In this document: in pieces, positions 1-64,000 of the stretch
Position numbering within the stretch: position 1 is the stretch's first letter
Layout: each line of letters opens with the position of its first letter
From: Elusimicrobiota bacterium
Lineage (GTDB): Bacteria > Elusimicrobiota > Elusimicrobia > UBA1565 > UBA9628
Reading direction: 5' to 3'
Assembly (NCBI GenBank): GCA_027371715.1
Contig: DAHXMM010000021.1
Span: 18,923-82,922 of the forward strand
DNA length: 64,000 nt
Notes under the pieces: model-generated
Seen by the model: the letters and a program-made list of their open reading frames with translations, nothing else
Told to the model about the DNA's origin: nothing
Databases searched by the model: none
Made by a program: the position numbers and the translations under genes

Positions 1-347
1 ACGCGATGGTCAAAAATTCTTTTGGGAAAGTCTCTCCCGAGGAACTCAAGCGTTATATTTTGGCCATGCAGGTTTGGAATGAAACGATGGGCTCAAACGT
101 TGTCAAGCAGAGGCGTTTGGGAAATTCGGTCATGGTCATCGCGGGATTGGGACACATGGTTTACGGGGGCGGAATACCCGAGAGCGTCAAAGCCCGCCTT
201 CAAGGCCAGTCCAGCGCGGTCATTTTACCTTATCCCCCTAATGGAGGCGACCAAAATGAAAGCGAAATTCTCAAAACCCTTTCCAACCCCAATAAAGACG
301 AATCCCAGTGGGCGGATTTTTTCTGGCTTTTGCCCTCAGGAAATTAA
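1..347 (+). CDS. C-terminal fragment of a ChaN-like (Tiki/TraB superfamily, DUF399/heme-binding-uptake type) protein; 5' end lies outside the window
   Basis: Reading frame is open from the window edge to a stop at 345-347. The block VMVIAGLGHMVYGGGIPESVKARL resembles the conserved C-terminal GxGH...GIP motif of ChaN-type proteins. Confidence 0.4.
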   Translation, partial: AMVKNSFGKVSPEELKRYILAMQVWNETMGSNVVKQRRLGNSVMVIAGLGHMVYGGGIPESVKARLQGQSSAVILPYPPNGGDQNESEILKTLSNPNKDESQWADFFWLLPSGN

Positions 348-1384
348 AGGTTTGGCGGCAACGCGGGTTTGATTCGGCGAAAATGAAGATGCGAATGGCC
401 CAACGCGGGAAATTTCCAAATTTTAGAGGTCTCTTTCCCCGCAAAATCCGAGACGACGATCTTAAGGCCCGAAGAACCAACTGGAAAATTGGTTATTTTA
501 GGGAAACGAAAGAGAAACCTGCGGGGGTGGCCCATATCCACCTCGTTCTCCAAAATTTTTCCGTTTGAAAAAGAAAGCGGCGCGATTTGATAAACGGAAG
601 AAACGCCCATAAAAAAGTTTTTCCCGGGCAAATAGTCAAATTTTCTCTTGGCCAATAAAATATTCTTTCCCCCATGGCCTTTGAAAGCCCAAACCGAAAT
701 GGAAGCAGGCGTTGTCTCAACTGTTGAGGGAGAAATCACGTCAAAAGCGTCCACAATCAGGGCCGACACCTTGCTGGTTCGAGAAAGCGGAAAAATCTCA
801 TTTTTATCGTCGGCCAGGACGCGGTTTTTGGAGTCAATTAAATAAAGCCCGCGAATGACCGGAGGTTTATCGGCGGACAACTTTGGGAAAAATCTTAACG
901 GCTCTTGGTAATGCCCGTTTGAACTTATCACATTGATGTGAACATGCGGAAAAATCCCGTAACCCATTTGAGAGGCGTCATAAATTTTTCCCAGAAGGGC
1001 TCCGTCGGAAACAGTTCCTCCTTTTTTTGCCAAATCAAATAGAGAAGCAGGAATCGTTTTTGGATCGAGATGATGGAATTGCCAGACCGTCCCATTTTTT
1101 TGAACAATCGCAATTTGAAAAGTATAGGGAATTTTAATCCGGTAATAGTATCCCAGCGAGATTTTCCCGGAAACCGGCGCGTAGACCGGAGTTCCCGCCG
1201 GTTCCAGAATATCCAAGCCGTGATGAAAGCCAGGCTTGTCTCCGTAAAATTGAAGGGTATAAGCGAGATTTCCAACATGAATAGGCAGACCTTTAACGGG
1301 CCAAGGCACGACGGAAGCGCCGGTCTGAGAGAAAGAAACGACGGGTAAAAATAAGGGGAAAAGTAGAGCGGAGAGAGTTCTCAC
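344..1384 (-). CDS. secreted M23 (LytM-type) zinc metallopeptidase
   Basis: N-terminal signal peptide (LLFPLFLPVVSFSQT). HxxxD (HHGLD) and HxH (HVH) zinc-ligand motifs are present in the order typical of peptidase family M23. Confidence 0.6.
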   Translation of the reverse strand: MRTLSALLFPLFLPVVSFSQTGASVVPWPVKGLPIHVGNLAYTLQFYGDKPGFHHGLDILEPAGTPVYAPVSGKISLGYYYRIKIPYTFQIAIVQKNGTVWQFHHLDPKTIPASLFDLAKKGGTVSDGALLGKIYDASQMGYGIFPHVHINVISSNGHYQEPLRFFPKLSADKPPVIRGLYLIDSKNRVLADDKNEIFPLSRTSKVSALIVDAFDVISPSTVETTPASISVWAFKGHGGKNILLAKRKFDYLPGKNFFMGVSSVYQIAPLSFSNGKILENEVDMGHPRRFLFRFPKITNFPVGSSGLKIVVSDFAGKETSKIWKFPALGHSHLHFRRIKPALPPNL

Positions 1385-2631
1385 CGGGATTGAGAGAGCT
1401 TAAAATCTTCCGGAAATTTTTTCATGAAACCCCGGACCACCATCCCGACAGTGTCCCCCAAGGCGCAGATGACTTTTCCGGTGATGTTCTCGCCCACGCG
1501 CTGAAGATTGGGAAAATCGTCCTCCACTCCTTGGCCGGACATCACCCGCTCTAAAATCCGGGTCGTCCATTCGGAGCCCTCGCGACAGGGCGTGCATTGA
1601 CCGCAGGACTCATGGGCTAAAAAGCGTTCGATGTTGTGCGCCGTTTCCACCATATTCCGGGTCTCATCTAAAACGACAATTCCGCCTGCTCCCAGAAAAG
1701 TTCCCAAGCCCCTCAAACTTTCAAAATCCATCGGGACATCGATTTCAGAAGCGGCAATGGGAGGAGTAGAAGTCCCGCCGGGGATTACGCATTTAAGCGC
1801 GCGTCCGCCTTTGACGCCGCCCGTGGCTTCAATCATCTTTCGCAAAGGAGTTCCCATGGCAAACTCGTAAACTCCCGGCTTTTCAACGTCTCCCGAAATA
1901 GAGAAAAGTCCGGTTCCACCCGTTTTTGCGACCCCGACTTTTGCGAAGGCCTCTCCCCCATCTTTCAGAATATGAGGAAGCATGGCTAAAGTCTCGACAT
2001 TGTTGACCACGGTCGGCTGACCCATCAAACCTTTGACCGTCGGGAAGGGCGGAGGCTGCCGGGGCCAGGCTTTTTTGCCTTCCATCGTTTCAAGAAGAGC
2101 GGTGTCCAAGCCGCAAATATAAGCCCCGGCGCCGCGCATGAGCGAAATACGGCAAGAAAACCCGCTTCCTAAAATATTTTTTCCGATCAACCCCGCATGT
2201 TCCGCTTCGGCGATAGCCTTAGAGAGAATTTGATGTTGAACGGCATATTCACCTCGGATAAAAATAAACCCATCTTCGGCGCCAATCGCATAAGCGGCAA
2301 TTAAAATCCCCTCAAGAACGCTGTGCGGAGATTTAGTCATTAAAACGCGGTCTTTAAAACAGCCCGGTTCGGATTCATCCGCATTCGCCACCACATATCG
2401 AGGCCCCGGCAATTTATCCTTGGGCGGAACGGTCTCCCATTTCATGCCGGTGGCAAAACCCGCGCCGCCAAGCCCTCTCAAATTCGACTTTTTAACCTCG
2501 GCCGTCGCCTCGGCGGGCTTAAGTGAAAGAGCTTTTTTAAGTCCTTCGTAGCCGCCAAATTTTTTATATGTTTCCAACTCATGCAAATTCGGCTCGTCAA
2601 AATGTTTCGTTAAAATTTTAGTCTCGGTCAT
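1381..2631 (-). CDS. nuoF: NADH-quinone oxidoreductase subunit F
   Basis: GLGGAGFATGMKWE (NADH/FMN site) and ESCGQCTPCREG (4Fe-4S) motifs. Start assigned to the internal ATG (MTETKIL), which is preceded by GGAAACC. Its ATG overlaps the TGA of the upstream spacer mini-ORF. Confidence 0.9.
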   Translation of the reverse strand: MTETKILTKHFDEPNLHELETYKKFGGYEGLKKALSLKPAEATAEVKKSNLRGLGGAGFATGMKWETVPPKDKLPGPRYVVANADESEPGCFKDRVLMTKSPHSVLEGILIAAYAIGAEDGFIFIRGEYAVQHQILSKAIAEAEHAGLIGKNILGSGFSCRISLMRGAGAYICGLDTALLETMEGKKAWPRQPPPFPTVKGLMGQPTVVNNVETLAMLPHILKDGGEAFAKVGVAKTGGTGLFSISGDVEKPGVYEFAMGTPLRKMIEATGGVKGGRALKCVIPGGTSTPPIAASEIDVPMDFESLRGLGTFLGAGGIVVLDETRNMVETAHNIERFLAHESCGQCTPCREGSEWTTRILERVMSGQGVEDDFPNLQRVGENITGKVICALGDTVGMVVRGFMKKFPEDFKLSQSR

Positions 2632-2687
2632 GGTTTCCTTTTGCACAGACTCTGGCTCCAACCACTTCCTCGCTTAAGCTCGGTCAT
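2628..2687 (-). repeat. nuo intergenic spacer element, short form (19-codon mini-ORF bridging nuoE stop and nuoF start by ATGA overlaps)
   Basis: Minus-strand sequence ATGACCGAGCTTAAGCGAGGAAGTGGTTGG...AAAAGGAAACCATGA. The 5' and 3' modules are shared with the elements at 6539-6598, 7406-7519 and 8886-8999. Confidence 0.6.
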
Positions 2688-3178
2688 GCCACAATCTCGT
2701 TGATTAAATTTTCGGTCGCCTTGCCTTTTAGCTCTTCGTTAAAGATCACCGCCGGGGCGTGTTCGCAAGCGCCCAAACATTCCATTTCTTCCCAAGAAAA
2801 CTCGCCGTCCGGAGTCGTCTCAAATTCCTTAACCTTTAGTTTTTTCTCAAGGAAATCGGCAATTTTATCTGAACCCGCCATAGCGCAGGAAAGCCCGTGG
2901 CAAAGCCCGATTCTTTTTCTTCCGGTCGGTTTCTTGGTGAAAAGAGGAAAGAAAGTCGCAACCTGATGGACATGGTTTTGAGTTGTGTCAAAGATTTCAG
3001 CTAAATACGCCTCATCTTCCGGGCGCACGCACAAATGCCAGGTTTGGACCTGCCGCATGGCCTCTAAAAGGCCCATAATGGGATGCGGATAGGCCTTTGT
3101 CCAAGACTGAAGAATTTTTTCTTCCTCCGGGGAAAAAGGCGAAGTTTGATTCAAGGATTGCACTGTCAGAGAACTCAT
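2684..3178 (-). CDS. nuoE: NADH-quinone oxidoreductase subunit E (24 kDa, 2Fe-2S)
   Basis: Cys motifs CHGLSC...C..CLGACEHAP characteristic of NuoE/thioredoxin-like [2Fe-2S] subunit. Its ATG overlaps the upstream toxin gene stop (ATGA). Confidence 0.85.
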   Translation of the reverse strand: MSSLTVQSLNQTSPFSPEEEKILQSWTKAYPHPIMGLLEAMRQVQTWHLCVRPEDEAYLAEIFDTTQNHVHQVATFFPLFTKKPTGRKRIGLCHGLSCAMAGSDKIADFLEKKLKVKEFETTPDGEFSWEEMECLGACEHAPAVIFNEELKGKATENLINEIVA

Positions 3179-3567
3179 GGAGATGACCTCATCTTTTTCA
3201 AAGCTCCGTCAAAAGCGGCGACATAATCTTTTTGAGAAATGCTCATAAAAACCTTTTCCGACTCCCCCTCGCTGTAAACATGCGAAGTGATGTTGCGGTC
3301 TTTAAGCATGCTCAGGAAAACGCTCTCGTCCTTGATAATTCCCACTCGAAAAGCCTCTTCAAGGCAATCTTTTGGAAACCGGCAAGAAACGCCCTTATTC
3401 GAGAAATAAACCTTAAGGCTTTTCCAAAAAGCCTCGAAAGTGAACTCAAATCTTTGAACGACGCCGTCTTTCTCAAGCTCCGTCCTCGCGTCTAAAACTC
3501 CTTTTCTTAACGCCGCAAGAGCGTTTTCAAATTTTTTAATCGCCAGTTCTACTTCTTCATGATCCAT
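3175..3567 (-). CDS. hepT: HepT-like toxin, HI0074-family nucleotidyltransferase substrate-binding protein (HEPN superfamily)
   Basis: QRFEFTFEAFWKSLK and KDRNITSHVYSE (RNxxxHxY / Rx4-6H HEPN motif) blocks match the HI0074/TIGR01987 family. Overlaps the upstream MNT gene by 11 nt. Confidence 0.8.
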   Translation of the reverse strand: MDHEEVELAIKKFENALAALRKGVLDARTELEKDGVVQRFEFTFEAFWKSLKVYFSNKGVSCRFPKDCLEEAFRVGIIKDESVFLSMLKDRNITSHVYSEGESEKVFMSISQKDYVAAFDGALKKMRSSP

Positions 3568-3868
3568 AGACGACCATCCCCGTTCGGAGAATCAAATTCC
3601 TAAAATCCGCCTCGACGTCTTTTAAATAAACGACATCCACCTTATAAAGACCCCGCGCCTCGTCCATGCCGTCTTGAATTTTCCACTCAATGTCCTGGGT
3701 GGGCCTAGCCGCATCGACGCCCAAGTCAAAATCCGAACCTGGGAATTCCGTTCCCTTGGCCCGCGATCCGAATAGAATAATCCTTGACGGGGCAAGTTCT
3801 CTGACAAGGATATCCGTCGCTTTTTCAAGCACCTCTTTTTCTCGATAAGAGAATCGGGAGAAATCCAT
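3557..3868 (-). CDS. mntA: MntA-like antitoxin, minimal nucleotidyltransferase (HI0073-like)
   Basis: ILFGSRAKGTEFPGSDFDLGVD contains the GS...D.D nucleotidyltransferase signature. Sits immediately after the nuoD stop (TAAATG) and upstream of the HepT-like gene. Confidence 0.8.
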   Translation of the reverse strand: MDFSRFSYREKEVLEKATDILVRELAPSRIILFGSRAKGTEFPGSDFDLGVDAARPTQDIEWKIQDGMDEARGLYKVDVVYLKDVEADFRNLILRTGMVVYGS

Positions 3869-5188
3869 TTACCGGTCCAATTCTCCCGCGATCATATTGA
3901 CCGAACCAAAAGTCGGAACAATATCGGCCACCCATCCTCCATCGATGATTTTAGAAAGCGCCGCCATGGGGTTTAAGCACGGTGGGCGGCATCTGACGCG
4001 GTAAGGGCGATCTTCTCCGACGCTTACGATGTGAAAACCGAGCTCTCCGTTTCCGCCCTCGACCGCGAAATAAGTTTCTCCCGCGGGAATCCGAACTCCC
4101 CAATTCCACATCACCAGCTCGAAATGATTCATGAGTCCTTCAATGGAACCGTAGGTCTCTTCCTTCGGCGGCAAGACCGCGGAATGATTGGCGGCGCGGG
4201 CAACGCCGACCTCGCTTCGGTCGTAGCCCTCCAAGGTCGCATCCACCTTGGCCTTGTATTTTTTCAAGAGAGCGGTATCGCCTCTTTTACCCGCATCCTG
4301 ATAAACGAAAGCATCTTTCATTTCAGAAACTTCCAAGGAATGTTTACCCTCGGGAATTTGTTTCAGACATTGCTCAATTAAACGCAAGCTTTGCTCGATT
4401 TCAGCCATGCGCACTAAATAGCGATCGTAGTTGTCGCCATTGCGTCCGACGGGAATTTCAAAATCCAAGCGATCGTAAATCAAATAGGGATGCGCGCGCC
4501 GAAGGTCATAAGGAACGCCGGTTGAGCGCAAGAAGGGCCCCGTAATTCCATAAGCGATAGCGTCATTTTGGGAAATGACTCCAACATTTTCCATGCGATC
4601 ACGGAAAATGCGGTTCTTGGTCAGAAGCTTGTCGGAATCAACCACCGCTTCCCGCACTTTTCGAGAGACTTCGCGGAAATTTTCAGCAAAATTTTTGGGC
4701 AAATCGCCTTTAACCCCGCCAACCCGGGTGTAAGAAGTGGTCAACCGCGCCCCGGTCAACTGATCCACCATCTGATACAAAAATTCCCGCGCCTTGATGA
4801 GATAGAGAAAAACCGTGAAAGCCCCGAGTTCCATGGCCGAAGCCCCGACGCAGGTCAAATGATCGGTGACACGGGAAATCTCCGAGGCAATGGTTCGCAA
4901 GTACTGTCCGCGCTCCGGGATTTCGATTCCCGCCAGTTTTTCAACCGCCATGCAGTAGCCGACATTATTAATTAGCGGAGAGACGTAATTAAGACGATCC
5001 GTATAAGGCACGACATTGTTCCAAATCTCATTTTCCGATTGTTTCTCAAAAGCTCGGTGGAGATACCCAATTTCGGCGTCAGAATGGACGATCCTTTCGC
5101 CGTCTAATTCCAAAACCAGGCGAACGACGCCGTGCATGGCCGGATGCTGCGGGCCCATATTCAAAAGAAAGTTTTTTTGCTCAGTCAT
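3869..5188 (-). CDS. nuoD: NADH-quinone oxidoreductase subunit D (49 kDa)
   Basis: N-terminus MTEQKNFLLNMGPQHPAMHGVVRL and overall NuoD/NiFe-hydrogenase large-subunit-like sequence. Internal ATG chosen; it overlaps the HEPN gene stop as ATGA. Confidence 0.9.
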   Translation of the reverse strand: MTEQKNFLLNMGPQHPAMHGVVRLVLELDGERIVHSDAEIGYLHRAFEKQSENEIWNNVVPYTDRLNYVSPLINNVGYCMAVEKLAGIEIPERGQYLRTIASEISRVTDHLTCVGASAMELGAFTVFLYLIKAREFLYQMVDQLTGARLTTSYTRVGGVKGDLPKNFAENFREVSRKVREAVVDSDKLLTKNRIFRDRMENVGVISQNDAIAYGITGPFLRSTGVPYDLRRAHPYLIYDRLDFEIPVGRNGDNYDRYLVRMAEIEQSLRLIEQCLKQIPEGKHSLEVSEMKDAFVYQDAGKRGDTALLKKYKAKVDATLEGYDRSEVGVARAANHSAVLPPKEETYGSIEGLMNHFELVMWNWGVRIPAGETYFAVEGGNGELGFHIVSVGEDRPYRVRCRPPCLNPMAALSKIIDGGWVADIVPTFGSVNMIAGELDR

Positions 5189-5574
5189 TTTACCACTCCC
5201 AAAAACGGCTTGCAAACGGAAACGATGCGCTCCATGGCGTTGACCGCTTCTTCAGCCTCGGAATAAGCGGCAAAAGCCCCAGGATAGCGCAAATCCACTG
5301 AATATTTATTGAGATTATCCATATCTCTAGGATTCAATCGGGTCTCTAAATCTCCAAGCGACTTCGCCAAATCGAAAAGATCATGTATTTTTGAAAACAC
5401 GATGCCCTTAATGACAAGGACAGCTTTAATATATTTCTCCGCGCATTGTTGCGCATGAAAACAAGCGATATCTATCTGGCCGGGATCGGATTTTGCCTCT
5501 TCCAAAGATCGCTTGGCCGCTCGGCGATCAGCTTCAGCCTTGGATATCCACTCCTGAACATACTCATGACTCAT
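5185..5574 (-). CDS. HEPN-domain protein (PF05168-type), predicted toxin of a second HEPN/MNT pair
   Basis: ...CFHAQQCAEKYIKAVLVIKGIVFSKIHDLFDLAKSL...LRYPG matches the classic HEPN domain. Start placed at the internal ATG (MSHEYVQ) because the longer ORF would overlap the MNT gene by 240 nt. The chosen start overlaps the MNT gene by 11 nt. Confidence 0.7.
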   Translation of the reverse strand: MSHEYVQEWISKAEADRRAAKRSLEEAKSDPGQIDIACFHAQQCAEKYIKAVLVIKGIVFSKIHDLFDLAKSLGDLETRLNPRDMDNLNKYSVDLRYPGAFAAYSEAEEAVNAMERIVSVCKPFLGVVK

Positions 5575-5914
5575 AAAGCACTTTTCCGTGAGCAAGAACC
5601 TCTTTAAAAAAATAATCTCCGATTCTAAGTCTTTCCTCAAGCTCACGGGAACTCCGAACCAAAAGATCCAAGGGCCATTCATGAGTTCCGATTGCGCTAC
5701 TGACGAGATGGTAACGCTGAGTCTTGTCCATCGGAGAATCGAGAACGACAAACAAATCCACGTCGCTATCGGGGCCGGGGTTTCCATACGCATGGGAACC
5801 AAAAAGAATCACTTTCTTAGGATGCGTCTTTTCCACGATACGCCCGACCGCGCCCTCTATCCACGCACGCGGATCGGGGCGAAAACGAGCGGCTATTCCT
5901 CTAGGCTCAGTCAT
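5564..5914 (-). CDS. minimal nucleotidyltransferase (MNT) domain protein, predicted antitoxin of the second HEPN/MNT pair
   Basis: ILFGSHAYGNPGPDSDVDLFVV nucleotidyltransferase signature. Start ATGACTGAGCC overlaps the nuoC stop by 8 nt. Confidence 0.75.
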   Translation of the reverse strand: MTEPRGIAARFRPDPRAWIEGAVGRIVEKTHPKKVILFGSHAYGNPGPDSDVDLFVVLDSPMDKTQRYHLVSSAIGTHEWPLDLLVRSSRELEERLRIGDYFFKEVLAHGKVLYES

Positions 5915-6542
5915 ATTTCACCGTGGGCCGAATAATATTAAAGCTCGGACTATTTTCGCGATCACCAGAGGACGGGCCGATCAAAGGCTGCCTCTTGGTA
6001 ATCGGATAATCTTTGCGAAGTGGATGCCCTTGAAACTCTTCGTACATGAGAAGGCGTTTGATGTCGGGGCGGTCAATAAATGAAATTCCAAACATATCCC
6101 AAACTTCTCTCTCCAACCAGTCCGCAATCGGCCATAAACTCATGACCGAACGCAACACTGGAGGGTTTTCCGGAACTCCGCAATGAACATAAACTCGCCC
6201 CAGATCGTCTCCGGTTTTGGGGTCTAATTTCATCACGCGGTAAACAACCTCAAATCTTTCCTGAACCGGAGCTTTAAGACGCGGCTCATCTAAGCTATCT
6301 GTTCCAGGACGATGCGGAGTTCCGTATTCTTCTCCCTCGGCCGAAGCCAGGGGACGTGGGATAATTTGTTGTTGAAGGGGATGCGCCCGTTTCCAAGAAT
6401 CGGTTTTGTCTCCGGAAGAACCGTAGGCGGAATAGTCGACGGCAGTCAAATCAACGAGCATATTGTAGCCTTCGTTTTTAAGTTTCTTAAGAGTCTCAAA
6501 GGCCTCAGAAGCCGAAACCCGAATTTCTTTGATTTCAGTCAT
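5907..6542 (-). CDS. nuoC: NADH-quinone oxidoreductase subunit C (30 kDa)
   Basis: ERFEVVYRVMKLD and REVWDMFGISFIDRPDIKRLL blocks typical of NuoC. Internal ATG (MTEIKEI) after GGAAGGAAACC. Confidence 0.85.
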   Translation of the reverse strand: MTEIKEIRVSASEAFETLKKLKNEGYNMLVDLTAVDYSAYGSSGDKTDSWKRAHPLQQQIIPRPLASAEGEEYGTPHRPGTDSLDEPRLKAPVQERFEVVYRVMKLDPKTGDDLGRVYVHCGVPENPPVLRSVMSLWPIADWLEREVWDMFGISFIDRPDIKRLLMYEEFQGHPLRKDYPITKRQPLIGPSSGDRENSPSFNIIRPTVKYD

Positions 6543-6598
6543 GGTTTCCTTCCGTATGAACCTTTGAGACAACCATTTCCCCGCTTAGGCTCGGTCAT
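6539..6598 (-). repeat. nuo intergenic spacer element, short form (19-codon mini-ORF between nuoB and nuoC)
   Basis: ATGACCGAGCCTAAGCGGGGAAATGGTTG...ACGGAAGGAAACCATGA. The ATG overlaps the nuoB TGA and the TGA overlaps the nuoC ATG. Confidence 0.6.
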
Positions 6599-7071
6599 TT
6601 AATTGTCTCTCCCGCCTGCTTTTCAATTTTCTTTTGAAGAAGCATGAGTCCCTCCAAAACAATTTCAGGACGCGGCGGACACCCGGGAATGTAGACATCA
6701 ACCGGCACAATCGTGTCAATTCCCTGAACGGTTGAGTAATTATTGTAAAAACCACCAGTGCAAGTGCAAACGCCAAAAGCCACCACCCATTTAGGGGCGG
6801 CCATTTGGTCGTAAATACGGCGCAACACCGGGGCAATTTTATGAGAAATTGTTCCCACTACCATCAAACAATCGGCTTGCCGAGGAGAAAACCGCGGAAA
6901 GGCCGCGCCGAAGCGGTCTAAGTCATAATGAGACGCCGCGGTTGACATAAACTCCATTCCGCAACAAGCGGTGACAAAAGGGTATTGAAAAATCGAATAC
7001 TTTCGCGCCCAACCCAAGGCGGCGTCTAGTTGAGTCGTGACGACTCCATCTAAAGCTTCATCTACCGGCAT
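6595..7071 (-). CDS. nuoB: NADH-quinone oxidoreductase subunit B (20 kDa)
   Basis: CCGMEF...GVCTCTGG...GCPPRP cysteine motifs of NuoB. Start placed at the internal ATG (MPVDEA) behind a strong AGGGGGTG RBS. Confidence 0.85.
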   Translation of the reverse strand: MPVDEALDGVVTTQLDAALGWARKYSIFQYPFVTACCGMEFMSTAASHYDLDRFGAAFPRFSPRQADCLMVVGTISHKIAPVLRRIYDQMAAPKWVVAFGVCTCTGGFYNNYSTVQGIDTIVPVDVYIPGCPPRPEIVLEGLMLLQKKIEKQAGETIK

Positions 7072-7409
7072 TCTAACACCCCCTTCGCCCAAAAATATGC
7101 GACCATGAGGGCGGTAATTAAAACAAACAAGGTCACCGAAAAAACGCCCAGCAAGGTCAAATGCGAACGGCTCAGAGCCCATGGAAATAAAAGGGCGAGA
7201 TCGACGTCAAAGACGACAAAGAGAACCGCAAACTTCCAATAAAGAACAGAAATCTTTTCTTCCGCATGCTCAATAGGCGGCATTCCTGTTTCATACGGGA
7301 GATTGCCGTCTCCCTCGTGTTTAGGCGCGGGCCCTAAAAGACGCCCGGCATAAGTCATAATGGTCGCAATCGCGCCCACGACCAAAACATCTAAAATGAG
7401 AGCAATCAT
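7062..7409 (-). CDS. nuoA: NADH-quinone oxidoreductase subunit A
   Basis: Small three-TM protein with the typical NuoA C-terminus (FLLFDVDLAL...). Internal ATG (MIALIL) overlaps the spacer mini-ORF stop. Confidence 0.8.
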   Translation of the reverse strand: MIALILDVLVVGAIATIMTYAGRLLGPAPKHEGDGNLPYETGMPPIEHAEEKISVLYWKFAVLFVVFDVDLALLFPWALSRSHLTLLGVFSVTLFVLITALMVAYFWAKGVLECR

Positions 7410-7519
7410 GGTTTCCTTCCGTACGGACCTTGGATCCAACCATTTCTGACCGAATATAAATAAGGAAATGCCGCTTCCAAATTCCGTTTAAGATAGCGGC
7501 CTCGCTTAAGCTCGGTCAT
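7406..7519 (-). repeat. nuo intergenic spacer element, long form (37-codon mini-ORF between nuoN and nuoA)
   Basis: 112-nt region about 89% identical to 8886-8999. It equals the short form plus a 54-nt in-frame insertion ending in TTCGGTCAG, which is the inverted complement of the 5' TGACCGAG. Confidence 0.6.
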
Positions 7520-8889
7520 CCCAAAACCCTCTGAAACGCCGCTAAAATCCACGGCAAAAATCCGACAACCGCCGAATACGCGGCGCTTAAAGAAACGACC
7601 AGACTAACGGCGCCAGTCCCTACCGCGATTTTTGAATTCGCAACCCCTTCTTCTAAATATATTTCCCGGACAATACGAAGATAATAAACCAAAGCCGCCA
7701 AGGTGGCGAAAGAAGCGACCACTAAGGGAACATAGAGCCCGGCTTTAAAGGCCTGCCAGAAAATGAGAAATTTCGCCAAAAATCCGGCCGTCGGAGGAAT
7801 TCCGGCTAAAGACAAGGCTAAGGTGGCAAAACAAAAGGCCAAAACCGGGCGAGTTTTTCCTAAACCCCTTAAATCTTTCCATTCTGAAACTCCCGTCAAC
7901 TCCAGAAAGAAGAAAGCGCCGTTACTCATAAGAACATAGGAGAAAAGATAAAAGAAAATGGGAAGAGCGTTTTTCTCGTTGGCGCCCAGTAACAGCCACG
8001 CCCCCACTCCCAAAACCAAAACTCCCGCATGTCCTAAAGACGAATAAGCCAAAAGCCGTTGAAGCCGGGTTTGGTTTAAGGCCGCGAAAGCCGCGAAAAT
8101 CATCGTAAAGGCGCCGATAGCCGGAAGAAGAGAAACAAAACTCGCCTGGGAATATTGCCCCAGCCGCATCAAGAGAAAAACTCCGGCGGCCTTAACCGAA
8201 GTAGATAAAAATCCGGAGAGCATGGGTTCGGAAGCTTCATAAACATCGGGTAGCCAAAAATGCCAGGGAACCGCGCCAATTTTAAAAAGAGCCGCAATAG
8301 CCATAAGGCTAAACGCCGCTTGATCCAAGAAAGAGCCATTTCCGGCAAAGGCAAAACCGCCGGTCGCCGAATAATGACAGGCCAGTCCTAAGAGAAAAAA
8401 AGCGGCGCTGACCGATCCGGCAAAGAAATATTTAATGGCGGCTTCCCAAGAAGGCTGCCCTTTCGCCGGATTTAAAGCCACCAAGAGATAAACAGGAAGA
8501 CTCAAAAGCTCAAGCGAAATAAAGAGCATGAAAAGATTCGCCGAAAAAACCAAAAACGTCATTCCCAAAAGGCTTCCTAAAAGCAAAAGAACTGAAACCT
8601 CATCCGTCCAGGTTCCGGCGATAAAAAAAGGAAGCGCCCCTGCGTAAAAGACCCCACACCACGCCTTGGTTAGAGGATCGGCTTGAAGAAGAGTTGAGAT
8701 CGTTCCATTCACAGGATGAAGAAAAACAAATGCGGCCGCAAGAGTTAAGCTCAATAAACCTAGAACTCGAACAAGCCCCACATTGATTTTCTTAAAGAGA
8801 CCGACGCAAGCGACTCCCAATACTCCGCCAAACAAAGAAATCCCCGACCCCAATGGAACGATTCTTAAAAATAAGGAAACTGGGTTCAT
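7516..8889 (-). CDS. nuoN: NADH-quinone oxidoreductase subunit N
   Basis: Multi-TM antiporter-like protein with the WLPDVYEASEP motif typical of NuoN. Internal ATG (MNPVSL). Confidence 0.85.
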   Translation of the reverse strand: MNPVSLFLRIVPLGSGISLFGGVLGVACVGLFKKINVGLVRVLGLLSLTLAAAFVFLHPVNGTISTLLQADPLTKAWCGVFYAGALPFFIAGTWTDEVSVLLLLGSLLGMTFLVFSANLFMLFISLELLSLPVYLLVALNPAKGQPSWEAAIKYFFAGSVSAAFFLLGLACHYSATGGFAFAGNGSFLDQAAFSLMAIAALFKIGAVPWHFWLPDVYEASEPMLSGFLSTSVKAAGVFLLMRLGQYSQASFVSLLPAIGAFTMIFAAFAALNQTRLQRLLAYSSLGHAGVLVLGVGAWLLLGANEKNALPIFFYLFSYVLMSNGAFFFLELTGVSEWKDLRGLGKTRPVLAFCFATLALSLAGIPPTAGFLAKFLIFWQAFKAGLYVPLVVASFATLAALVYYLRIVREIYLEEGVANSKIAVGTGAVSLVVSLSAAYSAVVGFLPWILAAFQRVLG

Positions 8890-8999
8890 GGTTTCCTTCC
8901 GTGCGAACTTTTGAACCAACCATTTCTGACCGAATATAAATGAGGAAATGCCGTTTCCAAATTCTGTTTAAGAGAGTGGCCTCGCTTAGGCTCGGTCAT
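8886..8999 (-). repeat. nuo intergenic spacer element, long form (37-codon mini-ORF between nuoM and nuoN)
   Basis: Near-duplicate of 7406-7519 with the same ATGA overlaps at both ends. Confidence 0.6.
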
Positions 9000-10441
9000 A
9001 GAATAAGCTTCCCCACAGCGGGACCGACGATATTAAGAAGCGGCCCGGGATGAAGACCGATGACAAACATCGGGATGATGAGAAGCCAAAGAAGAGCTTG
9101 TTCCCTTAAATCTAAATCAAAAACCTTTGGGCTCACCGAGGCGGACTTTCTCTCGCCCAAGAAAACAGCCTGAAATGCGGGCAAAAGATAAAAGGCCGCG
9201 ATCGTCACGCCAAAAACGCCGACCACCGCAATCGGCAAGGAGACCTTCGCCATCCCGGATAAAGACATAAATTCTCCCACAAAGCCGTTCAAACCCGGAA
9301 GCCCGATGGAAGCAAAAACAGTCACGCCAAAAAAGAAGGTTAAAGTTGGAGCCTGGGACACCAAATCGCCGAAATCAGAAAGGCCTCTTTTATGAGTGCG
9401 TTCATAAAGGAACCCAACCATTAAAAATAAGGCTCCGGTCGTGAGACCATGGTTAATCAACTGCAAACTTCCTCCGGCAAGGCCTTGCTGAGTCCGGGAG
9501 GCGATTCCCAAAACACAAAAGCCCAAATGCGCAATTGAGGAATACGCAATCAAGCGTTTCAAATCCATCTGCGCCATCGCCGATAGCGCGCCGTAGATAA
9601 CATTGATCGCGGCAAGCCCCCCCAACCAAGGAAGAGCCTTCATCCCCCATTCAGGAAAGGCGGGAAGAAGCACGCGCAAAAACCCGTAAACCCCTACTTT
9701 AAGAAGAACTCCGGCCAAAATAATGGAGCCCGCCGCCGGGGCTTCCGTGTGCGCATCTGGAAGCCAGGTGTGAATGGGCACCAAGGGAATTTTAACCCCA
9801 AAGCCAATCACAAAAGCCGCGAAAGCGAGAATCGCGTAAAGCCCGCTATTGGGAGCTTTCAAAATATTCATGTCCCAGCTCCAAACGCCGGTCGTCTGAT
9901 GATGGAATACAACCAACGCCAGAATTCCCAAAAGAAGAAATAAACTCCCAAAGAAGGTAAATAGGAAAAATTTAATCGCCGCGTGCTTTCGGTTTTCAGA
10001 CCCCCAAAGACCGATGATAAAAAACATCGGAATCAGCATCGCTTCCCAGAAGATATAAAAGAAGAAAAGGTCTTGCGCGAGAAAAACTCCCATCACCGCG
10101 CCTTCAAGAAAAAGAAAAGACGCCCAAAAGCCCGCGGATAAATCTTGTTTCCAGGAAGACAAAAGAGCGATGATGGTCAAAAAAGCGTTTAGAAGACACA
10201 AGGCCCAGGACAAGCCGTCCATGGAAAACGAATAACTAATTCCGTAGGTAAGCAATTTCCCCGGCTCTGAAAGAGAAGCCAAATGCCCGCTCCAGAAACC
10301 CGTTCCGGCCTGTAAAACAAGATAAAATTCCATTGCCGCGCAGATAACCGAAATCCAGCGCGCGCGCACGTTAAAAGCGGGAGAAAGCAAAGTAAACAAA
10401 GCCCCTAAAATCGGAAAAACCCAAAAAAGCGTTAAAATCAT
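8996..10441 (-). CDS. nuoM: NADH-quinone oxidoreductase subunit M
   Basis: WLPDAHTEAPAAGS motif and Mrp-antiporter-like topology. Internal ATG (MILTLF) overlaps the nuoL stop as ATGA. Confidence 0.85.
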   Translation of the reverse strand: MILTLFWVFPILGALFTLLSPAFNVRARWISVICAAMEFYLVLQAGTGFWSGHLASLSEPGKLLTYGISYSFSMDGLSWALCLLNAFLTIIALLSSWKQDLSAGFWASFLFLEGAVMGVFLAQDLFFFYIFWEAMLIPMFFIIGLWGSENRKHAAIKFFLFTFFGSLFLLLGILALVVFHHQTTGVWSWDMNILKAPNSGLYAILAFAAFVIGFGVKIPLVPIHTWLPDAHTEAPAAGSIILAGVLLKVGVYGFLRVLLPAFPEWGMKALPWLGGLAAINVIYGALSAMAQMDLKRLIAYSSIAHLGFCVLGIASRTQQGLAGGSLQLINHGLTTGALFLMVGFLYERTHKRGLSDFGDLVSQAPTLTFFFGVTVFASIGLPGLNGFVGEFMSLSGMAKVSLPIAVVGVFGVTIAAFYLLPAFQAVFLGERKSASVSPKVFDLDLREQALLWLLIIPMFVIGLHPGPLLNIVGPAVGKLIL

Positions 10442-12297
10442 CTCAGCAACCTCAAAAGCATGACGCCTCCGCCTAAAAGTATCCACCACAAAGAGTCATT
10501 CAGGCGTCCGGAAGCCAAGGAAGAAACGCTTTTAGCCGCGTCTTCCGCCCAGGCGGAAGTGTTTTCAATCCACCCATCCCAGGTCTTTTTATCCCAGAAA
10601 ATACCCAACCAATAGCTCACTTCCTCAAAAAGTAATGTTAAAGCCCCAACCAGAGGTTTTACGCCAAAATCGGCGTCAAAACTTTTTTCAACCTGAGGAA
10701 CACTTTTGCGCCACACCCAATCGAAGGAAGACCATTGCATGGTCCAAAGATAAGCCGCCAAAATTCCAAGAGCGGCCATGGAGGTTGATCGGGTAAAAGA
10801 AGACCAGTCAAAGCCCGGAATCGCAATCAAAGGCGAAGTTCCCAGCCATCCGGAACTGACTAAATGATAAAACTGCGTTCCAAACCAGCCGATTCCCAAG
10901 GCTCCCAAAACGATGAAAAAAAGCGGGACGTTCATCATCGGGCCGGCCTCATGCGGGTGTTCCGGCGGATTTTGTTCTTTTCGAGGGCCTAGAAAAGCTA
11001 AAAAGAGCATCCGGAAAATATAAAAAGCGCTTAAAAAAGCGATGGCAAAACCGGCGACGGAAGCCCAGCCTCCGCGCTCAAAAGCGGCGCCAAGAATTGC
11101 GTCTTTACTATAAAAGCCCGCAAAAGGCCAAATCCCGCTCAAAGAAAAAGCCGCTATGATAAAGAAAGCGGCGGTGACCGGAATTTTCTTGAGGAGCCCG
11201 CCGGTCTCATCAACCGACGCGGTGGGTTTATGAAGGGCATGAGCGATGTTTCCGGCGCAAAGAAATAAAGCCGCCTTAAAAAACCCGTGGGTGAAAAGAT
11301 GAAAAACCGCGGATGAAACTTCGCCCAAGCCCAGACCAAAGGCCATAATGCCCAAATGACTGACGGTCGAATAAGCCAAGATACGTTTCAGGTCTTTTCT
11401 TGTGGCCGCGATAAGGCCCGAGAAAACCGCGGTCAAGGCCCCCACCGCCGCAATGGTATTAGGCAAATGCGGAACGAGCGAAATCAGCGGCCACGAACGC
11501 GCCATTAAAAATATTCCTGCCGTCACCATGGTCGCCGCGTGCATCAAGGCGGAAACAGGAGTAGGGCCTTCCATCGCATCGGGAAGCCAAAAATAAAGCG
11601 GAAACTGAGCTGATTTTGCTATCGCCGCGAGAAAAAGAAACCAACCCACATAGGAAATAGCGGGCGAGCCCTTTCCTAAAAGCGGAAACAAGGCGGCAAA
11701 GCGAGTTTGGGCGACAGGATAAACATTCATCAAAATTAAAAGCGCCAGGAAAAAGCCGATGTCTCCCACGCGATTGGTAAAGAAAGCCTGCAATGAAGCT
11801 CGTCTGGCCGAAGCCTTTTGATACCAAAAGCCGATCAATAAATAGGAAGAAAGGCCCACCATTTCCCAGAAAAGATACATCTGAACATAGTTGTTGGCCA
11901 CAACGAGACCAATCATCGAAAGATAAAAGAGATGGAAGGCCAGGAAAAAGCGTCCAAAAGCGGGATCATGTTCCATGTATCCACCGGCGTAAACATGAAT
12001 AAGCCCCCCAACTAAGGAAACCAGACACAACATCATCGCCGACAAGCCGTCCAAGCGAACTCCAAAGGAAACAGACCAAGACCCCAGCGGCATCCATTTA
12101 AAAGGAGAGACGTCTACAACATGGCCGGAATAAACCTGAGCCGCGATAATCGCCGCCGACACTCCCACCACCGCGCAAGAGAGAATCATCGGCCAATGCA
12201 TCCATTCCGGCTTCCTTTTTAAGAGGACGAAATATCCAAAAAGAAGAGCTGAAACCGGAGCGGCGAAAAGGCAGATGACCGAAAGAGGAATACCCAT
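10438..12297 (-). CDS. nuoL: NADH-quinone oxidoreductase subunit L
   Basis: 619-aa antiporter-like subunit with a long C-terminal extension. Conserved WLPDAMEGPTPVSALMHAATMV block. Confidence 0.85.
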   Translation of the reverse strand: MGIPLSVICLFAAPVSALLFGYFVLLKRKPEWMHWPMILSCAVVGVSAAIIAAQVYSGHVVDVSPFKWMPLGSWSVSFGVRLDGLSAMMLCLVSLVGGLIHVYAGGYMEHDPAFGRFFLAFHLFYLSMIGLVVANNYVQMYLFWEMVGLSSYLLIGFWYQKASARRASLQAFFTNRVGDIGFFLALLILMNVYPVAQTRFAALFPLLGKGSPAISYVGWFLFLAAIAKSAQFPLYFWLPDAMEGPTPVSALMHAATMVTAGIFLMARSWPLISLVPHLPNTIAAVGALTAVFSGLIAATRKDLKRILAYSTVSHLGIMAFGLGLGEVSSAVFHLFTHGFFKAALFLCAGNIAHALHKPTASVDETGGLLKKIPVTAAFFIIAAFSLSGIWPFAGFYSKDAILGAAFERGGWASVAGFAIAFLSAFYIFRMLFLAFLGPRKEQNPPEHPHEAGPMMNVPLFFIVLGALGIGWFGTQFYHLVSSGWLGTSPLIAIPGFDWSSFTRSTSMAALGILAAYLWTMQWSSFDWVWRKSVPQVEKSFDADFGVKPLVGALTLLFEEVSYWLGIFWDKKTWDGWIENTSAWAEDAAKSVSSLASGRLNDSLWWILLGGGVMLLRLLR

Positions 12298-12298
12298 A

Positions 12299-12595
12299 TC
12301 AGCCTTTCAACTCCATCAAGGCGTCCGAATCCGGAAGGGTTTTATTTTTTCTCAAATGCAAAATCAAGGAAAGTCCCACCACCGCTTCCGCCGCAGCCAC
12401 GCACAAGATAATTAAAGCCGCAGCCAGCCCATTTGAGTCTTGAAAAATTGAAGCCTGGGCGACCAAGGGAATCAGGGCGGCTGAAATCATAATTTCAAGT
12501 CCAAAAAGCATGAGTAAAAGTTGTTTGCGTAAAATCACCGCGCAAAGACCGGAAACAAAAAGAGCCGCCGAAATTAACCACGCCCAAGGGTTCAT
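12299..12595 (-). CDS. nuoK: NADH-quinone oxidoreductase subunit K
   Basis: 98-aa three-TM protein matching the NuoK family. Confidence 0.8.
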   Translation of the reverse strand: MNPWAWLISAALFVSGLCAVILRKQLLLMLFGLEIMISAALIPLVAQASIFQDSNGLAAALIILCVAAAEAVVGLSLILHLRKNKTLPDSDALMELKG

Positions 12596-13074
12596 GCGCC
12601 TTTCCTTTTCCCCACCAAGGCAAGTCCCGCTAAAAACATCAAAAGAGTCGCCGCCTCCGTTGCCGGAGAATAGGCCCCAAACAAAACCGACCCCACAGCT
12701 AAATTATTGGGCACAACCGCAGCCGTTGACAGAGAACCCGCGCCCCCGTGAAAAATCAAAAATAGTTCCACCAAAAATCCGGCTAAAAGAAGGGCCGCGA
12801 CCGGGCGCGGAAGCAAAAAACTCCCCCAAAGAGAACCCGTCGGTTTTGGAAACGCCATGATGACGACCACAACCAAGACCATGACCGCTCCGGCGTAAAT
12901 CACCATTTGCATGAGCCCCAGAAGCGGCGAGCCCGCCAAGGAAAAAAGGAGAGCCACCTGAAGCATGACGCACAAAAGGCACATCGCCGCCGCATAAAGG
13001 GATTTCTGGAAGAGCATGAGAACTGAAAAGAAAACCGCCAAGCCTCCCGCGATTAAGGTCATCCATCCAGCCAT
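12592..13074 (-). CDS. nuoJ: NADH-quinone oxidoreductase subunit J
   Basis: 160-aa membrane protein similar to NuoJ. Overlaps nuoK by 4 nt. Confidence 0.75.
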   Translation of the reverse strand: MAGWMTLIAGGLAVFFSVLMLFQKSLYAAAMCLLCVMLQVALLFSLAGSPLLGLMQMVIYAGAVMVLVVVVIMAFPKPTGSLWGSFLLPRPVAALLLAGFLVELFLIFHGGAGSLSTAAVVPNNLAVGSVLFGAYSPATEAATLLMFLAGLALVGKRKGA

Positions 13075-13146
13075 AGACCTATCTTAGTTTTTTTAAAAAG
13101 AGGGAATCAAATCAAAAATATTTTTCCCGTCTCGAATCTTGGAATT

Positions 13147-14322
13147 TTAATGAATAATGATGAGGGAATCATCATTGGGGGAGGAATTATTATTTTCCCC
13201 GCTATTGGAAGAACTTCTGCGCGAATTTTGCTTAATGGAGTTCGAATCTGAACTATGGGCGGAAGCAGGCTGCGGAGAATTTCCTTCAGGAGAATAAAAC
13301 ATGCTCGAAGGAACTCCTCCCCACTTAAAGGTCAACGAAATTCGGTTGGCCTGACCCAAGGCTCCATAAGGAATGAGCGCGTAGTCGAAACTTAAATCTG
13401 GGCGAGCCACTCCAAAACCGAAAGAAAACCCGGTAAACCCGCCGATGCTGTTAAGCGTATAAGAACTGTATCCCGCGCGCCCGGAAAAATCCCATTGGGA
13501 ATCCCTCCAAACATCGTATTCCGTTCCGACATTAAAATAAGGACTTCCTCCCTCGGGAAAGCCGATATCCAAGGCGCCCAGCCAACGAGGCGTAATTTGA
13601 TAGGAAGACCCCACGTGCATCGCGAACGGCAAGGGGCTTGAGACCTGATCAAAAGTCATCGGCGGTCCCCAGTTGTTTGCCGTCAAGGCCCAGCGAAATT
13701 TTCCATCTAGGTAAAGCGGAGACAAAAGTCCCAAATTAACCGCTTCGCTATTGGCCTGACTGACGATTTCAGACTCGATAAATGAAGCGGAAAGACCCAG
13801 TGAATATCCGGACAATATTCCCGCATTGTCTCCCAAGGGATAGGCATAACCAGCGGAAAGGGCGAGATCATAGGGATTAAAACTCCCGATATTTTGATAA
13901 TTTTGCGTCTCGGCAATCGAACCCGCGGAAAAATATTGCGCCGAAACGCCCAAAGCGCCATTATTGCCCATATTATGGGAATAGGCGCCGTAGTCAAAAG
14001 AAGTGTTCACTAAATACGGGGCGTACATCACGGTCGCGGAATTATTCGGGGTTTGAGTCAAAGCCGCCGGATTCCAATACATCGCCGTCGCGTCGTTAGC
14101 GACCGCCGTGTAAGCCCCGCCCATTCCCATCGCTCTTGCGCCCACTCCAAGATTTAAAAAATCCGCCGTCGTGATTCCATTCGCGGCAGAAGAGAAGTTC
14201 GCGGCAGAGGCAGGAACGGAAAGAAAGAACGGAAAGAAAAGAAAGAAGGGAAAGTAACGGAAAGAACGGGAAACAAAGGAAAGATTTTCGGCTTTGCTTG
14301 CCGTTTCTTTCCGTTCTCTCAT
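13147..14322 (-). CDS. outer-membrane beta-barrel protein, PorV/FadL-like
   Basis: Signal peptide followed by LNLGVGARAMGMGGAYTAVANDATAMYWNPAAL, the hallmark N-terminal block of the PorV / FadL-like OM channel family. The C-terminal aromatic-rich end fits a beta-barrel. Confidence 0.45.
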   Translation of the reverse strand: MRERKETASKAENLSFVSRSFRYFPFFLFFPFFLSVPASAANFSSAANGITTADFLNLGVGARAMGMGGAYTAVANDATAMYWNPAALTQTPNNSATVMYAPYLVNTSFDYGAYSHNMGNNGALGVSAQYFSAGSIAETQNYQNIGSFNPYDLALSAGYAYPLGDNAGILSGYSLGLSASFIESEIVSQANSEAVNLGLLSPLYLDGKFRWALTANNWGPPMTFDQVSSPLPFAMHVGSSYQITPRWLGALDIGFPEGGSPYFNVGTEYDVWRDSQWDFSGRAGYSSYTLNSIGGFTGFSFGFGVARPDLSFDYALIPYGALGQANRISLTFKWGGVPSSMFYSPEGNSPQPASAHSSDSNSIKQNSRRSSSNSGENNNSSPNDDSLIIIH

Positions 14323-14343
14323 TTCTTTCCGTTACTTTCCGTC

Positions 14344-17300
14344 CTATCTCTGAACAGCGACTTTCAAGGTCGTTTCCGTTCCATTGCCGCGCACGAAAAC
14401 AAAATAAACTCCGCTTCCAACCATGCGCCCGGAAGAATTAGTCGCGTCCCATTTAGCTACGCCAGTCGCATCGGCCGTCAAGCGCTTAACGAGAAGACCT
14501 GAGATTGTATAAATTTCAAGGCTAGAATTTGCGGGAAGATTGCTGAAAGTGGTATCGGTGATTCCGCGAGCGGGGCGAATAGGGTTATTGGAAATTTCAA
14601 TTCCTTGAGTCGAGGTGGGCGGAGAAGCAAGCCCCATGATTTCAAAAGTGGAGAAACGATCGGTAGAAGCGGTGATAAGCTCTTGCGAAGTGTCAGAATT
14701 GGAAATCAAAGGAATCCAGGTTCCGACATTCAAATCACAGCGCGCAACGAAAAAATTCTGCGTCTGAACTCCGGGAGGCAAAACGGCATTAGCGTAAGAA
14801 ATAGAAATGGGAACCGCGAAATTAGGCGGCGGTTCGACGCCTGGATTTAAATTGACAGTGATCCCAACCCCTTCATCCGTCATCGTCTTTCCCGGAGGCA
14901 TTTGGCAGGACAAATCCGACAAAGACGGGGTCGTGACCACAACCGTAACCGCTTCATTAAAAGTATTCGGAGGAAAATCAATGGTCGCAAGTCCCTTTTG
15001 CCCCAAGAAAGACACGACTCCTCCGGATGAGTTAATCACCTGCGCGGCCTGGGAAATAGACAAAGTCGCAGTTGAAGCAAGTGAAATATAATCAGGGCTT
15101 AAATCCCAGTTAAGAGCGCCCAAACGCAGATAATAAGTGGTCTCGGGATAAAGATTTGACAAAACGAGAGAATAAAGAGAAGTGTTTTCCGTCAAACTCG
15201 AAGTAACGACCCCGGTAAAATCAGAAGCGGTCGAGGCTTCCAAAAGATATCCAGCGCAATTGGAGCAAATGGCGTAGGACACGCTCATGCTGGAATAAAA
15301 AACCGTCTCCGCCGGGGTATTTGAGTTTTGCGTCAAGGGAGAAGCCAGAGTGACGGCATAAGAAGGAGAATTAAGCGTTCCTTGATTACCCAAGACATTG
15401 ACGGCACCAATCGTCAAGGCTTCCGTCGTATTAGGTGGAAGCCCGGTCAAGGTAAAAGAAGAAACCGAGGTGGGCACATTGGCCAAAAACTCATTAGGCG
15501 AAACCGTCGCGGAATAAACGTTGTAAGAAGAAACGCCGACGACCGGAGACCAGGACCAGGTAATGGAAGAAACGCCAATCATAATCGGCGAAACATTTTG
15601 CGGAGCGGGCAAAGGAGCCAGGGCCTCGATCAAGGCATTGCCTTTAAAAGACCCCCAGCCCGAGGCGTTGTCATAGCCGGTTCCAGCATTGTAAAACCCA
15701 TTATTGCCGCTGGTGATATCGTTAAAGATGACGGAATAGGAAACGCCGCTAGCCAAGGTATAAATAGAGGGGCTCGCAAAACCCAAGGGCGAGAGCCCTT
15801 CGCTCGTTCGCAGTTGATTGATCCGCGCGGTCAAGGCCGCCCACAACGGCGCGGCGCAACTAGTGCCGCCAATCAACGTCGCGTTTCCATTATTGCATGT
15901 CCCACCGATACAAATGCTGTAGGGAGAACTGCTCGGATCGGCGTTCAAGGCCACGTCCGGCACATTGCGGTTGGTCGTGGAATATTCCCCAGAAATCCCA
16001 TTTTGATAACTCGGCAAGGGCCAATTGGTCGAGGGATAATTGGCGACTCCTCCACCGCCTCCAACGCAACTGCTGTTGACAGAACACCCATTATTCCAAA
16101 CCGTTTCGGAAATCGAACCGCCCAAGGTTCCCGACAAACTGGTTCCGCCCACTCCCGTCACATAAGGTTGAGACGCCGGATCATCGGTTAAAAGGGACCA
16201 GGCGTACGATGGCTGCGGAGAAGGGTCCGCAGAGGCGTCATAAGCCCCGTTGTCTCCGGCAGCGGAATAAATGGTTTGCCCTTGAGTTGCCATTTGCTGG
16301 AAAACAATGTTTTCGGAATTCATGAAAGAACTACTGCTCAAATAGGCATCTTCCTCATCAAGACCCCAAGAGGTGCTGATATTTTTGGCCTGGTCCTGGG
16401 AAGCCATTAACGCATAACCGTCAAAAATTCCTTGTTCGCTATTAGGCGCGGTATAGACCAAAATATCCGAGGCGCCGGAAGAAAGAGCGACCATCAATTC
16501 CATATCCAAGGCCACTTCCGTCATGCCGTTATCGCTGGAAGCAAGCGTATTCGTGCAAAGCGCATTTTGGCCGGACCCGCAAAGATTTTGCTGACCATCC
16601 ACCGAAACGAAAGTAATCGGAGTTGGCGGAAGCGAAAACTGTCCCTCATAAAGCGCCGCATCCGACGGGTATCCGCTCCCATTGGTAATATAGCCGTCCA
16701 ATTCCATAAGGGCCAGGGTTTGACCGGATCCGTTGAGAGAATTATTCAAGGAATAAACCGATTCGATATCGACCGGGGCGAGCCCTCCGCCGGGCCCGGT
16801 TCCAGTCAAACTTTTGGGAGACGCGGCGCCGGAAATTTTAGGGCGCGGAAACGCCAAACGCGGCTGATGCGCGCCCCTAAAATTAGAAAGCCCCAAGACC
16901 GCCAAAAGCTGCGGAGACAAGGACGCCGGAATCATCGGTTCCGAATCATTGGCGCGAAAAACTTGGCCGTTGAGGTAGCGGTAATAGTTCAAATGAACGC
17001 CAAAAGCGTTTTGAACTTGTGAAGCCGAACCCACGACCTTGACGACTAAACTATTCGGGTCATCCGGACCGTCAAGTGAAAGGCCCGAGGACTGAGCAAA
17101 AGATTTTAGAGTCTGTCTTTTGAACACCAAATTAAATTTCTGGGCGAATTGGGAAGGCGTCAGGAAATTTCTATGAAGAGGATTTCCTGATTGATAAATC
17201 TGAGCCAAGGTCTGATTCATCAGATTTTGATCGACCGCGATAACCAAACTTAAATGGACGGTTTCTGTCGAGGCAACCGGCGCGATTTTAGATGAGACCG

Positions 17301-17445
17301 CAACTTGAGGCGGGATATGCCCCGTCAACGCGACCAAAGGGCCGGCCGCATGGGCCTGAACAGACAACAAAACGCCGATAATTAGGGACAGTCCCCAATT
17401 AATTATTTCAGCGGGCCTTGGCTTCTTCGTAAATGGGCGTCCCAC
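14344..17445 (-). CDS. secreted S53 (sedolisin/kumamolisin-like) serine peptidase with Fn3-like domains and a T9SS-type C-terminal sorting domain
   Basis: Signal peptide. GGTSCAAPLWAALTARI matches the sedolisin catalytic Ser block (GGTSxAAPxWAG). C-terminus ...WDATNSSGRMVGSGVYFVFVRGNGTETTLKVAVQR matches the Por_Secre_tail / T9SS CTD pattern. Confidence 0.6.
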   Translation of the reverse strand: MGRPFTKKPRPAEIINWGLSLIIGVLLSVQAHAAGPLVALTGHIPPQVAVSSKIAPVASTETVHLSLVIAVDQNLMNQTLAQIYQSGNPLHRNFLTPSQFAQKFNLVFKRQTLKSFAQSSGLSLDGPDDPNSLVVKVVGSASQVQNAFGVHLNYYRYLNGQVFRANDSEPMIPASLSPQLLAVLGLSNFRGAHQPRLAFPRPKISGAASPKSLTGTGPGGGLAPVDIESVYSLNNSLNGSGQTLALMELDGYITNGSGYPSDAALYEGQFSLPPTPITFVSVDGQQNLCGSGQNALCTNTLASSDNGMTEVALDMELMVALSSGASDILVYTAPNSEQGIFDGYALMASQDQAKNISTSWGLDEEDAYLSSSSFMNSENIVFQQMATQGQTIYSAAGDNGAYDASADPSPQPSYAWSLLTDDPASQPYVTGVGGTSLSGTLGGSISETVWNNGCSVNSSCVGGGGGVANYPSTNWPLPSYQNGISGEYSTTNRNVPDVALNADPSSSPYSICIGGTCNNGNATLIGGTSCAAPLWAALTARINQLRTSEGLSPLGFASPSIYTLASGVSYSVIFNDITSGNNGFYNAGTGYDNASGWGSFKGNALIEALAPLPAPQNVSPIMIGVSSITWSWSPVVGVSSYNVYSATVSPNEFLANVPTSVSSFTLTGLPPNTTEALTIGAVNVLGNQGTLNSPSYAVTLASPLTQNSNTPAETVFYSSMSVSYAICSNCAGYLLEASTASDFTGVVTSSLTENTSLYSLVLSNLYPETTYYLRLGALNWDLSPDYISLASTATLSISQAAQVINSSGGVVSFLGQKGLATIDFPPNTFNEAVTVVVTTPSLSDLSCQMPPGKTMTDEGVGITVNLNPGVEPPPNFAVPISISYANAVLPPGVQTQNFFVARCDLNVGTWIPLISNSDTSQELITASTDRFSTFEIMGLASPPTSTQGIEISNNPIRPARGITDTTFSNLPANSSLEIYTISGLLVKRLTADATGVAKWDATNSSGRMVGSGVYFVFVRGNGTETTLKVAVQR

Positions 17446-18301
17446 TCGATCGCGCGTAATCCTGGAAGGTCTGGGTGAGTTTTTTCGTGATAGGCCCCGG
17501 AACGCCTCCGCCGATTAAATGGCCGTCTATTTTAACCGCCGCAACCACTTCCGCCCCCGTTCCGGTCACGAATGCCTCATCGGCCCGGTAAAGCTCATGA
17601 ACGGTGAAAAGTTTTTCCTCAACTTCAAGTTTTAAGGAATTACGAGCCAGTTCAATGACCGCGCTTCTTGTGACTCCGTTTAAAATTCCCGCATAAACCG
17701 GCGGAGTGTAGAGCCGTCCGCTTGAAACATAAAAAATGTTGTCTCCCGTGCATTCGGAAACGTATCCTTGCTGATTAAGCAAAATCGCCTCTTGCGCCCC
17801 GGCCCGCACCGCTTCAGCCCGCGCCATGATGTTCGGCAAATAATTGAGAGACTTAATCGCCGGAGACAATTGATCCGGCGTTCTTTGGCGAATGCTTGAG
17901 GTAATTAACTCGAGGCCTTTGTCATAAAAACTCGGCGGATAAAGCTCGATTTTATCGGCGATGATGATGACGCTCGCGTTTTTCTTGCACTTTCTCATGT
18001 CCAACCCGAGATCCCCGATTCCGCGGGTGATGACCAGGCGAATATAAGCATCTCGAAGCCCGTTCATGCGAAGACTCTCAAGCAATGCCTCTTCGATTTT
18101 CTTAAGCGGCATCGGCAAGGAAAGAAAGATAGCGTTGGCCGATTCCTGAAGGCGTTTTAAATGCTCATCTAAGCGAAAAACCCGTCCATTATAGGCGCGA
18201 ATCCCCTCGAAAACCCCGTCTCCGTAAAGAGTCCCGTGATCGAACACGGAAATTTTCGCGTCTTCTTTCTCATAAAACTCGCCGTCAATAAATACTTTCA
18301 T
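17408..18301 (-). CDS. ilvE: class IV (branched-chain / D-amino acid) aminotransferase
   Basis: GDGVFEGIRAYNGRVFRLDEHLKRL and overall fold-type IV PLP aminotransferase similarity. Confidence 0.75.
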   Translation of the reverse strand: MKVFIDGEFYEKEDAKISVFDHGTLYGDGVFEGIRAYNGRVFRLDEHLKRLQESANAIFLSLPMPLKKIEEALLESLRMNGLRDAYIRLVITRGIGDLGLDMRKCKKNASVIIIADKIELYPPSFYDKGLELITSSIRQRTPDQLSPAIKSLNYLPNIMARAEAVRAGAQEAILLNQQGYVSECTGDNIFYVSSGRLYTPPVYAGILNGVTRSAVIELARNSLKLEVEEKLFTVHELYRADEAFVTGTGAEVVAAVKIDGHLIGGGVPGPITKKLTQTFQDYARSSGTPIYEEAKAR

Positions 18302-18319
18302 CTGACAACCTCTACTCTG

Positions 18320-19057
18320 TTAGGATTGAACACCGGCTTCGCTAAAAACCCCGTCCTGCATATGAAAAACCCGGAACGCCTTGAGCGCGGCTTCTTCATT
18401 GTGCGTCACTAAAACCACCGCAGTCAAACGCTGGCGGGCCAAGGCCTCCAAATCTTTAAATACCATTTCTCCGTTGGCCTTGTCGAGGTTTCCCGTCGGC
18501 TCATCAGCAAGAATAATGTCCGGCTGGTTCATCAAAGCCCGGCAAAGAGCGGCCCGTTGGCGTTCCCCGCCCGAAACCTGGGAAGGATAACGCTCGGCAA
18601 TTTGAGCGAGTCTCAAATGCCCTAACAAATCCAAGGCTCGCTTTCTTGCCTCGGAATAAGACGCTTTTTGGGCGCGGGTGGAGATCAAGGCGGGAAACAA
18701 AATATTTTCGAGAATCGTAAATTCAGAGAGAAGGGCGTCGAATTGAAAAACAAAGCCCAGTTTTTCATTTCGCAATAAGGCGCGCGCTTCTTCTTTTAAA
18801 GCGAGGGTCTTTTTTCCGGCAATGAAGACTTCTCCCGAGTCCGGCTGATCCATCAGTCCCAACATATTGAGAAGGGTTGATTTCCCCGATCCGCTGGGAC
18901 CTAGAATGGCGACAAATTCCCCGGGTTTCACGGCAAAAGAGACGTCTTTCAAAGCCACGACGGAATTTTCGCCTTTCCCGTAGGATTTTCTTAAATTTCG
19001 CGCTTCTAAAACGTAAGACGGGGCATTATCCATAGTGAATGGCCTCAACCGGCTCAA
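18320..19057 (-). CDS. lolD: lipoprotein-release-type ABC transporter ATP-binding protein
   Basis: Walker A GPSGSGKST, ABC signature LSGGERQRAALCRAL, Walker B ILADEPTGNLD. Lies directly downstream of an FtsX-type permease. An alternative start at 19033 is possible. Confidence 0.7.
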   Translation of the reverse strand: MSRLRPFTMDNAPSYVLEARNLRKSYGKGENSVVALKDVSFAVKPGEFVAILGPSGSGKSTLLNMLGLMDQPDSGEVFIAGKKTLALKEEARALLRNEKLGFVFQFDALLSEFTILENILFPALISTRAQKASYSEARKRALDLLGHLRLAQIAERYPSQVSGGERQRAALCRALMNQPDIILADEPTGNLDKANGEMVFKDLEALARQRLTAVVLVTHNEEAALKAFRVFHMQDGVFSEAGVQS

Positions 19058-20258
19058 CCAAGGACGCTTTTCGTGCGGGATATAAAGTCGCTAAAACCGC
19101 AAGAAGCAGCCCCACGACAGAAACCGCCATCACGTCGGCCGTTTGAATATCCACCGGGACGCGCGAGAGATAATAAATATCCGAAGGAAGACGGACAATC
19201 GGATAATGGACGATGACGTAGCAAAGCGTAAAACCCAGCAACAGCCCCATCAAAAGACCGAAGCCGCCGATGATGAGACCCTCGGCCAAAAAGATTCGAC
19301 GAATCTGTTTAGGGGTCGCGCCCATCGCCTTTAAAATTCCGATATCCCGGGTTTTTTCAACGCTGTGGACAATCAAGGTCGAGGCGATATTGAGACTCGC
19401 CACCAAAATAATTAAAACCAAGATCAAAAACATGACGAATTTCTCGAGTTTCAAGGCGGAAAAAAGGGTCTGGTTCATCTGGGCGTAGGTGCGAACCACC
19501 GCGCCAAAACCAAGCTTTTGCCGCAACTCATCCGCCACTTGAGAGACCAAGGAAATATTTTTGAGCCGAACCTCAAGGCCCGTCGCCTGAGTCTTAAGAC
19601 CGAAAAAGGCGGCGGCGGCAGGAATATTGGTGTAGGCCGTCATCGAATCGTATTCATAATAGCCGGTGTGCAAAAGACCCAAGACTTTGAATTTTTGCAT
19701 CTTGGGGACTAGCCCGATGGCGGTCGCCATTTCTTTCGGAGAAACAAGAACCACTTCATCTCCCACCCATGCACCGACGTTTCGAGCCAATTCTTCTCCC
19801 AAAACAATTCCAGGAATTTTCCCGTTTTTGTCCAAGTCTTTCCAGGATCCCTCGCGCAATTTTTTGCCTAAATTGTTGACCTTAAACTCGCTAGAGGGTT
19901 CGAGACCTTTTAAAATAATCCCCGAGGTATTGTGATCGTAGGTCAAAATAGCTTGCCCAATCACAAAGGGCGCCGTCGCTTGGACATTCGGGTTGGAAAG
20001 AACTATTTTCTTAAATCCTTCGATATCCGCCGATTGTCCCAAGCCGTAGACGGTCATGTGCGCCTGGGCGCCGATAATTTTTTTCTCGATGTCGGTTTGA
20101 AAGCCGTTCATGACGGATAAGGTCGTAATCAAGGCCGCGACGCCCACGCAAACGCCCAAGATTCCAATCAAGGCCGTCGCTCCGGCAAAAAGGCCTTTGC
20201 GTTTAGCTTTGAGATACCGCAAGGCCACAAAAAGCTCAAACGGAAGAATTCGAGTCAC
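19026..20258 (-). CDS. lolE: LolC/E-family (FtsX-like) ABC transporter permease
   Basis: 410 aa with an N-terminal TM helix, a large periplasmic domain and three C-terminal TM helices, as in the LolE/MacB family. Confidence 0.65.
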   Translation of the reverse strand: MTRILPFELFVALRYLKAKRKGLFAGATALIGILGVCVGVAALITTLSVMNGFQTDIEKKIIGAQAHMTVYGLGQSADIEGFKKIVLSNPNVQATAPFVIGQAILTYDHNTSGIILKGLEPSSEFKVNNLGKKLREGSWKDLDKNGKIPGIVLGEELARNVGAWVGDEVVLVSPKEMATAIGLVPKMQKFKVLGLLHTGYYEYDSMTAYTNIPAAAAFFGLKTQATGLEVRLKNISLVSQVADELRQKLGFGAVVRTYAQMNQTLFSALKLEKFVMFLILVLIILVASLNIASTLIVHSVEKTRDIGILKAMGATPKQIRRIFLAEGLIIGGFGLLMGLLLGFTLCYVIVHYPIVRLPSDIYYLSRVPVDIQTADVMAVSVVGLLLAVLATLYPARKASLVEPVEAIHYG

Positions 20259-21805
20259 TGGCCCCCGTCGGGATCGACGCTCGGTTTAAGGGTGGGAAAG
20301 AAAATGACGTCTCGAATGGAGCTTTGACCGGTAAAGAGCATGACCAAGCGGTCAATTCCAATCCCGATTCCGCCGGTCGGCGGCATTCCGGCCTCCATGG
20401 CCTCGACAAATTCGGCGTCCAAAATATCCGCCTCGTCGTTTCCCTCGTCTTTCTTCTGACGCGCCTGTTCTTTGAGGCGCTCGACTTGATCGAGAGGATC
20501 GTTCAACTCGCTATAGGCGTTTGAAATTTCCTGACCGGCGGCAAAACATTCAAAGCGCTGCACCAAGGACTCAGTTCCAGCTTTCAGTTTGGCCAAGGGG
20601 GTTACCGCCGTCGGATAATCGAAGACGAAAGTCAGCCCCTCGAAATGATTGAGGATATGCAAATCCATGATGCGGTCGAAAATCTTGGCGCTGGAAACTC
20701 CGTCTCCAGCGGGAACGCGAAGGCGATGGGCCAAATCCAAAAGGGCCGCGGAATTAAAGCGCTTGCCGTCCAACACCTTCTCGATTTTTTCGCCGCAGAA
20801 TTTCTCCCAAGCCTCCGGCAGATAAACCCTCGCGAAAGGGGGTTTAAGCGAAATCTTTTTGCCGTTGAATTCAACCTCATGAATGCCCGTCGCCTCGGCG
20901 CAAGCCTCAACCAAGCGCTCGAAAAGAGCGGCCATGCCTTGGTAATCCGAATAAGCTTCGTAGGCCTCGATCATCGTAAACTCGGGGTTATGCCGGGTGT
21001 CGATTCCCTCATTTCTAAAAACCCGGCCGATTTCGTACACTTTGTCAAAACCGCCGATGATCAGGCGTTTTAAATAAAGTTCGGTCGCGATGCGCAGGAC
21101 CATGTCGGATTCAAGGGCGTTGTGATGGGTCTCAAAGGGTTTGGCCGAGGCCCCGCCCGCCTCAGACAAAAGAACCGGGGTTTCAACCTCGATAAAACCA
21201 AGGGAATCCAATGTCTTTCTAATCGTGGAAATAATGCGGCTCCTCAAAACGAAAACGCGGCGGGTTTCCTCGGAAGAAATCAAATCCAAATGACGCTGGC
21301 GATATCTGAGCTCGACATCCTTAAGTCCGTGCCATTTTTCCGGCAAGGGGCGAAGGGCTTTGGCCAGTAAAACAGCGTGGCTAGCCGCAATCGTCGGTTC
21401 GCCCGTCTTAGTTTTAAACATAGCCCCGGAGACAGAAATAAAATCCCCGGCATGGACGTCTCTTTTAATGAGCTCAAATTCCTGTTCCTTCATCGCGTCT
21501 TTCTTAAAATAAACCTGAATTTTCCCGCTTAAGTCTTCAAGATGGGCGAAAAGACTTTTCCCCATATCCCTAAGGCTCACCACCCGTCCAGCCGCGGCGA
21601 CTGTTTCCGAACCATGTTCGCCGACGGAAAGATTTTGAGCCAGGTTAAAAGCCTCAAGGCAAGAATGCGTTTTTTGAGACTGGTCCGGATAGGGCTCGAT
21701 ACCGCGCGAACGCAAGTCCAGAACCTTGGCGATTTTCTGAGCTCGAATTTCCTCCAAGCCCCCGGAAAGAGGAACAGCCCCCTTAGCTTCCACTGGATGA
21801 GTCAT
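20255..21805 (-). CDS. lysS: lysine--tRNA ligase (class II)
   Basis: Class II aaRS motifs including GGIGIGIDRLVMLFTGQSSIRDVIFFPTLK. N-terminal OB anticodon-binding region. Confidence 0.9.
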   Translation of the reverse strand: MTHPVEAKGAVPLSGGLEEIRAQKIAKVLDLRSRGIEPYPDQSQKTHSCLEAFNLAQNLSVGEHGSETVAAAGRVVSLRDMGKSLFAHLEDLSGKIQVYFKKDAMKEQEFELIKRDVHAGDFISVSGAMFKTKTGEPTIAASHAVLLAKALRPLPEKWHGLKDVELRYRQRHLDLISSEETRRVFVLRSRIISTIRKTLDSLGFIEVETPVLLSEAGGASAKPFETHHNALESDMVLRIATELYLKRLIIGGFDKVYEIGRVFRNEGIDTRHNPEFTMIEAYEAYSDYQGMAALFERLVEACAEATGIHEVEFNGKKISLKPPFARVYLPEAWEKFCGEKIEKVLDGKRFNSAALLDLAHRLRVPAGDGVSSAKIFDRIMDLHILNHFEGLTFVFDYPTAVTPLAKLKAGTESLVQRFECFAAGQEISNAYSELNDPLDQVERLKEQARQKKDEGNDEADILDAEFVEAMEAGMPPTGGIGIGIDRLVMLFTGQSSIRDVIFFPTLKPSVDPDGGQ

Positions 21806-21806
21806 T

Positions 21807-22211
21807 CTATTTTTTTCCAGTTAAAAGGTTGACAATTAAATCTTTTAAGACCTTCGGGTTAAAAGGCTTTTGAACATAGGCCGCGACATTGGGCGCCATT
21901 TCAAAAAGCTCGCGCATTTTTTGGCCCTTGGCCGTCAAAATGACGATCGGAATCTTGGCCGTTCTCGGATCGGCCTGGAGTTTGGCGTTCAAGGCGTATC
22001 CGTCCATCACCGGCATCATGATGTCTAAAATCACGATGTCCGGCAAAACGACGTTTAAGTCCGCAGGCTCAATGCCGAAATATTTCAAGGCCAGCTGGCC
22101 ATTCGCGGCGTCTGAGACCTCAAAGCCTGATTTTTCCAGAAACGCCTTAAGAAGCGTCACGATTTCCGGTTCATCATCTACAATCAAAACCCGCGGTTTT
22201 TTTTCGCTCAT
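21807..22211 (-). CDS. stand-alone response-regulator receiver domain protein (CheY-like)
   Basis: VLIVDDE...DIVILDIMMPVMDGY...ILTAKG: phospho-acceptor Asp and conserved Lys of REC domains. No output domain. Confidence 0.75.
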   Translation of the reverse strand: MSEKKPRVLIVDDEPEIVTLLKAFLEKSGFEVSDAANGQLALKYFGIEPADLNVVLPDIVILDIMMPVMDGYALNAKLQADPRTAKIPIVILTAKGQKMRELFEMAPNVAAYVQKPFNPKVLKDLIVNLLTGKK

Positions 22212-22603
22212 TTTTTACGCTCCAGAATCTGCGCGATGACTTGCCTGAGTTTTTGAATATCAAAAGGTTTGTTGACATACGCGGCGACGTTGGCCCGGTC
22301 GAAAAGCTCCCGCATTTCGCCCTTGGCCGTCAAAACAATCACGGGAATTGAGCGGGTTGACTCCATTTCCTGGAGTTTTGTGCAAACGGAATAACCGTCC
22401 ATCACCGGCATCATAACGTCCAGCAAAATCAAATCGGGAATAAATTGAAGAGCTTCTGTTTTCTTGTTGAGGTCAACCCCCATCTTACCCAAAGCTTCAA
22501 GCCCGTTATAGGCTTCCGTCACCTTGTGCCCGTCTTTTTCAAGGAGAAATTTGAGCAAGGTGACGACGTCTTTCTCATCTTCTACGACCATGATATTAGC
22601 CAT
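22208..22603 (-). CDS. stand-alone response-regulator receiver domain protein (CheY-like), paralogue of 21807-22211
   Basis: IMVVEDE...DLILLDVMMPVMDGY...VLTAKG. Overlaps the downstream paralogue by 4 nt. Confidence 0.75.
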   Translation of the reverse strand: MANIMVVEDEKDVVTLLKFLLEKDGHKVTEAYNGLEALGKMGVDLNKKTEALQFIPDLILLDVMMPVMDGYSVCTKLQEMESTRSIPVIVLTAKGEMRELFDRANVAAYVNKPFDIQKLRQVIAQILERKK

Positions 22604-22648
22604 AGGGGGATTTTAACATTTTTTGCGCGGGCTCAATGAGAATTCCGG

Positions 22649-24061
22649 TCAACGATCGGAAATAAAGATGTTCTTAATCTCGGCGTATTTCTCCAAGGCC
22701 CTCATGCCGAGGTCCCGCCCGAGGCCGGATTTCTTAAATCCCCCGAACGGCGCTTCTAAATGGACGCTGTGGGAACTGTTGACGGAGACGACCCCGCTCT
22801 TGACCGCCCGCGACACGCGCAGAGCTCTGCCGATGTCGCGCGTCCAGATCGAGGCCGACAACCCGTAGTCCGAATCATTGGCCAAGCGCACGGCTTCTTC
22901 CTCGTCCTCAAAGGGAATCACCGACAAGACCGGACCAAAAATCTCTTCTCGCACCATCCGCATTCCGGGCTTGGCGCGGGAAACAACCGTCGGCCGGAAA
23001 TAAAAGCCCTTCTTAAGGGATGAATCCTCCGGCGCTTTCCCGCCGCATAAAAGCTCGGCTCCCTCCTCGATGCCGGAAGCGACGTAATCCGCGACCTTTC
23101 GCCGCTGAGCCTCGGAGATCAAGGGGCCGATCTCGGTTTTGGGATCCAAGGGATCGCCGACGCGCATTTTTTCGGCGACGCGGACCAAGGCTTTAAGATA
23201 GCGGTCATAAATCCCCTTTTGAACGAAGGCTCTCGATCGCGCGCAACAGTCTTGTCCGGCGTTCGAGAAAACGGCCGCGGCCGAACGCTCGACGCAGAGA
23301 TCGAGCTCCGCGTCGTCAAAGATGATGTTCGGCGATTTCCCGCCCAGCTCCAAGGACACGCGCTTGACCAAGGGCGCCGCCATGGCCATGATGGAGCTTC
23401 CGGTCTTAGTCGATCCGGTAAACGAGATGTTGGGAATGCGCGGGTGTTCGACTATCGCGCGTCCGGCGGCATTTTGGGAATCAGTGAGCACGTCCAAGGT
23501 TCCCTTTGGAATTGCGGCTTCCACCGCCAATTCCGCGAGCCTTAAAGCCGTCAGCGGCGTGTAAGGCGAAGGCTTAAGTATCGCGGCGTTTCCCGCGGCC
23601 AAGGCCGGAGCGAATTTCCATGCGGCAATCATCATCGGATAATTCCAGGGAACAATCAGGCCGCAAATTCCGACCGGCTCATAAACGGTGAAATCAATCC
23701 CGCGATCGGAGACGGGAATCGTCTCGCCGAAATGTTTCTGGACCGCCCCCGCGTAATACTCGATTGTATCGGCCGCGGCATCGGCCTCATCCAAGGAATC
23801 CCGCAGCGGTTTCCCCGCGTTCGAGGTTTCCATCGCGGCCAAATGCTCGCGGTTTTTTCGGACCAAATTGGCGAAATCAAAGAGTTTGCGCGCGCGTTCC
23901 TTGGGCAAAAGGCGCGACCAAATCTCAAACGCTTTTTGCGCCGACTGGACTGCCCGGTCCACCTCGGGCGCGCCGCAGTCCGCGACCTCGGACAATATCT
24001 CGCCGGTCGCGGGATTAAAAACCGGGAACTTGGCTGAAACGCTCGTGGAAAGTTGGCTCAT
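22649..24061 (-). CDS. NAD(P)-dependent aldehyde dehydrogenase
   Basis: ALDH family blocks [10 protein letters not shown] and catalytic [10 protein letters not shown]. Confidence 0.85.
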
Positions 24062-24070
24062 GGAATCTCC

Positions 24071-24850
24071 CTAAAAATAATTCGACGTGATGCCGCCATC
24101 AACGACAAGAGACGCGCCGTTGGTCCAGCTCGACTCATCGGATGCGAGATAGAGGGCCAAGAAAGCGATGTCCTCGGGCTTGCCGAATCGTCCCATGGGA
24201 ATGCGGTTCAAGCGCTTGGCTTTTTCCGCCGGTTCCTTGAACAGCCAGTCCATGAGAAGCGGCGTCTCGATCGGACCCGGACAGATGGCATTGGAGCGGA
24301 CTTTCTTGGGACCGAACTGCACCGCCAAGGATTTTGTCAGCGCGATGACCCCGCCCTTGGATGAGGTGTAGGCGTCTTGCGGGACGCTGCAGCCGACCAA
24401 GGCGACAAAAGAGGCGATGTTGATGACGGAGCCGCCGCCGGCTTTCACGATCTCGGGAATCCCGTATTTGCAGCCGAGATACACCCCCTTCAAATTGATT
24501 TGATAAACCAAGTCCCAGATGTCGGAATCGGTGTCAATGACGGAATGATCCTTCTCCGGGAAAATCCCCGCGTTGTTATAGAGAACATGAAGCCCGCCGA
24601 AGGCCTTGACCGCGGAAGCGACCATGCCTTGAGCGTCCCCCTCTTTCGAGACGTCAGCCTTGACGGCGATGGCTTTCCCTCCGCGCTTGAGTATCCCCTG
24701 CGCGACTGTTTCCGCCTCCGAGACGCGGACATCGGCGAGAACAACGCGCGCGCCTTCCGCGGCGAATAATTCCGCGGCCGTCCGTCCCATTCCCGAACCC
24801 GCTCCCGTAATCAAGCACGTCTTTGCCTCTAGTCTTCCCTTTCGTTCCAT
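24071..24850 (-). CDS. short-chain dehydrogenase/reductase (SDR)
   Basis: TGAGSGMG Rossmann motif and YTSSK catalytic Tyr/Lys. Confidence 0.85.
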   Translation of the reverse strand: MERKGRLEAKTCLITGAGSGMGRTAAELFAAEGARVVLADVRVSEAETVAQGILKRGGKAIAVKADVSKEGDAQGMVASAVKAFGGLHVLYNNAGIFPEKDHSVIDTDSDIWDLVYQINLKGVYLGCKYGIPEIVKAGGGSVINIASFVALVGCSVPQDAYTSSKGGVIALTKSLAVQFGPKKVRSNAICPGPIETPLLMDWLFKEPAEKAKRLNRIPMGRFGKPEDIAFLALYLASDESSWTNGASLVVDGGITSNYF

Positions 24851-24858
24851 AAACTCTC

Positions 24859-26232
24859 CTATATCCTTTCAAAATAGCGCGACAATTCCCAGCAGGTGAC
24901 CGCTCCGTCGAAGCTTTTCTGTTCCATCCGCGCCGCGTGCAGGTAATGGCGATGGACGTCCGCGCCGAAAGCCGCGAGCGCGGCCGCAGAGCGCTCCCAG
25001 CAGTCCGCCGCCGCGGCAAGAGACTTGGGAACCTCCGGGAGATCCGAGGCGTGATAAGCGTCGCCGTGAAATTCCGGCGCCAGCTTTAATTTCTTTTCCA
25101 TACCGTAAAGGGCGGAGGCGATAGCCGCGGCGAAAGCCAAGTAGGGGTTGGCATCGGCGCCCGGAATCCGGTTCTCGATCCGGAGGCTGGATTTTTCTCC
25201 CACGACGCGAAAGCCGCAGGTCCGGTTGTCTCTCGCCCACGCGATTTTCGTCGGGGCGAATGTCGTCGCCTGATAGCGTTTGTAGGAATTGATCGTCGGA
25301 GCGAAAAAAATCGAGAAGTCGCGCGCCAAAGCCATCTGTCCCGCCAAGGCCTGCTCGAAAAGCCGGGTGGGAGCCGCCGCGCGCGCGTCCCAGAACATGT
25401 TTTTTTTAACTTTAGCGTCCCACAAGCTTGAATGCAAATGGAAGCTGGATCCCGCGGATTTAGAATCGGGTTTGGCCATGTAGGTGACAGACGCTTCTTT
25501 TTGGATCGCGATTTCTTTCGCGCCATGTTTATAGATCGTGTGCCGATCGGCCATTTCGAGGGGATGAGCATAGCGCAAATTGATTTCCTGCTGGCCGAAG
25601 CCCCACTCGCCCTTCGAGCACTCGACGGGAACGCCGGCCGCCTCCATCTGATTGCGAATCTCGCGGACGAGAAACTCTTCCTTGGCGCCCTGGAGAATGT
25701 GATAGTCCTCGATGTAGGAGCCAATGGGTTCGAGCTGGTGGTAATTTTTCCGCCGCGCCCCATCGAAGGAATCCTTGAAAATATAGAACTCAAGCTCGGA
25801 GGCCGTCTGGAAAGAATACCCCATTTTCTCGGCGCGCGCAATCTGGCGCTTCAAAATTTGCCTGGGAGACGCCTCGACGGGACCTCCGTCCTCGAGCTCG
25901 AGATCGCAAATGACCAAGGCGGTCTTCGGCTCCCACGGCAAGAGCCGCAAGGTCGAGAGATCAGGGAGCATCTTAAAATCGCCGTAACCCTTCTCCCAGC
26001 TCGTGAGTTCATAGCCCTGAACGGGCTCCATTTCCATGTCAACGGTCAAAAGATACGCGCAGGCATGCGCGCCATGCCCCGCCACGGAGTCAAGAAAGAA
26101 GCGCCCGGTCACGCGCTTTCCCATCCAGCGCCCCAGCATATCCGGAAAAACCGCGAGCACGGTATCGACCTCATCGCGGTGGATGAGGGAACGGAGTTCT
26201 TGAAGAGACAATGTCCGGCGTGTCTGCTGCAT
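24859..26232 (-). CDS. glutamine-synthetase-family gamma-glutamyl-amine ligase (GlnA/PuuA-like)
   Basis: 457 aa with the GS catalytic-domain architecture and similarity to gamma-glutamylputrescine/ethanolamide synthetases (ELEFYIF..., C-terminal ...NRIPGADANPYLAFAAAIA). Confidence 0.65.
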   Translation of the reverse strand: MQQTRRTLSLQELRSLIHRDEVDTVLAVFPDMLGRWMGKRVTGRFFLDSVAGHGAHACAYLLTVDMEMEPVQGYELTSWEKGYGDFKMLPDLSTLRLLPWEPKTALVICDLELEDGGPVEASPRQILKRQIARAEKMGYSFQTASELEFYIFKDSFDGARRKNYHQLEPIGSYIEDYHILQGAKEEFLVREIRNQMEAAGVPVECSKGEWGFGQQEINLRYAHPLEMADRHTIYKHGAKEIAIQKEASVTYMAKPDSKSAGSSFHLHSSLWDAKVKKNMFWDARAAAPTRLFEQALAGQMALARDFSIFFAPTINSYKRYQATTFAPTKIAWARDNRTCGFRVVGEKSSLRIENRIPGADANPYLAFAAAIASALYGMEKKLKLAPEFHGDAYHASDLPEVPKSLAAAADCWERSAAALAAFGADVHRHYLHAARMEQKSFDGAVTCWELSRYFERI

Positions 26233-26289
26233 TTTTAAATTTCCTCCGTCATCCGAATGAGATATTCTGGATTAGTTGCCGCTAGTCGG

Positions 26290-26345
26290 TCAATCATTCT
26301 CAAAATGCCGCCTAATCATTCTATCTATCCCCAATGATTCTTCCA
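26290..26345. promoter_or_regulatory. array of three AGAATsATT sites spaced about 20-22 bp apart, upstream of the GS-like ligase gene
   Basis: aatcattct at 26293-26301 and 26314-26322, plus an inverted aatgattct at 26333-26341 (this third site lies within the last codons of the Ntn-hydrolase gene). A GGAGG RBS precedes the ATG at 26232. Confidence 0.3.
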
Positions 26346-27178
26346 TTCTGAAAGGAATAATTTTTTCTTGAGAAATCAAGCCGGCCCTCCGAGATACTCG
26401 CCGAGATGATTTCAGGGTCCGCGCACAAATCCCAGCGGCCGCGATCGAGTCCCTCGCTCGCGATGATAAGCGCATTTCCGCGGCGCGAGAAATTGAGGGT
26501 GTACCAAGGCTGGCGGGAATTGGAAAGAGCCTCATTGGGCGTTGGGACAAACACCGAGTGACAAAAAGCGTAAAGCGCGTTTTCCCTGGCGGCCACGGCG
26601 TTGAGGCTGGTGTAAGGCGCGCTTTTCTCGGGATATCGATGCGCGCAATCTTTCCAAAGGTCCCACAGTTCCTCGACGCAAAGCTCAAAGGCGGCGGCGG
26701 GATTTCCGGTTTTGGAGAGGAATTTGAAAAATTGCCAGAAATAAACCTCGCTGTCATTAAGGGACTTGACGCGCTTTTTGAGCGGCCCCAACCGCGAAGC
26801 GACTTCATCGGGAATTTCAACGGTTCCGTTGTGCGCGAATATCCATTCCCCGTTCTCGAAGGGCTGCGTATTTTCCGCGCTTAAGAGGAGCTTTTCGGGA
26901 ATTTTCCTGGGGTTGGACGCGGCTCGGATATGCCCAATGGTCACTTTGGAAACCGCACGCTCTGATGCCGCGGCAACGGCCGCGGGCTCCTCATAAGCCG
27001 GGCGCGGACTTTTGATAACCACGGGACGCGAGCCGTTGAAATAGCCGATTCCCCAGCCGTCTTTTTGCAGCCGGTCGGCCTTGAGTCCGCTTTGTTTGAG
27101 AAGGGAGAATTCCGAATGAACGATGAATTCATCGGCCCTTTCCGGCTGAGTCGAAATTTGAGCGAGGAAACGGCACAT
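26321..27178 (-). CDS. class II glutamine amidotransferase-like Ntn amidohydrolase (YafJ type)
   Basis: Begins MC... (nucleophilic Cys2 of Ntn hydrolases). ...DGWGIGYF... block typical of class II GATase domains. Confidence 0.6.
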   Translation of the reverse strand: MCRFLAQISTQPERADEFIVHSEFSLLKQSGLKADRLQKDGWGIGYFNGSRPVVIKSPRPAYEEPAAVAAASERAVSKVTIGHIRAASNPRKIPEKLLLSAENTQPFENGEWIFAHNGTVEIPDEVASRLGPLKKRVKSLNDSEVYFWQFFKFLSKTGNPAAAFELCVEELWDLWKDCAHRYPEKSAPYTSLNAVAARENALYAFCHSVFVPTPNEALSNSRQPWYTLNFSRRGNALIIASEGLDRGRWDLCADPEIISASISEGRLDFSRKNYSFQNGRIIGDR

Positions 27179-27246
27179 GCTTTAATTTAAACAAATTCAA
27201 GGCCGGTCAATTCCGCGACAACGCCCGAATTTGTCAGAATACCTAT

Positions 27247-27732
27247 GTGGCTGAGAAAAAAACCGAAGCGGACAAAAGCAAAATCAGCGTCGCCCTGAAC
27301 CGAAAGGCGCGGATGCTCTATGAGATTTTCGACACCTTCGAGGCGGGGCTTCTTCTCAACGGAGGCGAAGTCAAATCTTTGAGATCGGGACGCATTTCCT
27401 TGGACGGTTGTTTCGGGCAATCGAATGACGGTGAGCTTTATCTTTTTAATCTCCATATCCCCCATTATAGTTTTGACTCCAACGCCCCCACCGATCCGCG
27501 AAGGTCGCGGAAACTTCTTTTGCATAAAGCAGAAATACGAAAAATATTAACCCAGATTGACGCTAAGGGAATGACCCTGGTGCCGCTTGAGATTTATTTC
27601 AAGCGCGGCTGGGCCAAGGTGAGTCTGGGAATCGCGCGCGGAAAAAAAGGCCCCGACCGCCGGGAAGAACTCCACAAAAAAGCGCTCACACGCGAAGCCG
27701 AAAAGAGCTTTAAAGGAAAGTTCCGGGCTTGA
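27247..27732 (+). CDS. smpB: SsrA-binding protein
   Basis: Conserved SmpB blocks: NRKARMLYEI, GGEVKSLR and the C-terminal basic tail KRGWAKVSLGIARGKK. Confidence 0.85.
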   Translation: MAEKKTEADKSKISVALNRKARMLYEIFDTFEAGLLLNGGEVKSLRSGRISLDGCFGQSNDGELYLFNLHIPHYSFDSNAPTDPRRSRKLLLHKAEIRKILTQIDAKGMTLVPLEIYFKRGWAKVSLGIARGKKGPDRREELHKKALTREAEKSFKGKFRA

Positions 27733-27762
27733 ATCGCTAGAAAAAAGACAGTCTTCCTTTCC

Positions 27763-29490
27763 TTAATTTTTCTGGCAGACGAGAAGCTGAAGGTAAGGCG
27801 CGGGCGTTCCGACGACGGAACTGCTGTTGTTGGTGACCGAGATGCCGGTCTTGGCGGAATTAATCGAGATGCCGGTTGTCGCGGAATTAATCGTGATGCC
27901 GGTTGTTGAAGTCTGCGCCGATCCACTGACATAAATACAATTTCCGGATTGGCAATTTCCAACTGCTGTAGGTATACCTTCTCCCGTTCGTCCGCCACCT
28001 CCACCATATTGAGTATCCCCATAAATTACATGGGAATGGCCCGGATCATTAATTGAATGAGAATGACCGGGATCGTTGATGGAGTGGCTATGCCCCGGAT
28101 CATTAACGGTATCCGTAATATGTCCCGCGGGACGATCCTCAAGATTGGAAAGCGCCGTGCCGTCGGTTCCGGCCAAAGCGCCTCCGGAAGGAAGGCCGAC
28201 AAGGTATCGCCCCTGGGCTGCGGCAAGCGCGGTCCAGCCGGAAGGACAGGAGGATAAATTAAAAAACATAACGGCGCCCGAGGGCACCGCGCCCACGCCG
28301 GAAAAGGCCCCCGCCGTCAGCGTTCCCGTGACATTGGCATTTCCGGATACGCTGAGCGGGTTTGTCGGACTCGCAGTCCCGATGCCAACATTGCCGTTCT
28401 GGTTGACGACAAAAGTCGAAGCTCCCACCGCGAAAAGATTTCCCGCGGCGGGAACGCTGGATACCCCCACTACGGACGCGGTGACGGAATTCGCAATCGC
28501 CGCCGAACTCGCGCTGATGTTCCCCGTCAAACTTGAGCCTGGGACATTGGTCAACCCCACCCCCGATCCGTAAAACCCTGTTCCTGCCGTGACCGAGGAC
28601 TCCGCTGACACAAACCCCGTCACCGTCGCGCTTGAACTCGTCAACGCCCCCTCGACCGTAACGCTCGAAGCTGTCGCGTTCATGATGGAATTGCCCAACG
28701 AGGTCGGGCTCGTAAATTCAGGAATCTGCCCTGTCGTTCCGCTCACGCTCGACCCCAGGGCTAGCGGCCCTCCGTTCCAATACAGGCTCCCCGAGTTGTT
28801 ATACAGCGTCATGTTCGTATTGCCCGGAACCGCGCTGCTTAAATGAATTCCCGCCGTCCCGCCTCCGGTCCCCACGATATCCAAGCTCTGCGCCGGACTC
28901 GCAGTCCCGATGCCCAAGCTTCCAGACAAAACGAACACGCTCGTCGTCACGTTAATCCCGGAGAATCCCGAGGCCGCCGTCAAGGTTGACACCGCAATCG
29001 TTCCCGTCGAGGTCAAGGTTCCCGTTACCGAGACGGTTGAGATCGTCAGATTCCCCTCGATGTTTCGCGCCATCAAGGCGTAGGGCACTGAGAGTAAGGC
29101 CTGCCGGGGCAGAAGCGGCGTCGTCTCGATATCGGTCTCGATATATTTTTGAGCCGGCCCCGCCAAGGCCGAGGTTGAAATATTAAGAGAAGTCCCAAAC
29201 ACGCCTTGACTCACCTGAACCTGAACGGGACCGCTCTGCCACAAAACGTTCCCGCCTGTCGGAGCGTCGTAGAGATAAAAGGTCAGAATCTCGGTCCCCG
29301 TCACCGGATAGCCGTTTTGCATCAGCCGACCTTGATACGATATCTCATCTGGCACCGTGCCGCTTGGAACCGCCGTCGCCAACACCTTCACCTGCGCTCT
29401 TAAAGGAGAAGACGCGAATAATAAAACTAGCGGAAAAAGAAAAAAAACAAAAACGCCACGACCTTTCCATGATTGACCGACGGACATCAT
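27763..29490 (-). CDS. secreted phage-tail-collar-domain protein (MdpB/tail-fibre-like) with beta-helical repeats and a triplicated DPGHSHSIN motif
   Basis: Signal peptide. C-terminal CPSGWTALAAAQGRYLVG...APYLQLLVCQKN matches the phage tail collar domain. Three tandem NDPGHSHSI repeats. Confidence 0.55.
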   Translation of the reverse strand: MMSVGQSWKGRGVFVFFLFPLVLLFASSPLRAQVKVLATAVPSGTVPDEISYQGRLMQNGYPVTGTEILTFYLYDAPTGGNVLWQSGPVQVQVSQGVFGTSLNISTSALAGPAQKYIETDIETTPLLPRQALLSVPYALMARNIEGNLTISTVSVTGTLTSTGTIAVSTLTAASGFSGINVTTSVFVLSGSLGIGTASPAQSLDIVGTGGGTAGIHLSSAVPGNTNMTLYNNSGSLYWNGGPLALGSSVSGTTGQIPEFTSPTSLGNSIMNATASSVTVEGALTSSSATVTGFVSAESSVTAGTGFYGSGVGLTNVPGSSLTGNISASSAAIANSVTASVVGVSSVPAAGNLFAVGASTFVVNQNGNVGIGTASPTNPLSVSGNANVTGTLTAGAFSGVGAVPSGAVMFFNLSSCPSGWTALAAAQGRYLVGLPSGGALAGTDGTALSNLEDRPAGHITDTVNDPGHSHSINDPGHSHSINDPGHSHVIYGDTQYGGGGGRTGEGIPTAVGNCQSGNCIYVSGSAQTSTTGITINSATTGISINSAKTGISVTNNSSSVVGTPAPYLQLLVCQKN

Positions 29491-29542
29491 GGACCTATTG
29501 ACTCAAATTTCAGGGCCGGGTGTCAAAATCGGAGACTCGCCC

Positions 29543-30853
29543 TTACCGATTCGTCTTTTTTCTCAATTCCTTAAGTCGCGCGGACAAGCGTTTTTCGTCT
29601 CCTTCTTCGGTCGGATGATAAAACCGAACAGGACTCGGCAGATATTCCTGAAAGACGTAATGCCCGGGAAAATCGTGCGGATACTGATAACCCGCTCCGT
29701 GTCCTCGGCTTTTGGAATCTAAATTTGAATCTCGGAGAAAATGAGGAACCTCGCGCGCGGGCCCCTTTTCCACTTCCTCCATCGCGGCGTCTATCGCCAA
29801 ATAAGAAGCGTTTGATTTGGGGGCGCAGGCGACATAGACGCAGGCTTGAGCGAGAATAATCCGGGCCTCCGGCATTCCCACTTTCTCAACCGCCTCAAAG
29901 GCGGCATTGCAAATTAAAAGCGCGCGGAAATCCGCGTTTCCGACGTCTTCAGAGGCGCAAATCAAAAGACGACGAGCGATAAAACGCGGGTCTTCGCCGG
30001 CTTTAAGCATTTTTGCCATCCAATAAAGGGCCGCATCAGGGTCCGAACCGCGGAGAGATTTAATAAAAGCGGAAATGTGATCGTAGTGATCGTCTGATTT
30101 TTTGTCGTAGCGCAAAACGCGTTTTTGAAGGCTCGACTCAAGACCATTTAGGTCAATCCGGCGTTCTCCAGTAGGATTAATCTCAGCGGACAAAACCGCC
30201 CGCTCAAAAGCGTTGATTAATTTTCGGGCATCTCCCGAGGAATCGACAATAAGATGGTTTTGAGCGTCCCCATCCATTCTGACCTTCATTTTTTTAACTT
30301 CCTCATTTTCCAAGGCCGCATTGAGGATTTTTTTTAAATCCTGTTCCGTCAACGGCTTAAATTCAAAAGTGGCCAGACGAGACAAAAGCGCGGCGTTGAC
30401 ATAAAAAGAGGGGTTTTCGGTCGTCAGCCCGATTAAGACGACCTCCCCTTTTTCGGTCGCGGGCAAAAGAACGTCCTGCTGGGTTCGGTTAAAATGGTGA
30501 ATCTCATCAATGATCAAAAGAGAACGTTTGTTTTGGAAAAGCCGCCGTTCTCGGGCCAGGTCCAAAGCTTTTTTTAATTCAGAAACTCCGGACGCGACCG
30601 CGTTTAAAAACGTGGCCTCCATATCCAATTCGCGGGCGATTAAACGGGCTAAGGCCGTTTTGCCGCACCCCGGAGGGCCAAAAAATATGGAGGAAGAGAA
30701 ATTTTTACCGGCGATAATCTGGGAAAGAATTTTTCCGGGGGCCAAAAGATGACTTTGACCAAAAAAATCTTTAAGGGTCTTGGGAGCCAAACGCCAGGAC
30801 AAGGGAGAATCAACGGCGAAATCAAAGGAACCGAATAAAGACTCAGTCTTCAT
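29543..30853 (-). CDS. rarA: replication-associated recombination protein A (AAA+ ATPase)
   Basis: Walker A GPPGCGKTALARLIA, Walker B LLIIDEIHHFN, and the MgsA C-terminal domain. Confidence 0.85.
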   Translation of the reverse strand: MKTESLFGSFDFAVDSPLSWRLAPKTLKDFFGQSHLLAPGKILSQIIAGKNFSSSIFFGPPGCGKTALARLIARELDMEATFLNAVASGVSELKKALDLARERRLFQNKRSLLIIDEIHHFNRTQQDVLLPATEKGEVVLIGLTTENPSFYVNAALLSRLATFEFKPLTEQDLKKILNAALENEEVKKMKVRMDGDAQNHLIVDSSGDARKLINAFERAVLSAEINPTGERRIDLNGLESSLQKRVLRYDKKSDDHYDHISAFIKSLRGSDPDAALYWMAKMLKAGEDPRFIARRLLICASEDVGNADFRALLICNAAFEAVEKVGMPEARIILAQACVYVACAPKSNASYLAIDAAMEEVEKGPAREVPHFLRDSNLDSKSRGHGAGYQYPHDFPGHYVFQEYLPSPVRFYHPTEEGDEKRLSARLKELRKKTNR

Positions 30854-31145
30854 CGCCTAGGGCCAAAGCTCCTTGAAGAGACAGGTGCATGTGGTCAACC
30901 TTGTTTTCAAGCGCTCTCGCTTCCGCGCTGACGGCTTCTTCTTTTTTAAAGTTTTCCATCGCAAAAGACAAGGCCGCCAAGATCGCGATTTTAGAACTGT
31001 CGGCAATTAGCGGATTTTCTTTAAAAATTTGTTCCATCCTCGCTTCAACCGTTCGGGCTAAAGCATTGATCTCAATCGGAGTCAAACCCTCGATTCCCAC
31101 CGTCAATTTACGGCGGAAAATTTCAATGTCGATTTTTTCGTTCAT
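30843..31145 (-). CDS. zapA: cell-division protein ZapA-like
   Basis: 100-aa protein with the N-terminal beta region and C-terminal coiled coil of ZapA (IDIEIFRRKLTVGIE...). Confidence 0.4.
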   Translation of the reverse strand: MNEKIDIEIFRRKLTVGIEGLTPIEINALARTVEARMEQIFKENPLIADSSKIAILAALSFAMENFKKEEAVSAEARALENKVDHMHLSLQGALALGDED

Positions 31146-31387
31146 TTCGCGGCCCCGCTTATTTTGTCCAATTTATGAATTATTTTTTCCAGCCGTTCCC
31201 GCAGACGCCTTTGCCGAACCGGATAGTGGGATAAATGTTGAATTTGAGTCTTAAGGCGCTCATTTTCATCCATCAAATTTTTATTGGTCTTAAGCAATTT
31301 GGCGTTGCCCCCCCGCAATTTCTTAAGAGCATGACTTGCCTCCAAAACCAAATCTTCTAATCTTTTGATTTTATCGGGGATTAGCAC
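31142..31387 (-). CDS. small coiled-coil protein (ZapB-like?)
   Basis: 81 aa, predicted almost entirely coiled coil. Immediately upstream of zapA. Confidence 0.3.
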   Translation of the reverse strand: MLIPDKIKRLEDLVLEASHALKKLRGGNAKLLKTNKNLMDENERLKTQIQHLSHYPVRQRRLRERLEKIIHKLDKISGAAK

Positions 31388-31396
31388 TCTTTTCCT

Positions 31397-33793
31397 CTAA
31401 GATCTGAGGACGGCTCCGATTTTTTTCAAACTCTCCAAAATCTTTGTCACGAAAGCCTCCACTTCTTGGTCCGTCATCGTTCGGTCATCGCGCCCGAAGG
31501 TGAGCCGCAAAGTCAAGCTTTTAAAGCCTTTCTGGATTTTGTCTCCAACAAACAAATCAACTAACTCCGTCTTTTTGAGTTCGTCGAGCTTGAACGCGCA
31601 AAGCGCCCGCGCGATTTCGGCATAGGGAATATCTTCCGGAACGAGAACGGAAATATCCCTCCAGGAGAATGGAAATTCGCTCAGAGGCTTTGAAAAAACC
31701 GGCGCCGGGTTTATTTTTTCTAGCCCAGAAAGATTCAACTCAAAAATAAAAACTTCGTCTTTCGCACTCGAAGGAATGTCCCGGCGCGCCGCCGCCTCGG
31801 GATGAAGGGCGCCCAAAACGCCGATGACCTGCCCCTGCCATTTAAACTCAATTGATTTTCTTGGATGAAATAATTTTTGGTTATAAGGCAAGCCTAAATT
31901 AAAGGGAGAACTCTCAAGTTGAAAGGCCGATAAAGAATCTTTCAAGACGCCCGAAACCGCGTAAAAATCATTTTCAATCACGCGCCCTTCTTTCCAATAA
32001 ACCTCCGGAAACCGGCCCACGGCCACGCCTGAAAGAAGAACATTCTCTTTTCCGTCGTAAAAACCGGTTCCATTCTCAAATAAACGAAACGAAAAATTGC
32101 CATGATTAAAATTATACTGAGCGTTACGCAAAAGCCCGGTTAAAAGCGTGGGGCGCAAAATCGTCATATCTTCCGAAAGGGGATTATCCAGACGCACGCC
32201 TTTTTTTATCTCGGCTCCTGAAAGTTCAAAATCCGCAAGCGAAATTAAATCGTAGTTATAAGCTTCGAAAAAGCCCGCGTCTTTAAGACGTCGCGCCAAA
32301 AAGCCAACCAGCGCGGAAAGAGGAGTCTTACGGGCGGCGGCGGCAAGAACCTGAGGGCGATGGACGGGAATTTGGTCATAACCCAAAACCCGGGCAACCT
32401 CTTCCGCTAAATCCGCCCGATCTTTGAGGTCCAGGCGATAGGAGGGCGGAGTCATGAAAAAAGAATCCCCTTCCATTTTCAAACTTCCCCCAAAACGAAC
32501 AAGGCCTGAAAAAACATTTTTAATTTCCCCAGTCTTAAAATCAGAGCCCAGCATTTGGTTGATTCGCGCGGAAGAAACGACAATCGCGGAATTTTCTTGA
32601 GCGTCTTTTTGAACGACGGGGGTGGAAACCCTGGCCGCCGAACCCGCCAGAGACAAAATTAATTCAGCCGCTTTAAGAGAGGCGATTTCCGGAAGCTTGG
32701 GATCGGTCCCACGTTCAAACCGATAAGAAGACTCAGACTTAAGTCTCAGGCCCTGAGCCGCCCGTCGAATCAAGGCCGCGTTGAAAGAAGCGCTTTCTAA
32801 AAATACGCGTTTAGTCTTTGACAAAACGGCCGAGGAAAGCCCCCCCATCACTCCCGCGATCGCCTGCGGAGATTTTTGATCGGCGATAACCAAAAACTCA
32901 GAGTTCAGATCGTATTTTTTATCGTCTAAGGCCGTCAAGGATTCTCCCGCGCGCGCCCGGCGAACAAAAATCTCTTTTCCCTCTAAAACATCCGCGTCAA
33001 AAACGTGCAAGGGTTGCCCCAAATCCATGAGGATATAATTAGTGACGTCCACGATACTATTAATGGATTTAATTCCAACAGAGCCTAAGCGATCCACTAA
33101 CCAAGAAGGACTCGGACCCACAATCAGATTTTCAAAAACCCGCCCCACATAGACCGGACAATCTTTCACGGATTCAACCACAATTTTAAACGGAACCAAA
33201 TCCGAAACGTTTAAGGCCGGAATCTTAAAATCTTTAAGCGTAAGATTGAGCGAAGAAGAAAGCTCCCGGGCCAGCCCTAAATGGGATAGACAATCCGGGC
33301 GATTGGGCGTGACTGCCACATCCAGAACCTCGGTTCTTTCCCCCAAGGCCATGGCCATATCTCTCCCCAGGGATAATTCCTGATCCAAGACCAAAATTCC
33401 GCCATTTTCAGCCCCTAACCCCAGTTCTTTTCCGGAACAGATCATGCCCGAGGACTCAACCCCGCGTATTTTGGACTTTGAAATTTTCATTCCCCCTGGA
33501 AGATCGGCCCCAATTTTGGCTAAAGGCACTTTTTGGCCGACCGCGATATTTTTAGCTCCGCAGACAATCGTAAAATTATCGCTTCCATCGGTCACCTGGC
33601 AAACGCTGAGGCGATCCGCGTTTGGGTGTTTCTCAATTTGGAGTATCTGGGCGGAAACGACCCCTTTAAACTGAGGCCCTTTCTTTTCAATAGATTCCAC
33701 CTCAAAACCTAAGGCCGCCAATTTCCCCGCCAATTCCTCCGCGGAAAAATTAAATTCCAAATGTTCTTTAAGCCAGGAAAGAGATATTTTCAT
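31397..33793 (-). CDS. pheT: phenylalanine--tRNA ligase beta subunit
   Basis: 798 aa with tRNA-binding, B3/B4, B5 and FDX-ACB domain order. Follows pheS. Confidence 0.9.
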   Translation of the reverse strand: MKISLSWLKEHLEFNFSAEELAGKLAALGFEVESIEKKGPQFKGVVSAQILQIEKHPNADRLSVCQVTDGSDNFTIVCGAKNIAVGQKVPLAKIGADLPGGMKISKSKIRGVESSGMICSGKELGLGAENGGILVLDQELSLGRDMAMALGERTEVLDVAVTPNRPDCLSHLGLARELSSSLNLTLKDFKIPALNVSDLVPFKIVVESVKDCPVYVGRVFENLIVGPSPSWLVDRLGSVGIKSINSIVDVTNYILMDLGQPLHVFDADVLEGKEIFVRRARAGESLTALDDKKYDLNSEFLVIADQKSPQAIAGVMGGLSSAVLSKTKRVFLESASFNAALIRRAAQGLRLKSESSYRFERGTDPKLPEIASLKAAELILSLAGSAARVSTPVVQKDAQENSAIVVSSARINQMLGSDFKTGEIKNVFSGLVRFGGSLKMEGDSFFMTPPSYRLDLKDRADLAEEVARVLGYDQIPVHRPQVLAAAARKTPLSALVGFLARRLKDAGFFEAYNYDLISLADFELSGAEIKKGVRLDNPLSEDMTILRPTLLTGLLRNAQYNFNHGNFSFRLFENGTGFYDGKENVLLSGVAVGRFPEVYWKEGRVIENDFYAVSGVLKDSLSAFQLESSPFNLGLPYNQKLFHPRKSIEFKWQGQVIGVLGALHPEAAARRDIPSSAKDEVFIFELNLSGLEKINPAPVFSKPLSEFPFSWRDISVLVPEDIPYAEIARALCAFKLDELKKTELVDLFVGDKIQKGFKSLTLRLTFGRDDRTMTDQEVEAFVTKILESLKKIGAVLRS

Positions 33794-34879
33794 TTAAGCG
33801 AAAAGAGACAACTCCTCATCTTCAAACTGGGAAAGGAACCGAACGTCGTTCGCATAGAAATTGCGAATATCTTGAATCCGCCATTTAAGCATCGCAACCC
33901 TTTCAATTCCAATCCCGAACGCAAATCCCGACCAAATTTCAGGATCATAGCCCACGGCTTTAAAAACGTTTGGGTGAACCATACCGGCCCCCAGAATTTC
34001 GATAAAACCTGTTTTCTTACAAATGACGCACGGGCGCCCATTTTCTCCCGTCCCTGTCCCCGAACAAAACAAACATGATAAATCCACTTCCGCCGAAGGC
34101 TCGGTGAACGGAAAATAAGACGGGCGAAAGCGAACCTTGATCCGGGGGCCAAAAAGAGCTTTGAGAAATTCTTCCAAAACGCCCTTCAGGTCGGCAAAGG
34201 TCACGTTTTGATCCACATACAACCCTTCCACCTGATGAAATACGGCGGAATGAGTGGCGTCCACGGCCTCATGCCTGAACACTCGTCCCGGACAAATGAT
34301 TCGCAAAGGCGGTTTTTGTTTTCTCATCGCGCGAATCTGAACAGGAGAGGTATGCGTTCTCAAGACCTTGCTCCCTTCGACATAAAAAGTGTCTTGCATA
34401 TCGCGAGCCGAGTGATGTTCGGGAATATTGAGAGCCGTAAAATTATGTTCGTCATCCTCAATGAGCGGGCCTTCGGCCCAGGAAAACCCCATCAACCCTA
34501 AAATATGAGCCATCTGGTCTTGCATTTTTGTCAGCGGATGCAAACGACCCCTTAAAGGGAAAAGAGGCGGGAGGCTTAAATCCAGGCCTTGAGTTTTTAG
34601 CTCCGCTTCAAAACTCAATTTCTTAATTTTTAAGGCGCGGGCTTCAATTTTCTCTTCCAACTGGGATTTAATTTGTTGCGCCTTCGGAGCCAAGAGTTTC
34701 CGATCTTCAAGGGAAAGATCCTTAATGGACTTTAGAAGCTCGTTTAAAGGCGACTTGCGCCCAAGAAAATGAATACGAAGGTTCTCTAAATCCTCCGCGG
34801 TTAGAGCGGCGTCAAAGTTTTCGGAGGCTACCGCACGGGCAATTTTTTCAAGAGCTCTTTCCCAATCCGAGGAATTCAT
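33794..34879 (-). CDS. pheS: phenylalanine--tRNA ligase alpha subunit
   Basis: Class II motifs including FPFTEPSAEVD and GAGMVHPNV. Confidence 0.9.
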   Translation of the reverse strand: MNSSDWERALEKIARAVASENFDAALTAEDLENLRIHFLGRKSPLNELLKSIKDLSLEDRKLLAPKAQQIKSQLEEKIEARALKIKKLSFEAELKTQGLDLSLPPLFPLRGRLHPLTKMQDQMAHILGLMGFSWAEGPLIEDDEHNFTALNIPEHHSARDMQDTFYVEGSKVLRTHTSPVQIRAMRKQKPPLRIICPGRVFRHEAVDATHSAVFHQVEGLYVDQNVTFADLKGVLEEFLKALFGPRIKVRFRPSYFPFTEPSAEVDLSCLFCSGTGTGENGRPCVICKKTGFIEILGAGMVHPNVFKAVGYDPEIWSGFAFGIGIERVAMLKWRIQDIRNFYANDVRFLSQFEDEELSLFA

Positions 34880-34914
34880 CTCTTATTTTGCCCCTCGACT
34901 CGGCGAAAGTCGTC

Positions 34915-35295
34915 TTAGGCGGCCGCTTTTGCCGAAGATTGAGAGTTTCCAGACGCTCCCGCGAGGCTGACCAGATGCTTGAAAGAACCGGCGTCGGTCA
35001 CCGCAATTTCGGAAAGCATCTTGCGGTTAAGCGCGATTCCGGCTTTCTTGAGTCCCGCGATAAAGCGAGAATAAGTCGTTCCCTGCTCGCGGCAAGCGGC
35101 GTTGATGCGTTGCGTCCAAAGAGAGCGGAAATCTCCTTTCCGGTCCTTTCGACCGGAATAAGAGGCGGTCAAGGACTTTTCCACCTGCTGTTTAACCATG
35201 CGCCATTTGCGGCTCTTATCCGAATAAAAGCCCTTGGCGAGCTTAAAATATTTTCTCTTGTGTCTTCGAGTCGTAACGCCGGATTTAATTCTCAT
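34915..35295 (-). CDS. rplT: 50S ribosomal protein L20
   Basis: MRIKSGVTTRRHKRKYFKLAKGFYS... canonical L20. Confidence 0.9.
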   Translation of the reverse strand: MRIKSGVTTRRHKRKYFKLAKGFYSDKSRKWRMVKQQVEKSLTASYSGRKDRKGDFRSLWTQRINAACREQGTTYSRFIAGLKKAGIALNRKMLSEIAVTDAGSFKHLVSLAGASGNSQSSAKAAA

Positions 35296-35301
35296 AACTC
35301 C

Positions 35302-35499
35302 TCACCGATACGGCAGATATTGCGAAATAGTTTTTCCGTCCACGTTATTGAGCGTGTTTTTTCCGCTCAAAAAACGGCTCCGACCGGAAGACATCGGGGC
35401 TAGAAGATGGCGCTTGCCCGCGCGTTTGTGGCGCCAAAGGCCTTTTCCTGTTTTTAAAAACCGCTTTTTCGCTCCGCTGTGCGACTTTATCTTGGGCAT
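35302..35499 (-). CDS. rpmI: 50S ribosomal protein L35
   Basis: MPKIKSHSGAKKRF... canonical L35. Confidence 0.9.
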   Translation of the reverse strand: MPKIKSHSGAKKRFLKTGKGLWRHKRAGKRHLLAPMSSGRSRFLSGKNTLNNVDGKTISQYLPYR

Positions 35500-35584
35500 G
35501 ATATTCTCCTAAAAGGGACTACTGCCTTTCCTCATAATCTTGAGGTCGGCATTGTCCCAACCTTAAGATCATTAAGGAAAGGGA

Positions 35585-36112
35585 CTAATGTTTCGGGATG
35601 AGCGTCATGAAAAGACGATTTCGGTCGTTTTGGGGAGCCTGTTCAATGGAACTCGTCGGCTCCAGCCTGACCCGAATATCGTCCAACAACTTCATTCCCA
35701 AATCCTTATGCTGCATTTCTCGTCCGCGAAAAACCACCATCACCCTCACTTTGTCGCGGGCGGCCAAAAATTCCCCGATCTGCTTAATCTTAACTTCTAA
35801 ATCATGAACCCCAATATGGGGTTTAAAACGCACTTCCTTGAGCATTCCCGCTTTTTGGTTCTTGCGGGCTTCTCTTTCCTTCTTTTCCTGCTCGTATTTA
35901 TACTTTGAAAAATCTAGTATCTTACAGACCGGCGGGTTGGCCGTGGGCGCGATTTCAATTAAATCCAACCCTCTTTGCCGAGCCATCGCCAAGGCTTCCG
36001 GCAACGGACGAACGCCCACCTGAGTCCCATCGGAATCAATCACCCGAACTTCTCTGGCCGAAATGCGGTTATTAATCCGAACCTGCACGCTGTTTTTAGT
36101 AAACTTGTTTAT
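35585..36112 (-). CDS. infC: translation initiation factor IF-3 (probable non-AUG, AUA start)
   Basis: VRINNRISAREVRVIDSDG IF-3 N-domain. The open frame extends upstream of the first ATG/GTG to an in-frame ATA at 36112-36110, preceded by GAGGG, giving the typical K-rich N-terminus. Only the GTG at 36088 is a canonical alternative. Confidence 0.7.
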   Translation of the reverse strand: MNKFTKNSVQVRINNRISAREVRVIDSDGTQVGVRPLPEALAMARQRGLDLIEIAPTANPPVCKILDFSKYKYEQEKKEREARKNQKAGMLKEVRFKPHIGVHDLEVKIKQIGEFLAARDKVRVMVVFRGREMQHKDLGMKLLDDIRVRLEPTSSIEQAPQNDRNRLFMTLIPKH

Positions 36113-36154
36113 ATTCCCTCAAGGAAAACTGCTAATATTTAAAATAGTCCGACA

Positions 36155-37351
36155 ATGAATGATACCAAGTTAATCAACTCCGCGTCAAGTGAGGACGACT
36201 CAAAGACCGTCGTTTTTTCCGGAATGCGCCCGACTGGCCGGCTTCATCTCGGCAATTATTTTGGCGCACTCAAAAACTGGGTGGACCTTCAAAACAAGTA
36301 TTCCTGCTATTTTTGCGTGGTTGATTGGCATGGGCTTACGACCGGATACGCCGACACCTCCAAACTTCAGGAAAACATCCGCGAGATGGTTCTCGATTGG
36401 CTCGCGGCGGGGCTCGACCCCTCAAAATGCGTCATATTTAAGCAATCGGATGTTTCCGAACATGCGGAACTGGCTCTTCTCTTGGGAATGACGACCCCCT
36501 TATCCTGGCTGGAAAATAATCCCACTTGGAAAGAGCAGTTACAGGAATTGGCTAAAACAAAAGAAACCACATTGAAAGAAAAATTAAAAGAAGTTCAAGA
36601 GCGTGCTTTTCAAGGCCATTATGAAAGAAACCCTCTTCCACCATCTGGTGGTCCTGTAGTTTCCTGGCTTTCGCGCGGCGAAAAGATTGAACAAAGTCCC
36701 AACGAACATCTTCGCACCTTTGGTTTTCTCGGCTATCCCGTTCTCCAGGCCGCCGACATTCTTCTTTATAACGCAAGCGTGGTCCCAGTGGGTCAAGACC
36801 AACTGCCGCACATCGAACTGGCCCGAGAAATCGTCCGAAGATTCAACGGCTTTTTTCCAGGAACCTTCGTTGAACCGAAAGCGCTGACCACTCAATCGCC
36901 CAAGATACCAGGAACCGATGGGCGAAAAATGTCTAAATCCTACGACAACACAATTCAGCTATTGGAAACCGAGGATGCCCTTAAGACAAAAATACAATCC
37001 CTCTACACCGACCCAACTAGAATCAAGGCAACCGACCCCGGTCATCCCGAGCCCTGCACGGAAAACCCTCCGGGTTGCGCCGCATTTTCACTCCACAAAA
37101 TTTACGCGCCCAAAGATTTCATCGAGCAACGCAAAAAGGATTGTATAGCCGGAAAAGTCGGCTGCGTCGCCTGCAAAAAAGATCTCTTGGTGGAAATGAC
37201 GCGGCCCTTTGCCGAGTTCAGGGAAAGACGCAATCAACTGTGCTCAAACCCAAAAACCGTTTCCGAAATTCTGGAATCTGGAAAGAAAAAAGCCAAAACT
37301 GCGGCGTCTTTAGCCATGGACCGTGTTCGCCGGGCGATGAATCTCGTATAA
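36155..37351 (+). CDS. trpS: tryptophan--tRNA ligase
   Basis: HIGH-type TGRLHLGNY motif and KMSKS. Class I TrpS. Confidence 0.85.
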   Translation: MNDTKLINSASSEDDSKTVVFSGMRPTGRLHLGNYFGALKNWVDLQNKYSCYFCVVDWHGLTTGYADTSKLQENIREMVLDWLAAGLDPSKCVIFKQSDVSEHAELALLLGMTTPLSWLENNPTWKEQLQELAKTKETTLKEKLKEVQERAFQGHYERNPLPPSGGPVVSWLSRGEKIEQSPNEHLRTFGFLGYPVLQAADILLYNASVVPVGQDQLPHIELAREIVRRFNGFFPGTFVEPKALTTQSPKIPGTDGRKMSKSYDNTIQLLETEDALKTKIQSLYTDPTRIKATDPGHPEPCTENPPGCAAFSLHKIYAPKDFIEQRKKDCIAGKVGCVACKKDLLVEMTRPFAEFRERRNQLCSNPKTVSEILESGKKKAKTAASLAMDRVRRAMNLV

Positions 37352-37358
37352 TAGGCCA

Positions 37359-38168
37359 ATGCCTATTCCAACGCTCGACATTCACCTCGAGGTTTTTGAG
37401 GGTCCGCTGGACCTTCTTCTCTTTCTCATCAAGAAAGACGATCTCGACATTCATAATATTCCCCTAGCCCATATCACGCGCGAATATCTCGAATATTTGC
37501 AACTCATGAAAGATCTCAACCTCGATCTCGCCGGCGAATTTTTGGTGATGGCTTCAACCTTAATGCTTCTTAAAGCGAAATCCCTTCTCCCCAAAACCCC
37601 CGCCACAACGGAAGAAGAGTTAAACCTCCAATCCGATTTGACGGAAAAACTTCTCGAATATCAAAAGTTCAAGGCCGCTTCCGAATATTTGGAACTCCGA
37701 GGAGAAGATTTTAAAAATGTTTTCTACCGGGGGACGCCTCATTTCGAGGATTCCGAAAAAACCCTTTCCGTGGGCGTTTTTGACCTTCTCTCGGCGCTTA
37801 AGGAAATTTACGAGAGAGGAGAAAAAGATTCCCGCGAACTTATCGGAGAAGAATTCCCGATTGAAGAAAAAATTGAAAAAATTTCCAGAATGCTCGAAAG
37901 CCGCCCCGCCTTGGCCTGGGAAGATATTTTTAATGACGAGAAAAAACGCCGAGGAATTCTCAGTTGCTTTTTAGCCCTCCTTGAGCTCGTTCGCCTTCAA
38001 AAGGTTTTTATTCGGCAAGATTCAAATTTTGGCAAGATCCTGATCTTCAAAAAAGAGGTTCAAAATGGAAATGGAAACATCTCACCCCTCCCTTCAGACT
38101 CAAACAGAAACATTGGAAGCGAATCTCCCGTCCCAGTCAATGGAAACGGGTTCAATTCCGCAATCTGA
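37359..38168 (+). CDS. scpA: segregation and condensation protein A
   Basis: N-terminal LEVFEGPLDLLLFLIKKDDLDIHNIPLAHIT block of ScpA. Low-complexity N/G/S-rich C-terminal tail. Confidence 0.8.
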   Translation: MPIPTLDIHLEVFEGPLDLLLFLIKKDDLDIHNIPLAHITREYLEYLQLMKDLNLDLAGEFLVMASTLMLLKAKSLLPKTPATTEEELNLQSDLTEKLLEYQKFKAASEYLELRGEDFKNVFYRGTPHFEDSEKTLSVGVFDLLSALKEIYERGEKDSRELIGEEFPIEEKIEKISRMLESRPALAWEDIFNDEKKRRGILSCFLALLELVRLQKVFIRQDSNFGKILIFKKEVQNGNGNISPLPSDSNRNIGSESPVPVNGNGFNSAI

Positions 38169-38835
38169 AGAGGAAAAAACTTCCTCGGCTAAAATTTCTC
38201 TCCCTTTAATGGGAATGATTGAAACCCTTCTTTTTATCACCGATCGCCCTCTCCCGCTTAAACGCATTGGAGAAATTACCAAGGAAAAAAATATCTCCAA
38301 GCTCGAATCCGCGATTAAAGATTTGGAAGAAAACCTTCAAAGTAGAAATTCCGCCCTCCGGATATTTGAAATTGCGGGCGGTTTTCAAATGGCGACAAGA
38401 ACAGAGTATGCCGCCATTATCCGCAAATTATTCGCCGACAAGATGACTCTCAAACTTTCCAAGGCGGCGCATGAAACTCTTTCCATCATCGCCTATCGTC
38501 AACCTCTCACCCGAGCCGAAATCGAAACCATTCGCGGAGTGGACGTAATCGCGGCACTAGAAACCCTTCTTGAAAAAAAACTTATCCGCGTCGCGGGCCG
38601 GAAAGAAACTATCGGACGGCCCTTAATGTATGAGACAACCGCGGAATTTTTAAAACATTTCGGCCTCAAGAGTTTGGAAGAACTTCCTCCCATTGAACAG
38701 TTTGAAGCTTCTGGAACTCAAGCCGCTCAACCGCCTCTCCGAGAAGAACCCTTGCCGCCGCAGCCTCCCCTCATCGCGGAAGAAACTCCGCAAGTTGAAG
38801 AAACTTTCCCGGAACCACCCACCACGGCAGAATAA
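38065..38835 (+). CDS. scpB: segregation and condensation protein B
   Basis: LMGMIETLLFI... and two winged-helix repeats typical of ScpB. The ATG at 38065 has an AAGAGG RBS but overlaps scpA by 104 nt; alternative starts are at 38140 and 38209. Confidence 0.7.
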   Translation: MEMETSHPSLQTQTETLEANLPSQSMETGSIPQSEEEKTSSAKISLPLMGMIETLLFITDRPLPLKRIGEITKEKNISKLESAIKDLEENLQSRNSALRIFEIAGGFQMATRTEYAAIIRKLFADKMTLKLSKAAHETLSIIAYRQPLTRAEIETIRGVDVIAALETLLEKKLIRVAGRKETIGRPLMYETTAEFLKHFGLKSLEELPPIEQFEASGTQAAQPPLREEPLPPQPPLIAEETPQVEETFPEPPTTAE

Positions 38836-38837
38836 TC

Positions 38838-40292
38838 ATGAAGGTCTTAATCGCGGCTTCGGAAGCGGTCCCTTTTTCCAAAACCGGCGGCCTGGCCGAT
38901 GTCGCTGGGGCCTTGAGCCAAGCTATCTCTAATCTTGGAAATGAAGTCATTCTCATTTCCCCCAAATATCGCGTGGTTTCTCCACAATGGACGAAAAATG
39001 CGCAAAAAGTTTCTCTTTCCGTTTCTCTGGGGATGTCGGTATTCAATAGCCAAGCATGGATTTTTCAGCGCCAGAAGGTCAAAGTAGTCCTCATTGATTA
39101 TCCCGAGTTTTACGATCGCCCGGGCCTTTACGGAGAAGCCGGCCGAGACTATCCCGACAACGATATTCGTTTCGCTTTTTTTGCCAAGGCCGTTTTAGAA
39201 ACGGCCAAAGCGATCAATTTTAAACCTGATATTATTCACGCCCATGACTGGCAAACCGGTCTTATCGCCGCTTTTCTCAAAAGCCCTCGCTCGGATGATT
39301 TTTTTACCGACTCGAAAACTATTTTTACCATTCACAATCTCGCCTATCAAGGAAATTTTCCGCCGGAAAGCGTTCAAAAATGTGGAATCGATCCCCTCCT
39401 TTTTAATTCCGAGGGACTCGAATTCTACCGCCAAATGAGTTTCATAAAATCAGGACTCATCTTTTCCGACCTTCTCAACACCGTCAGCCCCAGCTATGCG
39501 CGGGAAATCCAGGCTTCTTCTGAAAGAGGATTTGGGTTTGAAGGCCTCCTAAAACATCGGAGTTCCGATCTCCACGGGATTCTTAACGGCTTGGACACGG
39601 AAATCTGGGATCCCGGCAAAGATTTGCTTCTTAAGAAAAATTATTCCGCAGGAAATCACCTTGAAGGAAAAAATTCAGCCAAACAAGACATTTTCCTCAA
39701 AGGGAAGCTCAACATTCCAATTCAAACTCCGCTCATCGGAATTGTCTCGCGGCTAGACCGCCAGAAAGGGCTTGATCTCGCCCTGGAAGCCATCAAAACC
39801 TCTATTGGAAGCATCTCTCTCGCTGTCATTGGGACCGGAGACCCCTCACTCGAAAAAGCTTTTTCGGATTTCGCCAAAGAATTTCCCGAACGCGTTTATT
39901 TTCACCCTCAATTTGACGAAGCCTTCGCCCATCAGGTCTATGCCGGCTCCGATCTATTTCTGATGCCTTCTCGCTTTGAGCCTTGCGGGTTAGGCCAAAT
40001 GATCGCCATGCGCTACGGCTCAATACCCATCGCCAGCCGAACCGGAGGTTTAGCCGACACGGTGTTTGAAAATCCCAAAGACCGACAAAACGGTTTTCTT
40101 TGCGAACCTGGAAACGTCGAAGATTTAAAACGGGCGCTCAGCCGCGCGCTCAAGGCTTATACCACGCCTTCCTGGAAAGAAATCGTTCGCTGTGGAATGC
40201 AGGGAGACTTCTCGTGGGAAAAATCCGCCAAGATCTATATTAAGCTTTACCAATCCGCTCAAAAGATCAGGACCAACATTCAGACTTTCTAA
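38838..40292 (+). CDS. glgA: glycogen synthase (GT5)
   Basis: N-terminal KTGGLADV motif and overall GlgA similarity. Confidence 0.85.
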   Translation: MKVLIAASEAVPFSKTGGLADVAGALSQAISNLGNEVILISPKYRVVSPQWTKNAQKVSLSVSLGMSVFNSQAWIFQRQKVKVVLIDYPEFYDRPGLYGEAGRDYPDNDIRFAFFAKAVLETAKAINFKPDIIHAHDWQTGLIAAFLKSPRSDDFFTDSKTIFTIHNLAYQGNFPPESVQKCGIDPLLFNSEGLEFYRQMSFIKSGLIFSDLLNTVSPSYAREIQASSERGFGFEGLLKHRSSDLHGILNGLDTEIWDPGKDLLLKKNYSAGNHLEGKNSAKQDIFLKGKLNIPIQTPLIGIVSRLDRQKGLDLALEAIKTSIGSISLAVIGTGDPSLEKAFSDFAKEFPERVYFHPQFDEAFAHQVYAGSDLFLMPSRFEPCGLGQMIAMRYGSIPIASRTGGLADTVFENPKDRQNGFLCEPGNVEDLKRALSRALKAYTTPSWKEIVRCGMQGDFSWEKSAKIYIKLYQSAQKIRTNIQTF

Positions 40293-40299
40293 ATCAATT

Positions 40300-40539
40300 T
40301 CAGCGGGAAACAGATTTTAGTTTTTCTCTCAAATGGTTTTTAGCTCTAGGCGGAGTCGAGACATTCACCTTAAGAGAACCTAAAATTCCCACGGTTTTTC
40401 TGATGGTCTTAAAAAGAGCGACGCAAGGTTTACATTCTTTCAGGTGAGATGTAATTTTAGAGAGAGTCTTAAAATCCAAGCTTCCATCAATATAATCAGA
40501 CATCTTCCGGGAAAGATTCTTACAGTGGGGGTCTTTCAT
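40300..40539 (-). CDS. putative anti-sigma factor (zf-HC2 type)
   Basis: 79 aa with an H..C..C motif (HLKECKPC). Translationally coupled downstream of the ECF sigma factor gene. Confidence 0.5.
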   Translation of the reverse strand: MKDPHCKNLSRKMSDYIDGSLDFKTLSKITSHLKECKPCVALFKTIRKTVGILGSLKVNVSTPPRAKNHLREKLKSVSR

Positions 40540-41117
40540 CTGACTTTCTCTTTAAACTCAATCTCAAAACGCTCCCGCAGAAACATTCGTCCACGATGAA
40601 GACGGGATTTAACCGCAGGGACGCTCAGCTTTAAAATTTTTGCGGTTTCTTCGGCTGAGAGGCCTTCGATATCCCGCAGAGTCAGAACAAGACGATAGTC
40701 CGCCGGAAGATCCGACAAGGCCTTGGCCACCGCCTGTTGCAATTCTTTCTTTCGCGAAATTTCCTCGGGGTTTGGAAACCAGTCTTTAAACTCCCAGGAC
40801 CCGCCTTCTTCATCCGGACGCCTGCGTTCCAAAAAAGAAACCACGGGTTCTCGTTTTTTCTTACGGAAGCGAACCCAGCAGAGATTTGCCGCGATGCGGT
40901 AAAGCCAGGTCCCTAAATTCGAGCGGTTCTTAAATCCTTTAATATTTTTGAACGCCGAGAGAAAAGTTTCCTGATAGACGTCTTCCGCATCCGAAGGCAT
41001 GCCGACACAAACATGATGGGCCAGACTAAAAATTTTATTTTCGTAATTACGAATGAGTTGGGAAAAAGCCTCCACGTCCCCAGCTTTACTTTTCTCGATA
41101 AGCTCCGCTTCTTTCAT
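40536..41117 (-). CDS. ECF-family RNA polymerase sigma-70 factor
   Basis: Sigma-70 region 2 (YQETFLSAF...WLYRIAANL) and region 4 HTH (LSAEETAKILKLSVPAVKSRLHRGR). Confidence 0.85.
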   Translation of the reverse strand: MKEAELIEKSKAGDVEAFSQLIRNYENKIFSLAHHVCVGMPSDAEDVYQETFLSAFKNIKGFKNRSNLGTWLYRIAANLCWVRFRKKKREPVVSFLERRRPDEEGGSWEFKDWFPNPEEISRKKELQQAVAKALSDLPADYRLVLTLRDIEGLSAEETAKILKLSVPAVKSRLHRGRMFLRERFEIEFKEKVR

Positions 41118-41131
41118 GAGGAAGAGAAATC

Positions 41132-42319
41132 CTAGGCTTTCACCGAAGAAGGGCCTGGGAAATTCTTCAACAAATGGCGAGAAATGACTAACTGTTGAAT
41201 TTGAGAAGAACCTTCCCCAATTTGATAGAGCTTGGAGTCTCTAAAAAATCGCTGGACAGGACATTCAAGGGAAGACGCCTCGGGACCAATGAGATCTAAA
41301 ATTTCGCTGGTCGCCCGAACCGCCAAATCTCCGCTAATGAGCTTTGCCATCGAAGCTTCTTGAGAGTAAGGGCGTTTTTGATCCATCAAAAACGCGGCCC
41401 TATAGGTTAAAAGCCGGGCGGCATCCACCTCAGAAGCGATTTGAGCGAGAACTCTCTGGGCGTAGGTCAACCCTGGGTTTTCAGGCAAAATCCCGTAATC
41501 CGCTTGCCGTTCCCTAACCCAGCGAATTCCCTCTTCCAAAGCCGCGCGGGCAATACCGACCGAAATTGCCGAAATGGCGACGCGACCGCCGTCCAAGACA
41601 ACCATCGCGTCCCGGAAAGCGCGGCCCGCTTTACCGATGAGCGCATCCTTGGGGAGTTTCAAATTGTGAAGATGTAGTTGCGCCGTGTCAGAAGACCTCA
41701 ACCCCATTTTTTTCTCAATTTTTCCGATATTAAGCCCGGGCGTTCCTTTCTCCACGACAAAAGCGCTTAAACCTTCCCGCCCATTTTCGGTAAATTCAGC
41801 GGAGGTCTTGGCAAAAATGACATAAATTCCGGCCACCGAACCTTGAGTGGTAAAGGTTTTAGAACCGTTGAGAATCCAATGGGTTCCGTCAAATTCAGCC
41901 CGGGTTTGAATGGAGGCGGCGTCCGAGCCCGCGCCCGGCTCAGTCAACGCCCAGGCCCCTAGGTCTTGCCCCGAGGCCAAGCGTGGAATATAACGCTGAC
42001 GCTGTTCTTCGCTTCCGTGAAGGTAAATTTGGCTCGAACAAAGTCCATTGTGAGACTCAATCGTCAAAGCAATCGAAGCGTCCACCCGGCCCAATTCCTC
42101 TAAAATCACGCAAAGACCTAATTCATCTTCTCCAAGCCCGCCATACTTCTTAGAGAACGGAATCCCCAAAAGACCCATTTCCTTAAGGAAAGGAACTGCT
42201 TCCCAGGAAAATTCTTCTTTTTGGTCTCGTTCTTTGGCTTTAGGGGCGAGCTTTTGATCGCAAAAATCTCGCATCCGCTCTTGAAGCCCCAGATGGCGGG
42301 GGGTTAAATTAAAATCCAT
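41132..42319 (-). CDS. acyl-CoA dehydrogenase family protein
   Basis: ACAD N-, middle- and C-terminal domain similarity across the full 395 aa. Confidence 0.8.
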   Translation of the reverse strand: MDFNLTPRHLGLQERMRDFCDQKLAPKAKERDQKEEFSWEAVPFLKEMGLLGIPFSKKYGGLGEDELGLCVILEELGRVDASIALTIESHNGLCSSQIYLHGSEEQRQRYIPRLASGQDLGAWALTEPGAGSDAASIQTRAEFDGTHWILNGSKTFTTQGSVAGIYVIFAKTSAEFTENGREGLSAFVVEKGTPGLNIGKIEKKMGLRSSDTAQLHLHNLKLPKDALIGKAGRAFRDAMVVLDGGRVAISAISVGIARAALEEGIRWVRERQADYGILPENPGLTYAQRVLAQIASEVDAARLLTYRAAFLMDQKRPYSQEASMAKLISGDLAVRATSEILDLIGPEASSLECPVQRFFRDSKLYQIGEGSSQIQQLVISRHLLKNFPGPSSVKA

Positions 42320-42328
42320 ATTTTAATT

Positions 42329-43231
42329 CTACAAGTTTTTAATCGGCGATTTTTCCAAAGCCGCGAAATAGACTCCGGCTAAAATAAAGGCGCCGCCCAA
42401 GGAACTCCCCCAGTTGAGGCCTTCTCCCAAAAGAAAAACCCCTAAAAGAGCCCCTAAGAGGGGTTGAACAAAAATAAAATTAGCCAGGATGGAAGCCGAA
42501 ACCCGTTCCATCGCGAGATTCCAGGTGAGAACTCCCAAGAAAGAAACTCCCAACGATAAATAAAGGAGGGGCACAAGGCCCGTCTTGAGAAAATTAAATT
42601 TAACAACCGGCAGATGAAATATCCCTGCGCAAAAAAGAAGCGGAAAAACGGCGACCATAGAGGTTAGAGCGGTTAAGCTCAAGGCATCCATCTTTTTAAG
42701 AAGGGGTTTGCCGAGAATAGTATACAATGCGAACAAAATGCCTTGAACGCACAAGAAACCGTCTCCTAAGTAGGAACCATGGGGAGACTGAAACAGAAAA
42801 GCGAGGGAATGTCCTTGAGCGACAATTAAAAAAGATCCCGTTAAACTCAACACTAGGGCGAAAATTTTTAAAACCGATAACTTTTCATCTAGGAATATAG
42901 CCGATAAGAAAATAATGGCCATCGGTTCTAAAGCCATGAGTAGAGCGGCATGAGTCGCGCTGGAAAGTTTTTGTCCCCACGCTCCCGCCCACAAGGGCAT
43001 GTCGTAACCAATGACGGCGATTAGAGAAATCCGGACCCCCTCGCCAAAGCCCAAATTATTCTTTTTGAAAAACCGAATACAAAAAGGAAGAAAAAAAGGC
43101 CCCGCCAGCACAACCCTCCAAAACACCACCGCAAAAGGTGAAAGATTTTTTAAAGCGTAGGATGTAGCGACAAAGGAAGCCCCTCCCAGAATATTGGTCA
43201 GAAGAAGTAAAAAAAACGAACTGACGCTCAT
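42329..43231 (-). CDS. EamA/DMT-family transporter
   Basis: 300 aa, ten predicted TM helices in two EamA repeats. Confidence 0.7.
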   Translation of the reverse strand: MSVSSFFLLLLTNILGGASFVATSYALKNLSPFAVVFWRVVLAGPFFLPFCIRFFKKNNLGFGEGVRISLIAVIGYDMPLWAGAWGQKLSSATHAALLMALEPMAIIFLSAIFLDEKLSVLKIFALVLSLTGSFLIVAQGHSLAFLFQSPHGSYLGDGFLCVQGILFALYTILGKPLLKKMDALSLTALTSMVAVFPLLFCAGIFHLPVVKFNFLKTGLVPLLYLSLGVSFLGVLTWNLAMERVSASILANFIFVQPLLGALLGVFLLGEGLNWGSSLGGAFILAGVYFAALEKSPIKNL

Positions 43232-43240
43232 CTTAATTTC

Positions 43241-45514
43241 TTAAGGCAAACGAGGAGTGGGAGGAAGCTCGACGCCGTGCGCCTTGGCGGATGCGCGAAT
43301 CACTTCCTCATGGAGAATGCGCCCGTCTTGATCCATGGCGTTCAAAAGCACATGGGCCATGGCCGAAGGGATATCGGGCATATATCCAAAAAGAACTGGA
43401 ATCACAAGTTCTTCCGCCAAGGCCGTGCCCTCTTTTTCGCCCAAACGCTCGCTTAAGGCTTTTCTTAAATTCCAGGCAAATCCACTCCAGGCCAGGCCTT
43501 GTTCATGGACCTCATCTTGAGGATTCAATCGATAATTATTTTCTCCGCTTCGAATCCAGCTGGGATTTTGCTTTTTATAGAATCCTTCTCCGATCAAAGG
43601 GGTGTCCAACATAAACATCGACACAATATCTCCCCAGCCCTCGTTTAAGCCTTCGTCCGAACGCATTCCCACAGGATGGTCTAAAACGGGAAGTTTATAA
43701 GAATACGAGAAATAAGCCCGCGCGCGCTTAAAAAGGTTCATGAAAAAACCAGTCGGCGGATTATGGATCATATCGTCCGCCTTATGCGTCATTTCGTGGA
43801 AAAAAACTCCGATTCGCCCCGTATCGGAATATTCTTCGTTTTCGCGATCGGAATGAATGTCGCCGCTCTCAGGGCTGTACCAAGCGTTTCCAAACTCGGA
43901 GGAATTCACCCGAATCGTAGTCCGATAATCCAGGCGATGATCAAAGTTTAAGAGCTTTCGCAACCAAGCCCGATGACGCGAATCGGCTACATAAGCGTTG
44001 ACCTGGTTGACGATGAATGGGTCTGCTCCCTCGGGATTAAAAACTACTGCATTTCCTGCTCCCGGGCGAAGCGTTCCATTAATTTCGACCGGATTTCCAC
44101 TTTCATCAATCACCTCGGTAAAAAGACCTGATAATTTCGCCTTGACGGTTCCCTGCGGAAGTTTAAGATCGGCGGAAAAACGCCCATTCTCATCGGTGGT
44201 ATAATTGCGGCCATCAATCGTCAGATGAAGAAACGGAAGGGGTTGGGGCGACAAGAGAATTTCCCCATTGGGACGATGGTCCGTCGATTCCGCGCGCGCC
44301 AGCGCCTGACCCTCGACCTTGGACGTTTCTCCTCGCAAATTTAAAGCTAAAGGATTCCGGCTTACAGTAGCGGAAATTTTATGAGCGCTTTCTATTAAAC
44401 CCGACGGCAAACCCAAGGAACTAGCTCCTTGATTGTTCCAAATAAACACCTCTCCATTGAATAGATCAGCCGCGAGGGCGACGGGAAGACCTTTCTTACG
44501 GTAAAGATTGACGGCGCGCCAATGACCTCGGTATTCGATAACGGCTCTCCCTAAAAAACGAATCAAGGTTTCGGAAGAATCCGCGTATCGCGCCCGGACC
44601 GCCTCATTTAAGTCCGTATCGCTTAAAACCGGCTTTTTTGGAAGAGAGACTTCATCGTAGAGGTTCGAGCGAAGAGAAACAAGAAATGCTCTTCCCTTAA
44701 CAACCTTGATCGTAGCCGCCGCATAAGCTCCCCAAACAGGCAAGGACATCGCGTTTCCAATATGGCTAAGAACGTCTTTCTTTTGGCGAAAATAGGCGTA
44801 AATAGTATCAGTCCGATGGGGGCCTCCGGAAACCGCCGTCACATAGACCGTAGCCAAATCCGAGCTTGAAAGCCCAAAGTCCCCCTTGTGAAGATCTATT
44901 TTCGCGCGCAAAATTTTTTCAATAGAAAATTCATCACTTGGGTTGACATGAAGTTCAAGAGAGCGGGAAAGAAACCCATCTTTATCCCCCTCTTCTTCCA
45001 GTAAATTCCGGCGTGGAGCCGCCCCTGGGGCAAATACAATCTCCGGAGAGCCTTCTTCTGAAGAATCCGAAGGCACATCGAGAGTTTTAGGGAAATTTTG
45101 AGGCAACAGGTTTCCAGAAAAACTTTGCCCATCGAACAAACCAGAAAAAGGGACTGTCCCTTTGTTTAAGAAGGAATTCTTCCCTTTCTTATTCCGTGAG
45201 AAAAATTTTTTAATTTTAAGCGCCCATGGTTTAATTTTTTTAATAGGCTTCTGGAAAAAACGAGGCAACTCAGTTTTTTCTTCTTTTGACAAAAGACGAG
45301 GAACAAGATTTTGAGACGAAAGAGCTTTAATTTCGTCTAAATTCGGTAAATTGACCTCCGGCTCTAATAAAGAGGGACTAGAAATAGTATCTGGAGGCAC
45401 GACTTGAGGGGGAGAGGCAAAGTCTTTAAAAACCTCCGCCGCATGAGAGGGGGGAAAACTCAGTAAAAGAAAAAAAGAAAGCGCAAGGGTTTTCCCTTGC
45501 GCTTTCCTATCCAC
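43241..45514 (-). CDS. secreted M4-like (thermolysin-family) zinc metalloprotease, paralogue 1
   Basis: Signal peptide. HEMTH zinc motif, then NEGWGD (Glu zinc ligand) and D..H (DEVHEQG), in the order seen in thermolysin-type gluzincins. Probable GTG start. 31 nt downstream of paralogue 2. Confidence 0.55.
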   Translation of the reverse strand: MDRKAQGKTLALSFFLLLSFPPSHAAEVFKDFASPPQVVPPDTISSPSLLEPEVNLPNLDEIKALSSQNLVPRLLSKEEKTELPRFFQKPIKKIKPWALKIKKFFSRNKKGKNSFLNKGTVPFSGLFDGQSFSGNLLPQNFPKTLDVPSDSSEEGSPEIVFAPGAAPRRNLLEEEGDKDGFLSRSLELHVNPSDEFSIEKILRAKIDLHKGDFGLSSSDLATVYVTAVSGGPHRTDTIYAYFRQKKDVLSHIGNAMSLPVWGAYAAATIKVVKGRAFLVSLRSNLYDEVSLPKKPVLSDTDLNEAVRARYADSSETLIRFLGRAVIEYRGHWRAVNLYRKKGLPVALAADLFNGEVFIWNNQGASSLGLPSGLIESAHKISATVSRNPLALNLRGETSKVEGQALARAESTDHRPNGEILLSPQPLPFLHLTIDGRNYTTDENGRFSADLKLPQGTVKAKLSGLFTEVIDESGNPVEINGTLRPGAGNAVVFNPEGADPFIVNQVNAYVADSRHRAWLRKLLNFDHRLDYRTTIRVNSSEFGNAWYSPESGDIHSDRENEEYSDTGRIGVFFHEMTHKADDMIHNPPTGFFMNLFKRARAYFSYSYKLPVLDHPVGMRSDEGLNEGWGDIVSMFMLDTPLIGEGFYKKQNPSWIRSGENNYRLNPQDEVHEQGLAWSGFAWNLRKALSERLGEKEGTALAEELVIPVLFGYMPDIPSAMAHVLLNAMDQDGRILHEEVIRASAKAHGVELPPTPRLP

Positions 45515-45545
45515 CGTCTTTATTTCCTTATTATCTTATATTCGA

Positions 45546-48035
45546 TTAAGCCGAAGGAGCTTGACCTTGCGATTGCGATTCCGGAATCGTCATCCCGTGT
45601 TTGGCGGCGGCCTGTTGCAAAGTTTTCATCGCCGTCGATTGAACCGCGGCATCGGTCAACGATTTGGCGGCCAGGTAAATGACGCTTAAGGCCGCCGGAA
45701 CATCGGCGGAGTTCGCGTAGCCATAGATATGCGGAAAGATAAGACCCTGGATTAAAGACAACGCCTTATCTTTGCCTAAAGCGTCTCCCAGAAGAGAATG
45801 CCAAGCCCCGCCATATCCAACAGTTCCCATAAAAGCCAGCCCCTGCCGATGAACCTCGTCTCCAGGGTTGAACTGATAATTATTCGTCGTCTCGCGTAAA
45901 GCGCCGCCAGGAACGTTGGGAAGAGGAGATTGAGATGGATCATTAAAGAAATGTTCTCCAATTAAAGGAGTCGACAGGATGTGGGTGGCAAACATATCGC
46001 CGATGCCTTCCCCTAAACCCGGATCCACCGAAGCCATGGCGTTAAGACCCAAGTGGGCATAGCTGGCCACCAAAGCATGGGTCCAATGACCGCTTTCATG
46101 AAAACCGACTCCAGGAAGGGTCCCGGTATTGATGCACTGCGCGCTGGACAAAAAGAAATTGAGCGTATTTGAAGACGGATCATAATAGGCGTTGCATTCA
46201 TCCGCGATATTCACGTTGATAGTCAATTTCTGTTTGAGTAAGCCGTCTTTTTCGCCAACGCCGTGGGCCATGGCCCAATTGATAAAAGTATAGTGGCTAT
46301 AATAAGCGGTCACCTGCGCCAATTCTTTCTCCGACTCGGCCCGAGCTTGACTCTCGGCGTCTTCTTGGGCGCGATAAGAAGGAGAGAAAAAATGTTTAAA
46401 AGTTCGGACAATTTTTCCCCACAGAGTTGGTTTTGGGGCGGGCGTGGTAGGACCGGTCACACTGGTCGGCGGATTAAAAACAACCACGACGCCGTCTTTC
46501 CCTTGAACGAGGCTTGCCTTGACCACCAAAGCCTCGCCCGCTTCATTATTAATTACGACATGATCGCTTTCAAGTTTCGCGGTTACGTCCATCGGTTGGC
46601 CGTTGGCCAGATCAACATTGACCCGCCCCTGATCATCAGCATTAACTTCACGGCCGTCCGGAAGAGTGACCGTCACTCCCGGCAAAGGCAACTGATGAAG
46701 AGTGGGAGGAGTTCCCATATCGTTATCGGAAGTCGGAACGCGGGCTTCAAACTGCGCCGAAGACGAAACGCCAGCCGGAGGCCCGGTCGTAGGAGACGCC
46801 GCGCCTAAGCGCATATCCCACAAGAAGGTCTGTCCTGTTGAAATATCGGCCGCAACCAACGCATCAATGCCTTCTACTTTGTAGAGGCTAATCGCATGCC
46901 AAGCCCCGCCTTTTCCGGAAGAAGACGGAACATAGAAAATTTGCCGATCGCGGAATGAAATTTTGGCCGATTCATCATTTTGAAGTTTGAGCCGATTTTT
47001 GATTTTACTTTCCAAAACCGCGTCGTTGAACTTGGAAGAAACATCCACTTTGAGTTTGGGAAAAAGCCGCCCATGGACGCCGACAATGACCGGCTTCCCG
47101 TTTTTGACGTGGATCGTAAAATTAAGAGAAGCGCCGTAAACCGGAAGCGGGTTTGATTTTCCATCCGTATATTGTTGATGGAAAGAGGCGTACCAGGTCG
47201 GAAGTTGCCCGGGAACTTCCGTCAAATGAAGCTGGGAAGTTCCTAAGTCCGAGCTTCTGACCTTATATTGTGGATTGGAATCAATCGCCTCGCGCAACGC
47301 GCGCTCGATACCACCGGCGCTTTGCGGATTAGCCGCAAGCGGAACGTCCACCAAGCGATCGAAAACTTGAACCCCCGGAGCGGCAACTTCGGCGGCGGGC
47401 TCTTCGGTCGTGGAAACGACGTTTAAAGACTGATGAAATTCCGGTTGTTCTCGAAAATCCGGGATAATGGGGCCGGCATCGGTTTTAACCCCTTTGGGGA
47501 GTTTAAGTTTTGGAAGCGGGCGAATGGACGGGGCGAAAGCGGAGAGCCCGAGAGCGGACAAGCGCGATTGGCGCTTAGACCCGTCAAAAAACCGCGCGCC
47601 GATTTTTTTCAGATGAGAGCCAATGAAGGCGGCGAGATGGCTTAAGGATTTCGCCTTCGCAACCTGTTCAGGGCGCGCGATAACGGAGGCATTGGCGGGC
47701 GATAAATTTTGTCCTACTGGTTTGGCATTAGAACCAGAAACGCCTTGAGACGCCTCCGTATCCCGGAATTTAGGGACAGTCCCCAACTGAATCGCGCCAA
47801 GAGAATCTTCAAATTGCAGAGATTCTTCCATGCCCTCGGCCGGCAAGGAAAAAGCGTTTTCTTGAGCATCCATCCCTAAAGGAAGATTCGACAAGTGAAT
47901 GGGAAGGACCTCTCTCCCGGAATTTCCCGTCTCAATCATGCCTCCAGCCCAAACGGGCCCAAAACCGGAAGAAACCAGAACGCTGAGCGAAAGCAAACCG
48001 CTGATTATTTTTTTATTCATAAACTCCTCATTCAT
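45546..48035 (-). CDS. secreted HExxH zinc metalloprotease; assignment to the M4 (thermolysin) family is tentative, paralogue 2
   Basis: Signal peptide MNKKIISGLLSLSVLVSS. HESGH, then GEGIGD and DEVHRQG. Start assigned to an ATG with a GAGGA RBS; an alternative start is at 48020. The thermolysin-type Glu ligand block (NEAxSD in paralogue 3) is only weakly recognisable here as GLGEGIGD, so the M4 call is less secure than for paralogues 1 and 3; an HExxH gluzincin is certain. Confidence 0.55.
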   Translation of the reverse strand: MNEEFMNKKIISGLLSLSVLVSSGFGPVWAGGMIETGNSGREVLPIHLSNLPLGMDAQENAFSLPAEGMEESLQFEDSLGAIQLGTVPKFRDTEASQGVSGSNAKPVGQNLSPANASVIARPEQVAKAKSLSHLAAFIGSHLKKIGARFFDGSKRQSRLSALGLSAFAPSIRPLPKLKLPKGVKTDAGPIIPDFREQPEFHQSLNVVSTTEEPAAEVAAPGVQVFDRLVDVPLAANPQSAGGIERALREAIDSNPQYKVRSSDLGTSQLHLTEVPGQLPTWYASFHQQYTDGKSNPLPVYGASLNFTIHVKNGKPVIVGVHGRLFPKLKVDVSSKFNDAVLESKIKNRLKLQNDESAKISFRDRQIFYVPSSSGKGGAWHAISLYKVEGIDALVAADISTGQTFLWDMRLGAASPTTGPPAGVSSSAQFEARVPTSDNDMGTPPTLHQLPLPGVTVTLPDGREVNADDQGRVNVDLANGQPMDVTAKLESDHVVINNEAGEALVVKASLVQGKDGVVVVFNPPTSVTGPTTPAPKPTLWGKIVRTFKHFFSPSYRAQEDAESQARAESEKELAQVTAYYSHYTFINWAMAHGVGEKDGLLKQKLTINVNIADECNAYYDPSSNTLNFFLSSAQCINTGTLPGVGFHESGHWTHALVASYAHLGLNAMASVDPGLGEGIGDMFATHILSTPLIGEHFFNDPSQSPLPNVPGGALRETTNNYQFNPGDEVHRQGLAFMGTVGYGGAWHSLLGDALGKDKALSLIQGLIFPHIYGYANSADVPAALSVIYLAAKSLTDAAVQSTAMKTLQQAAAKHGMTIPESQSQGQAPSA

Positions 48036-48083
48036 TTTACGATCCTCACCTGCCTTCTTTATTTTATCCATTGATTCATCAAT

Positions 48084-48125
48084 CCGTATGGGTCTAAAGG
48101 CCTAGAGAGTTTCCGGCAAAAGACC
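48084..48125 (-). promoter_or_regulatory. conserved 42-nt leader motif upstream of M4 protease paralogue 2
   Basis: Minus strand GGTCTTTTGCCGGAAACTCTCTAGGCCTTTAGACCCATACGG. 34 of 42 positions are identical to 50673-50714, upstream of paralogue 3. Confidence 0.5.
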
Positions 48126-48147
48126 CAGGTCTCAAACTCCACAAACC

Positions 48148-50643
48148 TCATCGCGCGGCGCGACCGGAGGGAGAATTTCCGCCCGCCACGAGGACATTGC
48201 CACCCTCTGGAAACGAAGGCGAGGCCGGAAGATCAAGACCGTGGTCGTTTTTAGCGTGGGAACGGATGATGGACTCGTGCGGAATAGTTCCGTCCTTGGC
48301 CATATCGGCAAGCATTGCGTGGGTCAAGGCGCTGACCGGATCGGCGGGTTGAGCATAGAGAGAAGTTAGAACGAAAATAAGAGCGGAGCGAAAAGCGCCT
48401 TCAGCTTCTCCCATCGCGGCCATGATGTCCTTTCGGCTCATCCACGCCGTTCCCATTTGGGTCTCCCCCTGATTATGGGGATCGGAATTTTTGGGATCAT
48501 AGACGGTTTTATTTTCGCCGGTCCGGATAATGGTCGGCATTCCAGGGAGAGGATTGAGAATAAAGCCATTTCCGATCACGGGGCTATTTCTCATGAACAT
48601 GGAAATCGTGTCTGCCGTCGCTTCATTGGAGCCGGAGCCCATCACAGGGTCAATCGGATGCTTGACAAAGCGATAGGCCGGAGCGTTGACTTCCTCGGAA
48701 GTCAAATTGAGCTGGGAAGCCCTTTGAACAAAACGATGCCCCAATTCATGGAGAGAAATGGAGGGTTGGGAGGTGTTTTCAAAAGTCAGAAGAATCGTCT
48801 TGATTTTCCCGTCTTTCCCGCGAATTTTTTCAGGAAGCGTAGCTTTTTTCATTAAATAGAACCCGTCGGTCATCGGATCATAGTCGGCGTTTCCTGGAAG
48901 ACTGGTCCCATTGGTGTGGATGGAACCGGCCAAAGGCGTATAGAATCTGGGATCGGACAAACCCAGATAGGACTTGAACCAATTAAAAAGCCGATAAGAA
49001 TAAACATAGGCGTTGACGCTGGCGGCTTGCTGTTCATCATCCCCCGTCGGATTTAAAGTGACGCGAACGGTTTCTCCAGGTTTAACGGTCAAATTCGCGA
49101 CAATCGGAGAATCCGAAGAATCATCATCAATGACCGGCCCATAAATTCCATCCAAGCGCACGGTAATCGCCAACGGCTTCCCCGCATTGACGGAAGCGGG
49201 AATGGTGAAATTTCCATTCTCATCGGTCACCGTAATGACACGGCCTTGGGAATCGAAAACCTTGGCATTGGGCAAAGCCATATCGCCGATAGGCCCATGG
49301 TCTTCCCCGTCTTCCGTCAACGTCGTCCCCCGCCCGACCGCCGTTCCGGAAATGGAGCCGCCGGAAGAGGCAACGCGATGGTCGAGAACTCCGTCTGAGC
49401 CCAAAGGAAACGCTTCCCCGGTCTTAACATCAACCAAGATCATCTCTTGTCCCCCGGTCAAAGAAGTTCCTTGATAGATATTGACCGCACGCCAGGAATT
49501 CGAGAAATAGACAATTTCGCGAGCCATCAGCGCCACCTGAGGAGCCCCGCTCAACAAACTCAAATGTCCCGGAGTTTTAGGACGAATGACGTTATCTGTT
49601 GAATTTCCCCCGTTTGGTTTTTCGGAAGACAGTTGTTTGCGAGCGATTTCTTCCAGCTGGGAATCGCTATAACCCGGCTTCATAATCGCCGGATCAATTT
49701 CAGGAGCAAAGCCGCCTTCAACGCCCATCATCACCGGCTTTCCGTTCAAGACCTTAATATGGAAGCGTAAATTGGCCTCATCCACCAGTAAATAATAAGG
49801 AGAGCCGTCCAAATCGGTCCCTTTTTGCCATTGTCTGAAAACCGCGATAATGCTGTCGGCTTGATCGGCTTGCCCTGACAATTTGACCACATGAACCGTG
49901 GACATCTGATCGCTCGGCTTTCCATACTGAGAAGATAGTCCGTATTTCGCGGGGTTTGAATCCACTTCCTGGCGCAAGGCTTGTTCGATAGAGGCCATAT
50001 CCGTTGGATCGGCATTGAGAACAACCGGTTTTTCTCCTTCCGGGGTGACCGAATTAACCGAAAGATGAAACTGTTTGAGCGCGACGAGGCCCTTTTTCGA
50101 GGGTTCAAGCAAAAACCGGCGTTCGGTAAAAGAAGTAGGGGCTTCGTTCTGCCAGGGCTTACGGCGAACGCCTAGAGAAAATTTGCCTGCAAAATTCTGA
50201 CCGTCAAAATTAATTTTTGCGCGCGAAGGCGTAGAAATTCCGCGCCCCAAGAATTTTTTTAGACGCTTAAAAACTTTTGAAAGCGGCCTCAGATGAGGCA
50301 GGTTATTTTTTTCTTCCTTTAAAGCGGAAGGCTTCGCAATATTTTTCTCCATTGAGTTTTTGGAAATTGCTTTCAAAACCTCCGCGGTTTTCTCTTGGGA
50401 AACCGACAATGATTCAAGCACGGATGCGGAAGTCAAATTGGCCGGCAACTCTTCTCCTGGACTTAAAAGATTGATGGAATTTTGAGCTGAAAAATCAAGC
50501 GGCGAAACCAAGGCAGGCGAAATATTTTCAGGAGTATTAGAGATTTCACTTCGAGCGCCAAAACCGGCGAAAGCGGGGCTTAGAGAAGAAAGAATTAAAG
50601 ACAAAGACAACGAAGAGCGCAAAAATATTTTTTGATTTTTCAT
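48148..50643 (-). CDS. secreted M4-like (thermolysin-family) zinc metalloprotease, paralogue 3
   Basis: Signal peptide. HELGH, then GSNEATADTISMF (compare thermolysin GGINEAISDIFGT) and DPHNQG. Confidence 0.6.
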   Translation of the reverse strand: MKNQKIFLRSSLSLSLILSSLSPAFAGFGARSEISNTPENISPALVSPLDFSAQNSINLLSPGEELPANLTSASVLESLSVSQEKTAEVLKAISKNSMEKNIAKPSALKEEKNNLPHLRPLSKVFKRLKKFLGRGISTPSRAKINFDGQNFAGKFSLGVRRKPWQNEAPTSFTERRFLLEPSKKGLVALKQFHLSVNSVTPEGEKPVVLNADPTDMASIEQALRQEVDSNPAKYGLSSQYGKPSDQMSTVHVVKLSGQADQADSIIAVFRQWQKGTDLDGSPYYLLVDEANLRFHIKVLNGKPVMMGVEGGFAPEIDPAIMKPGYSDSQLEEIARKQLSSEKPNGGNSTDNVIRPKTPGHLSLLSGAPQVALMAREIVYFSNSWRAVNIYQGTSLTGGQEMILVDVKTGEAFPLGSDGVLDHRVASSGGSISGTAVGRGTTLTEDGEDHGPIGDMALPNAKVFDSQGRVITVTDENGNFTIPASVNAGKPLAITVRLDGIYGPVIDDDSSDSPIVANLTVKPGETVRVTLNPTGDDEQQAASVNAYVYSYRLFNWFKSYLGLSDPRFYTPLAGSIHTNGTSLPGNADYDPMTDGFYLMKKATLPEKIRGKDGKIKTILLTFENTSQPSISLHELGHRFVQRASQLNLTSEEVNAPAYRFVKHPIDPVMGSGSNEATADTISMFMRNSPVIGNGFILNPLPGMPTIIRTGENKTVYDPKNSDPHNQGETQMGTAWMSRKDIMAAMGEAEGAFRSALIFVLTSLYAQPADPVSALTHAMLADMAKDGTIPHESIIRSHAKNDHGLDLPASPSFPEGGNVLVAGGNSPSGRAAR

Positions 50644-50672
50644 GTTCTTATTATGCCCATCTTAAAGCTGAC

Positions 50673-50714
50673 GCGCATGGGTCTAAAGTCCTAGGCCCTT
50701 TTCGGCAAAAGACC
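50673..50714 (-). promoter_or_regulatory. conserved 42-nt leader motif upstream of M4 protease paralogue 3
   Basis: Minus strand GGTCTTTTGCCGAAAAGGGCCTAGGACTTTAGACCCATGCGC. Lies 30 nt upstream of the ATG. Confidence 0.5.
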
Positions 50715-50737
50715 TATGCCTCTTCCCAATAATCATA

Positions 50738-50773
50738 CGGGCGGCACCCGGCGCAATATAATGCGCCGAGTGC
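50738..50773. promoter_or_regulatory. extended palindrome (12-bp arms with one mismatch) whose loop contains TATAAT, in the divergent region between protease paralogue 3 and tRNA-Phe
   Basis: ggcacccggcgca-atataa-tgcgccgagtgcc. Possible operator or structured element; no convergent gene ends here. Confidence 0.35.
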
Positions 50774-50880
50774 CTGCGGAAAGGTTAGATTCACTGATGA
50801 TTTCTCTTACCGCGGGCATTGCCCCAACCCTATGGCTATCGAGGAAAGGAACCTGATTTTGTTTTCTTGATTTGTTTTAT

Positions 50881-50889
50881 TGTTATAAT
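50881..50889 (+). promoter_or_regulatory. extended -10 promoter element (TGtTATAAT) for tRNA-Phe
   Basis: TGTTATAAT lies 29 nt upstream of the mature tRNA 5' end. No good -35, which is consistent with an extended -10. Confidence 0.4.
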
Positions 50890-50917
50890 GGATGAGAACT
50901 CAAAATGAAAATTTCAA

Positions 50918-50989
50918 GGCGAGGTAGCTCAGTGGTAGAGCACTGGTCTGAAAAACCAGGTGTCGACAGTTCGATCCTGTCCCTCGCCA
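50918..50989 (+). tRNA. tRNA-Phe (anticodon GAA)
   Basis: Cloverleaf: acceptor GGCGAGG/CCTCGCC, D-arm GCTC-AGTGGTA-GAGC, anticodon arm CTGGT-CTGAAAA-ACCAG, T-arm GACAG-TTCGATC-CTGTC, discriminator A. CCA is not encoded. Confidence 0.9.
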
Positions 50990-50991
50990 TT

Positions 50992-51831
50992 TTGTCTCTA
51001 GCGATTTTGACTCTTTCTTCCTGCGTTCCCCAGCCAGGCGCGCCCGGGGCTCCGGGCGCCCAAGCCAATTCCTCAAATTCTTCTCCAACGGCTTCGGTTC
51101 TCAGTTCCAGCCAAACGGCAAAAACCGATCCTCTTATTACCAGCACGCTGATTAATCTCTTCGACAATCTCAACCAAGAAACCGTTACTCTCAATAATAC
51201 CAGCGGAACCCCCCTAGGAGACATCATCAGCATCGGAACGCCAACGGGTTTTAGACTCAGAAATCACTATACGCATATCGGAATTCCCATCACCGAAGCG
51301 CTCTCGCTTAACACCAAAAATTCCCGAATTAGAAAAGAGCTCAAGACCATGGCCCGCTGGAGCACTAATTACGAAGTGCGTTCCGAAGCTCTAATCATTT
51401 TAGCCAACCGCCATAATCTCGCCGATGAACCGGTTTTTAAGGAAGCTCTTCTCTATTTTCATTCCGGAGTGCGCTTTGGAGCTCTCGAAGCGCTGGCGGT
51501 TTGGGGACATCCCCATCACGCTATTCCTCTAATAAAGAATGAGACCGACCCCAACACCGAAGGAATTCCGATTTTGAATGTTTACGCGGCGGGGCTTTTG
51601 GCAAGACTGGGAGATCCTTCGGGAGTTCCGATGCTTCGTTCCTTTGTGTCGAATCCGAGTTGGGTCGTTCGCGCCATGGCCGCGCAATATTTGGGAGATT
51701 ATGGAGACGCCAGCGACTACGACCGTTTGGTCAACCGAATTAATCAGGAACAACAATACAATTTCGTCGTAGCGGAAGACTGTATCGCGGCCATCAAACT
51801 TTTTCCTAAAAAACAGGCGGCAGGGCAATGA
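50992..51831 (+). CDS. HEAT-repeat (PBS-lyase-like) protein, possibly a lipoprotein; start uncertain
   Basis: C-terminal half has HEAT-like repeats (ALEALAVWGHPHHAIPLI, VRAMAAQYLGDYGD). The only in-frame ATG lies inside the tRNA, so a TTG start immediately after the tRNA is assumed. An LTLSSC lipobox-like motif is present but the signal peptide is atypically short. Confidence 0.45.
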   Translation: MSLAILTLSSCVPQPGAPGAPGAQANSSNSSPTASVLSSSQTAKTDPLITSTLINLFDNLNQETVTLNNTSGTPLGDIISIGTPTGFRLRNHYTHIGIPITEALSLNTKNSRIRKELKTMARWSTNYEVRSEALIILANRHNLADEPVFKEALLYFHSGVRFGALEALAVWGHPHHAIPLIKNETDPNTEGIPILNVYAAGLLARLGDPSGVPMLRSFVSNPSWVVRAMAAQYLGDYGDASDYDRLVNRINQEQQYNFVVAEDCIAAIKLFPKKQAAGQ

Positions 51832-52685
51832 GAAAAATCATTTTCGTCTATTTTTTGTTCTTAGCGGGAAATTTGCGCGCTCAAACTCCTCCGCCCGCTT
51901 CGCCAACGGCCGCGGCCTCCTCGGCTCCCATTCTTGAACTTGAGCCCCTCATCATCACAGCCCCCCGGCTGAAGCTCCCCCCCAACGCCGTTTTAGACCC
52001 TCAGATTGACGCCAACCTTTTGCGCCTTCTTCAGCTTCCCAATATGAGGCCCAACTCGCAAGAACAGCTAGACCCCTCTTTGACCAATTTGGCGAATTTA
52101 ACGACCTTGGACGGATACAATCTCCAAACCCGCTACACCCAGTTGGGCTTTCTCTTAACCGAAGGACTCGCGGGAACCAAGAATCTCACGCTGCAAAATT
52201 CTCTTCAAACCATTGTTCAAACAGGAACTAACGTCCAAATCCAAGCCTTGGCTTTGGACGCCTTGGCCTACACTCACGATCCCCAATTTATCCCGCTTTT
52301 CCAATCCGCCCTTCAAAATACCGATGTAACGATTCGCTTTACGGCGATGGAAGCTCTTTATATCATGGCTGACGGAAAGCCCAACTCCAATATCAGCTCC
52401 ATCATTTATACCGCCGCGGAGATGGATTCCTCGCTGGCCGTCAAGCTCTACGCTTCTCATCTGGCCTGGGAATTAGGGAATGAATTCGGACGCGAAACGC
52501 TTCTTCACCACTATCAAGATACGGACTGGTTTACCCGCGCTTTTGCCACCCATTATTTAGGCGAAATGGGTAAAAATGATGTTTTTTCACTTCTTCAAAC
52601 ACAGCTTTACTCCGAAACCAATCCCTCCGTTCAAGCGGAATTGTGCGGGGCTCTCTTGAAGATGGAAAAATACAGTAAACCCTAA
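51828..52685 (+). CDS. secreted HEAT-repeat protein, paralogue of the preceding gene
   Basis: Signal peptide MRKIIFVYFLFLAGNLRAQ. HEAT-like repeats (DALAYTHDPQFIPLF, FATHYLGEMGKND). Overlaps the previous gene by 4 nt. Confidence 0.55.
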   Translation: MRKIIFVYFLFLAGNLRAQTPPPASPTAAASSAPILELEPLIITAPRLKLPPNAVLDPQIDANLLRLLQLPNMRPNSQEQLDPSLTNLANLTTLDGYNLQTRYTQLGFLLTEGLAGTKNLTLQNSLQTIVQTGTNVQIQALALDALAYTHDPQFIPLFQSALQNTDVTIRFTAMEALYIMADGKPNSNISSIIYTAAEMDSSLAVKLYASHLAWELGNEFGRETLLHHYQDTDWFTRAFATHYLGEMGKNDVFSLLQTQLYSETNPSVQAELCGALLKMEKYSKP

Positions 52686-52697
52686 GCCGTTACGCCC

Positions 52698-53288
52698 ATG
52701 CTTATAATTCTTAAGGCCCTGGCATTGAGCGGCGGCGACTGGGTCATCGGAATTCTCATTCTCTGCTCCATTATCGCAGTTGCCGTGATCATTGAGCGCG
52801 GATTATTTCTTAAAAAAGAAGAAGCCGTATTTCTGGGCTTACGCAAAGCGCTCCTTATTGACGCGGCAGAAAAAGTAAATCTCTCAGACTTTGGCGGGGC
52901 CGCAAGCCGCCTTTTGGCGGAAGAGATGACCGATCACGCAAGAAAAAAACCATTTAACAACGAGATTTTCGCGGCAAAAAGCTGGACGGAGAAAAATCTT
53001 CTTGAACAAAGACTTCTCATTTTAGGAACCTTGGGATCCAACGCTCCTTTTATCGGGCTCTTGGGAACGGTCCTGGGAGTCATCAAAGCCTTTCATGATT
53101 TATCTCAAAGCGGGGCCGGCCCCGAAGTCGTCATGAAGGGCCTCTCCGCGGCTCTAGTCACAACCGCCATTGGGCTTTTTGTCGCTATTCCCTGCGTCAT
53201 CGCTTATAACTATTTCCAAGACAAGGTTCAAAAGATTCTCTCCGGAACGGAATCTCTCATCGTCGTTTTGAGAGCTCGTTCCCAATAG
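52698..53288 (+). CDS. exbB: MotA/TolQ/ExbB-family proton-channel protein
   Basis: Three TM helices and the conserved C-terminal channel block (GTLGSNAPFIGLLGTVLGVIKAF). Confidence 0.8.
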   Translation: MLIILKALALSGGDWVIGILILCSIIAVAVIIERGLFLKKEEAVFLGLRKALLIDAAEKVNLSDFGGAASRLLAEEMTDHARKKPFNNEIFAAKSWTEKNLLEQRLLILGTLGSNAPFIGLLGTVLGVIKAFHDLSQSGAGPEVVMKGLSAALVTTAIGLFVAIPCVIAYNYFQDKVQKILSGTESLIVVLRARSQ

Positions 53289-53290
53289 CC

Positions 53291-53692
53291 ATGCAATCTC
53301 CCGGAAAAGCCTCGGGGCCCATGACGGCCATTAACATCACGCCGCTGGTGGACGTAGTCTTGGTGCTTCTCATTATCTTTATGGTCACCGCTCCCATGAT
53401 CGCGCACAGAACCATCAAGGTAGACCTTCCCAAAGCCGCCCATCACTCTCACACCTCCACCAAGGCCCTTGAAATCGCCCTGAACTCAAAAGAGCAAATT
53501 TACTTTTCCGGGAAACTCGTCTCTCAAAACGAACTTTCCGCGCTCTTGGCCCAGACCGTGACCGCCGACCCGGAGACGCGGGTGACTTTGGCTGCCGACA
53601 AAAGCGTGCCTTATGGGCCCGTCGTCGCGCTTTTAGATTTAGTTCGCGGTTCGGGAATCCACAAAATAGGGCTTGAAGTCAAAAGTTTGTGA
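53291..53692 (+). CDS. exbD: ExbD/TolR-family protein
   Basis: INITPLVDVVLVLLIIFMVTAP N-terminal TM block typical of ExbD/TolR. Confidence 0.8.
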   Translation: MQSPGKASGPMTAINITPLVDVVLVLLIIFMVTAPMIAHRTIKVDLPKAAHHSHTSTKALEIALNSKEQIYFSGKLVSQNELSALLAQTVTADPETRVTLAADKSVPYGPVVALLDLVRGSGIHKIGLEVKSL

Positions 53693-54441
53693 GCCTCGTT
53701 CAAGAAAAAAAAATTTCTAAAAAACCGATTCTTTCCTGGCGGCAATGTCTTCTCATTTCCGCCGCCCTTCACGGACTTTTATTGGCCTGGGGTCTTCACC
53801 TCAACCGAATCCATCCAACCAACTCCCCTGTTGAAGTGGATTTGACCAGTCCCTTGATTGGGACCGGTCCTAAAAAGCTCGGAGCGCCTAAGCGCAAGAC
53901 TTCAAACGCTCCACCTGTTGTCCCTAAACCCGCGCCTAAAGCTCCACCCCCGCCCGTTCCTCCTCAAACCCCGAAGACCTGGACTCTTCCAAATAAACAA
54001 ACCCAAAAGACCGTTCCCCTGCCGCCTAAAAAAGAGCCCACCACTGGAGGGACCAAAACAGGAACCGGAACTTCGCCCTTGACCGGCGGTTCCGGAAAAG
54101 GCGCGAATTACGGATCTCCTCATGGAACAGGAAACGGAGGTTCCCCGGCTGGAATCATTCCCCCAAAACTTCTCAATCTCAATGAGGTGTTCAAAAATCT
54201 CCGCAAGTATTATCCCGAGGCTGAAAGACGCGCGGGGAAAGAAGCGATCGTGATGGTCGCCATTCATATTGGAATTGACGGAAGCGTCACGGGCGTAGAC
54301 ATCCTCACCCCCGCTGCCGCAGATTTTAACAAAGCGGCCCAAAAAGTCGCCTCGCTCATGAAGTTTTCTCCCGCCCGCAACGCCCAAGGCCCTGTGCCCG
54401 TTAAAATCGCTCAACAAATCATCTTCCGGCTTGAAAATTAA
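53689..54441 (+). CDS. tonB: TonB-family energy-transducing protein
   Basis: N-terminal TM anchor, a Pro/Lys-rich spacer (PKPAPKAPPPPVPPQTPK) and a C-terminal TonB domain. Confidence 0.7.
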   Translation: MSLVQEKKISKKPILSWRQCLLISAALHGLLLAWGLHLNRIHPTNSPVEVDLTSPLIGTGPKKLGAPKRKTSNAPPVVPKPAPKAPPPPVPPQTPKTWTLPNKQTQKTVPLPPKKEPTTGGTKTGTGTSPLTGGSGKGANYGSPHGTGNGGSPAGIIPPKLLNLNEVFKNLRKYYPEAERRAGKEAIVMVAIHIGIDGSVTGVDILTPAAADFNKAAQKVASLMKFSPARNAQGPVPVKIAQQIIFRLEN

Positions 54442-54446
54442 GAGTC

Positions 54447-54471
54447 AAAAAAGGGGACTGTCCCCTTTTTT
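54447..54471 (+). terminator. rho-independent terminator after tonB (A-tract, GGGGA-ctg-TCCCC hairpin, T-tract; potentially bidirectional)
   Basis: aaaaaaggggactgtcccctttttt, 6 nt after the tonB stop. Confidence 0.7.
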
Positions 54472-54486
54472 GTAGAATAGAGTCGC

Positions 54487-54570
54487 GCGCGGGTGGCGGA
54501 ACTGGCAGACGCGCACGGCTCAGGACCGTGTGGCCGCAAGGCCTTGAGGGTTCAAATCCCTCCTCGCGCA
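54487..54570 (+). tRNA. tRNA-Leu (anticodon CAG)
   Basis: Acceptor GCGCGGG/CTCGCGC (one G-U pair), anticodon arm CACGG-CTCAGGA-CCGTG, long variable arm (GGCCGCAAGGCC), T-arm GAGGG-TTCAAAT-CCCTC, discriminator A. Confidence 0.85.
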
Positions 54571-54676
54571 AGTTTCAGGAAAGGATTTGAAGCCGACAGA
54601 CGCAAGCCAATGATTTGGCTTGCTGATGCGGCCGGTCGCGGCGGAGATTTAAGCACAGCGGAAATCGGGGGAGCGA

Positions 54677-54697
54677 AAATCCCTCCTCGCGCAAGTT
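54677..54697 (+). repeat. 21-bp direct repeat of the tRNA-Leu 3' end (aaatccctcctcgcgcaagtt), possible att-site remnant
   Basis: Exact copy of 54554-54574, located 102 bp downstream. The intervening segment carries an 8-bp perfect hairpin (gcaagcca-atgatt-tggcttgc, 54606-54627). Confidence 0.5.
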
Positions 54698-54949
54698 CTG
54701 AAAGATGGGGACTGATATGAATGAGCCTGTCAACCCCGCGCGACTTTTTGGTCCATCCCTGGAGAGTTCTAAACCTGGAAGCAAAGCGGTTATCGACGGT
54801 GAATCAAACTGATATTCGCGGATCACTCGCCATAAGGCGAGCCTCGCATGATTGTGATTCGTCAGAGGCTTCCTCGATCTGTCGTCGTGCATCATGGATT
54901 TTCGCCCACTACACATAGTCCCCTCGAGGGTTCCCCGTTCCGTTGCCTT

Positions 54950-56200
54950 GCTTCCAAGTCTATAACTCTCCAAAGATCGTCGTTTTTTTAAACCGATGTT
55001 TTGGCGGCTTCTTGGCCAATGGCCCAGACAAAGCCTCCCAACTCCCGCGCAACCGCGATCACAGCCTTCTGAACTAATTTGCCTTTATGAGTCAGCCGCG
55101 CGAATTTCCGGCACAACCTATCTTGCGCCGCTCGCGCTATCGCCACGACCCTTTCCGGACACCCCTTCCGCCGTTCCGCCAACTCGCGACTCACCGTTCC
55201 GCCGTGTCGATAACTCCATGCCGCTTCCCCTAAAATACGGCGGATATGCGCGTTCCCCGTCTTGGTAATGCTGCCGCGCTTGACCACCGATCCGCTACTG
55301 AATTCCGAACAAACCAAGCCGCTGTAGCTCATGAATTCCCGCGCCTTATTAAACCGCCGGAAATCTTGAGCCTCAACCGCCAGCGTAACCGCGCTCAGCG
55401 TATCAATTCCCTTCAAACATCTCAAATACTTCACCACATCCGCATGCTCTTTCTCTTGCGCCATATCCGCCACTTGCCGATCCAAACACTCCAGACGCGC
55501 TTGCGTTTCCTCGCAGGCTCGAAAATTCGCCTCGAAGGTTTGCTGAAGATGCGGCCTTTCGAAACGCAGACTCCTCAGCCACGCAAGATGTTCCCCGCGC
55601 CACGATGTTCGCCCTTCATAAATCCTCCCTTGCCGAAGCAGAAATTTCAATATCCTATTGCGAACCCTCAACCGGTCTTCCATGACGTCTTCCCTCGCTC
55701 GAATGAGATCCCGCGCCGCTTCCTCCTCTTCATCAGGAACCCGAACCTCCGTCAACTCTCCGGCCCGGTACAACCGCGCCAAATTCTCCGCATCTCGACG
55801 GTCAGTCTTCACTCGATCCCCGGGACGCTTCGGAATTAATGAGGGAGCGATCACCACGCATTCGCGCTTCATCCCGCTTATTTGCCGGTAAACGTCATAC
55901 CCACAGGGACCTGCCTCATAGACAAATACTCCCCCGGACAAACGCCGAACCAATTTCCTCACGGACTCGGGGCGGTTTTCCATCCGCGCTATTTCTCCCG
56001 GCTTTTCCGACCCCCGCCTTAACACCGCCGCGACAATCGTTTCCTTATGCACGTCCATTCCTACTATTGTGTTACAATCTTTCATGAGCCGACGCCTCCT
56101 TGTTATTTGCGGATAGGTTCCCTTTCAGGGAATAACCCGCGTATTCTAATAACTTTGCGAGGTTGTCGGCTCATTCATTCTATCTGTCCCTATCTCTGCT
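54950..56200 (-). mobile_element. IS110-family insertion sequence (ends approximate)
   Basis: Single transposase ORF. An imperfect inverted repeat ATGAGCCGAC..CTC at 56084-56098 and 56160-56175 spans the transposase start. IS110 elements lack classical terminal IRs, so boundaries cannot be fixed from sequence alone. Confidence 0.5.
54988..56085 (-). CDS. IS110-family transposase
   Basis: N-terminal DEDD-type RuvC-like domain (IVGMDVHKETIVAAV...) and C-terminal IS116/IS110/IS902-type domain (YSGLVCSEFSSGSVVKRGSITKTGNAHIRR). Confidence 0.85.
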   Translation of the reverse strand: MKDCNTIVGMDVHKETIVAAVLRRGSEKPGEIARMENRPESVRKLVRRLSGGVFVYEAGPCGYDVYRQISGMKRECVVIAPSLIPKRPGDRVKTDRRDAENLARLYRAGELTEVRVPDEEEEAARDLIRAREDVMEDRLRVRNRILKFLLRQGRIYEGRTSWRGEHLAWLRSLRFERPHLQQTFEANFRACEETQARLECLDRQVADMAQEKEHADVVKYLRCLKGIDTLSAVTLAVEAQDFRRFNKAREFMSYSGLVCSEFSSGSVVKRGSITKTGNAHIRRILGEAAWSYRHGGTVSRELAERRKGCPERVVAIARAAQDRLCRKFARLTHKGKLVQKAVIAVARELGGFVWAIGQEAAKTSV

Positions 56201-56238
56201 TAAGAAAGTAAAAATTCGGTAAAAAAAAGCCCTTGTCC

Positions 56239-56267
56239 TTGACAAAGGACATCCGTGGACTTACACT
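56239..56267 (+). promoter_or_regulatory. near-consensus sigma70 promoter (TTGACA-17 nt-TACACT) with upstream A-tract
   Basis: TTGACA at 56239-56244, 17-nt spacer, TACACT at 56262-56267, A8 tract at 56221-56228, GGAGG RBS at 56276-56280, ATG at 56285. Confidence 0.55.
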
Positions 56268-56284
56268 ATTGACCGGAGGTTCTT

Positions 56285-56515
56285 ATGACCAAACGAATTT
56301 TTTATGCGGCGGTGACTCTAGTATTGGGAACGGTCCTAGCCGGAGTTTTTGGTTGCGGGAGCGGTGGAATGGGCGGCGGAGTCATGGGAGCCAGTTCCGG
56401 CGGAGGCCAATCCGCCGGATGCGGATATCCTCAAACCAATTGCCCGCAGGGTTACGTCCCCGCCCCGGGGCAAGGCGGACAATGCATGCCTCAATCCATG
56501 GTTCCGGGCGGTTAA
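56285..56515 (+). CDS. small secreted Gly/Cys-rich peptide, probable lipoprotein (76 aa)
   Basis: Signal peptide with an LAGVFGC lipobox-like motif. The mature part is about 45% Gly with four further Cys. Strong promoter and RBS. Confidence 0.5.
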   Translation: MTKRIFYAAVTLVLGTVLAGVFGCGSGGMGGGVMGASSGGGQSAGCGYPQTNCPQGYVPAPGQGGQCMPQSMVPGG

Positions 56516-58047
56516 ATCGATTTTCGGACTAAGTTCTGATAAACGGCTTTACCATCTGGAAACTTCAAATCGTTTCCAGGCGCTTGAGAAAGAATTTCCA
56601 GAAATTCAGGGTCAAAATCCTCATTTGAAATTTCCTGGGCGAGTTCTATGGCTCGACGAGCGTATTTAAGGTTTTGCGTCGCCTCGATCCCCGCGATGTC
56701 GGAAAAAAACCATCCGCAACTGGTAAACATATACAGGGCGAATTTCTGCATTTCCATGAGTTGCCTGGCTTTCTTGACATCAGACGGCGAATTCTTCAAT
56801 AAATGTCGTTCGATAAAGGCAGGCGGCAAATCAACGACGCCGCGACTGACGACTTCTCCGTAATCATCCCGCGCCGCCCAAACATTCTTAAATAATTTAT
56901 CTCCCGCTCTTTCGCTTAAGCCGTCCAGCCGTGATTTCAAAACGTTAAGGGCTTGCCTTAAAGGAGTTCGCCATTTCTGGCTTTTTCCCTCCGAGCCGCA
57001 CCCGCAATCGAGAAACCATCTTCCGACGCCATGAGAACAGCTCCAAGAGGTTCCCAGCCCTTGGGGGCCAGCCTTAATTTCAACTTCCCATTCCGGCTGA
57101 TGCCGCGATAAGAAATAACCGTAGTTCACCACTTCGATTTTTCGACGAGGAAGTTCTTGATCTACCAAATACGCAAGGCCCATTTCTGCAAATTTATGAT
57201 GATGGCCGTAGAGTTCTCCATCAGTCGCGATAGAGACAAGACCATCTTTTTTAAAATCGCCAAAAGCCCCAACGATTCGGTCCGCGCAGACCTTGGCATC
57301 GGACATCAATTTTTCAAAGGAAACGGCCGCGGAAATAGGCCCGTCGTAAAAAATGAGATCAATAAAACGCTTCCTTTCTCTTGAAGGCTCAAACCAGCGG
57401 TAGGGTTGTTTCGGATCAATGGAAGCATCGGAAACATCTTTCCAGGGAGATAAAGGCCTTATTTTCCGCACACGCTCGGCTTGGCTGGGAGCCAAAATGG
57501 CATATTTCATCCCAAAATCAATCAAGAGTTTGAGAGTTTGATCATCGCAAGCGGTTTCCGGAAGCCATAAAGCCTCCGGCATACGATTAAAACGCCGCTT
57601 AAAATCAACAATTCCCCAATGGATGACTGTTTTTTGATCCCGCGGGTCGGCCAAAGGCAAAATCAAGTGAACAAAGGCCTGCGCAATGGCGTTTCCGTGT
57701 CCTTCAAGCCGAAGAGAACTCTCTCGGTCTGCCGCGATAATTTTTTCATACGCCTTGGGGTTTGATTTTTCCAGCCACATCATCAAGGTGGGGCCGAAAT
57801 TAAAGCTGATCCAAAAATAATTATTGACCCGCTTGATTACCTTTCCATCAGAACCCATGATCCGCGCTTCCGTGTTAGGCGCATAACATTCCGCCGCGAT
57901 TCTCTCATTCCAATCATGGAAATCGCCGGCAGATTCCTGGCGTTCGATGAGGCCGGTCCAGGGGTTTTCCCTGGGAGGCTGATAGAAATGCCCGTGGATA
58001 CAAACTTGTCTACGAAGATTCGGGCTAAGAAAAAAATTACGCGGCAA
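56512..58047 (-). CDS. glycoside hydrolase family 57 protein (alpha-glucan branching/4-alpha-glucanotransferase type)
   Basis: HGHFYQPPRE signature block of GH57 at the N-terminus. Confidence 0.75.
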   Translation of the reverse strand: MPRNFFLSPNLRRQVCIHGHFYQPPRENPWTGLIERQESAGDFHDWNERIAAECYAPNTEARIMGSDGKVIKRVNNYFWISFNFGPTLMMWLEKSNPKAYEKIIAADRESSLRLEGHGNAIAQAFVHLILPLADPRDQKTVIHWGIVDFKRRFNRMPEALWLPETACDDQTLKLLIDFGMKYAILAPSQAERVRKIRPLSPWKDVSDASIDPKQPYRWFEPSRERKRFIDLIFYDGPISAAVSFEKLMSDAKVCADRIVGAFGDFKKDGLVSIATDGELYGHHHKFAEMGLAYLVDQELPRRKIEVVNYGYFLSRHQPEWEVEIKAGPQGLGTSWSCSHGVGRWFLDCGCGSEGKSQKWRTPLRQALNVLKSRLDGLSERAGDKLFKNVWAARDDYGEVVSRGVVDLPPAFIERHLLKNSPSDVKKARQLMEMQKFALYMFTSCGWFFSDIAGIEATQNLKYARRAIELAQEISNEDFDPEFLEILSQAPGNDLKFPDGKAVYQNLVRKSI

Positions 58048-58840
58048 CTTCCTCTTCCTGCTGAACGCCTTTAGGAGCCGGACGAATTACTCCCCGTTTG
58101 GAAGAACGAATGAAAGAAATCATTTCGCGAACTTCAGCGCAGCGGATGGACTCAGCACAGGACAAGGCTTCTTCCAAAGGCAAACCCGTCATAAAAAGAA
58201 CGCGATAGGCCTCTTTGATGAGTTTAACCGACGCCGGAGAAACCCCCGCGCGGCGAAGCCCCAAAAGATTAAGGCCTTTAAGCGTCGCGCGGTCGCCCTG
58301 AACCATGCAAAAAGGAGGAACGTCTTTCGGAATCATGGCGCCCCCCCCGATCATGCACAAGCGACCGATTCTGGTGTGTTGATGCGCGGCCGCGAGTCCG
58401 CCGACGACGGTAAAATCTCCCACCTCAATGTGTCCCGCCATCGCGACCGAGTTCGCGAAAATCACATGATTTCCAATCATGCAATCGTGCGCCACATGGG
58501 AATAGGCCATAAAAAGGCAATTGGACCCAATCACGGTTTTTCCGGTCGCATGAGTTCCGCGGTTTAAGGTCACGCATTCCCTAACCGTATTAGAATCTCC
58601 CATGATGAGGAGAGTCTCCTCTCCGGAAAATTTAAGGTCCTGCGGCGCCCCACCGACATAGGCCCCAGGGAAAATACGGTTATTTTTCCCCATCTGAGTT
58701 CTTTCTATCACAGAGTGAGCCCCAATCACGCAATCCGCCCCAATGGTGGTGTGCGGGCCAATCACGGCATAAGGGCCGATTTCAACGCTGGAATCTATTT
58801 TCGCGTTAGGATCTATAATGGCGGTTGAATGAATGGGCAT
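58037..58840 (-). CDS. lpxA: acyl-ACP--UDP-N-acetylglucosamine O-acyltransferase
   Basis: Left-handed beta-helix hexapeptide repeats plus the LpxA C-terminal helical domain. Lies in an lpx cluster. Confidence 0.85.
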   Translation of the reverse strand: MPIHSTAIIDPNAKIDSSVEIGPYAVIGPHTTIGADCVIGAHSVIERTQMGKNNRIFPGAYVGGAPQDLKFSGEETLLIMGDSNTVRECVTLNRGTHATGKTVIGSNCLFMAYSHVAHDCMIGNHVIFANSVAMAGHIEVGDFTVVGGLAAAHQHTRIGRLCMIGGGAMIPKDVPPFCMVQGDRATLKGLNLLGLRRAGVSPASVKLIKEAYRVLFMTGLPLEEALSCAESIRCAEVREMISFIRSSKRGVIRPAPKGVQQEEEVAA

Positions 58841-59311
58841 TTAAGCAACCTCTTTATCGACGACGGCAAAAGTCATGACGCCTTCGGCGGCGATTTTATC
58901 TCCGATTTTAGCCTCGCCTTTAAATTTCCCGGCCCGGCCGAGTCTTAAAACCTCGACATGAAGCTTAAGCTCGCTTCCCGGGAAAACCGGGTTTCTAAAT
59001 TTCGCCTCTTCAATGCCCATAAAATAAGCGATCTTGTTTTCATAACCGCCCTTGGACAAAAGCATGACGCAAGCGGCTTGGGCCAGGGCTTCCATGATCA
59101 AAACCCCAGGCATAATTGGGTGCTCAGGGAAATGCCCTTGAAAGAATGGTTCATTAATCGTCACCATCTTGGTTCCGACCGCGCGTTTATCCTCTTCGAG
59201 AATCTCGACTTTATCCACCAAGAGAAAAGGATAGCGATGAGGAATCGCCTTTCTGATTCCTTTAATATCCACGACCCGAACCGGGGTCTGGATAGAAACT
59301 GTATTTTCCAT
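58841..59311 (-). CDS. fabZ: 3-hydroxyacyl-ACP dehydratase
   Basis: HRYPFLLVDKV...FFQGHFPEHPIMPGVLIMEALAQ hot-dog fold motif. Internal ATG chosen; it overlaps the lpxC stop by 1 nt. Confidence 0.85.
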   Translation of the reverse strand: MENTVSIQTPVRVVDIKGIRKAIPHRYPFLLVDKVEILEEDKRAVGTKMVTINEPFFQGHFPEHPIMPGVLIMEALAQAACVMLLSKGGYENKIAYFMGIEEAKFRNPVFPGSELKLHVEVLRLGRAGKFKGEAKIGDKIAAEGVMTFAVVDKEVA

Positions 59312-60189
59312 TACCGCGCCTCCAGGGATTTTTTGCCTCTCATCTTGGCCGCCGCGTCTCGCAAGAGTTTTGCAAAGTGGACGTTGTGGGCATGCCCCAA
59401 GCATTCGGCCTCAACCCGCATCTTAAAAAGCGGACGGCCAATAAGGGTTAAATCCCCTATTAAGTCTAGCATTTTGTGACGAACGAACTCATCCGGGAAG
59501 CGAAGCCCCCCCTCATTTGTGTGATAGCGATCTTTTCCAATCACAATTGCATTATCTAAAGATCCCCCCTGGGCTAAGCCTTGGGATTTTAAAAACTCAA
59601 CTTCATGTTCAAAACAGAAAGTACGAGCGGGGGCGATTTCCCTAAGATAGGTTTCGCGGTCCATGGTCAAGGTCAAGCTCATCTCCGGCATCAGGGGATG
59701 CTCGTGAATCAAGGTCGCCTTAATCTCAAAATTATCAGCAGGGAAAGCCCGATATTTTGCCTTCCCATCTTGATAATGAACTTCCCCCGGCAAATGAAGC
59801 CAACGTTTGGGCGAATCAGGGTAGCGCTCAATTCCGGCCGTTAAAATCGCTTTGACAAAAGGCAGAGCCGACCCGTCCATGATTGGGGGCTCGGGCGCGG
59901 AAACCAAGACATCTATATTATCAATCCCAACTCCCGTGCAAGCCGATAAAACGTGTTCGACGGTGTGAATTTTGGCGTCCCCCAATCCTAAATTGGTTCC
60001 GCGCACGGTGGTCACGACAAAATCCGTCCTAGCCGGAACCATGGGATGGCCGGGCAAATCCACCCTAAAAAACCGAATCCCGGTGTTGGCCGGGGAAGGG
60101 CGAAAAGTGAGCTTTGACGGATGTCCGGTATGAAGGCCGATGCCTTCAAGGCTGATTTCTTTTTTAATCGTCGCCTGCATTGTTTCCAT
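59311..60189 (-). CDS. lpxC: UDP-3-O-acyl-N-acetylglucosamine deacetylase
   Basis: N-terminal ISLEGIGLHTGHPSKLTFRPSPANTGIRF block and the HKxLDLIGDL motif. Confidence 0.85.
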   Translation of the reverse strand: METMQATIKKEISLEGIGLHTGHPSKLTFRPSPANTGIRFFRVDLPGHPMVPARTDFVVTTVRGTNLGLGDAKIHTVEHVLSACTGVGIDNIDVLVSAPEPPIMDGSALPFVKAILTAGIERYPDSPKRWLHLPGEVHYQDGKAKYRAFPADNFEIKATLIHEHPLMPEMSLTLTMDRETYLREIAPARTFCFEHEVEFLKSQGLAQGGSLDNAIVIGKDRYHTNEGGLRFPDEFVRHKMLDLIGDLTLIGRPLFKMRVEAECLGHAHNVHFAKLLRDAAAKMRGKKSLEAR

Positions 60190-61288
60190 GACTGCCTCCG
60201 CTATGAGACAAAGGGCCGCCGCCTTGGGCGTCCGTTGATGAAAAAGAAAAGCGGCGTTCTAGTTTCTTAACCGCGTCAAAAAGTTCGGGAAGCCGCCCAT
60301 ACAAAGCCTGAAGCTTCATCGCTTCTTTTCTAGGCCGGGCCGGAGATCCGAAAAGAATATCTTTTTTTTCGACATCATTTATGACGCCGCTTTGACCCAA
60401 AACTATCGTTCCACTTTCAACATAAATATGCCCATTAACGCCGACCTGCCCCGCTAGAACCACGAAATCTCCCAATTTCCCGGTTCCGGCAATCGCCGCC
60501 TGAGCCGCGATTAAGCATCCTTTTCCGATCTGAACATTATGGGCGATTTGGACCAAATTATCGATTTTAGTTCCGTCTCCAATCATCGTAGACCCAAGCG
60601 TCGCCCGGTCAACGGAAACATTGGAGCCGATTTCAACATCATCGCCAATGACGACATTCCCCAATTGCGGAATCTTTCGGTGCTTCCCTGTTTTCTTATC
60701 CGTTGAAAAACCAAATCCGTCGGATCCAATCACCGTTCCGGAATGGATAATAGCGCGATCCCCAACCACGCAGTTTTCGCGAATCGTCACATTGGGATAG
60801 ATGCGGCAATTTTTCCCGATTCGAGCGCCCGCACCGATAAAGCAATGCGGCCCAATGATTGAATATTCTCCAATCACCGCTTTGCGTTCAATGACGACAA
60901 AGGGAGACACCGAGACCTCGGGTCCTAAACGCGCTTCATAGTGGATGATAGCCCGTTCGTCCACCAGGGCCGGAGGCTTTGGAAACTGCGCTTCAATCTC
61001 AGTCAATAATTGAGAAAAAGCGTATTGCGGGTCTTCGACATAAATCCGACAAGGAGCGGAATATAATTCCTTCTCGGAACCGCGCGATAAAATTAGGCAT
61101 CCCGCGCGAGAATCTTTAGCGACTTTAGCGTATTTGGGGTTTCCCAAAAAAGAAATATCCAAAGGTCCCGCGCCTTCAAGGGAATCAAGTCCCGCAATCA
61201 TCAAGTTTCCGTCCCCCTCCAAGCGCCCTTCGACCAGAAGAGCGATTTCCGAGGTTTTTTTTCCTAAATAAAGAGAATTTGTGCTCAT
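60164..61288 (-). CDS. lpxD: UDP-3-O-acylglucosamine N-acyltransferase
   Basis: N-terminal LpxD domain followed by long hexapeptide-repeat beta-helix. Confidence 0.85.
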   Translation of the reverse strand: MSTNSLYLGKKTSEIALLVEGRLEGDGNLMIAGLDSLEGAGPLDISFLGNPKYAKVAKDSRAGCLILSRGSEKELYSAPCRIYVEDPQYAFSQLLTEIEAQFPKPPALVDERAIIHYEARLGPEVSVSPFVVIERKAVIGEYSIIGPHCFIGAGARIGKNCRIYPNVTIRENCVVGDRAIIHSGTVIGSDGFGFSTDKKTGKHRKIPQLGNVVIGDDVEIGSNVSVDRATLGSTMIGDGTKIDNLVQIAHNVQIGKGCLIAAQAAIAGTGKLGDFVVLAGQVGVNGHIYVESGTIVLGQSGVINDVEKKDILFGSPARPRKEAMKLQALYGRLPELFDAVKKLERRFSFSSTDAQGGGPLSHSGGSHGNNAGDD

Positions 61289-62322
61289 TGAAAACCTCCT
61301 GACGCTTTTAACACCTTCAGTCTTTTCAAAACCTTATCCGTTAAATCAACCGCGTTGTGTCCATAAAGAATTTGGCTTTTATCAACGACGACGCTAACCC
61401 CCGATTCAGTTGCCACCTCCCTGATTACTTTATAAATTTTTCCCAAAAGTCCCTGGGTTTCCCGATTTTCCAAATTGAGCAGGTTTTTTTCTATGGAAGA
61501 CTCGTCCTGCTTCAAAGCCGTTTGATCTCGCGTAATTTCCTGTTTTTCCTTATTAATTTTATCATTGAGTTGAGGCAATGTCATCTTGGAAGGGGAGACA
61601 GGTTCTTGGTGGCTGGAGGCTATCGAGAAAGCCGGGTTTGAGGGCGAGGTTGCGGGAACTTTAACCGGAGCGGAAGAGACCAAAACCTTGGCGGTGGAAG
61701 AAGCAATAGCGGGCGGCGCATGAGAAACAACCGCCGATGATACCGAAACGGCGCCAGGAGTTTTGACCGCGGAACTTCCAGCGGAAACGGCATAGGCGGA
61801 AGAAGTCCCCGAGCTCATGGAAGTCGGCCCAAAACCCGGCAACGCTGAAATTAAGTTTTTATCCAGGGGATTTGCGACGTTGGTGTTTGAGCTTGCCGCA
61901 ACCGAAGCGGGAGATGAGCTTGTCGCCTTTGTGGAAATAACAGCGGAAGCGACTGGAGCCGCCGCAACAGGAGAAGATGAAATTGCGGGTGTAAGATGCG
62001 AGGACGCGGATGAAACAGAAACGCTTACGGCCGCAGGCTTAGACTTATTCTCAAGCTCGTATTTCCGCTCCATTCTCAAATCCGAAAGGTCTTGTCTTAG
62101 ATGAAGAATGCCAATTTTTTCAAGATTAATCTTGTCCTCGGCTTTTTGAAGGTCCTTTTTAAATTTTTTCTTAGCAGTAATCGTTTCCGGAAATTTTTCA
62201 AATAGCTTTTCCATGTCCACATATCCGATATTGCCGCGCTCGACACGATTGGACTCCAAAGACAATTCAATGGCGGCATGAAGCCGGGGCGTAAGAAACA
62301 AAAACGCTAGAGGGAATATCAT
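61285..62322 (-). CDS. skp: OmpH/Skp-family periplasmic chaperone with a ~170-aa Ser/Ala/Val-rich insertion
   Basis: Signal peptide. N-terminal (YVDMEKLFEKF...) and C-terminal (...KIYKVIREVATESGVSVVVDKS) Skp/OmpH blocks are separated by a low-complexity S/A/V/P region. Positioned between bamA and lpxD as usual. Confidence 0.6.
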   Translation of the reverse strand: MIFPLAFLFLTPRLHAAIELSLESNRVERGNIGYVDMEKLFEKFPETITAKKKFKKDLQKAEDKINLEKIGILHLRQDLSDLRMERKYELENKSKPAAVSVSVSSASSHLTPAISSSPVAAAPVASAVISTKATSSSPASVAASSNTNVANPLDKNLISALPGFGPTSMSSGTSSAYAVSAGSSAVKTPGAVSVSSAVVSHAPPAIASSTAKVLVSSAPVKVPATSPSNPAFSIASSHQEPVSPSKMTLPQLNDKINKEKQEITRDQTALKQDESSIEKNLLNLENRETQGLLGKIYKVIREVATESGVSVVVDKSQILYGHNAVDLTDKVLKRLKVLKASGGFQ

Positions 62323-64000
62323 TTAGAAGGCCTGTCCCATTCCAAAAGTCACGACCGATTTCGCTTGTGCGGGGGCATGTTCGAAACCATACCCCCAGTC
62401 AAGCCGGATAGGGAAAGCCGGAGTCACGAAGCGAATTCCGACGCCCGCGTCGGTTTTGATCGCGGTGGGGCCTGTTCCAATCTCCACATTCATTTGCCGA
62501 GCCCCCGCCCAAGCGGAACCGGCGTCAAAAAAAGTTTCAAAATCGGCGATGCTTCGCTGATGGGATTTAACGACTGGGAAACTAACGCTTAAGGTTGAAA
62601 CGTCAAAAACGGTGCCTCCGTTCGGGTCCCCAACTTCTCCCGTGGGCTCATATCCGCGCAAATCGTTTTCGCCCCCCAAGAAAAACCGGTTAAAGACCGG
62701 GACAACGGTCGTGCTCCCAAAAGGCGTGATAATGGACGCCCGGTTCAAGGCTCCCAAAACAAAGGGATAATCGTCTATGGAAAACATCTGATAATAAATC
62801 GCGTCTTTCAAGGTTGGCTGAAAGAAATTAACCTGTCCCATGAAAGGGCCTCCGGCCAGTTCCAAGGAAATCATGTTTTGGCTTCCGCTATGGGGATCCC
62901 AAATGTTATCCCGGGTATCCCGGGAAAAGCTGACCGTCCCATAAGAATAAATGCTGGTTCCTTGAGTCAGTAAATTATTAAAACCGGTTTGAACTCCGGC
63001 AATCTGCATTTGGGAAAGAGTGTAGGAGAAGTTTAGAATATATTGGTCGTCTTCAAAACGCGGGCCTACGGTCACCGTCGCGCCCTTGGAGTAAAGAGTA
63101 TAGGCATAAAGAGAACCCCCGAAGGGGCTAATCTGCATTGAGTCAAAGAGGCTTATGCCTAAGCTCGTGGGGCTATTACCGACAAAGGGAGTACTCCAGT
63201 TGACGGAATACATCAAAATTCTTTGTCCAAAAGACCAGTTCGCTGAAAGCTGTTGGGCGCGGCCTAAAAAGTTCATATTTGTCAAGGAAAGCGTCCCGAA
63301 CAATCCCATGATGGAAGAATAAGCTCCTCCCGCCGTCATCATTCCCGGTTTGCCTTCGACCACGTCATAGGTCAAATCCACCTCATTTGGGTCGTCCGGG
63401 CTTTGAATATCCACGTTCACGCTATCAAGAAACCCTAAATTCATCAGCATTTCGCGGCTGCGCTTAACCTTTTTGGCGGAAAAGGGATCTCCTGGGTTAG
63501 TGATAATCTCGCGTCTAAGCGCATAGGTCTTGGTCGTTTTATTTCCTTCGACTCGCACTCGTTCAACATAGATGACATTTCCCTCAAAAATGCTGAAATG
63601 AACGTCCATTTCCTTCGTCTCACTATTATAGGTTTTTATGGGGAAAACGCGCGCTTTTAAATATCCCTTATTGGCGTATTTTTGCTGAATCGCCCGAATA
63701 GTATCAATAAACTTTTCTTCATTAAAAACCTGCCCCTGTTTATATTCCACCACTTTAAACAAATCCGTTGAGGTAAAAACCAAATTCCCTGAAAAAGTAG
63801 TTCCTCCGTATCGATAAAGAGGTCCTTCCTTGATTTTGAAATCAATATAAATTCTCAGGCGATCCAAACTATGCCACACAACCGGGGTGCTGATCTTGAT
63901 ATCGCTGTAACCGTGAATTTCGTAATAGGCCTTAACTTTCTCGATATCCTGGGGCAAAGCCTTGCTTGAAAACGGTTTTCCCCGCTTGTTGGTCATCAAA
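62323..64000 (-). CDS. bamA: outer-membrane protein assembly factor BamA, C-terminal part (POTRA end plus beta-barrel); N-terminus outside the window
   Basis: C-terminal Omp85 barrel motifs (...RFFLGGENDLRGYE...). The ORF is open to the window edge. Confidence 0.8.
   Translation of the reverse strand, partial: LMTNKRGKPFSSKALPQDIEKVKAYYEIHGYSDIKISTPVVWHSLDRLRIYIDFKIKEGPLYRYGGTTFSGNLVFTSTDLFKVVEYKQGQVFNEEKFIDTIRAIQQKYANKGYLKARVFPIKTYNSETKEMDVHFSIFEGNVIYVERVRVEGNKTTKTYALRREIITNPGDPFSAKKVKRSREMLMNLGFLDSVNVDIQSPDDPNEVDLTYDVVEGKPGMMTAGGAYSSIMGLFGTLSLTNMNFLGRAQQLSANWSFGQRILMYSVNWSTPFVGNSPTSLGISLFDSMQISPFGGSLYAYTLYSKGATVTVGPRFEDDQYILNFSYTLSQMQIAGVQTGFNNLLTQGTSIYSYGTVSFSRDTRDNIWDPHSGSQNMISLELAGGPFMGQVNFFQPTLKDAIYYQMFSIDDYPFVLGALNRASIITPFGSTTVVPVFNRFFLGGENDLRGYEPTGEVGDPNGGTVFDVSTLSVSFPVVKSHQRSIADFETFFDAGSAWAGARQMNVEIGTGPTAIKTDAGVGIRFVTPAFPIRLDWGYGFEHAPAQAKSVVTFGMGQAF

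Follow-up and report, generated by a model that had tools for sequence, protein, structure and literature searches.

The four spacers that separate nuo genes in the DNA analysed here (a stretch of 64 000 nucleotides from an Elusimicrobiota bacterium, hereafter called the window) are best explained, with a probability that we put at about 0.6, as copies of a mobile or formerly mobile modular repeat of Elusimicrobia, analogous to the mycobacterial MIRUs and tolerated because a mini-ORF inside the repeat would relay translation to the next gene. This reading builds on family membership, insertion polymorphism, position at start codons, conservation of frame and covariation in two hairpins. The preliminary description had taken the spacers for an unusual feature of a complex I operon. 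That part of it does not stand: the same repeat is dispersed at many unrelated genes in many Elusimicrobia, and a precedent for such an organisation has been described in MIRUs.

Copies in the nuo operon

The four related elements were all found on the minus strand, co-oriented, at the nuoE/F, nuoB/C, nuoN/A and nuoM/N junctions where they had been reported, and Pfam confirmed that nuo genes flank them. The features of the window are the following:

1381-13074, minus strand: host operon nuoJ-K-L-M-N-A-B-C-(MNT/HEPN)-D-(MNT/NTase_sub_bind)-E-F, from Pfam and the ORF list
2628-2687, minus strand: short element, 60 nt, nuoE/nuoF junction, mini-ORF MTELKRGSGWSQSLCKRKP followed by a stop; nucleotide 1 of the element is window position 2687
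5902-5914, minus strand: ATGACTGAGCCTA, where nuoC stops and MNT1 begins; it resembles the 5′ module of the element
6539-6598, minus strand: short element, 60 nt, nuoB/nuoC junction, mini-ORF MTEPKRGNGCLKGSYGRKP followed by a stop
7406-7519, minus strand: long element, 114 nt, nuoN/nuoA junction, mini-ORF of 37 codons
7446-7499, minus strand: module B, the 54-nt block of the N-A copy (element nucleotides 21-74), whose 3′ end UUCGGUCA pairs with the 5′ UGACCGAG
8886-8999, minus strand: long element, 114 nt, nuoM/nuoN junction, mini-ORF of 37 codons
8926-8979, minus strand: module B of the M-N copy, 54 nt

The 5′ module is common to all copies, as had been claimed: ATGACCGAGCYTAAGCGRGG occurs in exact form four times in the 64 kb, and four matches were reached in none of 100 shuffles. 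The 3′ module is a little less uniform than described, ACGGAAGGAAACCATGA being exact in three copies and changed at three positions in the E-F copy (GCAAAAGGAAACCATGA). That the long form is the short form enlarged by a block of 54 nt was borne out, and the end of the block forms an 8-bp stem with the 5′ module. The two long copies are closely alike, but their identity, given earlier as ~89%, is now 90.4% (11 differences), and in the mini-ORF frame not just most of these differences, as had been stated, but all 11 are non-synonymous. In every window copy (4/4) the ATG overlaps the upstream TGA and the element's own TGA overlaps the downstream ATG. The length is a multiple of three when counted through the overlapping TGA (60 or 114 nt), but the ATG-to-ATG spacing is 56 or 110 nt; the mini-ORFs have 19 (short) or 37 (long) sense codons. 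The nuoJ/K and nuoL/M junctions of the window are unoccupied ATGA overlaps.

The stretch at 5902-5914 may be either an element remnant or ancestral nuoC 3′ sequence. Since MNT1 begins with this stretch, and since the genome YF2.bin79 carries a complete short element at the nuoC junction where the window has the MNT/HEPN cassette, the spacers might be thought to have decayed from inserted cassettes like the MNT/HEPN pairs at nuoC/D and nuoD/E. We give this idea hardly any credence, and discarded the MNT/HEPN pairs as a source: the similarity is confined to 13 nt at the nuoC stop, MNT homology with locus L004 starts only at FRPDP, downstream of that stretch, and the uniform two-hairpin architecture recurs at dozens of cassette-free loci.

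A dispersed family in Elusimicrobia

A genome search with the 5′ module, proposed in the preliminary description, returned 48 loci; about 42 of them lie in Elusimicrobia MAGs (19 assemblies), all with an identical downstream architecture. The repeat is present in at least 19 Elusimicrobia MAGs, of 48 to 69% GC, and nearly always adjoins the start codon of an unrelated gene. When the ATGA was not required in the core pattern, 21 further copies were recovered, preceded by ATGA (14), GTGA (5) or CTGA (2). With exact-match patterns only, at least 5-10 copies per MAG were counted in JACRNU01, JAJZCM01, JAKAQO01 and JAJZJF01; the searches needed near-exact cores, so that decayed copies away from start codons would escape detection. 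Copies are co-oriented with the flanking genes. Some 47 of the 52 genome-scan copies adjoin a substantial downstream ORF, and in about half a long upstream ORF has its stop within the overlap.

Nested insertions (modules B, C and D) give the family a modular build: the basic unit measures 57-60 nt, copies bearing extra modules 111-180 nt, and module B is also found at L009, L022, L028, L037 and L039. As a coding sequence module B was rejected, no frame standing out. Tandem, nested and internally deleted copies occur (tandem pairs in L022, L061 and L014); among the copies found there was no array longer than a tandem pair and no strain-level copy-number variation. Neither a transposase nor terminal inverted repeats were found for this repeat, nor was an autonomous parent element; a scan of viral contigs for the core gave no copies, and the Rfam covariance models gave no relevant match at E ≤10 in window positions 2400-9300. 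The literature was searched for leaderless transcripts in Elusimicrobia, for repeats and for MITEs with SD or start signals, and yielded no account of the element, which, as far as we found, has apparently not been described in Elusimicrobia before.

Filled and empty sites

Comparison of orthologous nuo junctions showed bare ATGA overlaps in relatives at 77-92% NuoA identity; the window copies are therefore insertions. The nuoE/F junction is known in four states: empty (bare ATGA in L004), short, long (YF2.bin79, with the same 3′ part as in the window) and tandem (two copies in LSA5.bin12). The nuoB/C junction is an empty ATGA in L004, L073, L074 and YF2.bin79, the nuoN/A junction is empty in L004, L073 and L074, and the nuoM/N junction is empty in L004 and L074 and holds a short copy in LSA5.bin12 (L008). 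Likewise, the L039 site is filled and its L060 counterpart is empty. Filled sites have ATGA on either side of the element, and empty ones (L004, L073, L074, L060) a single ATGA. In 92% of the copies an A directly follows the downstream start codon, versus 45% of control ORFs. Orthologous copies are conserved at least as well as the adjacent coding DNA.

As a separate observation, the N/A junction of L075 (2370-2658) holds a genuine MITE, bounded by terminal inverted repeats of 23 bp.

Start context and reading frame

The proposed relay of ribosomes through the mini-ORF agrees with its setting: the frame is kept and the 5′ [A/G]TG always lies in a start context, being part of a stop-start overlap, preceded by an SD, or placed exactly 6 nt downstream of a -10 box, from which we infer that the mini-ORF is probably translated. 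A -10-like hexamer with exactly this spacing precedes 9 of the 34 copies without a long upstream ORF and none of the 25 operon-internal ones; in other copies an SD lies 5-9 nt ahead of the 5′ ATG. The copies with a -10 box may mark leaderless transcription starts, judging from sequence; the same 6-nt spacing is also seen at 4 of 40 ordinary window genes.

The mini-ORF ends on a TGA overlapping the gene start (main start at offset 2 modulo 3) in 55 of 62 distinct copies; this rule spans 9 of 14 length classes, and all four large modules have lengths divisible by 3. Seven copies break it, five of which are in-frame fusions with the gene, a minority arrangement seen in the 61-nt class and in L025. 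The 24-nt relic at L023 has lost both hairpins and retained frame and gene. The mere absence of stops does not single out the mini-ORF, since the +1 frame is just as free of them.

Being open, equipped with start codons and coupled to nuo genes, the mini-ORFs might be suspected of encoding functional small proteins, for instance complex I accessory subunits. This is highly improbable, and a conserved small protein was rejected in view of the substitution pattern. Besides the 11 non-synonymous differences between the long copies, pN/pS in the mini-ORF frame is 3.16 in the high-GC class, and in the conserved N-terminal part synonymous sites are invariant while residue 4 is L, P or H. Moreover, the peptides range from 7 to 59 residues, and the unit precedes unrelated genes and is missing from the nuo operons of close relatives. 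The earlier caveat that constraint bears on frame or nucleotide structure rather than on the peptide was thus well founded.

Two conserved hairpins

The 26-nt 5′ core is nearly invariant in genomes of 48% to 69% GC. Hairpin 1 (CCGAGC-NUAA-GCGAGG) is itself nearly invariant across lineages that share only 55-60% NuoA identity; hairpin 2 encloses the Shine-Dalgarno and pairs with the next AUG. In a covariation analysis, 92.5% of the cells pair, versus at most 42% once the partner columns have been shifted. At the 28-54 pair, 30 sequences have U-A and 18 have C-G, with one broken, and there is a compensatory change at one pair of hairpin 1. The same two hairpins are predicted by RNAalifold. In the predicted folds of the high-GC class, 27 of 28 copies have their main AUG base-paired (mean z -2.4); the low-GC class, to which the window copies belong, folds weakly (z about -0.4). 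Readings of the hairpins as attC-like, hammerhead-like or K-turn-like were set aside, since motif order or spacing appears not to fit.

Such conservation could also mean that the repeat is a host-selected regulatory leader, hairpin 1 binding a protein, an RNA or a ligand and hairpin 2 gating the start, so that the genes bearing it would make up a post-transcriptional regulon of the sort suggested for Neisseria REP2. The near-invariant core, covariation in both hairpins and a start codon sequestered in the predicted fold would all fit, as would promoter-proximal copies that start at the predicted +1 and orthologous copies that are retained and slightly more conserved than neighbouring coding DNA; there is also a described precedent in REP2-type upstream repeats with RBS and ATG (PMC3184786). 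The invariance of hairpin 1 and the conservation of orthologous copies in fact suit a host function as well as a selfish element. However, presence or absence of the repeat differs between genomes at ~94% protein identity, the carrier genes are heterogeneous and their set varies by genome, and tandem, nested and deleted copies are known. In addition, gene and frame persist at L023 without either hairpin, and window positions 2400-9300 have no Rfam match. We consider a regulatory leader unlikely.

In the hairpin-2 loop of the high-GC subfamily, substitutions have a 3-nt periodicity that favours the +1 frame and not the mini-ORF frame, and this is left unexplained by the relay model. One explanation could be that the +1 frame, opened by an internal AUG in GAAAUGGU, is a selected regulatory uORF overlapping the gene start, perhaps in a peptide-specific manner (MVASIAVGG[DN]H). 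Its pN/pS is 0.32 in the high-GC class, versus 3.16 for the mini-ORF frame; loop entropy by phase is 6.06, 2.35 and 1.23 (permutation p 0.012); of the 11 substitutions that separate the two long window copies, 8 are silent in the +1 frame, where the variable base of the hairpin-1 loop gives Leu, Leu or Ile. But the internal AUG is just 2 nt past the SD-like GAGG and is paired inside hairpin 2, and its conservation is already accounted for by pairing with the main start. Furthermore, no stop is conserved in the +1 frame, which extends into the gene for a median of 98 nt (92 nt in controls), and no such signal is seen across the low-GC class nor in module B. A selected uORF seems quite improbable to us, and the internal-AUG ORF was rejected as a defined small gene, its long open versions being spurious high-GC frames. 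An antisense ORF as the source of the periodicity (pN/pS 0.39) was likewise rejected for the long copies, because that frame contains a TAA.

A proposed relay model for tolerated insertion

Under the preferred reading, that of a tolerated mobile repeat, the element would insert exactly at ATGA start codons and leave an ATGA at either end. The 5′ ATGA would keep the original initiation signal of the gene, whether this is an overlap with a stop, an SD ahead of the ATG or the start of a leaderless transcript. A ribosome starting there would translate the short frame of the element and melt hairpin 2, otherwise paired with the gene AUG and flanking the element-borne SD; by terminating on the UGA that overlaps this AUG, it would pass translation on across the -4 overlap. 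Insertion would therefore cost the host little, and selection could afterwards hold the frame. Hairpin 1 and the stem of hairpin 2, which are conserved as nucleotide sequence, might be recognised by a mobilising machinery or by a host factor, and spread could occur by recombination or gene conversion; coupling, like mobility as a process, is something that we infer.

A broader proposal is speculative and, we believe, unlikely to hold: the repeat, spread over much of the phylum, would be a specific coloniser of start codons, making mini-ORF relay genes out of leaderless, SD-led and overlap-coupled genes, with the GA-containing hairpin 1 as a handle for mobilisation or global translational control and with the +1 frame of the loop under amino-acid selection. 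If it were true, the repeat would be more than a MIRU look-alike, and mobile DNA would be seen to interact with translation initiation in a novel manner.

Even the narrower reading, if true, would make start-codon repeats with a relay ORF a recurrent strategy rather than a mycobacterial oddity, having arisen in an unrelated and largely uncultured phylum, and would offer a second, structurally richer system to study how mobile DNA can enter a gene at its most sensitive point and yet leave it active. There are practical consequences as well. Gene callers will call or miss these ORFs of 18-59 codons and may mis-assign starts, as in in-frame fusions or where NuoF and MNT1 gain element-derived codons. 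A compact natural module of ~57 nt, in which a start site able to do without its own leader is followed by an SD-led re-start gated by a hairpin, may serve as a translational coupling cassette, and the conservation of hairpin 1 points to a candidate binding factor.

Comparison with known systems

A classical MITE of the terminal-inverted-repeat type was excluded, since the ends, ATGACCGAGC and GCRACCATGA, are not mutual inverted repeats. IS200/IS605-derived elements (PATE) insert 3′ of a fixed tetranucleotide, bear similar subterminal hairpins at both ends and are associated with a Y1 transposase. The repeat might be of this kind, having a fixed tetranucleotide and a hairpin towards either end; however, its two hairpins are unrelated in sequence, and neither a transposase nor an autonomous copy was found for it. 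Neisseria REP2 and Borrelia IR-A/IR-B are upstream repeats (PMC3184786). REP2 is longer and carries a promoter, and no ATGA-bounded relay mini-ORF is described for it (PMC3184786), whereas the Elusimicrobia elements begin at the predicted transcription start, not upstream of it, and also lie inside operons. As far as they are presented where cited in PMC3184786, Rickettsia palindromic elements and other repeats that enter coding sequence in frame are likewise selfish repeats that persist as insertion keeps a frame open, but the Rickettsia elements join the host protein, whereas the present element is intergenic with its own start and stop. Leaderless initiation takes place at a 5′-terminal AUG or GUG, and short uORFs, including mycobacterial leaderless short ORFs, deliver ribosomes to an overlapping downstream start (PMC12548453, PMC4633059), as our model supposes; those ORFs, however, are locus-specific and not copies of one dispersed structured repeat.

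The likeness is most extensive with MIRUs (Supply et al. 1997, to the extent that they are portrayed in PMC12548453 and PMC3184786), which are reported to insert at start codons, to carry an ORF coupled at -4 spacing, to be flanked by direct repeats of four nucleotides and to have filled as well as empty sites. Both are short (40-100 bp) dispersed repeats that share orientation and transcript with the genes around them and occupy start codons or intercistronic junctions; both have a small ORF overlapping the neighbouring stop and start by -4, tetranucleotide direct repeats and empty sites in relatives; tandem copies are possible in both, and a minimal effect on expression is read for both. The likeness is one of function, and homology is unlikely given the different phylum. 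The Elusimicrobia copies are also mostly single, not in long VNTR arrays, and many lie at predicted leaderless transcription starts. Finally, the Elusimicrobia repeat has two covariation-supported hairpins, the second of which is predicted to gate the SD and the start codon, and it forms a modular family (modules B, C and D) whose core is kept over a very wide GC range.

The spacers of the nuo operon as copies of one repeat

The nuo operon occupies the minus strand and, as confirmed with Pfam, runs nuoJ-K-L-M-N-A-B-C, an MNT/HEPN pair, nuoD, a second MNT/NTase-substrate-binding pair and nuoE-F. Read in gene orientation, the spacers at nuoE/F and nuoB/C (60 nt) and at nuoN/A and nuoM/N (114 nt) agree exactly with the preliminary description: in every copy the 5' ATG overlaps the upstream TGA and the terminal TGA of the mini-ORF, the element's own short frame, overlaps the downstream ATG, and the long copies add to the short form a 54-nt block (module B), the end of which pairs with the 5' UGACCGAG. 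The 5' module has four matches in the 64-kb window and no others, a count reached in 0 of 100 shuffles; three copies match the 3' module exactly and that at E-F has diverged from it, and an nhmmer search of the window found no copies beyond the four. Other features of the operon are as follows.

1381-13074, minus strand: nuo cluster in the permuted order J-K-L-M-N-A-B-C-D-E-F, with PorV upstream and nuoG, H and I outside the cluster; gene order is identical in L004, a locus from a close relative
3175-3868 and 5185-5914, minus strand: the C/D and D/E junctions each house a toxin-antitoxin pair of the MNT/HEPN type, connected with the nuo genes through ATGA or stop-ATG junctions; of the two pairs, only that at C/D is present in L004

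A scan for the 5' module covering one genome per species gave 48 loci, about 42 of them in Elusimicrobia MAGs (19 assemblies), the hosts spanning GC contents from ~48% (relatives of the window) to 66-69% (groundwater lineages); the few other loci are consistent with chance and are without the rest of the element. The family layout is the 5' module, AAAUGGUYGC, a loop with GGAGG or GGAAGGA, GCRACC and the start codon of the gene, with a unit length of 57 nt in genomes of high GC and of 60 nt in those of low GC, the window's copies being of the latter class. Other occupied nuo junctions include D/E in BP4.bin73, F/G in NC_groundwater_1943 and, found by nhmmer, C/D in YF2.bin79, where a short copy stands in place of the window's MNT1/HEPN1 pair. 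The genes downstream of copies are unrelated housekeeping genes, and the idea of a peculiarity of the complex I operon is thus not borne out. A second scan, with the core pattern but without either ATGA, brought 21 further copies, preceded by ATGA (14), GTGA (5) or CTGA (2, one orthologous pair); since these search patterns needed near-exact cores, they would under-sample decayed copies as well as any that lie elsewhere than at start codons. The viral contigs scanned contained no copies, and Rfam gave no match to the element.

Empty and filled sites

The window was placed in Elusimicrobiota by NuoA. Its closest long-contig relative, with 92% NuoA identity (L004, and L005 = GCA_021819565.1), has the same operon. 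The preliminary description had proposed a comparison of orthologous nuo junctions, and this revealed bare 4-nt ATGA overlaps at M/N, N/A, B/C and E/F of L004, and empty N/A and B/C junctions in two more distant relatives (L073 and L074, 80% and 82% identity). A filled site consists of ATGA, 52 or 106 nt and a further ATGA; an empty site has one ATGA. On this comparison, the window's four copies are insertions. The E/F junction is found in four states: empty (L004), short (window), long with the same 3' part (YF2.bin79) and with two different tandem copies (LSA5.bin12). LSA5.bin12 and L004 are ~94% identical in NuoN and NuoF, yet at least two of their junctions differ, which argues that gains or losses of the element are recent and precise.

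Several kinds of insertion are received by the nuo junctions. A relative with 77% NuoA identity carries at nuoN/nuoA a different, classical MITE of ~285 bp (L075, 2370-2658) with perfect 23-bp terminal inverted repeats (GGGCTCGCAACGAAACAATATGA). On a 710-nt contig (L003), a NUDIX-like gene, a short element and nuoA are joined; in YF2.bin79 (L019, 1850-2040) the same NUDIX-like gene is followed by gatB via a bare ATGA, so that L003 would have arisen either by recombination between two copies of the element or as a chimera assembled through the repeat.

Position at the start codon

Almost all copies adjoin a substantial ORF. An A follows the downstream start codon in 57 of 62 copies (92%), compared with 45% of 398 control ORFs, and ACC serves as second codon in 21% of copies and 7% of controls. 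Roughly one copy in two overlaps, on its 5' side, the TGA that ends a long upstream ORF. Of the 34 that lack such an ORF, nine show a -10-like hexamer whose end lies exactly 6 nt ahead of the first base of the element, and several more have an SD 5-9 nt upstream; the hexamer spacing occurs in 0 of 25 operon-internal copies. Four of 40 ordinary gene starts of the window share this spacing, among them that of nuoJ, with which the operon opens:

Ordinary genes whose ATG follows a -10-like hexamer at exactly 6 nt (nuoJ included)
13074
22603
37359
42319

Leaderless transcripts are thereby plausible, and the spacing suggests that the window's lineage uses leaderless mRNAs. Whether the context is a hexamer, an SD or a stop-start overlap, the 5' [A/G]TG of the element is always where a real start codon would be, which we read as insertion of the element at the start codon of the gene itself.

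Sequence of the 5' module is also found inside the 5' ends of genes (window 2622-2631; the nuoC start of L028, from YF2.bin79; L025 702-737; L043 714). Compared with L004, the window and YF2 carry two additional codons in NuoF (ATGACCGAG/ACT), NuoC of YF2 begins ATGACTGAGCTTAAAGAAATG, and a secreted protein in L025 begins MTEHKRGNG. The element thus seems to add N-terminal codons to host genes.

Hairpins and reading frames

Structure prediction and covariation analysis, also proposed in the preliminary description, were applied to an alignment of 50 distinct short copies and point to two hairpins, which RNAalifold predicted independently. Hairpin 1 is CCGAGC-NUAA-GCGAGG; hairpin 2 holds the SD in the 3' side of its loop, and its 3' arm includes the A and U of the main AUG, the start of the downstream gene. 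In this structure 92.5% of cells are paired, against at most 42% with the 3' partners slid; the 28-54 pair covaries (U-A in 30 sequences, C-G in 18, one broken), and the YF2 nuoC/D copy has a compensatory change from C-G to U-A in one hairpin-1 pair. Set against shuffles, folding is significantly better in the 57-nt class (-20.1 kcal/mol on average, z = -2.4, the AUG being paired in 27/28) and weak in the window's 60-nt class (z = -0.4, the AUG being paired in 15/23). Hairpin 1 is nearly invariant, and orthologous copies are conserved at least as well as the neighbouring coding DNA (94% versus 83%, 98% versus 93% and 92% versus 87%), both of which would fit a host regulatory role such as that proposed for Neisseria REP2; we consider this role less likely than the reading preferred below.

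Module C is nested in the hairpin-2 loop of three copies (L020 552-632; L022 2065-2141; L039 6923-6999). It opens with its own hairpin-1 motif (GACCGAGY-loop-GGCGAGG), followed by a GCCGC...GCGGC hairpin resembling that of module B. This nesting suggests that the hairpin-1 unit may itself be the repeated or mobile core.

The main start lies at offset 2 mod 3 from the 5' ATG, the sole offset that ends the mini-ORF on the overlapping TGA, in 55 of 62 distinct copies. Because copies within one genome are related, this count overstates independence, and more conservative evidence comes from length classes and modules: the offset is kept in nine length classes (50, 53, 56, 89, 107 in two architectures, 110, 161 and 176 nt), the exceptions being three classes that are in-frame fusions and two in the third phase, and the large extra modules are all multiples of 3 (B, 54 nt; C, 51 or 54 nt; D, 66 nt). 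In L023, the orthologue of the element-carrying gene of L032 retains a 24-nt relic (ATGACCGAGCTCCAGCGACCATGA) in which both hairpins are deleted but ATG...TGA is in frame and the start overlap is kept. Absence of stops alone is uninformative, since the +1 frame is open to the same degree. The sequence of the peptide shows no conservation: in the high-GC class the mini-ORF frame has a pN/pS of 3.16, all 11 differences between the window's long copies (of 114 positions) are non-synonymous, residue 4 is L, P or H because its codon holds the free loop base of hairpin 1, and synonymous sites of the conserved N-terminal part are invariant.

One signal we leave unexplained, a 3-nt periodicity favouring the +1 frame. 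In the high-GC class, variable columns of the hairpin-2 loop (alignment A2, columns 28-46) are spaced exactly 3 nt apart, with loop entropies by phase of 6.06, 2.35 and 1.23 (permutation p of 0.012); they coincide with third codon positions of the +1 frame, which the internal AUG of hairpin 2 opens and in which pN/pS is 0.32. The window's long copies show a like pattern (7406-7446 versus 8886-8926), 8 of their 11 differences in all being synonymous in this frame. The variation thus has a synonymous look in the +1 frame. Several points speak against a real ORF: there is no conserved stop in frame, the internal AUG is paired in hairpin 2 and lies 2 nt from the SD-like GAGG, and neither module B nor the low-GC class as a whole carries the signal. 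Read in the +1 frame, high-GC copies give MVASIAVGG[DN]H, and low-GC copies MVGS[RK]x[RC]T[KE]GNH. These peptides resemble known macrolide-arrest leader motifs (IAVV-like, +x+), perhaps by coincidence.

Interpretation and comparison with MIRUs

All functional statements on the element derive from sequence comparison. The simplest account would be a repeat, mobile now or in the past, with ATGA start codons as its landing sites; its frame would take over the original initiation signal and pass ribosomes to the gene, and by this hand-on through the mini-ORF the element could persist at the start codon. The element has no terminal inverted repeats, its two hairpins are unrelated in sequence, and neither a transposase nor an autonomous copy was seen for it.

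A precedent is provided by the MIRUs (mycobacterial interspersed repetitive units). According to a 2025 review (PMC12548453, citing Supply et al. 1997), start codons appear to be where MIRUs insert, with an internal ORF coupled to the gene at -4 spacing, which probably minimises the effect on expression. An earlier review (PMC3184786) describes them as 40-100 bp long, with 40-50 copies per genome and polycistronic transcription, with empty and filled sites bearing tetranucleotide direct repeats, and with ORFs overlapping adjacent genes. The architecture, start-codon insertion with a coupled internal ORF, is the same. Unlike MIRUs, however, the element has two conserved hairpins, a predicted gating of the SD and start codon, a putatively leaderless context, nested modules and a core conserved across a very wide GC range. 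Homology with MIRUs is unlikely, and the element would represent a new variant of the MIRU-like kind, outside the MIRU family.

Follow-up and report, generated by a model that had tools for sequence, protein, structure and literature searches.

Two HEPN/MNT modules, each a minimal nucleotidyltransferase (MNT) gene followed by a HEPN-domain gene, lie within the complex I (nuo) operon on either side of nuoD, and comparison with close relatives identifies both as insertions. The preferred reading, with a probability of about 0.65, is that two promoter-less modules were inserted at nuo stop/start junctions in the ancestor of a small Elusimicrobiota clade and are now expressed from the nuo polycistron. 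The first-pass annotation had called this arrangement undescribed, and neither a description of it nor a published precedent for toxin-antitoxin (TA) modules within a nuo operon was found in the literature.

Gene order, junctions and insertion sites

The ORF list and a reading of the sequence confirmed the claimed presence of two MNT-HEPN pairs around nuoD in the window (the whole 64-kb stretch of DNA analysed). All genes and junctions described here are on the minus strand, in the order nuoC, MNT2, HEPN2, nuoD, MNT1, HepT1, nuoE. The nuoC gene (30-kDa subunit; 5907-6542, stop at 5907-5909; PF00329, 2.2e-34) is followed by cassette 2, which consists of MNT2 (5564-5914; 116 aa; a minimal nucleotidyltransferase and putative antitoxin) and HEPN2 (5185-5574; 129 aa; a class II HEPN-domain protein and putative toxin). 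Between nuoD (49-kDa subunit; 3869-5188; PF00346, 1.8e-99) and nuoE (24-kDa subunit; 2684-3178; PF01257, 1.5e-36) lies cassette 1, with MNT1 (3557-3868; 103 aa; an MntA-like nucleotidyltransferase and predicted antitoxin) and HepT1 (3175-3567; 130 aa; a HEPN protein of the HI0074/HepT type and predicted toxin). The start of HEPN2 was taken to be the ATG at 5574, a 205-aa ORF in the program's list being an upstream extension; nuoD starts at the ATG at 5188, and NuoD of relatives likewise begins MTEQKNF or MTEKKTF. The probable start of nuoC is the ATG at 6542, directly after a short junction linker (6540-6598). NuoD yielded 8000 homologues, the best ones from Elusimicrobiota.

The seven ORFs from nuoC to nuoE follow one another with no non-coding bases, each stop codon overlapping or abutting the next start codon. 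The nuoC stop overlaps the MNT2 ATG by 8 nt (ATGACTGA), the two genes within each cassette overlap by 11 nt, the MNT1 ATG directly follows the TAA stop of nuoD (TAAATG), and both cassettes end in ATGA, where the stops of HEPN2 and HepT1 overlap the ATG of nuoD and nuoE, respectively. The antitoxin-first order, internal overlaps and junctions therefore read exactly as first annotated. Shine-Dalgarno-like sequences for nuoD (GGGAGTGG) and nuoE (GAGG) lie inside the last codons of HEPN2 and HepT1.

That the pairs are spliced into the operon, as had been proposed, was borne out because nuoC/nuoD and nuoD/nuoE directly abut in close relatives, with empty sites at NuoD identities of 87-95%. In L001/L002 (NuoD 87%) both sites are empty, nuoC and nuoD overlapping at ATGACTGA and nuoD and nuoE at ATGA; in L005 (95%) and L006 (94%) the nuoD/nuoE junction is TAATATG. 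Cassette 2 is flanked by a 10-bp direct repeat, ATGACTGAGC, with the left copy at 5905-5914 (nuoC stop and MNT2 start) and the right copy at 5179-5188 (HEPN2 stop and nuoD start); exactly two copies occur in the 64 kb, against 0.03 expected, and the empty nuoC/nuoD site of L001/L002 holds a single ATGACTGAG. The insertion sites are stop/start overlaps of the operon, flanked by the duplicated first 8-15 nt of the downstream gene.

The ATGACTGA join between nuoC and MNT2 is present as annotated, but this overlap is attributed to the ancestral nuoC-stop/nuoD-start motif and not to the cassette. In this clade the motif recurs at the 5' end of a 'linker' element repeated at junctions, and the first codons of MNT2 (MTEPRG) derive from that linker by in-frame fusion; the MNT2 of L165 begins MNSFRPDP, after a 41-nt spacer. 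In the junction comparison the N-terminus of nuoE (MSS..QSL) co-varies with cassette presence.

Family assignment of the two pairs

Profile searches placed all four cassette ORFs in the HEPN/MNT families, in agreement with the first-pass annotation. Cassette 1 is assigned to the class I HepT/MntA (type VII) pairs, in which an MNT gene (PF01909) directly precedes a HEPN gene belonging to PF01934 or PF08780 (class I mechanism and class definitions in PMC7641770 and PMC11586414). HepT1 matches PF08780 (E=1.8e-28) and passes TIGR01987 with 97.8 bits (cut-off 55.8). MNT1, directly upstream on the same strand with the 11-nt overlap, matches PF18765 (4.4e-13) and PF01909 (1.6e-9), and scores 50.9 bits against NCBIfam NF047752 MntA_antitoxin, whose equivalog cut-off is 60 bits. 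The GSX10DXD motif of MNT1 is GSRAKGTEFPGSDFD (residues 34-48) and is kept in the L007 orthologue. The RX4HXY motif of HepT1, RNITSHVY (R91, H96, Y98; RNLTSHVY in the L007 orthologue), aligns with RNQTSHTY of 8xdj and RNLTNHTY of TTHA0048, RNxTxHxY being common to both and to HI0074. The best solved-structure matches of HepT1 include HI0074 (1jog), the L. pneumophila HEPN toxin 8xdj and TTHA0048, and the best PDB match of MNT1 is HI0073 (1no5), which supports the earlier naming of the pair as HI0073/HI0074-type. The HepT1 orthologues, with identities of 66% (L007/L173) and 79% (L178), all occupy the nuoD/nuoE junction.

With the known class I systems (Shewanella oneidensis SO_3166/SO_3165, Haemophilus HI0074/HI0073 and the Legionella HEPN-MNT pair 8xdj) cassette 1 thus shares the MNT-first order, the combination of PF01909 and PF08780, both sequence motifs and the match to TIGR01987. 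It differs from them in having neither non-coding sequence upstream nor its own promoter, in abutting the nuoD stop, in overlapping the nuoE start and carrying the nuoE ribosome-binding sequence, and in the MntA score of MNT1 below the equivalog cut-off.

Cassette 2 is classified as a class II pair, with a PF05168 HEPN beside a PF01909 MNT carrying GSX10DXD, no RX4HXY and conserved tyrosines. HEPN2 matches PF05168 (1.6e-26); MNT2 matches PF01909 (9.8e-11) and PF18765 (5.6e-10), has the motif GSHAYGNPGPDSDVD at residues 39-53 and falls below the NCBIfam MntA equivalog cut-off. The distant PDB relatives of HEPN2 are 1wol, 1o3u (TM0613) and 1ufb (TT1696), structures of class II proteins. Cassette 2 shares the class II features, including Y48 and Y97, both at least 90% conserved across 30 members in the family alignment, and differs from class II pairs in its position within the operon, joined to nuoC and nuoD by stop/start overlaps. 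Orthologues of HEPN2, at 71-76% identity, are all found at the nuoC/nuoD junction, and those of MNT2 are 82-86% identical in L165, L169 and L179. Class II HEPN/MNT pairs, which abound in archaea and thermophiles, are predicted to be TA modules.

The description of both pairs as toxin-antitoxin modules holds as a family assignment, but for cassette 2 the word toxin is a prediction: the RX4-6H RNase motif was absent from HEPN2 and all its orthologues by motif scan and family alignment, and class II pairs had never been demonstrated as TA systems as of Yao et al. 2020 (PMC7641770). Later experimental validation of class II pairs was not found in the literature. Cassette 2 may accordingly not be a TA module at all, but a non-toxic nucleotidyltransferase whose HEPN partner binds the substrate or has a regulatory part, by a logic like that of kanamycin nucleotidyltransferase. 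The Val or Ile at the Arg position of the motif in HEPN2 and its orthologues (the L092 HEPN has RLKKIH) and the lack of any match of HEPN2 to NCBIfam or PADLOC models are in its favor. It is nevertheless judged unlikely, given that MNT2 retains the catalytic GSX10DXD, that gene order, 11-nt overlap and size match those of class I pairs, and that (near-)invariant polar residues of HEPN2 (E14, D16, K47, Y48, H64, R96, Y97), among them the family-conserved H64 and R96-Y97-P98-G99, could form an active site.

Distribution, selection and expression

Cassette 2 is present at the nuoC/nuoD junction in four species-level lineages (the window, L165/166, L169-172 and L179) and cassette 1 at the nuoD/nuoE junction in three (the window, L007/L173-176 and L178). 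Neither is present in L005, the closest relative, or in L001/L002; L165/L169 are without cassette 1, and L007 is without cassette 2, whereas its conspecific L179 has it, the two being about 99% identical in nuoC and nuoD DNA and differing by cassette 2. More distant homologues (identity of 59% or less) are in non-nuo contexts. The dN/dS values were 0.05-0.07 for MNT2, 0.05-0.11 for HEPN2, 0.12 for MNT1 and 0.15 for HepT1 (about 0.03 for nuoD), with cassette dS values ranging from about 0.9 up to saturation, of the order seen in the flanking nuo genes. Several species keep the cassettes in these same positions under strong purifying selection. Between L165 and L169 the cassettes show roughly double the dS of their flanking genes. 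This is at odds with simple co-divergence and is a hint of recombination having exchanged old alleles.

The comparison of nuoC-D-E synteny proposed in the first-pass annotation thus gave a divided answer: the ORFs are conserved in position under purifying selection, but as they are missing from L005 and vary between strains they are not obligatory complex I subunits. A role as accessory subunits was rejected on the absence of both cassettes from L005 and L001/L002, of cassette 1 from L165/L169 and of cassette 2 from L007. Kept in several species and absent from other species and strains, the cassettes are optional passengers, now carrying the predicted ribosome-binding sequences of nuoD and nuoE.

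Autonomous chromosomal TA operons have their own, usually autoregulated, promoter upstream of the first gene. In the window no such region was found, with 0 non-coding bases upstream of MNT1 and the 8-nt overlap with nuoC upstream of MNT2. Promoter-like sites were at chance level (10 against 8.7 expected, using the sigma-70 consensus, which may not be that of the host phylum), as were terminator-like sites (25 against 25.0 expected). Since there is no non-coding DNA for a cassette promoter in the window, co-transcription and coupled translation with the nuo genes are the likely mode of expression; promoters inside the coding sequences of nuoC or nuoD may exist. The earlier statement that the cassettes have no promoters of their own is supported for the window but may not extend to L165, L169 and L179, where the MNT2 orthologues lie 41-195 nt from nuoC. 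These spacers could hold a promoter, and that of L165 contains TGTATAAA, an extended -10-like string, so a promoter may originally have come with the cassette.

Proposed mechanism, alternatives and related arrangements

In the preferred reading the modules would be transcribed from the nuo promoter(s) and translated by coupling, so that MNT and HEPN would be made alongside the complex I subunits. Within cassette 1, MNT1 would use ATP to AMPylate Tyr98 of HepT1, beside the R91/H96 RNase site, and thereby keep the RNase silent; without this modification HepT1 would cut RNA and halt growth. This type VII mechanism, AMPylation of a tyrosine of the HEPN toxin by the MNT, was shown for SO_3165/SO_3166 (PMC7641770). 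Cassette 2 would probably follow the same nucleotidylation logic, MNT2 acting on a conserved Tyr of HEPN2. An enzymatic antitoxin should need neither excess synthesis nor its own autoregulated promoter, which would explain why this type of TA tolerates wiring into a housekeeping operon. Persistence probably reflects a mix of the modules' own selfish or defensive benefit and entrenchment, as deletion of a cassette must simultaneously rebuild the start context of nuoD or nuoE.

Alternatively, the pairs could be domesticated regulators through which complex I expression or the stability of nuo mRNA has come to depend on the energy state of the cell. Because AMPylation requires ATP, a fall in ATP would leave newly made HEPN unmodified and free to cleave RNA, possibly the nuo transcript. 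ATP-dependent neutralization of the toxin is established for class I pairs (PMC7641770), and the long retention of fixed positions under purifying selection is in favor of this explanation, although such selection would be expected just as much for selfish or defensive TA modules. Each of the four independent MNT-HEPN inserts found in nuo operons runs in the same direction as nuo, whereas HicB/PHD-like inserts there are antisense; however, 4/4 gives only p of about 0.06, and a promoter-less antisense insert would have no expression anyway. L005 and one strain of the L007/L179 species manage without the cassettes, so any regulatory role is dispensable, and the explanation is considered quite improbable.

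A similarly low probability is given to a role in anti-phage defense (abortive infection), with a strong constitutive operon of the host serving as the modules' expression platform. HEPN RNases are common effectors in defense systems, and presence or absence at strain level is typical of defense genes. The MNTs match the PADLOC candidate-defense family PDC-S09, and MNT2 also the Hailong HalB nucleotidyltransferase, but these matches are weak and at domain level, HepT1 and HEPN2 matched no PADLOC model, and no neighboring defense genes and no further MNT or HEPN genes were found in the 64-kb window. An assembly chimera or mis-binned mobile DNA, conceivable for a metagenome-assembled genome, was rejected as having next to no probability, since the nuoD-MNT1-HepT1-nuoE arrangement is identical on at least 15 independently assembled contigs of the window species (several samples, assemblers and pipelines), the arrangement recurs on 12, 12 and 19 contigs of three related species, no gaps interrupt the chain of reading frames, and the GC and GC3 of the cassettes resemble those of host genes.

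The preferred reading, of inserted modules expressed with their host operon, has partial counterparts. In E. coli relA-mazEF and S. aureus mazEF-rsbUVW-sigB, chromosomal TA genes are on a transcript shared with host genes and their expression follows the host promoter; these are type II systems with a labile protein antitoxin, located at the operon edge with their own autoregulated promoter. The cassettes are likewise predicted to share a transcript with host genes, but are in mid-operon, between genes for adjacent subunits of a multi-subunit enzyme, and have no space for a promoter. Integron gene cassettes, with which the analogy is one of form and not of membership, are also promoter-less ORFs at a defined site whose expression depends on a promoter upstream, in the host or platform, and whose presence differs from strain to strain; the sites here are instead operon stop/start overlaps with duplicated first nucleotides of the downstream gene, and no integrase, attI or attC was found anywhere in the window.

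Co-directional MNT and HEPN pairs (PF01909 and PF05168) also directly precede nuoF in L092/L010 (Methylomirabilota) and in a further contig (L127), a recurrence for which chance insertion into TA-rich genomes may account. Both pairs are located between nuoE and nuoF, that of L127 with an ATGA overlap onto nuoF.

Gene order and family assignment of the inserted reading frames

The window is DNA of an uncultured Elusimicrobiota bacterium. Its nuo cluster occupies positions 1381-13074 on the minus strand in the order nuoJ-K-L-M-N-A-B-C-D-E-F; a PorV-like gene borders the cluster upstream and a gene for an M23 peptidase borders it downstream. The best homologues of its NuoD are nearly all from annotated Elusimicrobia MAGs (75-92% identity). 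For nuoG, nuoH and nuoI, tblastn searches with the proteins of the related locus L003 (NuoD 80% identical; nuo order L-M-N-A-B-C-D-E/F(fused)-G-H-I) yielded no match anywhere in the 64-kb window. Four additional ORFs on the minus strand surround nuoD (3869-5188). MNT2 (5564-5914) and HEPN2 (5185-5574) form cassette 2 between nuoC and nuoD; MNT1 (3557-3868) and HepT1 (3175-3567) form cassette 1 between nuoD and nuoE, the MNT (minimal nucleotidyltransferase) being the putative antitoxin and the HEPN or HepT protein the putative toxin of each pair. MNT2 overlaps nuoC by 8 nt (ATGACTGA), both HEPN2/nuoD and HepT1/nuoE meet in an ATGA, MNT1 follows nuoD at TAAATG, and the overlap within each pair is 11 nt; non-coding bases between the nuoC start and the nuoE end number zero. 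The ORF list and a reading of the sequence match exactly the chain of overlapping ORFs between nuoC and nuoE described in the first-pass annotation. No further MNT or HEPN paralogue was found in the window, and the GC and GC3 values of the cassettes are like those of the host genes.

Profile searches (PF01909, PF05168, TIGR01987/PF08780) bore out the placement of all four ORFs in HEPN/MNT families. In Pfam, HepT1 matched PF08780 (1.8e-28), MNT1 matched PF18765 and PF01909, HEPN2 matched PF05168 (1.6e-26) and MNT2 matched PF01909 (9.8e-11). HepT1 also exceeded the threshold of the curated TIGR01987 (HI0074 family), and MNT1 and MNT2 both matched the MntA antitoxin model with scores below the equivalog cut-off. 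Among solved structures, HepT1 matched TTHA0048, TTHA0636, the Legionella HEPN toxin (8xdj) and HI0074, and the best match of MNT1 was HI0073. The motif GSX10DXD is present in both MNT proteins, and the RX4HXY motif of HepT1 reads RNITSHVY (R91, H96, Y98); the term toxin is well founded for HepT1.

Under the class definitions given by Yao et al. (PMC7641770), cassette 1 is a class I HepT/MntA (type VII) pair and cassette 2 a class II pair (PF05168/PF01909), the latter a class that according to these authors had seen no biochemical work and had yet to be validated as toxin-antitoxin (TA) systems. For this reason, and because a literature search found no later validation of class II pairs, HEPN2 is a toxin by prediction only. 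The motif RX4-6H is absent from HEPN2 and all its orthologues, which carry (I/V)(V/I)FSKIH at the position of RLKKIH in the Methylomirabilota homologue, and all residues conserved to at least 90% when 30 family members are aligned are kept in HEPN2, including H64 and R96-Y97-P98-G99. The rival reading, on which cassette 2 would lie outside the TA systems altogether, is considered unlikely.

Insertion at nuo junctions

Comparison with related loci shows that both cassettes are insertions. In L001 and L002 (NuoD 87% identical) the nuoC stop overlaps the nuoD start (ATGACTGAGAAAAAAAC), and nuoD and nuoE are joined by ATGA with no cassette; the nuoD/nuoE junction is TAATATG in L006 and in L005, the closest relative found (identity to the window 95% for NuoD, 95% for NuoF and 93% for NuoE). 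The 10-mer ATGACTGAGC occurs in 2 copies in 64 kb (0.03 expected), one at each end of cassette 2; the nuoC stop lies in the left copy (5905-5914), and the nuoD start in the right one (5179-5188).

Four independent inserts at nuo junctions, namely two MNT-HEPN cassettes, one HicB-like gene and a linker, each lie between two copies of the 8-15 nt with which the downstream gene begins: ATGACTGAGC in the window, GTGAGCGAGAAGATC in L092 (Methylomirabilota; about 5836-5850 and 6603-6617), ATGAGTGAG/ATGAACGAG in L004 (3238-3246 and 3541-3549) and ATGACCGA in L179 (about 1-8 and 59-66). As the downstream start is duplicated, the insert and the displaced gene each retain a start codon. Target-site duplication, template switching or selection could be the origin of these repeats.

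The linker reads ATGACYGAGCYTAAGCG...AAATGGTTGG...GGAAGGAAACCATG(A) and occurs in a short form of 59 nt and a long form of 113 nt, the latter with an in-frame insert of 54 nt. On the minus strand of the window it was found between nuoE and nuoF (2629-2687), nuoB and nuoC (6540-6598), nuoN and nuoA (7407-7519), and nuoM and nuoN (8887-8999), that is, 4 copies where 0.01 would be expected, all of them within the nuo cluster; further copies lie in L005 (4086-4144, 6945-7003, 8825-8937), L169 (1771-1829, 7208-7317) and L179 (1-59, 694-873). Its ATG overlaps the upstream stop codon (ATGA) and opens a mini-ORF, MTEPKRG..NGW..GRKP, that ends in a TGA overlapping the ATG of the next gene. The nuoB/nuoC linker is present in L179 and missing there in the conspecific L007, and its insertion duplicates ATGACCGA. 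The long form (7407-7519 and 8887-8999; alignments A2 and A3) is predicted to fold into a strong hairpin (consensus energy -29.7 kcal/mol) pairing UGACCGAG, the segment with the stop codon of the upstream gene and the start of the mini-ORF, with UUCGGUCA; in both forms AUGGUU can pair with AACCAU directly before the downstream start codon. These consensus folds show no covariation evidence because all pairs are invariant. The linker may act as a relay for translational coupling or as a structure in the mRNA, or it may be a small mobile element. For a filler of 52-60 nt between nuoC and nuoD in L005 and L007, an origin as the remains of a deleted cassette 2 was considered and rejected; the filler is the repeated linker, its sequence recurring at four other nuo junctions of the window and at several in relatives. 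Linker and cassette 2 stand side by side in L179.

Recurrence was surveyed in 164 loci around NuoD homologues; a scan of metagenome contigs with NuoD, which yielded relatives of at most 63% identity and no close ones, was the source of L092 and L127. Two further cases of a co-directional MNT+HEPN pair (PF01909+PF05168) directly upstream of nuoF were found. The first, in L092 4805-6590 (= L010 4760-6545), lies between nuoE and nuoF together with an antisense PHD_like antitoxin gene, its 77-aa partner and a 131-aa ORF. The cassette is placed between two copies of GTGAGCGAGAAGATC, the nuoF start, and because of this duplication its MNT begins with VSEKI like NuoF; the signature is the same as that of ATGACTGAGC in the window. 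The second, in the unclassified contig L127 (6775-8508, nuoE-nuoF), is accompanied by a gene for a NucS_C-domain protein, and the HEPN stop overlaps the nuoF start (ATGA). Antisense PHD_like/HicB-like antitoxin genes are found in the nuoE/nuoF gap of L092 and L015 (8874-9395, antisense pair only) and in the nuoC/nuoD gap of L004, the L004 ORF being homologous to the L092 antitoxin (E=4e-11). NCBIfam gave no match for the 77-aa ORFs beside the L092 and L015 antitoxins or for the 72-aa ORF of L004, and Pfam gave only PF12910 for the 95-aa ORF of L092 and a sub-threshold DUF7387 for L004; the label 'HicA' for the 77-aa partners is a guess by eye. Across ~550 junctions, the 2 further independent cases against a roughly estimated expectation of about 0.5 or fewer are not a significant HEPN/MNT enrichment, in loci that are almost entirely nuo DNA and with the first two cases being the ascertainment; nor could an excess of TA-type genes over random insertion be demonstrated in the 164 loci.

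Other material also occupies nuo junctions. A gene for a 354-aa DHH/DHHA1 phosphoesterase lies between nuoC and nuoD in L013 (5899-6963, Acidobacteriota), and an antisense tRNA-Phe(GAA) in the ~350-nt nuoE/nuoF spacer of L001 (6666-6739) and L002 (5286-5359), both with 87% NuoD identity; the 279-nt nuoE/nuoF spacer of L007 is without tRNA or any ORF with a profile match.

Conservation and optional presence

Regarding the HEPN2 homologues of at least 71% identity, all four of those looked up are located between nuoC and nuoD (L165/166, L169-172, L179); a fifth (P0149, 68%), on a 900-bp contig, is outside this count. The HepT1 homologues of at least 66% identity are all located between nuoD and nuoE (L007/L173-176, L178), and the next homologues (50-59%) lie outside nuo, one beside a ParE toxin gene and one after a glycoside hydrolase gene. 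Nei-Gojobori estimates of dN/dS were 0.05-0.07 for MNT2, 0.05-0.11 for HEPN2, 0.12 for MNT1 and 0.15 for HepT1, as well as 0.03 for nuoD and 0.05-0.10 for nuoC and nuoE. With dS near or beyond 1, these low ratios show purifying selection on the cassette proteins throughout the divergence of these species.

Both cassettes are missing from L005, cassette 1 is missing from L165 and L169, and cassette 2 is missing from L007 and present in L179, a strain of the same species with 100% identical NuoC and about 99% identical nuoC and nuoD DNA. Judged by these genomes, the cassettes are dispensable. Against the first-pass proviso that related genomes might show the same ORFs as conserved nuo accessory subunits, the ORFs are kept in place across species, but they are missing from L005 and vary between strains, and are therefore not obligatory subunits of complex I.

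L005, L165 and L169 have in common both the empty nuoD/nuoE junction and the initial ~11 codons of nuoE; L005 is otherwise closest to the window, yet it has this empty-junction type. Between L165 and L169, cassette dS is roughly double the value for the flanking genes. The shared junction and nuoE start, together with the doubled dS, speak against plain vertical inheritance followed by separate losses; the alleles with and without a cassette may be of old standing and may have been exchanged by homologous recombination.

Expression and interpretation

The inserts in the window begin with the MNT start codon and end with the HEPN stop codon, and therefore neither carries an upstream promoter of its own. 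Shine-Dalgarno-like sequences of nuoD (GGGAGTGG) and nuoE (GAGG) lie within the last codons of HEPN2 and HepT1, respectively. Scans for sigma-70-type promoters and for terminators gave counts at chance level, so that internal promoters are neither supported nor excluded. The most economical reading is that the nuo promoter(s) would drive the cassettes, with sequential coupled translation.

The best explanation, with a probability of roughly 0.65, is that HEPN/MNT modules landed at stop/start junctions, are co-expressed with nuo, follow type VII logic and persist by their own benefit plus entrenchment. The MNT would nucleotidylate a HEPN tyrosine; the benefit might be selfish or defensive, and entrenchment would arise because the sequence context in which translation of nuoD and nuoE starts is now provided by the cassettes. 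Expression at a fixed ratio should be tolerated better by an enzymatic antitoxin than by a labile one of type II, a possible reason for the co-directional promoter-less inserts being HEPN/MNT pairs.

Domestication of the type VII modules as built-in ATP-sensing, energy-state checkpoints of the respiratory chain is quite improbable. On this reading the modules would be translated in one invariable series with the subunits of complex I, the ATP-dependent AMPylation of HEPN by its MNT would report energy status, and upon failure of respiration the unmodified HEPN RNase would throttle nuo (or global) mRNA; co-directional MNT-HEPN pairs in the nuo operons of three phyla would then represent convergent domestication and not random insertion. 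Anti-phage defence also has a low probability. An assembly artefact is refuted by independently assembled contigs of the window species and of related species that show the arrangement.

The protein families themselves are known and abundant. As supposed at first pass, no precedent for the arrangement was found: the searchable literature held no description of two different classes flanking one complex I gene, of such ORFs chained without gaps, of cross-species conservation or strain variation of such cassettes, or of similar inserts recurring in other phyla. Under the favoured reading, the locus would be a natural case of modules that have lost autonomous expression and are built, without a spare base, into the operon encoding the main enzyme of NADH oxidation and proton pumping, with occupied and empty alleles available in related species and strains. 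It makes testable whether an enzymatic (type VII) antitoxin tolerates a fixed ratio to its toxin, whether capture of the ribosome-binding sites of essential genes downstream can entrench TA cassettes, and whether AMPylation-controlled RNases are functionally tied to energy metabolism; if all three answers were no, it would still be a clean example of selfish cassettes colonising the stop/start junctions of an essential operon.

In other species, cassette 2 orthologues follow nuoC after a spacer of 41-195 nt, so that these relatives may once have had, and may still have, a promoter belonging to the cassette. The N-terminus of MNT2 in the window (MTEPRG...) corresponds to the 5' end of the junction element fused in frame to MNT2, and that in L165 is MNSFRPDP. 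The 41-nt nuoC-MNT2 spacer of L165 (4641-4681) includes an inverted repeat of 7 nt (AAAATAC...GTATTTT) and an extended -10-like sequence (TGTATAAA) some 10 nt ahead of the ATG of MNT2. These elements, which are absent from the window, could be a promoter and operator of the cassette, either still functional or surviving as a remnant.

Follow-up and report, generated by a model that had tools for sequence, protein, structure and literature searches.

An ORF check found seven minus-strand genes between positions 40300 and 50643 of the window, that is, the 64,000-nucleotide stretch analyzed here, which belongs to the genome of an uncultured member of the Elusimicrobiota. Read along that strand, these are three large protease-like genes, P3 (48148..50643, 831 aa), P2 (45546..48020, 824 aa), and P1 (43241..45514, 757 aa, GTG start), followed by an EamA/DMT-family transporter (42329..43231, 300 aa, confirmed by Pfam), an acyl-CoA dehydrogenase (ACAD; 41132..42319, 395 aa, three ACAD domains by Pfam), an RpoE/SigW-like ECF (group IV) sigma factor (40536..41117, 193 aa), and a soluble zinc-binding anti-sigma (ZAS) of the CHCC type (40300..40539, 79 aa, zf-HC2 by Pfam). 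The dehydrogenase is butyryl/acryloyl-CoA-reductase-like, with a score under the equivalog cut-offs. The genes, their neighbors, and the short gaps between them are as a first-pass annotation of this DNA had described: 31 nt between P2 and P1, 9 nt between P1 and EamA, 9 nt between EamA and the dehydrogenase, and 14 nt between the dehydrogenase and the sigma gene, which itself overlaps the anti-sigma gene by 4 nt. The separate leaders that it assigned to P3 and P2 were also found. Its start for P2 (48035) had to be moved, since the start kept in orthologues is the ATG at 48020 (MNKKIIS...), and not 48035 or 48071.

The entire gene arrangement is kept in four related MAG loci, and a fifth, which begins inside P1, retains the part from P1 to the anti-sigma gene. 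Given this conservation, we regard the tandem array as not a chance feature. An Rfam search over the window returned two tRNAs and nothing else.

Three predicted protease paralogues and their family

P1, P2, and P3 are mutually homologous (BLASTP E 7e-25 to 6e-56, 24–27% identity) in an alignment that spans from about residue 200 through the C-terminus. The N-terminal ~500 aa had been described as mutually divergent; this holds for the first ~165–200 aa, that is, the signal peptide and a low-complexity linker, but not beyond about residue 200, where the copies align at the identities given above. Within the four related loci (L004–L007), each copy is 62–88% identical to its own orthologue (72–88% for P3) and 24–28% identical to the other two copies. 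Judged by these identities, P1–P3 are true paralogues in an ancient tandem.

A signal peptide is found at the N-terminus of all three proteins, and HExxH, ExxxD, and H-x-QG blocks are common to them: HELGH (residues 632–636), NEATAD (673–678), and DPHNQG (721–726) in P3; HESGH (641–645), GEGIGD (670–675), and DEVHRQG (721–727) in P2; HEMTH (573–577), NEGWGD (624–629), and DEVHEQG (667–673) in P1. The first-pass annotation had recognized these blocks in P1 and P3, correctly, and had called the Glu-ligand block of P2 weak. We noted that GEGIGD in fact fits both the family consensus SEGWGD and the fungalysin GEGWGD, and that NEATAD of P3 is the deviant one.

P3 consists of a signal peptide, a ~190-aa low-complexity linker, a pro-region, a beta domain, and a catalytic domain, and P2 has an additional helical insertion ahead of the catalytic domain. 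In the P1 model, residues 1–164 are disordered, followed by the pro-region (180–360), the beta domain (399–492), and the catalytic domain (499–757). The P1 pro-region is a structural match to the PepSY protein YpeB (E 0.012, probability 0.95). A Pfam search of the window pro-regions gave no FTP/PepSY match; FTP and PepSY matches are present in distant family members. By homology, each protease would be exported by the Sec route via its signal peptide. Next in the predicted order come a long disordered linker, in which a short basic-patch-FDG motif is conserved, and a PepSY/FTP-like pro-region, which, like its counterparts in M4 and M36 enzymes, probably acts both as a chaperone for folding and as an inhibitor; a beta-rich domain and, last, a helical catalytic domain complete the chain. 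In the latter, zinc would be bound by the two HExxH His and by the ExxxD-helix Glu, the HExxH Glu would act as the general base, and the invariant His of H-x-QG would stabilize the transition state.

Full-length P1–P3 matched no protease model in Pfam or NCBIfam at E<1, and their catalytic domains matched neither Peptidase_M4 (PF01447) nor Peptidase_M4_C (PF02868) at E<10. Pfam Peptidase_M36 (PF02128) scored 11.6 bits (E 0.16) on the P1 catalytic domain, against a gathering score of 23.3 bits, and did not match those of P2 and P3; some relatives do pass it (P0140 at 32.2 bits, P0120 at 25.5 bits). The wider family is sizeable, with 2110 clusters (about 2100 at 50% identity) at E<1e-3, and M36 is matched by 17 of 29 members and M4 (PF01447) by 3 of 29. 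Membership of M4, as originally claimed, is therefore not borne out by these models. The HMM classification between M4 and M36 that had been proposed as a check places the relatives more often in M36 and leaves P1–P3 themselves under both thresholds. Since the window proteins pass no curated protease HMM, we assigned them from remote homology and structure prediction.

Searched against PDB sequences, a profile built from 29 catalytic domains matched fungalysin (7qp3, 1.4e-7; 7z6t, 2e-7; 4k90, 4.3e-5) and aureolysin (7.9e-7) with roughly equal strength, and also matched thermolysin (1e-3); the HExxH, EGWGD, and VH..G blocks were paired in the three fungalysin alignments. This remote match needed the 29-member profile; a profile of the three paralogues returned one spurious Ig-like match only. 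Among structures, the best 14 PDB matches of the P1 AlphaFold model (Foldseek) are all M4 (E 9e-8 to 4e-5, target TM-score 0.60–0.64), as are the best 10 of the P2 model (aureolysin, thermolysin, protealysin). Probability was 1.00 and target TM-score ~0.6 for both models, in structural alignments of 10–14% identity; pLDDT is 80–97 in the P1 catalytic domain, with model means of 60–66. The count of three thermolysin-fold paralogues, tentative for P2 until now, stands, because the P2 model matches M4 structures only.

The proteins thus resemble two known groups. With fungalysin (M36; PF02128; Aspergillus fumigatus Mep; PDB 4k90, 7z6t), the best profile match among solved structures, they share HExxH and, after it, a zinc-ligand block of the form G/S-E-G-W-x-D (NEGWGD in P1, GEGIGD in P2) and a V-H-x-x-G block; their relatives also have FTP-type pro-region matches. 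They differ from it in the 22–32 aa insertions between HExxH and Glu in P1 and P3, in NEATAD of P3, in an added N-terminal disordered linker of ~140–190 aa, in the beta-rich segment between pro-region and catalytic core, and in their source, which is bacterial (Elusimicrobiota) and not fungal. With thermolysin-type M4 enzymes (thermolysin, aureolysin, LasB, vibriolysin MCP-02, Legionella ProA), they share the predicted two-lobed fold, HExxH, the ExxxD helix, a His equivalent to thermolysin His231, and the predicted logic of a secreted pre-pro-enzyme with a putative PepSY-like prodomain. They depart from M4 in the lack of a significant Peptidase_M4/M4_C match and in having the Glu 26–48 residues after the second His, compared with 20 in thermolysin.

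Could the three be non-catalytic surface or adhesin proteins that have kept a protease-like fold? One relative (P0033) is named 'collagen binding domain-containing' by NCBI, the beta-sandwich domain has a faint CarboxypepD_reg match, and the N-terminal linkers of the modelled proteins are long and disordered. Nevertheless, we consider this very improbable, since the catalytic and zinc-binding residues (H, E, H, E, D, H) are without variation in diverse family alignments of 17 and 29 sequences and in P1–P3, and HExxH is absent from just 3 of 113 family members. Collectively, profiles and models indicate that P1–P3 are probable secreted zinc metalloproteases with a predicted thermolysin fold and, as in clan MA(E) enzymes, HExxH and a Glu further on. 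They form a deep branch, for the most part unannotated, within the thermolysin (M4)/fungalysin (M36) superfamily, and the wider family, by its profile matches, leans towards M36. A literature search on Elusimicrobiota metalloproteases found nothing.

A 42-nt element and a junction hairpin

A 42-nt bipartite cis-element (AGGTCTTTTGCCGAA-N6-CTAGGACTTTAGACCCATGCG) lies before P3 on the minus strand (50674..50715), ~30 nt upstream of the ATG. A second copy (48085..48126, minus strand) lies ~20 nt past the P3 stop and ~65 nt before the P2 start. We aligned 16 instances without gaps, and all have conserved blocks of 15 and 21 nt at fixed spacing. Across five genomes, the element is upstream of P3 and P2 in 10 of 10 cases, and none was found elsewhere in the loci of those genomes. 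On VFSW01 contigs, from a related metagenome, the genes behind it encode an M48 peptidase, an ankyrin-repeat protein, and uncharacterized proteins, all with signal-peptide-like N-termini as judged by eye. The notion that the basic patch-FDG module is common to the proteases and these unrelated element-bearing proteins was rejected: an HMM found protease-family proteins only, and the VFSW01 protein scored 3 bits. An RNA structure for the leader was likewise rejected (RNAalifold -6.3 kcal/mol, no compensatory pair), and because there is no covariation we prefer a DNA-level element. Between P3 and the sigma gene, neither a sigma-54 reading by eye nor the canonical patterns of ECF promoters (GGAAC/GAAAC-N15-18-CGT or GTC; GGAAT-N16-19-GTT) gave a match that is conserved in position. 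From the sequence, this lineage-specific candidate element would drive or control P3 and P2, each through a copy of its own.

The P2/P1 junction holds a conserved hairpin (45465..45508, minus strand), a candidate intrinsic terminator or attenuator, with a GC-rich perfect stem of 15 bp, a 4-nt loop, and a U-rich run (TTTCTTTTTTT tail). It lies 37 nt past the P2 stop and overlaps codons 3–17 of P1, within the signal peptide, and its stem is 3 nt from the P1 start codon. The z-score is -5.35. All five genomes retain the hairpin, two of its pairs show compensatory changes, its loop varies, and 96% of alignment cells are paired compared with at most 72% for slid registers; the covariation score, from five sequences only, was reached by 36 of 500 shuffles. 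Rarity was judged from a count of perfect stems, a general terminator scan being too unspecific: the 64 kb contain three perfect hairpins of at least 10 bp, including this one. Another perfect hairpin lies directly after the stop of a tonB-like gene and is shaped like a two-way terminator.

By its sequence features, the junction hairpin is a candidate intrinsic (Rho-independent) terminator; it could instead be a stabilizer or a translational element. It resembles the partial intrinsic terminators or attenuators found within operons in its GC-rich perfect stem, 4-nt loop, U-run shortly past the upstream stop, and conservation with compensatory changes, but differs from them in sitting within the coding sequence of the next gene, in its signal-peptide codons. 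As the hairpin occupies the start of the P1 coding sequence, its formation and translation initiation should compete. P1, EamA, the dehydrogenase, the ECF sigma, and the anti-sigma follow tightly packed behind it and, because hairpin and U-run precede them, probably have a lower expression that depends on read-through or attenuation.

The sigma/anti-sigma pair and control of the locus

The sigma factor has sigma-2 and sigma-4 regions only (Sigma70_r2, r4_2, and Sigma70_ECF by Pfam), scores 97.8 bits against TIGR02937 (cut-off 42.9), and by sequence is nearest to RpoE/SigW, not SigR. Its partner is a single-domain protein with no transmembrane segment (maximum 19-residue hydropathy 1.0). Its residues C6, H32, C36, and C39 place a Cys 26 residues ahead of HxxxCxxC, and the CHCC ZAS proteins of the RsrA class have this Cys 23–26 residues N-terminal to the motif (PMC4960319). 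In size, CHCC spacing, and lack of a membrane segment, the anti-sigma thus resembles those of the RsrA-SigR (Streptomyces) and NMB2145-sigmaE (Neisseria meningitidis) pairs, and its gene, as in the meningococcal rpoE operon, comes after a sigma gene at the far end of a gene cluster; it differs from RsrA in scoring 29.4 bits against the NCBIfam RsrA equivalog, under the cut-off of 62.5, and its sigma differs from SigR in the affinity noted above. Not every CHCC ZAS protein is a redox sensor: the meningococcal NMB2145 did not respond to oxidants (PMC2893595).

The first-pass annotation had suggested feedback control of the proteases by envelope or secretion stress. An anti-sigma that is soluble, 79 aa long, and without a transmembrane part has no domain able to sense the envelope, and its CHCC residues are as in the cytoplasmic RsrA. 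Most plausibly, the pair would sense a cytoplasmic signal, possibly thiol oxidation. Orthologous sigmas (62–66% identity) in other Elusimicrobiota lie in unrelated gene contexts, with a short protein following in 2 of 3, and the more distant protease relatives, outside the close clade, have no ECF, ACAD, or EamA neighbors, which argues against the proposed protease-sigma link. By these comparisons, the sigma and its soluble CHCC zinc anti-sigma form a self-contained, phylum-wide module, whose place beside the proteases looks like a local accident of gene order and not a protease feedback circuit.

How, then, might the locus be transcribed? A single operon of three M4 thermolysin paralogues, EamA, ACAD, and a stress-sensing ECF/anti-sigma pair that feeds back on the proteases would account for the single strand, the gaps of 9–31 nt from P2 on, the thermolysin-like fold, and the arrangement kept in five closely related MAG loci. 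We nevertheless think it improbable, because Pfam M4 is not matched, the anti-sigma lacks any transmembrane or periplasmic portion, a conserved terminator-like hairpin separates P2 from P1, elsewhere in the phylum the sigma/ZAS pair is found with no protease beside it, and there are protease relatives that lack the pair. With conserved elements before P3 and P2 and the hairpin between P2 and P1, a single transcript from P3 to the anti-sigma gene also appears doubtful. In a variant, the 42-nt element would be the promoter for this very ECF sigma, P2 to anti-sigma one autoregulated operon, the regulon P3, P2, and the further secreted proteins whose genes bear the element, and the hairpin a mere tuner of read-through. 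There is a precedent in the meningococcal rpoE operon, which is polycistronic and autoregulated with the sigma at its distal end and a small cytoplasmic ZAS protein next (PMC2893595). Moreover, the bipartite element with its fixed spacing resembles a -35/-10 pair, a search before the sigma gene revealed no ECF-type promoter of its own, and on one VFSW01 contig (L065) an ECF/anti-sigma pair lies 58 nt upstream of the element, directly before the element-bearing gene. This variant is unlikely in our view: the element lacks the usual GGAAC/CGT-type ECF motifs, its 15- and 21-nt blocks exceed sigma contacts, it is absent upstream of the orthologous ECF genes (L069–L071), and the L065 sigma is just 31% identical and is partnered with a membrane anti-sigma.

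We therefore favor, with a probability of about 0.65, the reading in which deep-branch proteases would have their own elements before P3 and P2, hairpin-separated genes downstream, and a sigma module that is not linked to them. More speculatively, and with the odds against it, the element might be the signature of a 'secretome regulon' that is specific to one clade of Elusimicrobiota and under a dedicated factor, with the P1 hairpin as a translation-coupled attenuator that controls the amounts of P1, transporter, dehydrogenase, and ECF sigma. The proposed members are two of the three proteases, the M48 peptidase, the ankyrin-repeat protein, and several exported proteins.

The branch described here belongs to Elusimicrobiota and is invisible to Pfam and NCBIfam. 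The family bridges M4 and M36, which makes it of use both in classifying proteases and in judging how well uncultured phyla can degrade protein. Finding a sigma/anti-sigma pair last in a row of genes does not in itself demonstrate regulation, and comparative context shows this pair to be portable. To our knowledge, promoters and terminators are essentially uncharted in Elusimicrobiota; the 42-nt element and the coding-embedded hairpin are entry points to gene regulation in this phylum.

The gene cluster and its surroundings

Seven ORFs, all on the minus strand of a contig from an Elusimicrobiota MAG, occupy window positions 40300-50643. Three of them encode the tandem secreted zinc proteases P3 (48148-50643, 831 aa), P2 (45546-48020 or 48035) and P1 (43241-45514, 757 aa, with a GTG start). 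The others, identified by Pfam and NCBIfam, encode an EamA/DMT-family transporter (EamA), an acyl-CoA dehydrogenase (ACAD), an ECF sigma factor and a 79-aa zf-HC2 anti-sigma factor. The intergenic gaps agree with the first-pass annotation: from P2 onward they measure 31, 9, 9 and 14 nt, and the last two genes overlap by 4 nt. The P2 start kept in orthologues is the ATG at 48020 (MNKKIIS...), and the in-frame ATGs 5' of it (48035/48071) are peculiar to the window genome.

The cluster is flanked by housekeeping genes, with tRNA-Phe, two HEAT-repeat genes and exbB-exbD-tonB on one side, and glgA, scpB, scpA and a class-I aminoacyl-tRNA synthetase gene on the other. On the plus strand at 50905-50989, the automatically called start of the first HEAT-repeat gene (50905) makes its ORF overlap tRNA-Phe (50918-50989), hence the true start must lie farther downstream. 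An IS110-family transposase gene (54988-56085, minus strand; DEDD_Tnp_IS110/Transposase_20 in the L001 gene table) adjoins tRNA-Leu (54487-54570). AT skew is strong (0.28-0.35) across 8000-14000 of the window, and GC is raised to 0.55-0.58 in parts of 22000-30000, over a window background of ~0.48-0.50.

Family, age and architecture of the proteases

No protease family was assigned to P1-P3 by Pfam or NCBIfam, even at E<1. A profile of 17 homologues retrieved 2110 representative clusters at E<1e-3 (215 at E<1e-30), mostly from Elusimicrobiota, with farther matches in Omnitrophota, Bryobacterales, Planctomycetales, Myxococcales and others. Of 113 catalytic domains in the family, 110 have HExxH. 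No variation was seen at the residues H, E, H, E, D and H or at N48, R166, W192 and H257 (P1 catalytic-domain numbering). The motif string of typical members, HEYGH...GGLSEGWGD...DEVHxQG, is the fungalysin pattern. Pfam Peptidase_M36 was matched by 17 of 29 diverse catalytic domains (best 1.1e-7) and Peptidase_M4 by 3 of 29, and some members matched FTP or PepSY; P1 itself scored 11.6 bits against M36, below threshold, and P2 and P3 gave no M36 match. Against PDB sequences, the 29-member profile found fungalysins (1.4e-7 to 4.3e-5) and, at comparable strength, the M4 enzymes aureolysin (7.9e-7), bacillolysin (3.4e-5) and thermolysin (1e-3); the alignments shown were all to fungalysins and paired the zinc-ligand and catalytic blocks. 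The P1 AlphaFold model (mean pLDDT 66; catalytic domain mostly 80-97) had 14 significant PDB matches, all M4 enzymes, and the P2 model matched exclusively aureolysin, gentlyase, thermolysin, protealysin and neutral protease.

Taken together, the profile matches and the P1 and P2 models indicate that P1-P3 are thermolysin-fold gluzincins, and that they make up a deep lineage intermediate between M4 and M36, which by HMM is closer to M36. The broad protease call of the first-pass annotation is therefore borne out at the level of clan and fold, and its tentative inclusion of P2 is upheld by the M4-only matches of the P2 model. Membership of family M4 itself is not supported, given the Pfam and NCBIfam results and the M36 preference of the relatives. 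Nor is the Glu-ligand motif of P2 weak, as had been thought: judged by the family alignment, GEGIGD is orthodox and it is the NEATAD of P3 that is unusual.

The three copies are genuine, ancient paralogues. In pairwise BLASTP the E values were 6e-56 (P3/P1), 4e-45 (P2/P1) and 7e-25 (P3/P2), and the alignments, at 24-27% identity, started near residue 200 and continued to the C-terminus. The part that could not be aligned is confined to the signal peptide and a low-complexity linker of ~140-190 aa. The earlier description of ~500 mutually divergent N-terminal residues thus holds for this stretch and is overstated for the rest. At four related MAG loci (L004-L007), identity is 62-88% between a copy and its orthologue versus 22-28% between that copy and the other two, and the P1 catalytic domain is 49-51% identical to unrelated family members versus 30-33% to P2 or P3. 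The triplication is therefore much older than this clade.

In the AlphaFold model of P1, a signal peptide and disordered linker (residues 1-164) precede a confidently folded pro-region (180-360), which resembles the PepSY protein YpeB (probability 0.95 in a structure comparison). A disordered stretch (362-396), plausibly a maturation site, is followed by a beta-rich segment (399-492) and the catalytic domain (499-757), in which a low-confidence insertion (588-619) separates HExxH from the Glu helix. The otherwise disordered linker holds a short motif, a basic amphipathic stretch and then FDG, which is retained by at least 90% of 17 aligned sequences and conserved across the Elusimicrobiota protease family (P1 ~104-134, window ~45113-45205; P3 ~120-150; P2 ~125-147); an HMM of this motif had no significant match in other proteins. 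P2 alone carries an insertion of ~42 aa at the junction of the beta and catalytic domains (residues ~516-585, window ~46266-46475; PTSVTGPTTPAPKP...AESEKELAQ), partly modelled as a long helix.

The sigma/anti-sigma pair

The window sigma factor is a generic RpoE/SigW-like ECF protein. Its 79-aa anti-sigma factor has C6, H32, C36 and C39, so that one Cys stands 26 residues N-terminal to an HxxxCxxC motif, and it contains no hydrophobic segment. It matches exactly the soluble single-domain CHCC class defined for RsrA (PMC4960319). Another soluble CHCC example, meningococcal NMB2145, follows an rpoE placed distally in a polycistronic operon (PMC2893595), and the window anti-sigma gene likewise lies 3' of its sigma gene. 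Direct sensing of the envelope is not possible for such a soluble CHCC anti-sigma.

Sigma orthologues (60-67% identity) are numerous across Elusimicrobiota. At three orthologous loci, the neighbours were PFOR and cytochromes, a histidine kinase, or PPK2 and efflux genes, and no protease, ACAD or EamA gene was found nearby. A short protein (74-86 aa) is encoded 3' of the sigma gene at two of the three, one matching zf-HC2 and the other without a Pfam match. Conversely, protease homologues at loci L009-L042 had no ECF, ACAD or EamA neighbours, so the linkage is confined to one narrow clade. The association of proteases and sigma factor is most simply explained, from these gene orders, by inheritance of gene order. 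Both the soluble anti-sigma factor and this narrow distribution argue against the envelope-stress feedback loop proposed in the first-pass annotation. Nor was a canonical ECF promoter found in the window cluster.

A junction hairpin and a shared leader element

The proteases had also been read as part of a single operon, for which termination between the genes was named beforehand as a refutation. At the P2/P1 junction, 37 nt after the P2 stop, begins a minus-strand hairpin (45465-45508) with a perfect 13-15 bp stem, a 4-nt loop and a U-run, covering P1 codons 3-17. Its fold is much more stable than that of shuffled sequence (z -5.35), and it is kept in 5/5 genomes while its loop varies (AAAA, TTTT, AGGC). 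Two stem pairs are altered on both sides in orthologues; one such compensatory pair joins a Gln-to-Arg replacement to a synonymous Leu change in P1. Only three perfect hairpins of at least 10 bp occur in the window. One of the others (12 bp, 54446-54472, CAAAAAAGGGGACTGTCCCCTTTTTTG), flanked by an A-run and a T-run just after the stop of a tonB-like gene and before tRNA-Leu, resembles an intrinsic terminator that could act in both directions. The ACAD gene contains, in its 3' part, an AT-rich hairpin with a perfect 10-bp stem (41372-41395), which precedes the start of the sigma gene by ~255 nt.

The P2/P1 hairpin is a strong candidate terminator or attenuator, which speaks against a single operon. 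Since 3 nt separate the stem from the P1 start codon, every P1 mRNA has to pass through the hairpin, and expression of P1 and of the four closely spaced genes that follow would likely occur via read-through or translation-coupled attenuation.

The P3 and P2 leaders have in common a 42-nt bipartite element, AGGTCYTTTGCCGGA-N6-CTAGGMCTTTAGACCCATRCG (minus strand; 50674-50715 for P3, 48085-48126 for P2), which P1 lacks. Conserved in L004-L007, it precedes both genes in 5/5 genomes and is absent elsewhere in those loci. A metagenome scan found six further full copies, all in VFSW01 assembly contigs (L058, L061, L064, L065, L067), each 50-85 nt 5' of a gene whose product has, by eye, a signal-peptide-like N-terminus; these genes encode an M48 peptidase, an ankyrin-repeat protein and proteins without family matches. 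The 16 instances align without gaps, with a variable centre between two conserved blocks, and they showed weak folding and no RNA covariation. The element probably works at the DNA level, as the promoter or operator for a regulon particular to this lineage. In L065, an ECF sigma gene (its product 31% identical to the window sigma) and a membrane-anchored zf-HC2 anti-sigma gene (1700-2845, minus strand) end 58 nt 5' of the element, which there precedes the ankyrin-repeat gene, and this proximity leaves room for an ECF sigma that reads it. We assign that reading a low probability: no copy was found upstream of the orthologous sigma genes in L069-L071.

The proteases are new divergent representatives of a known enzyme type in an ordinary genomic setting. 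The 42-nt element and the hairpin, two conserved regulatory features absent from the first-pass annotation, would reward transcript mapping.
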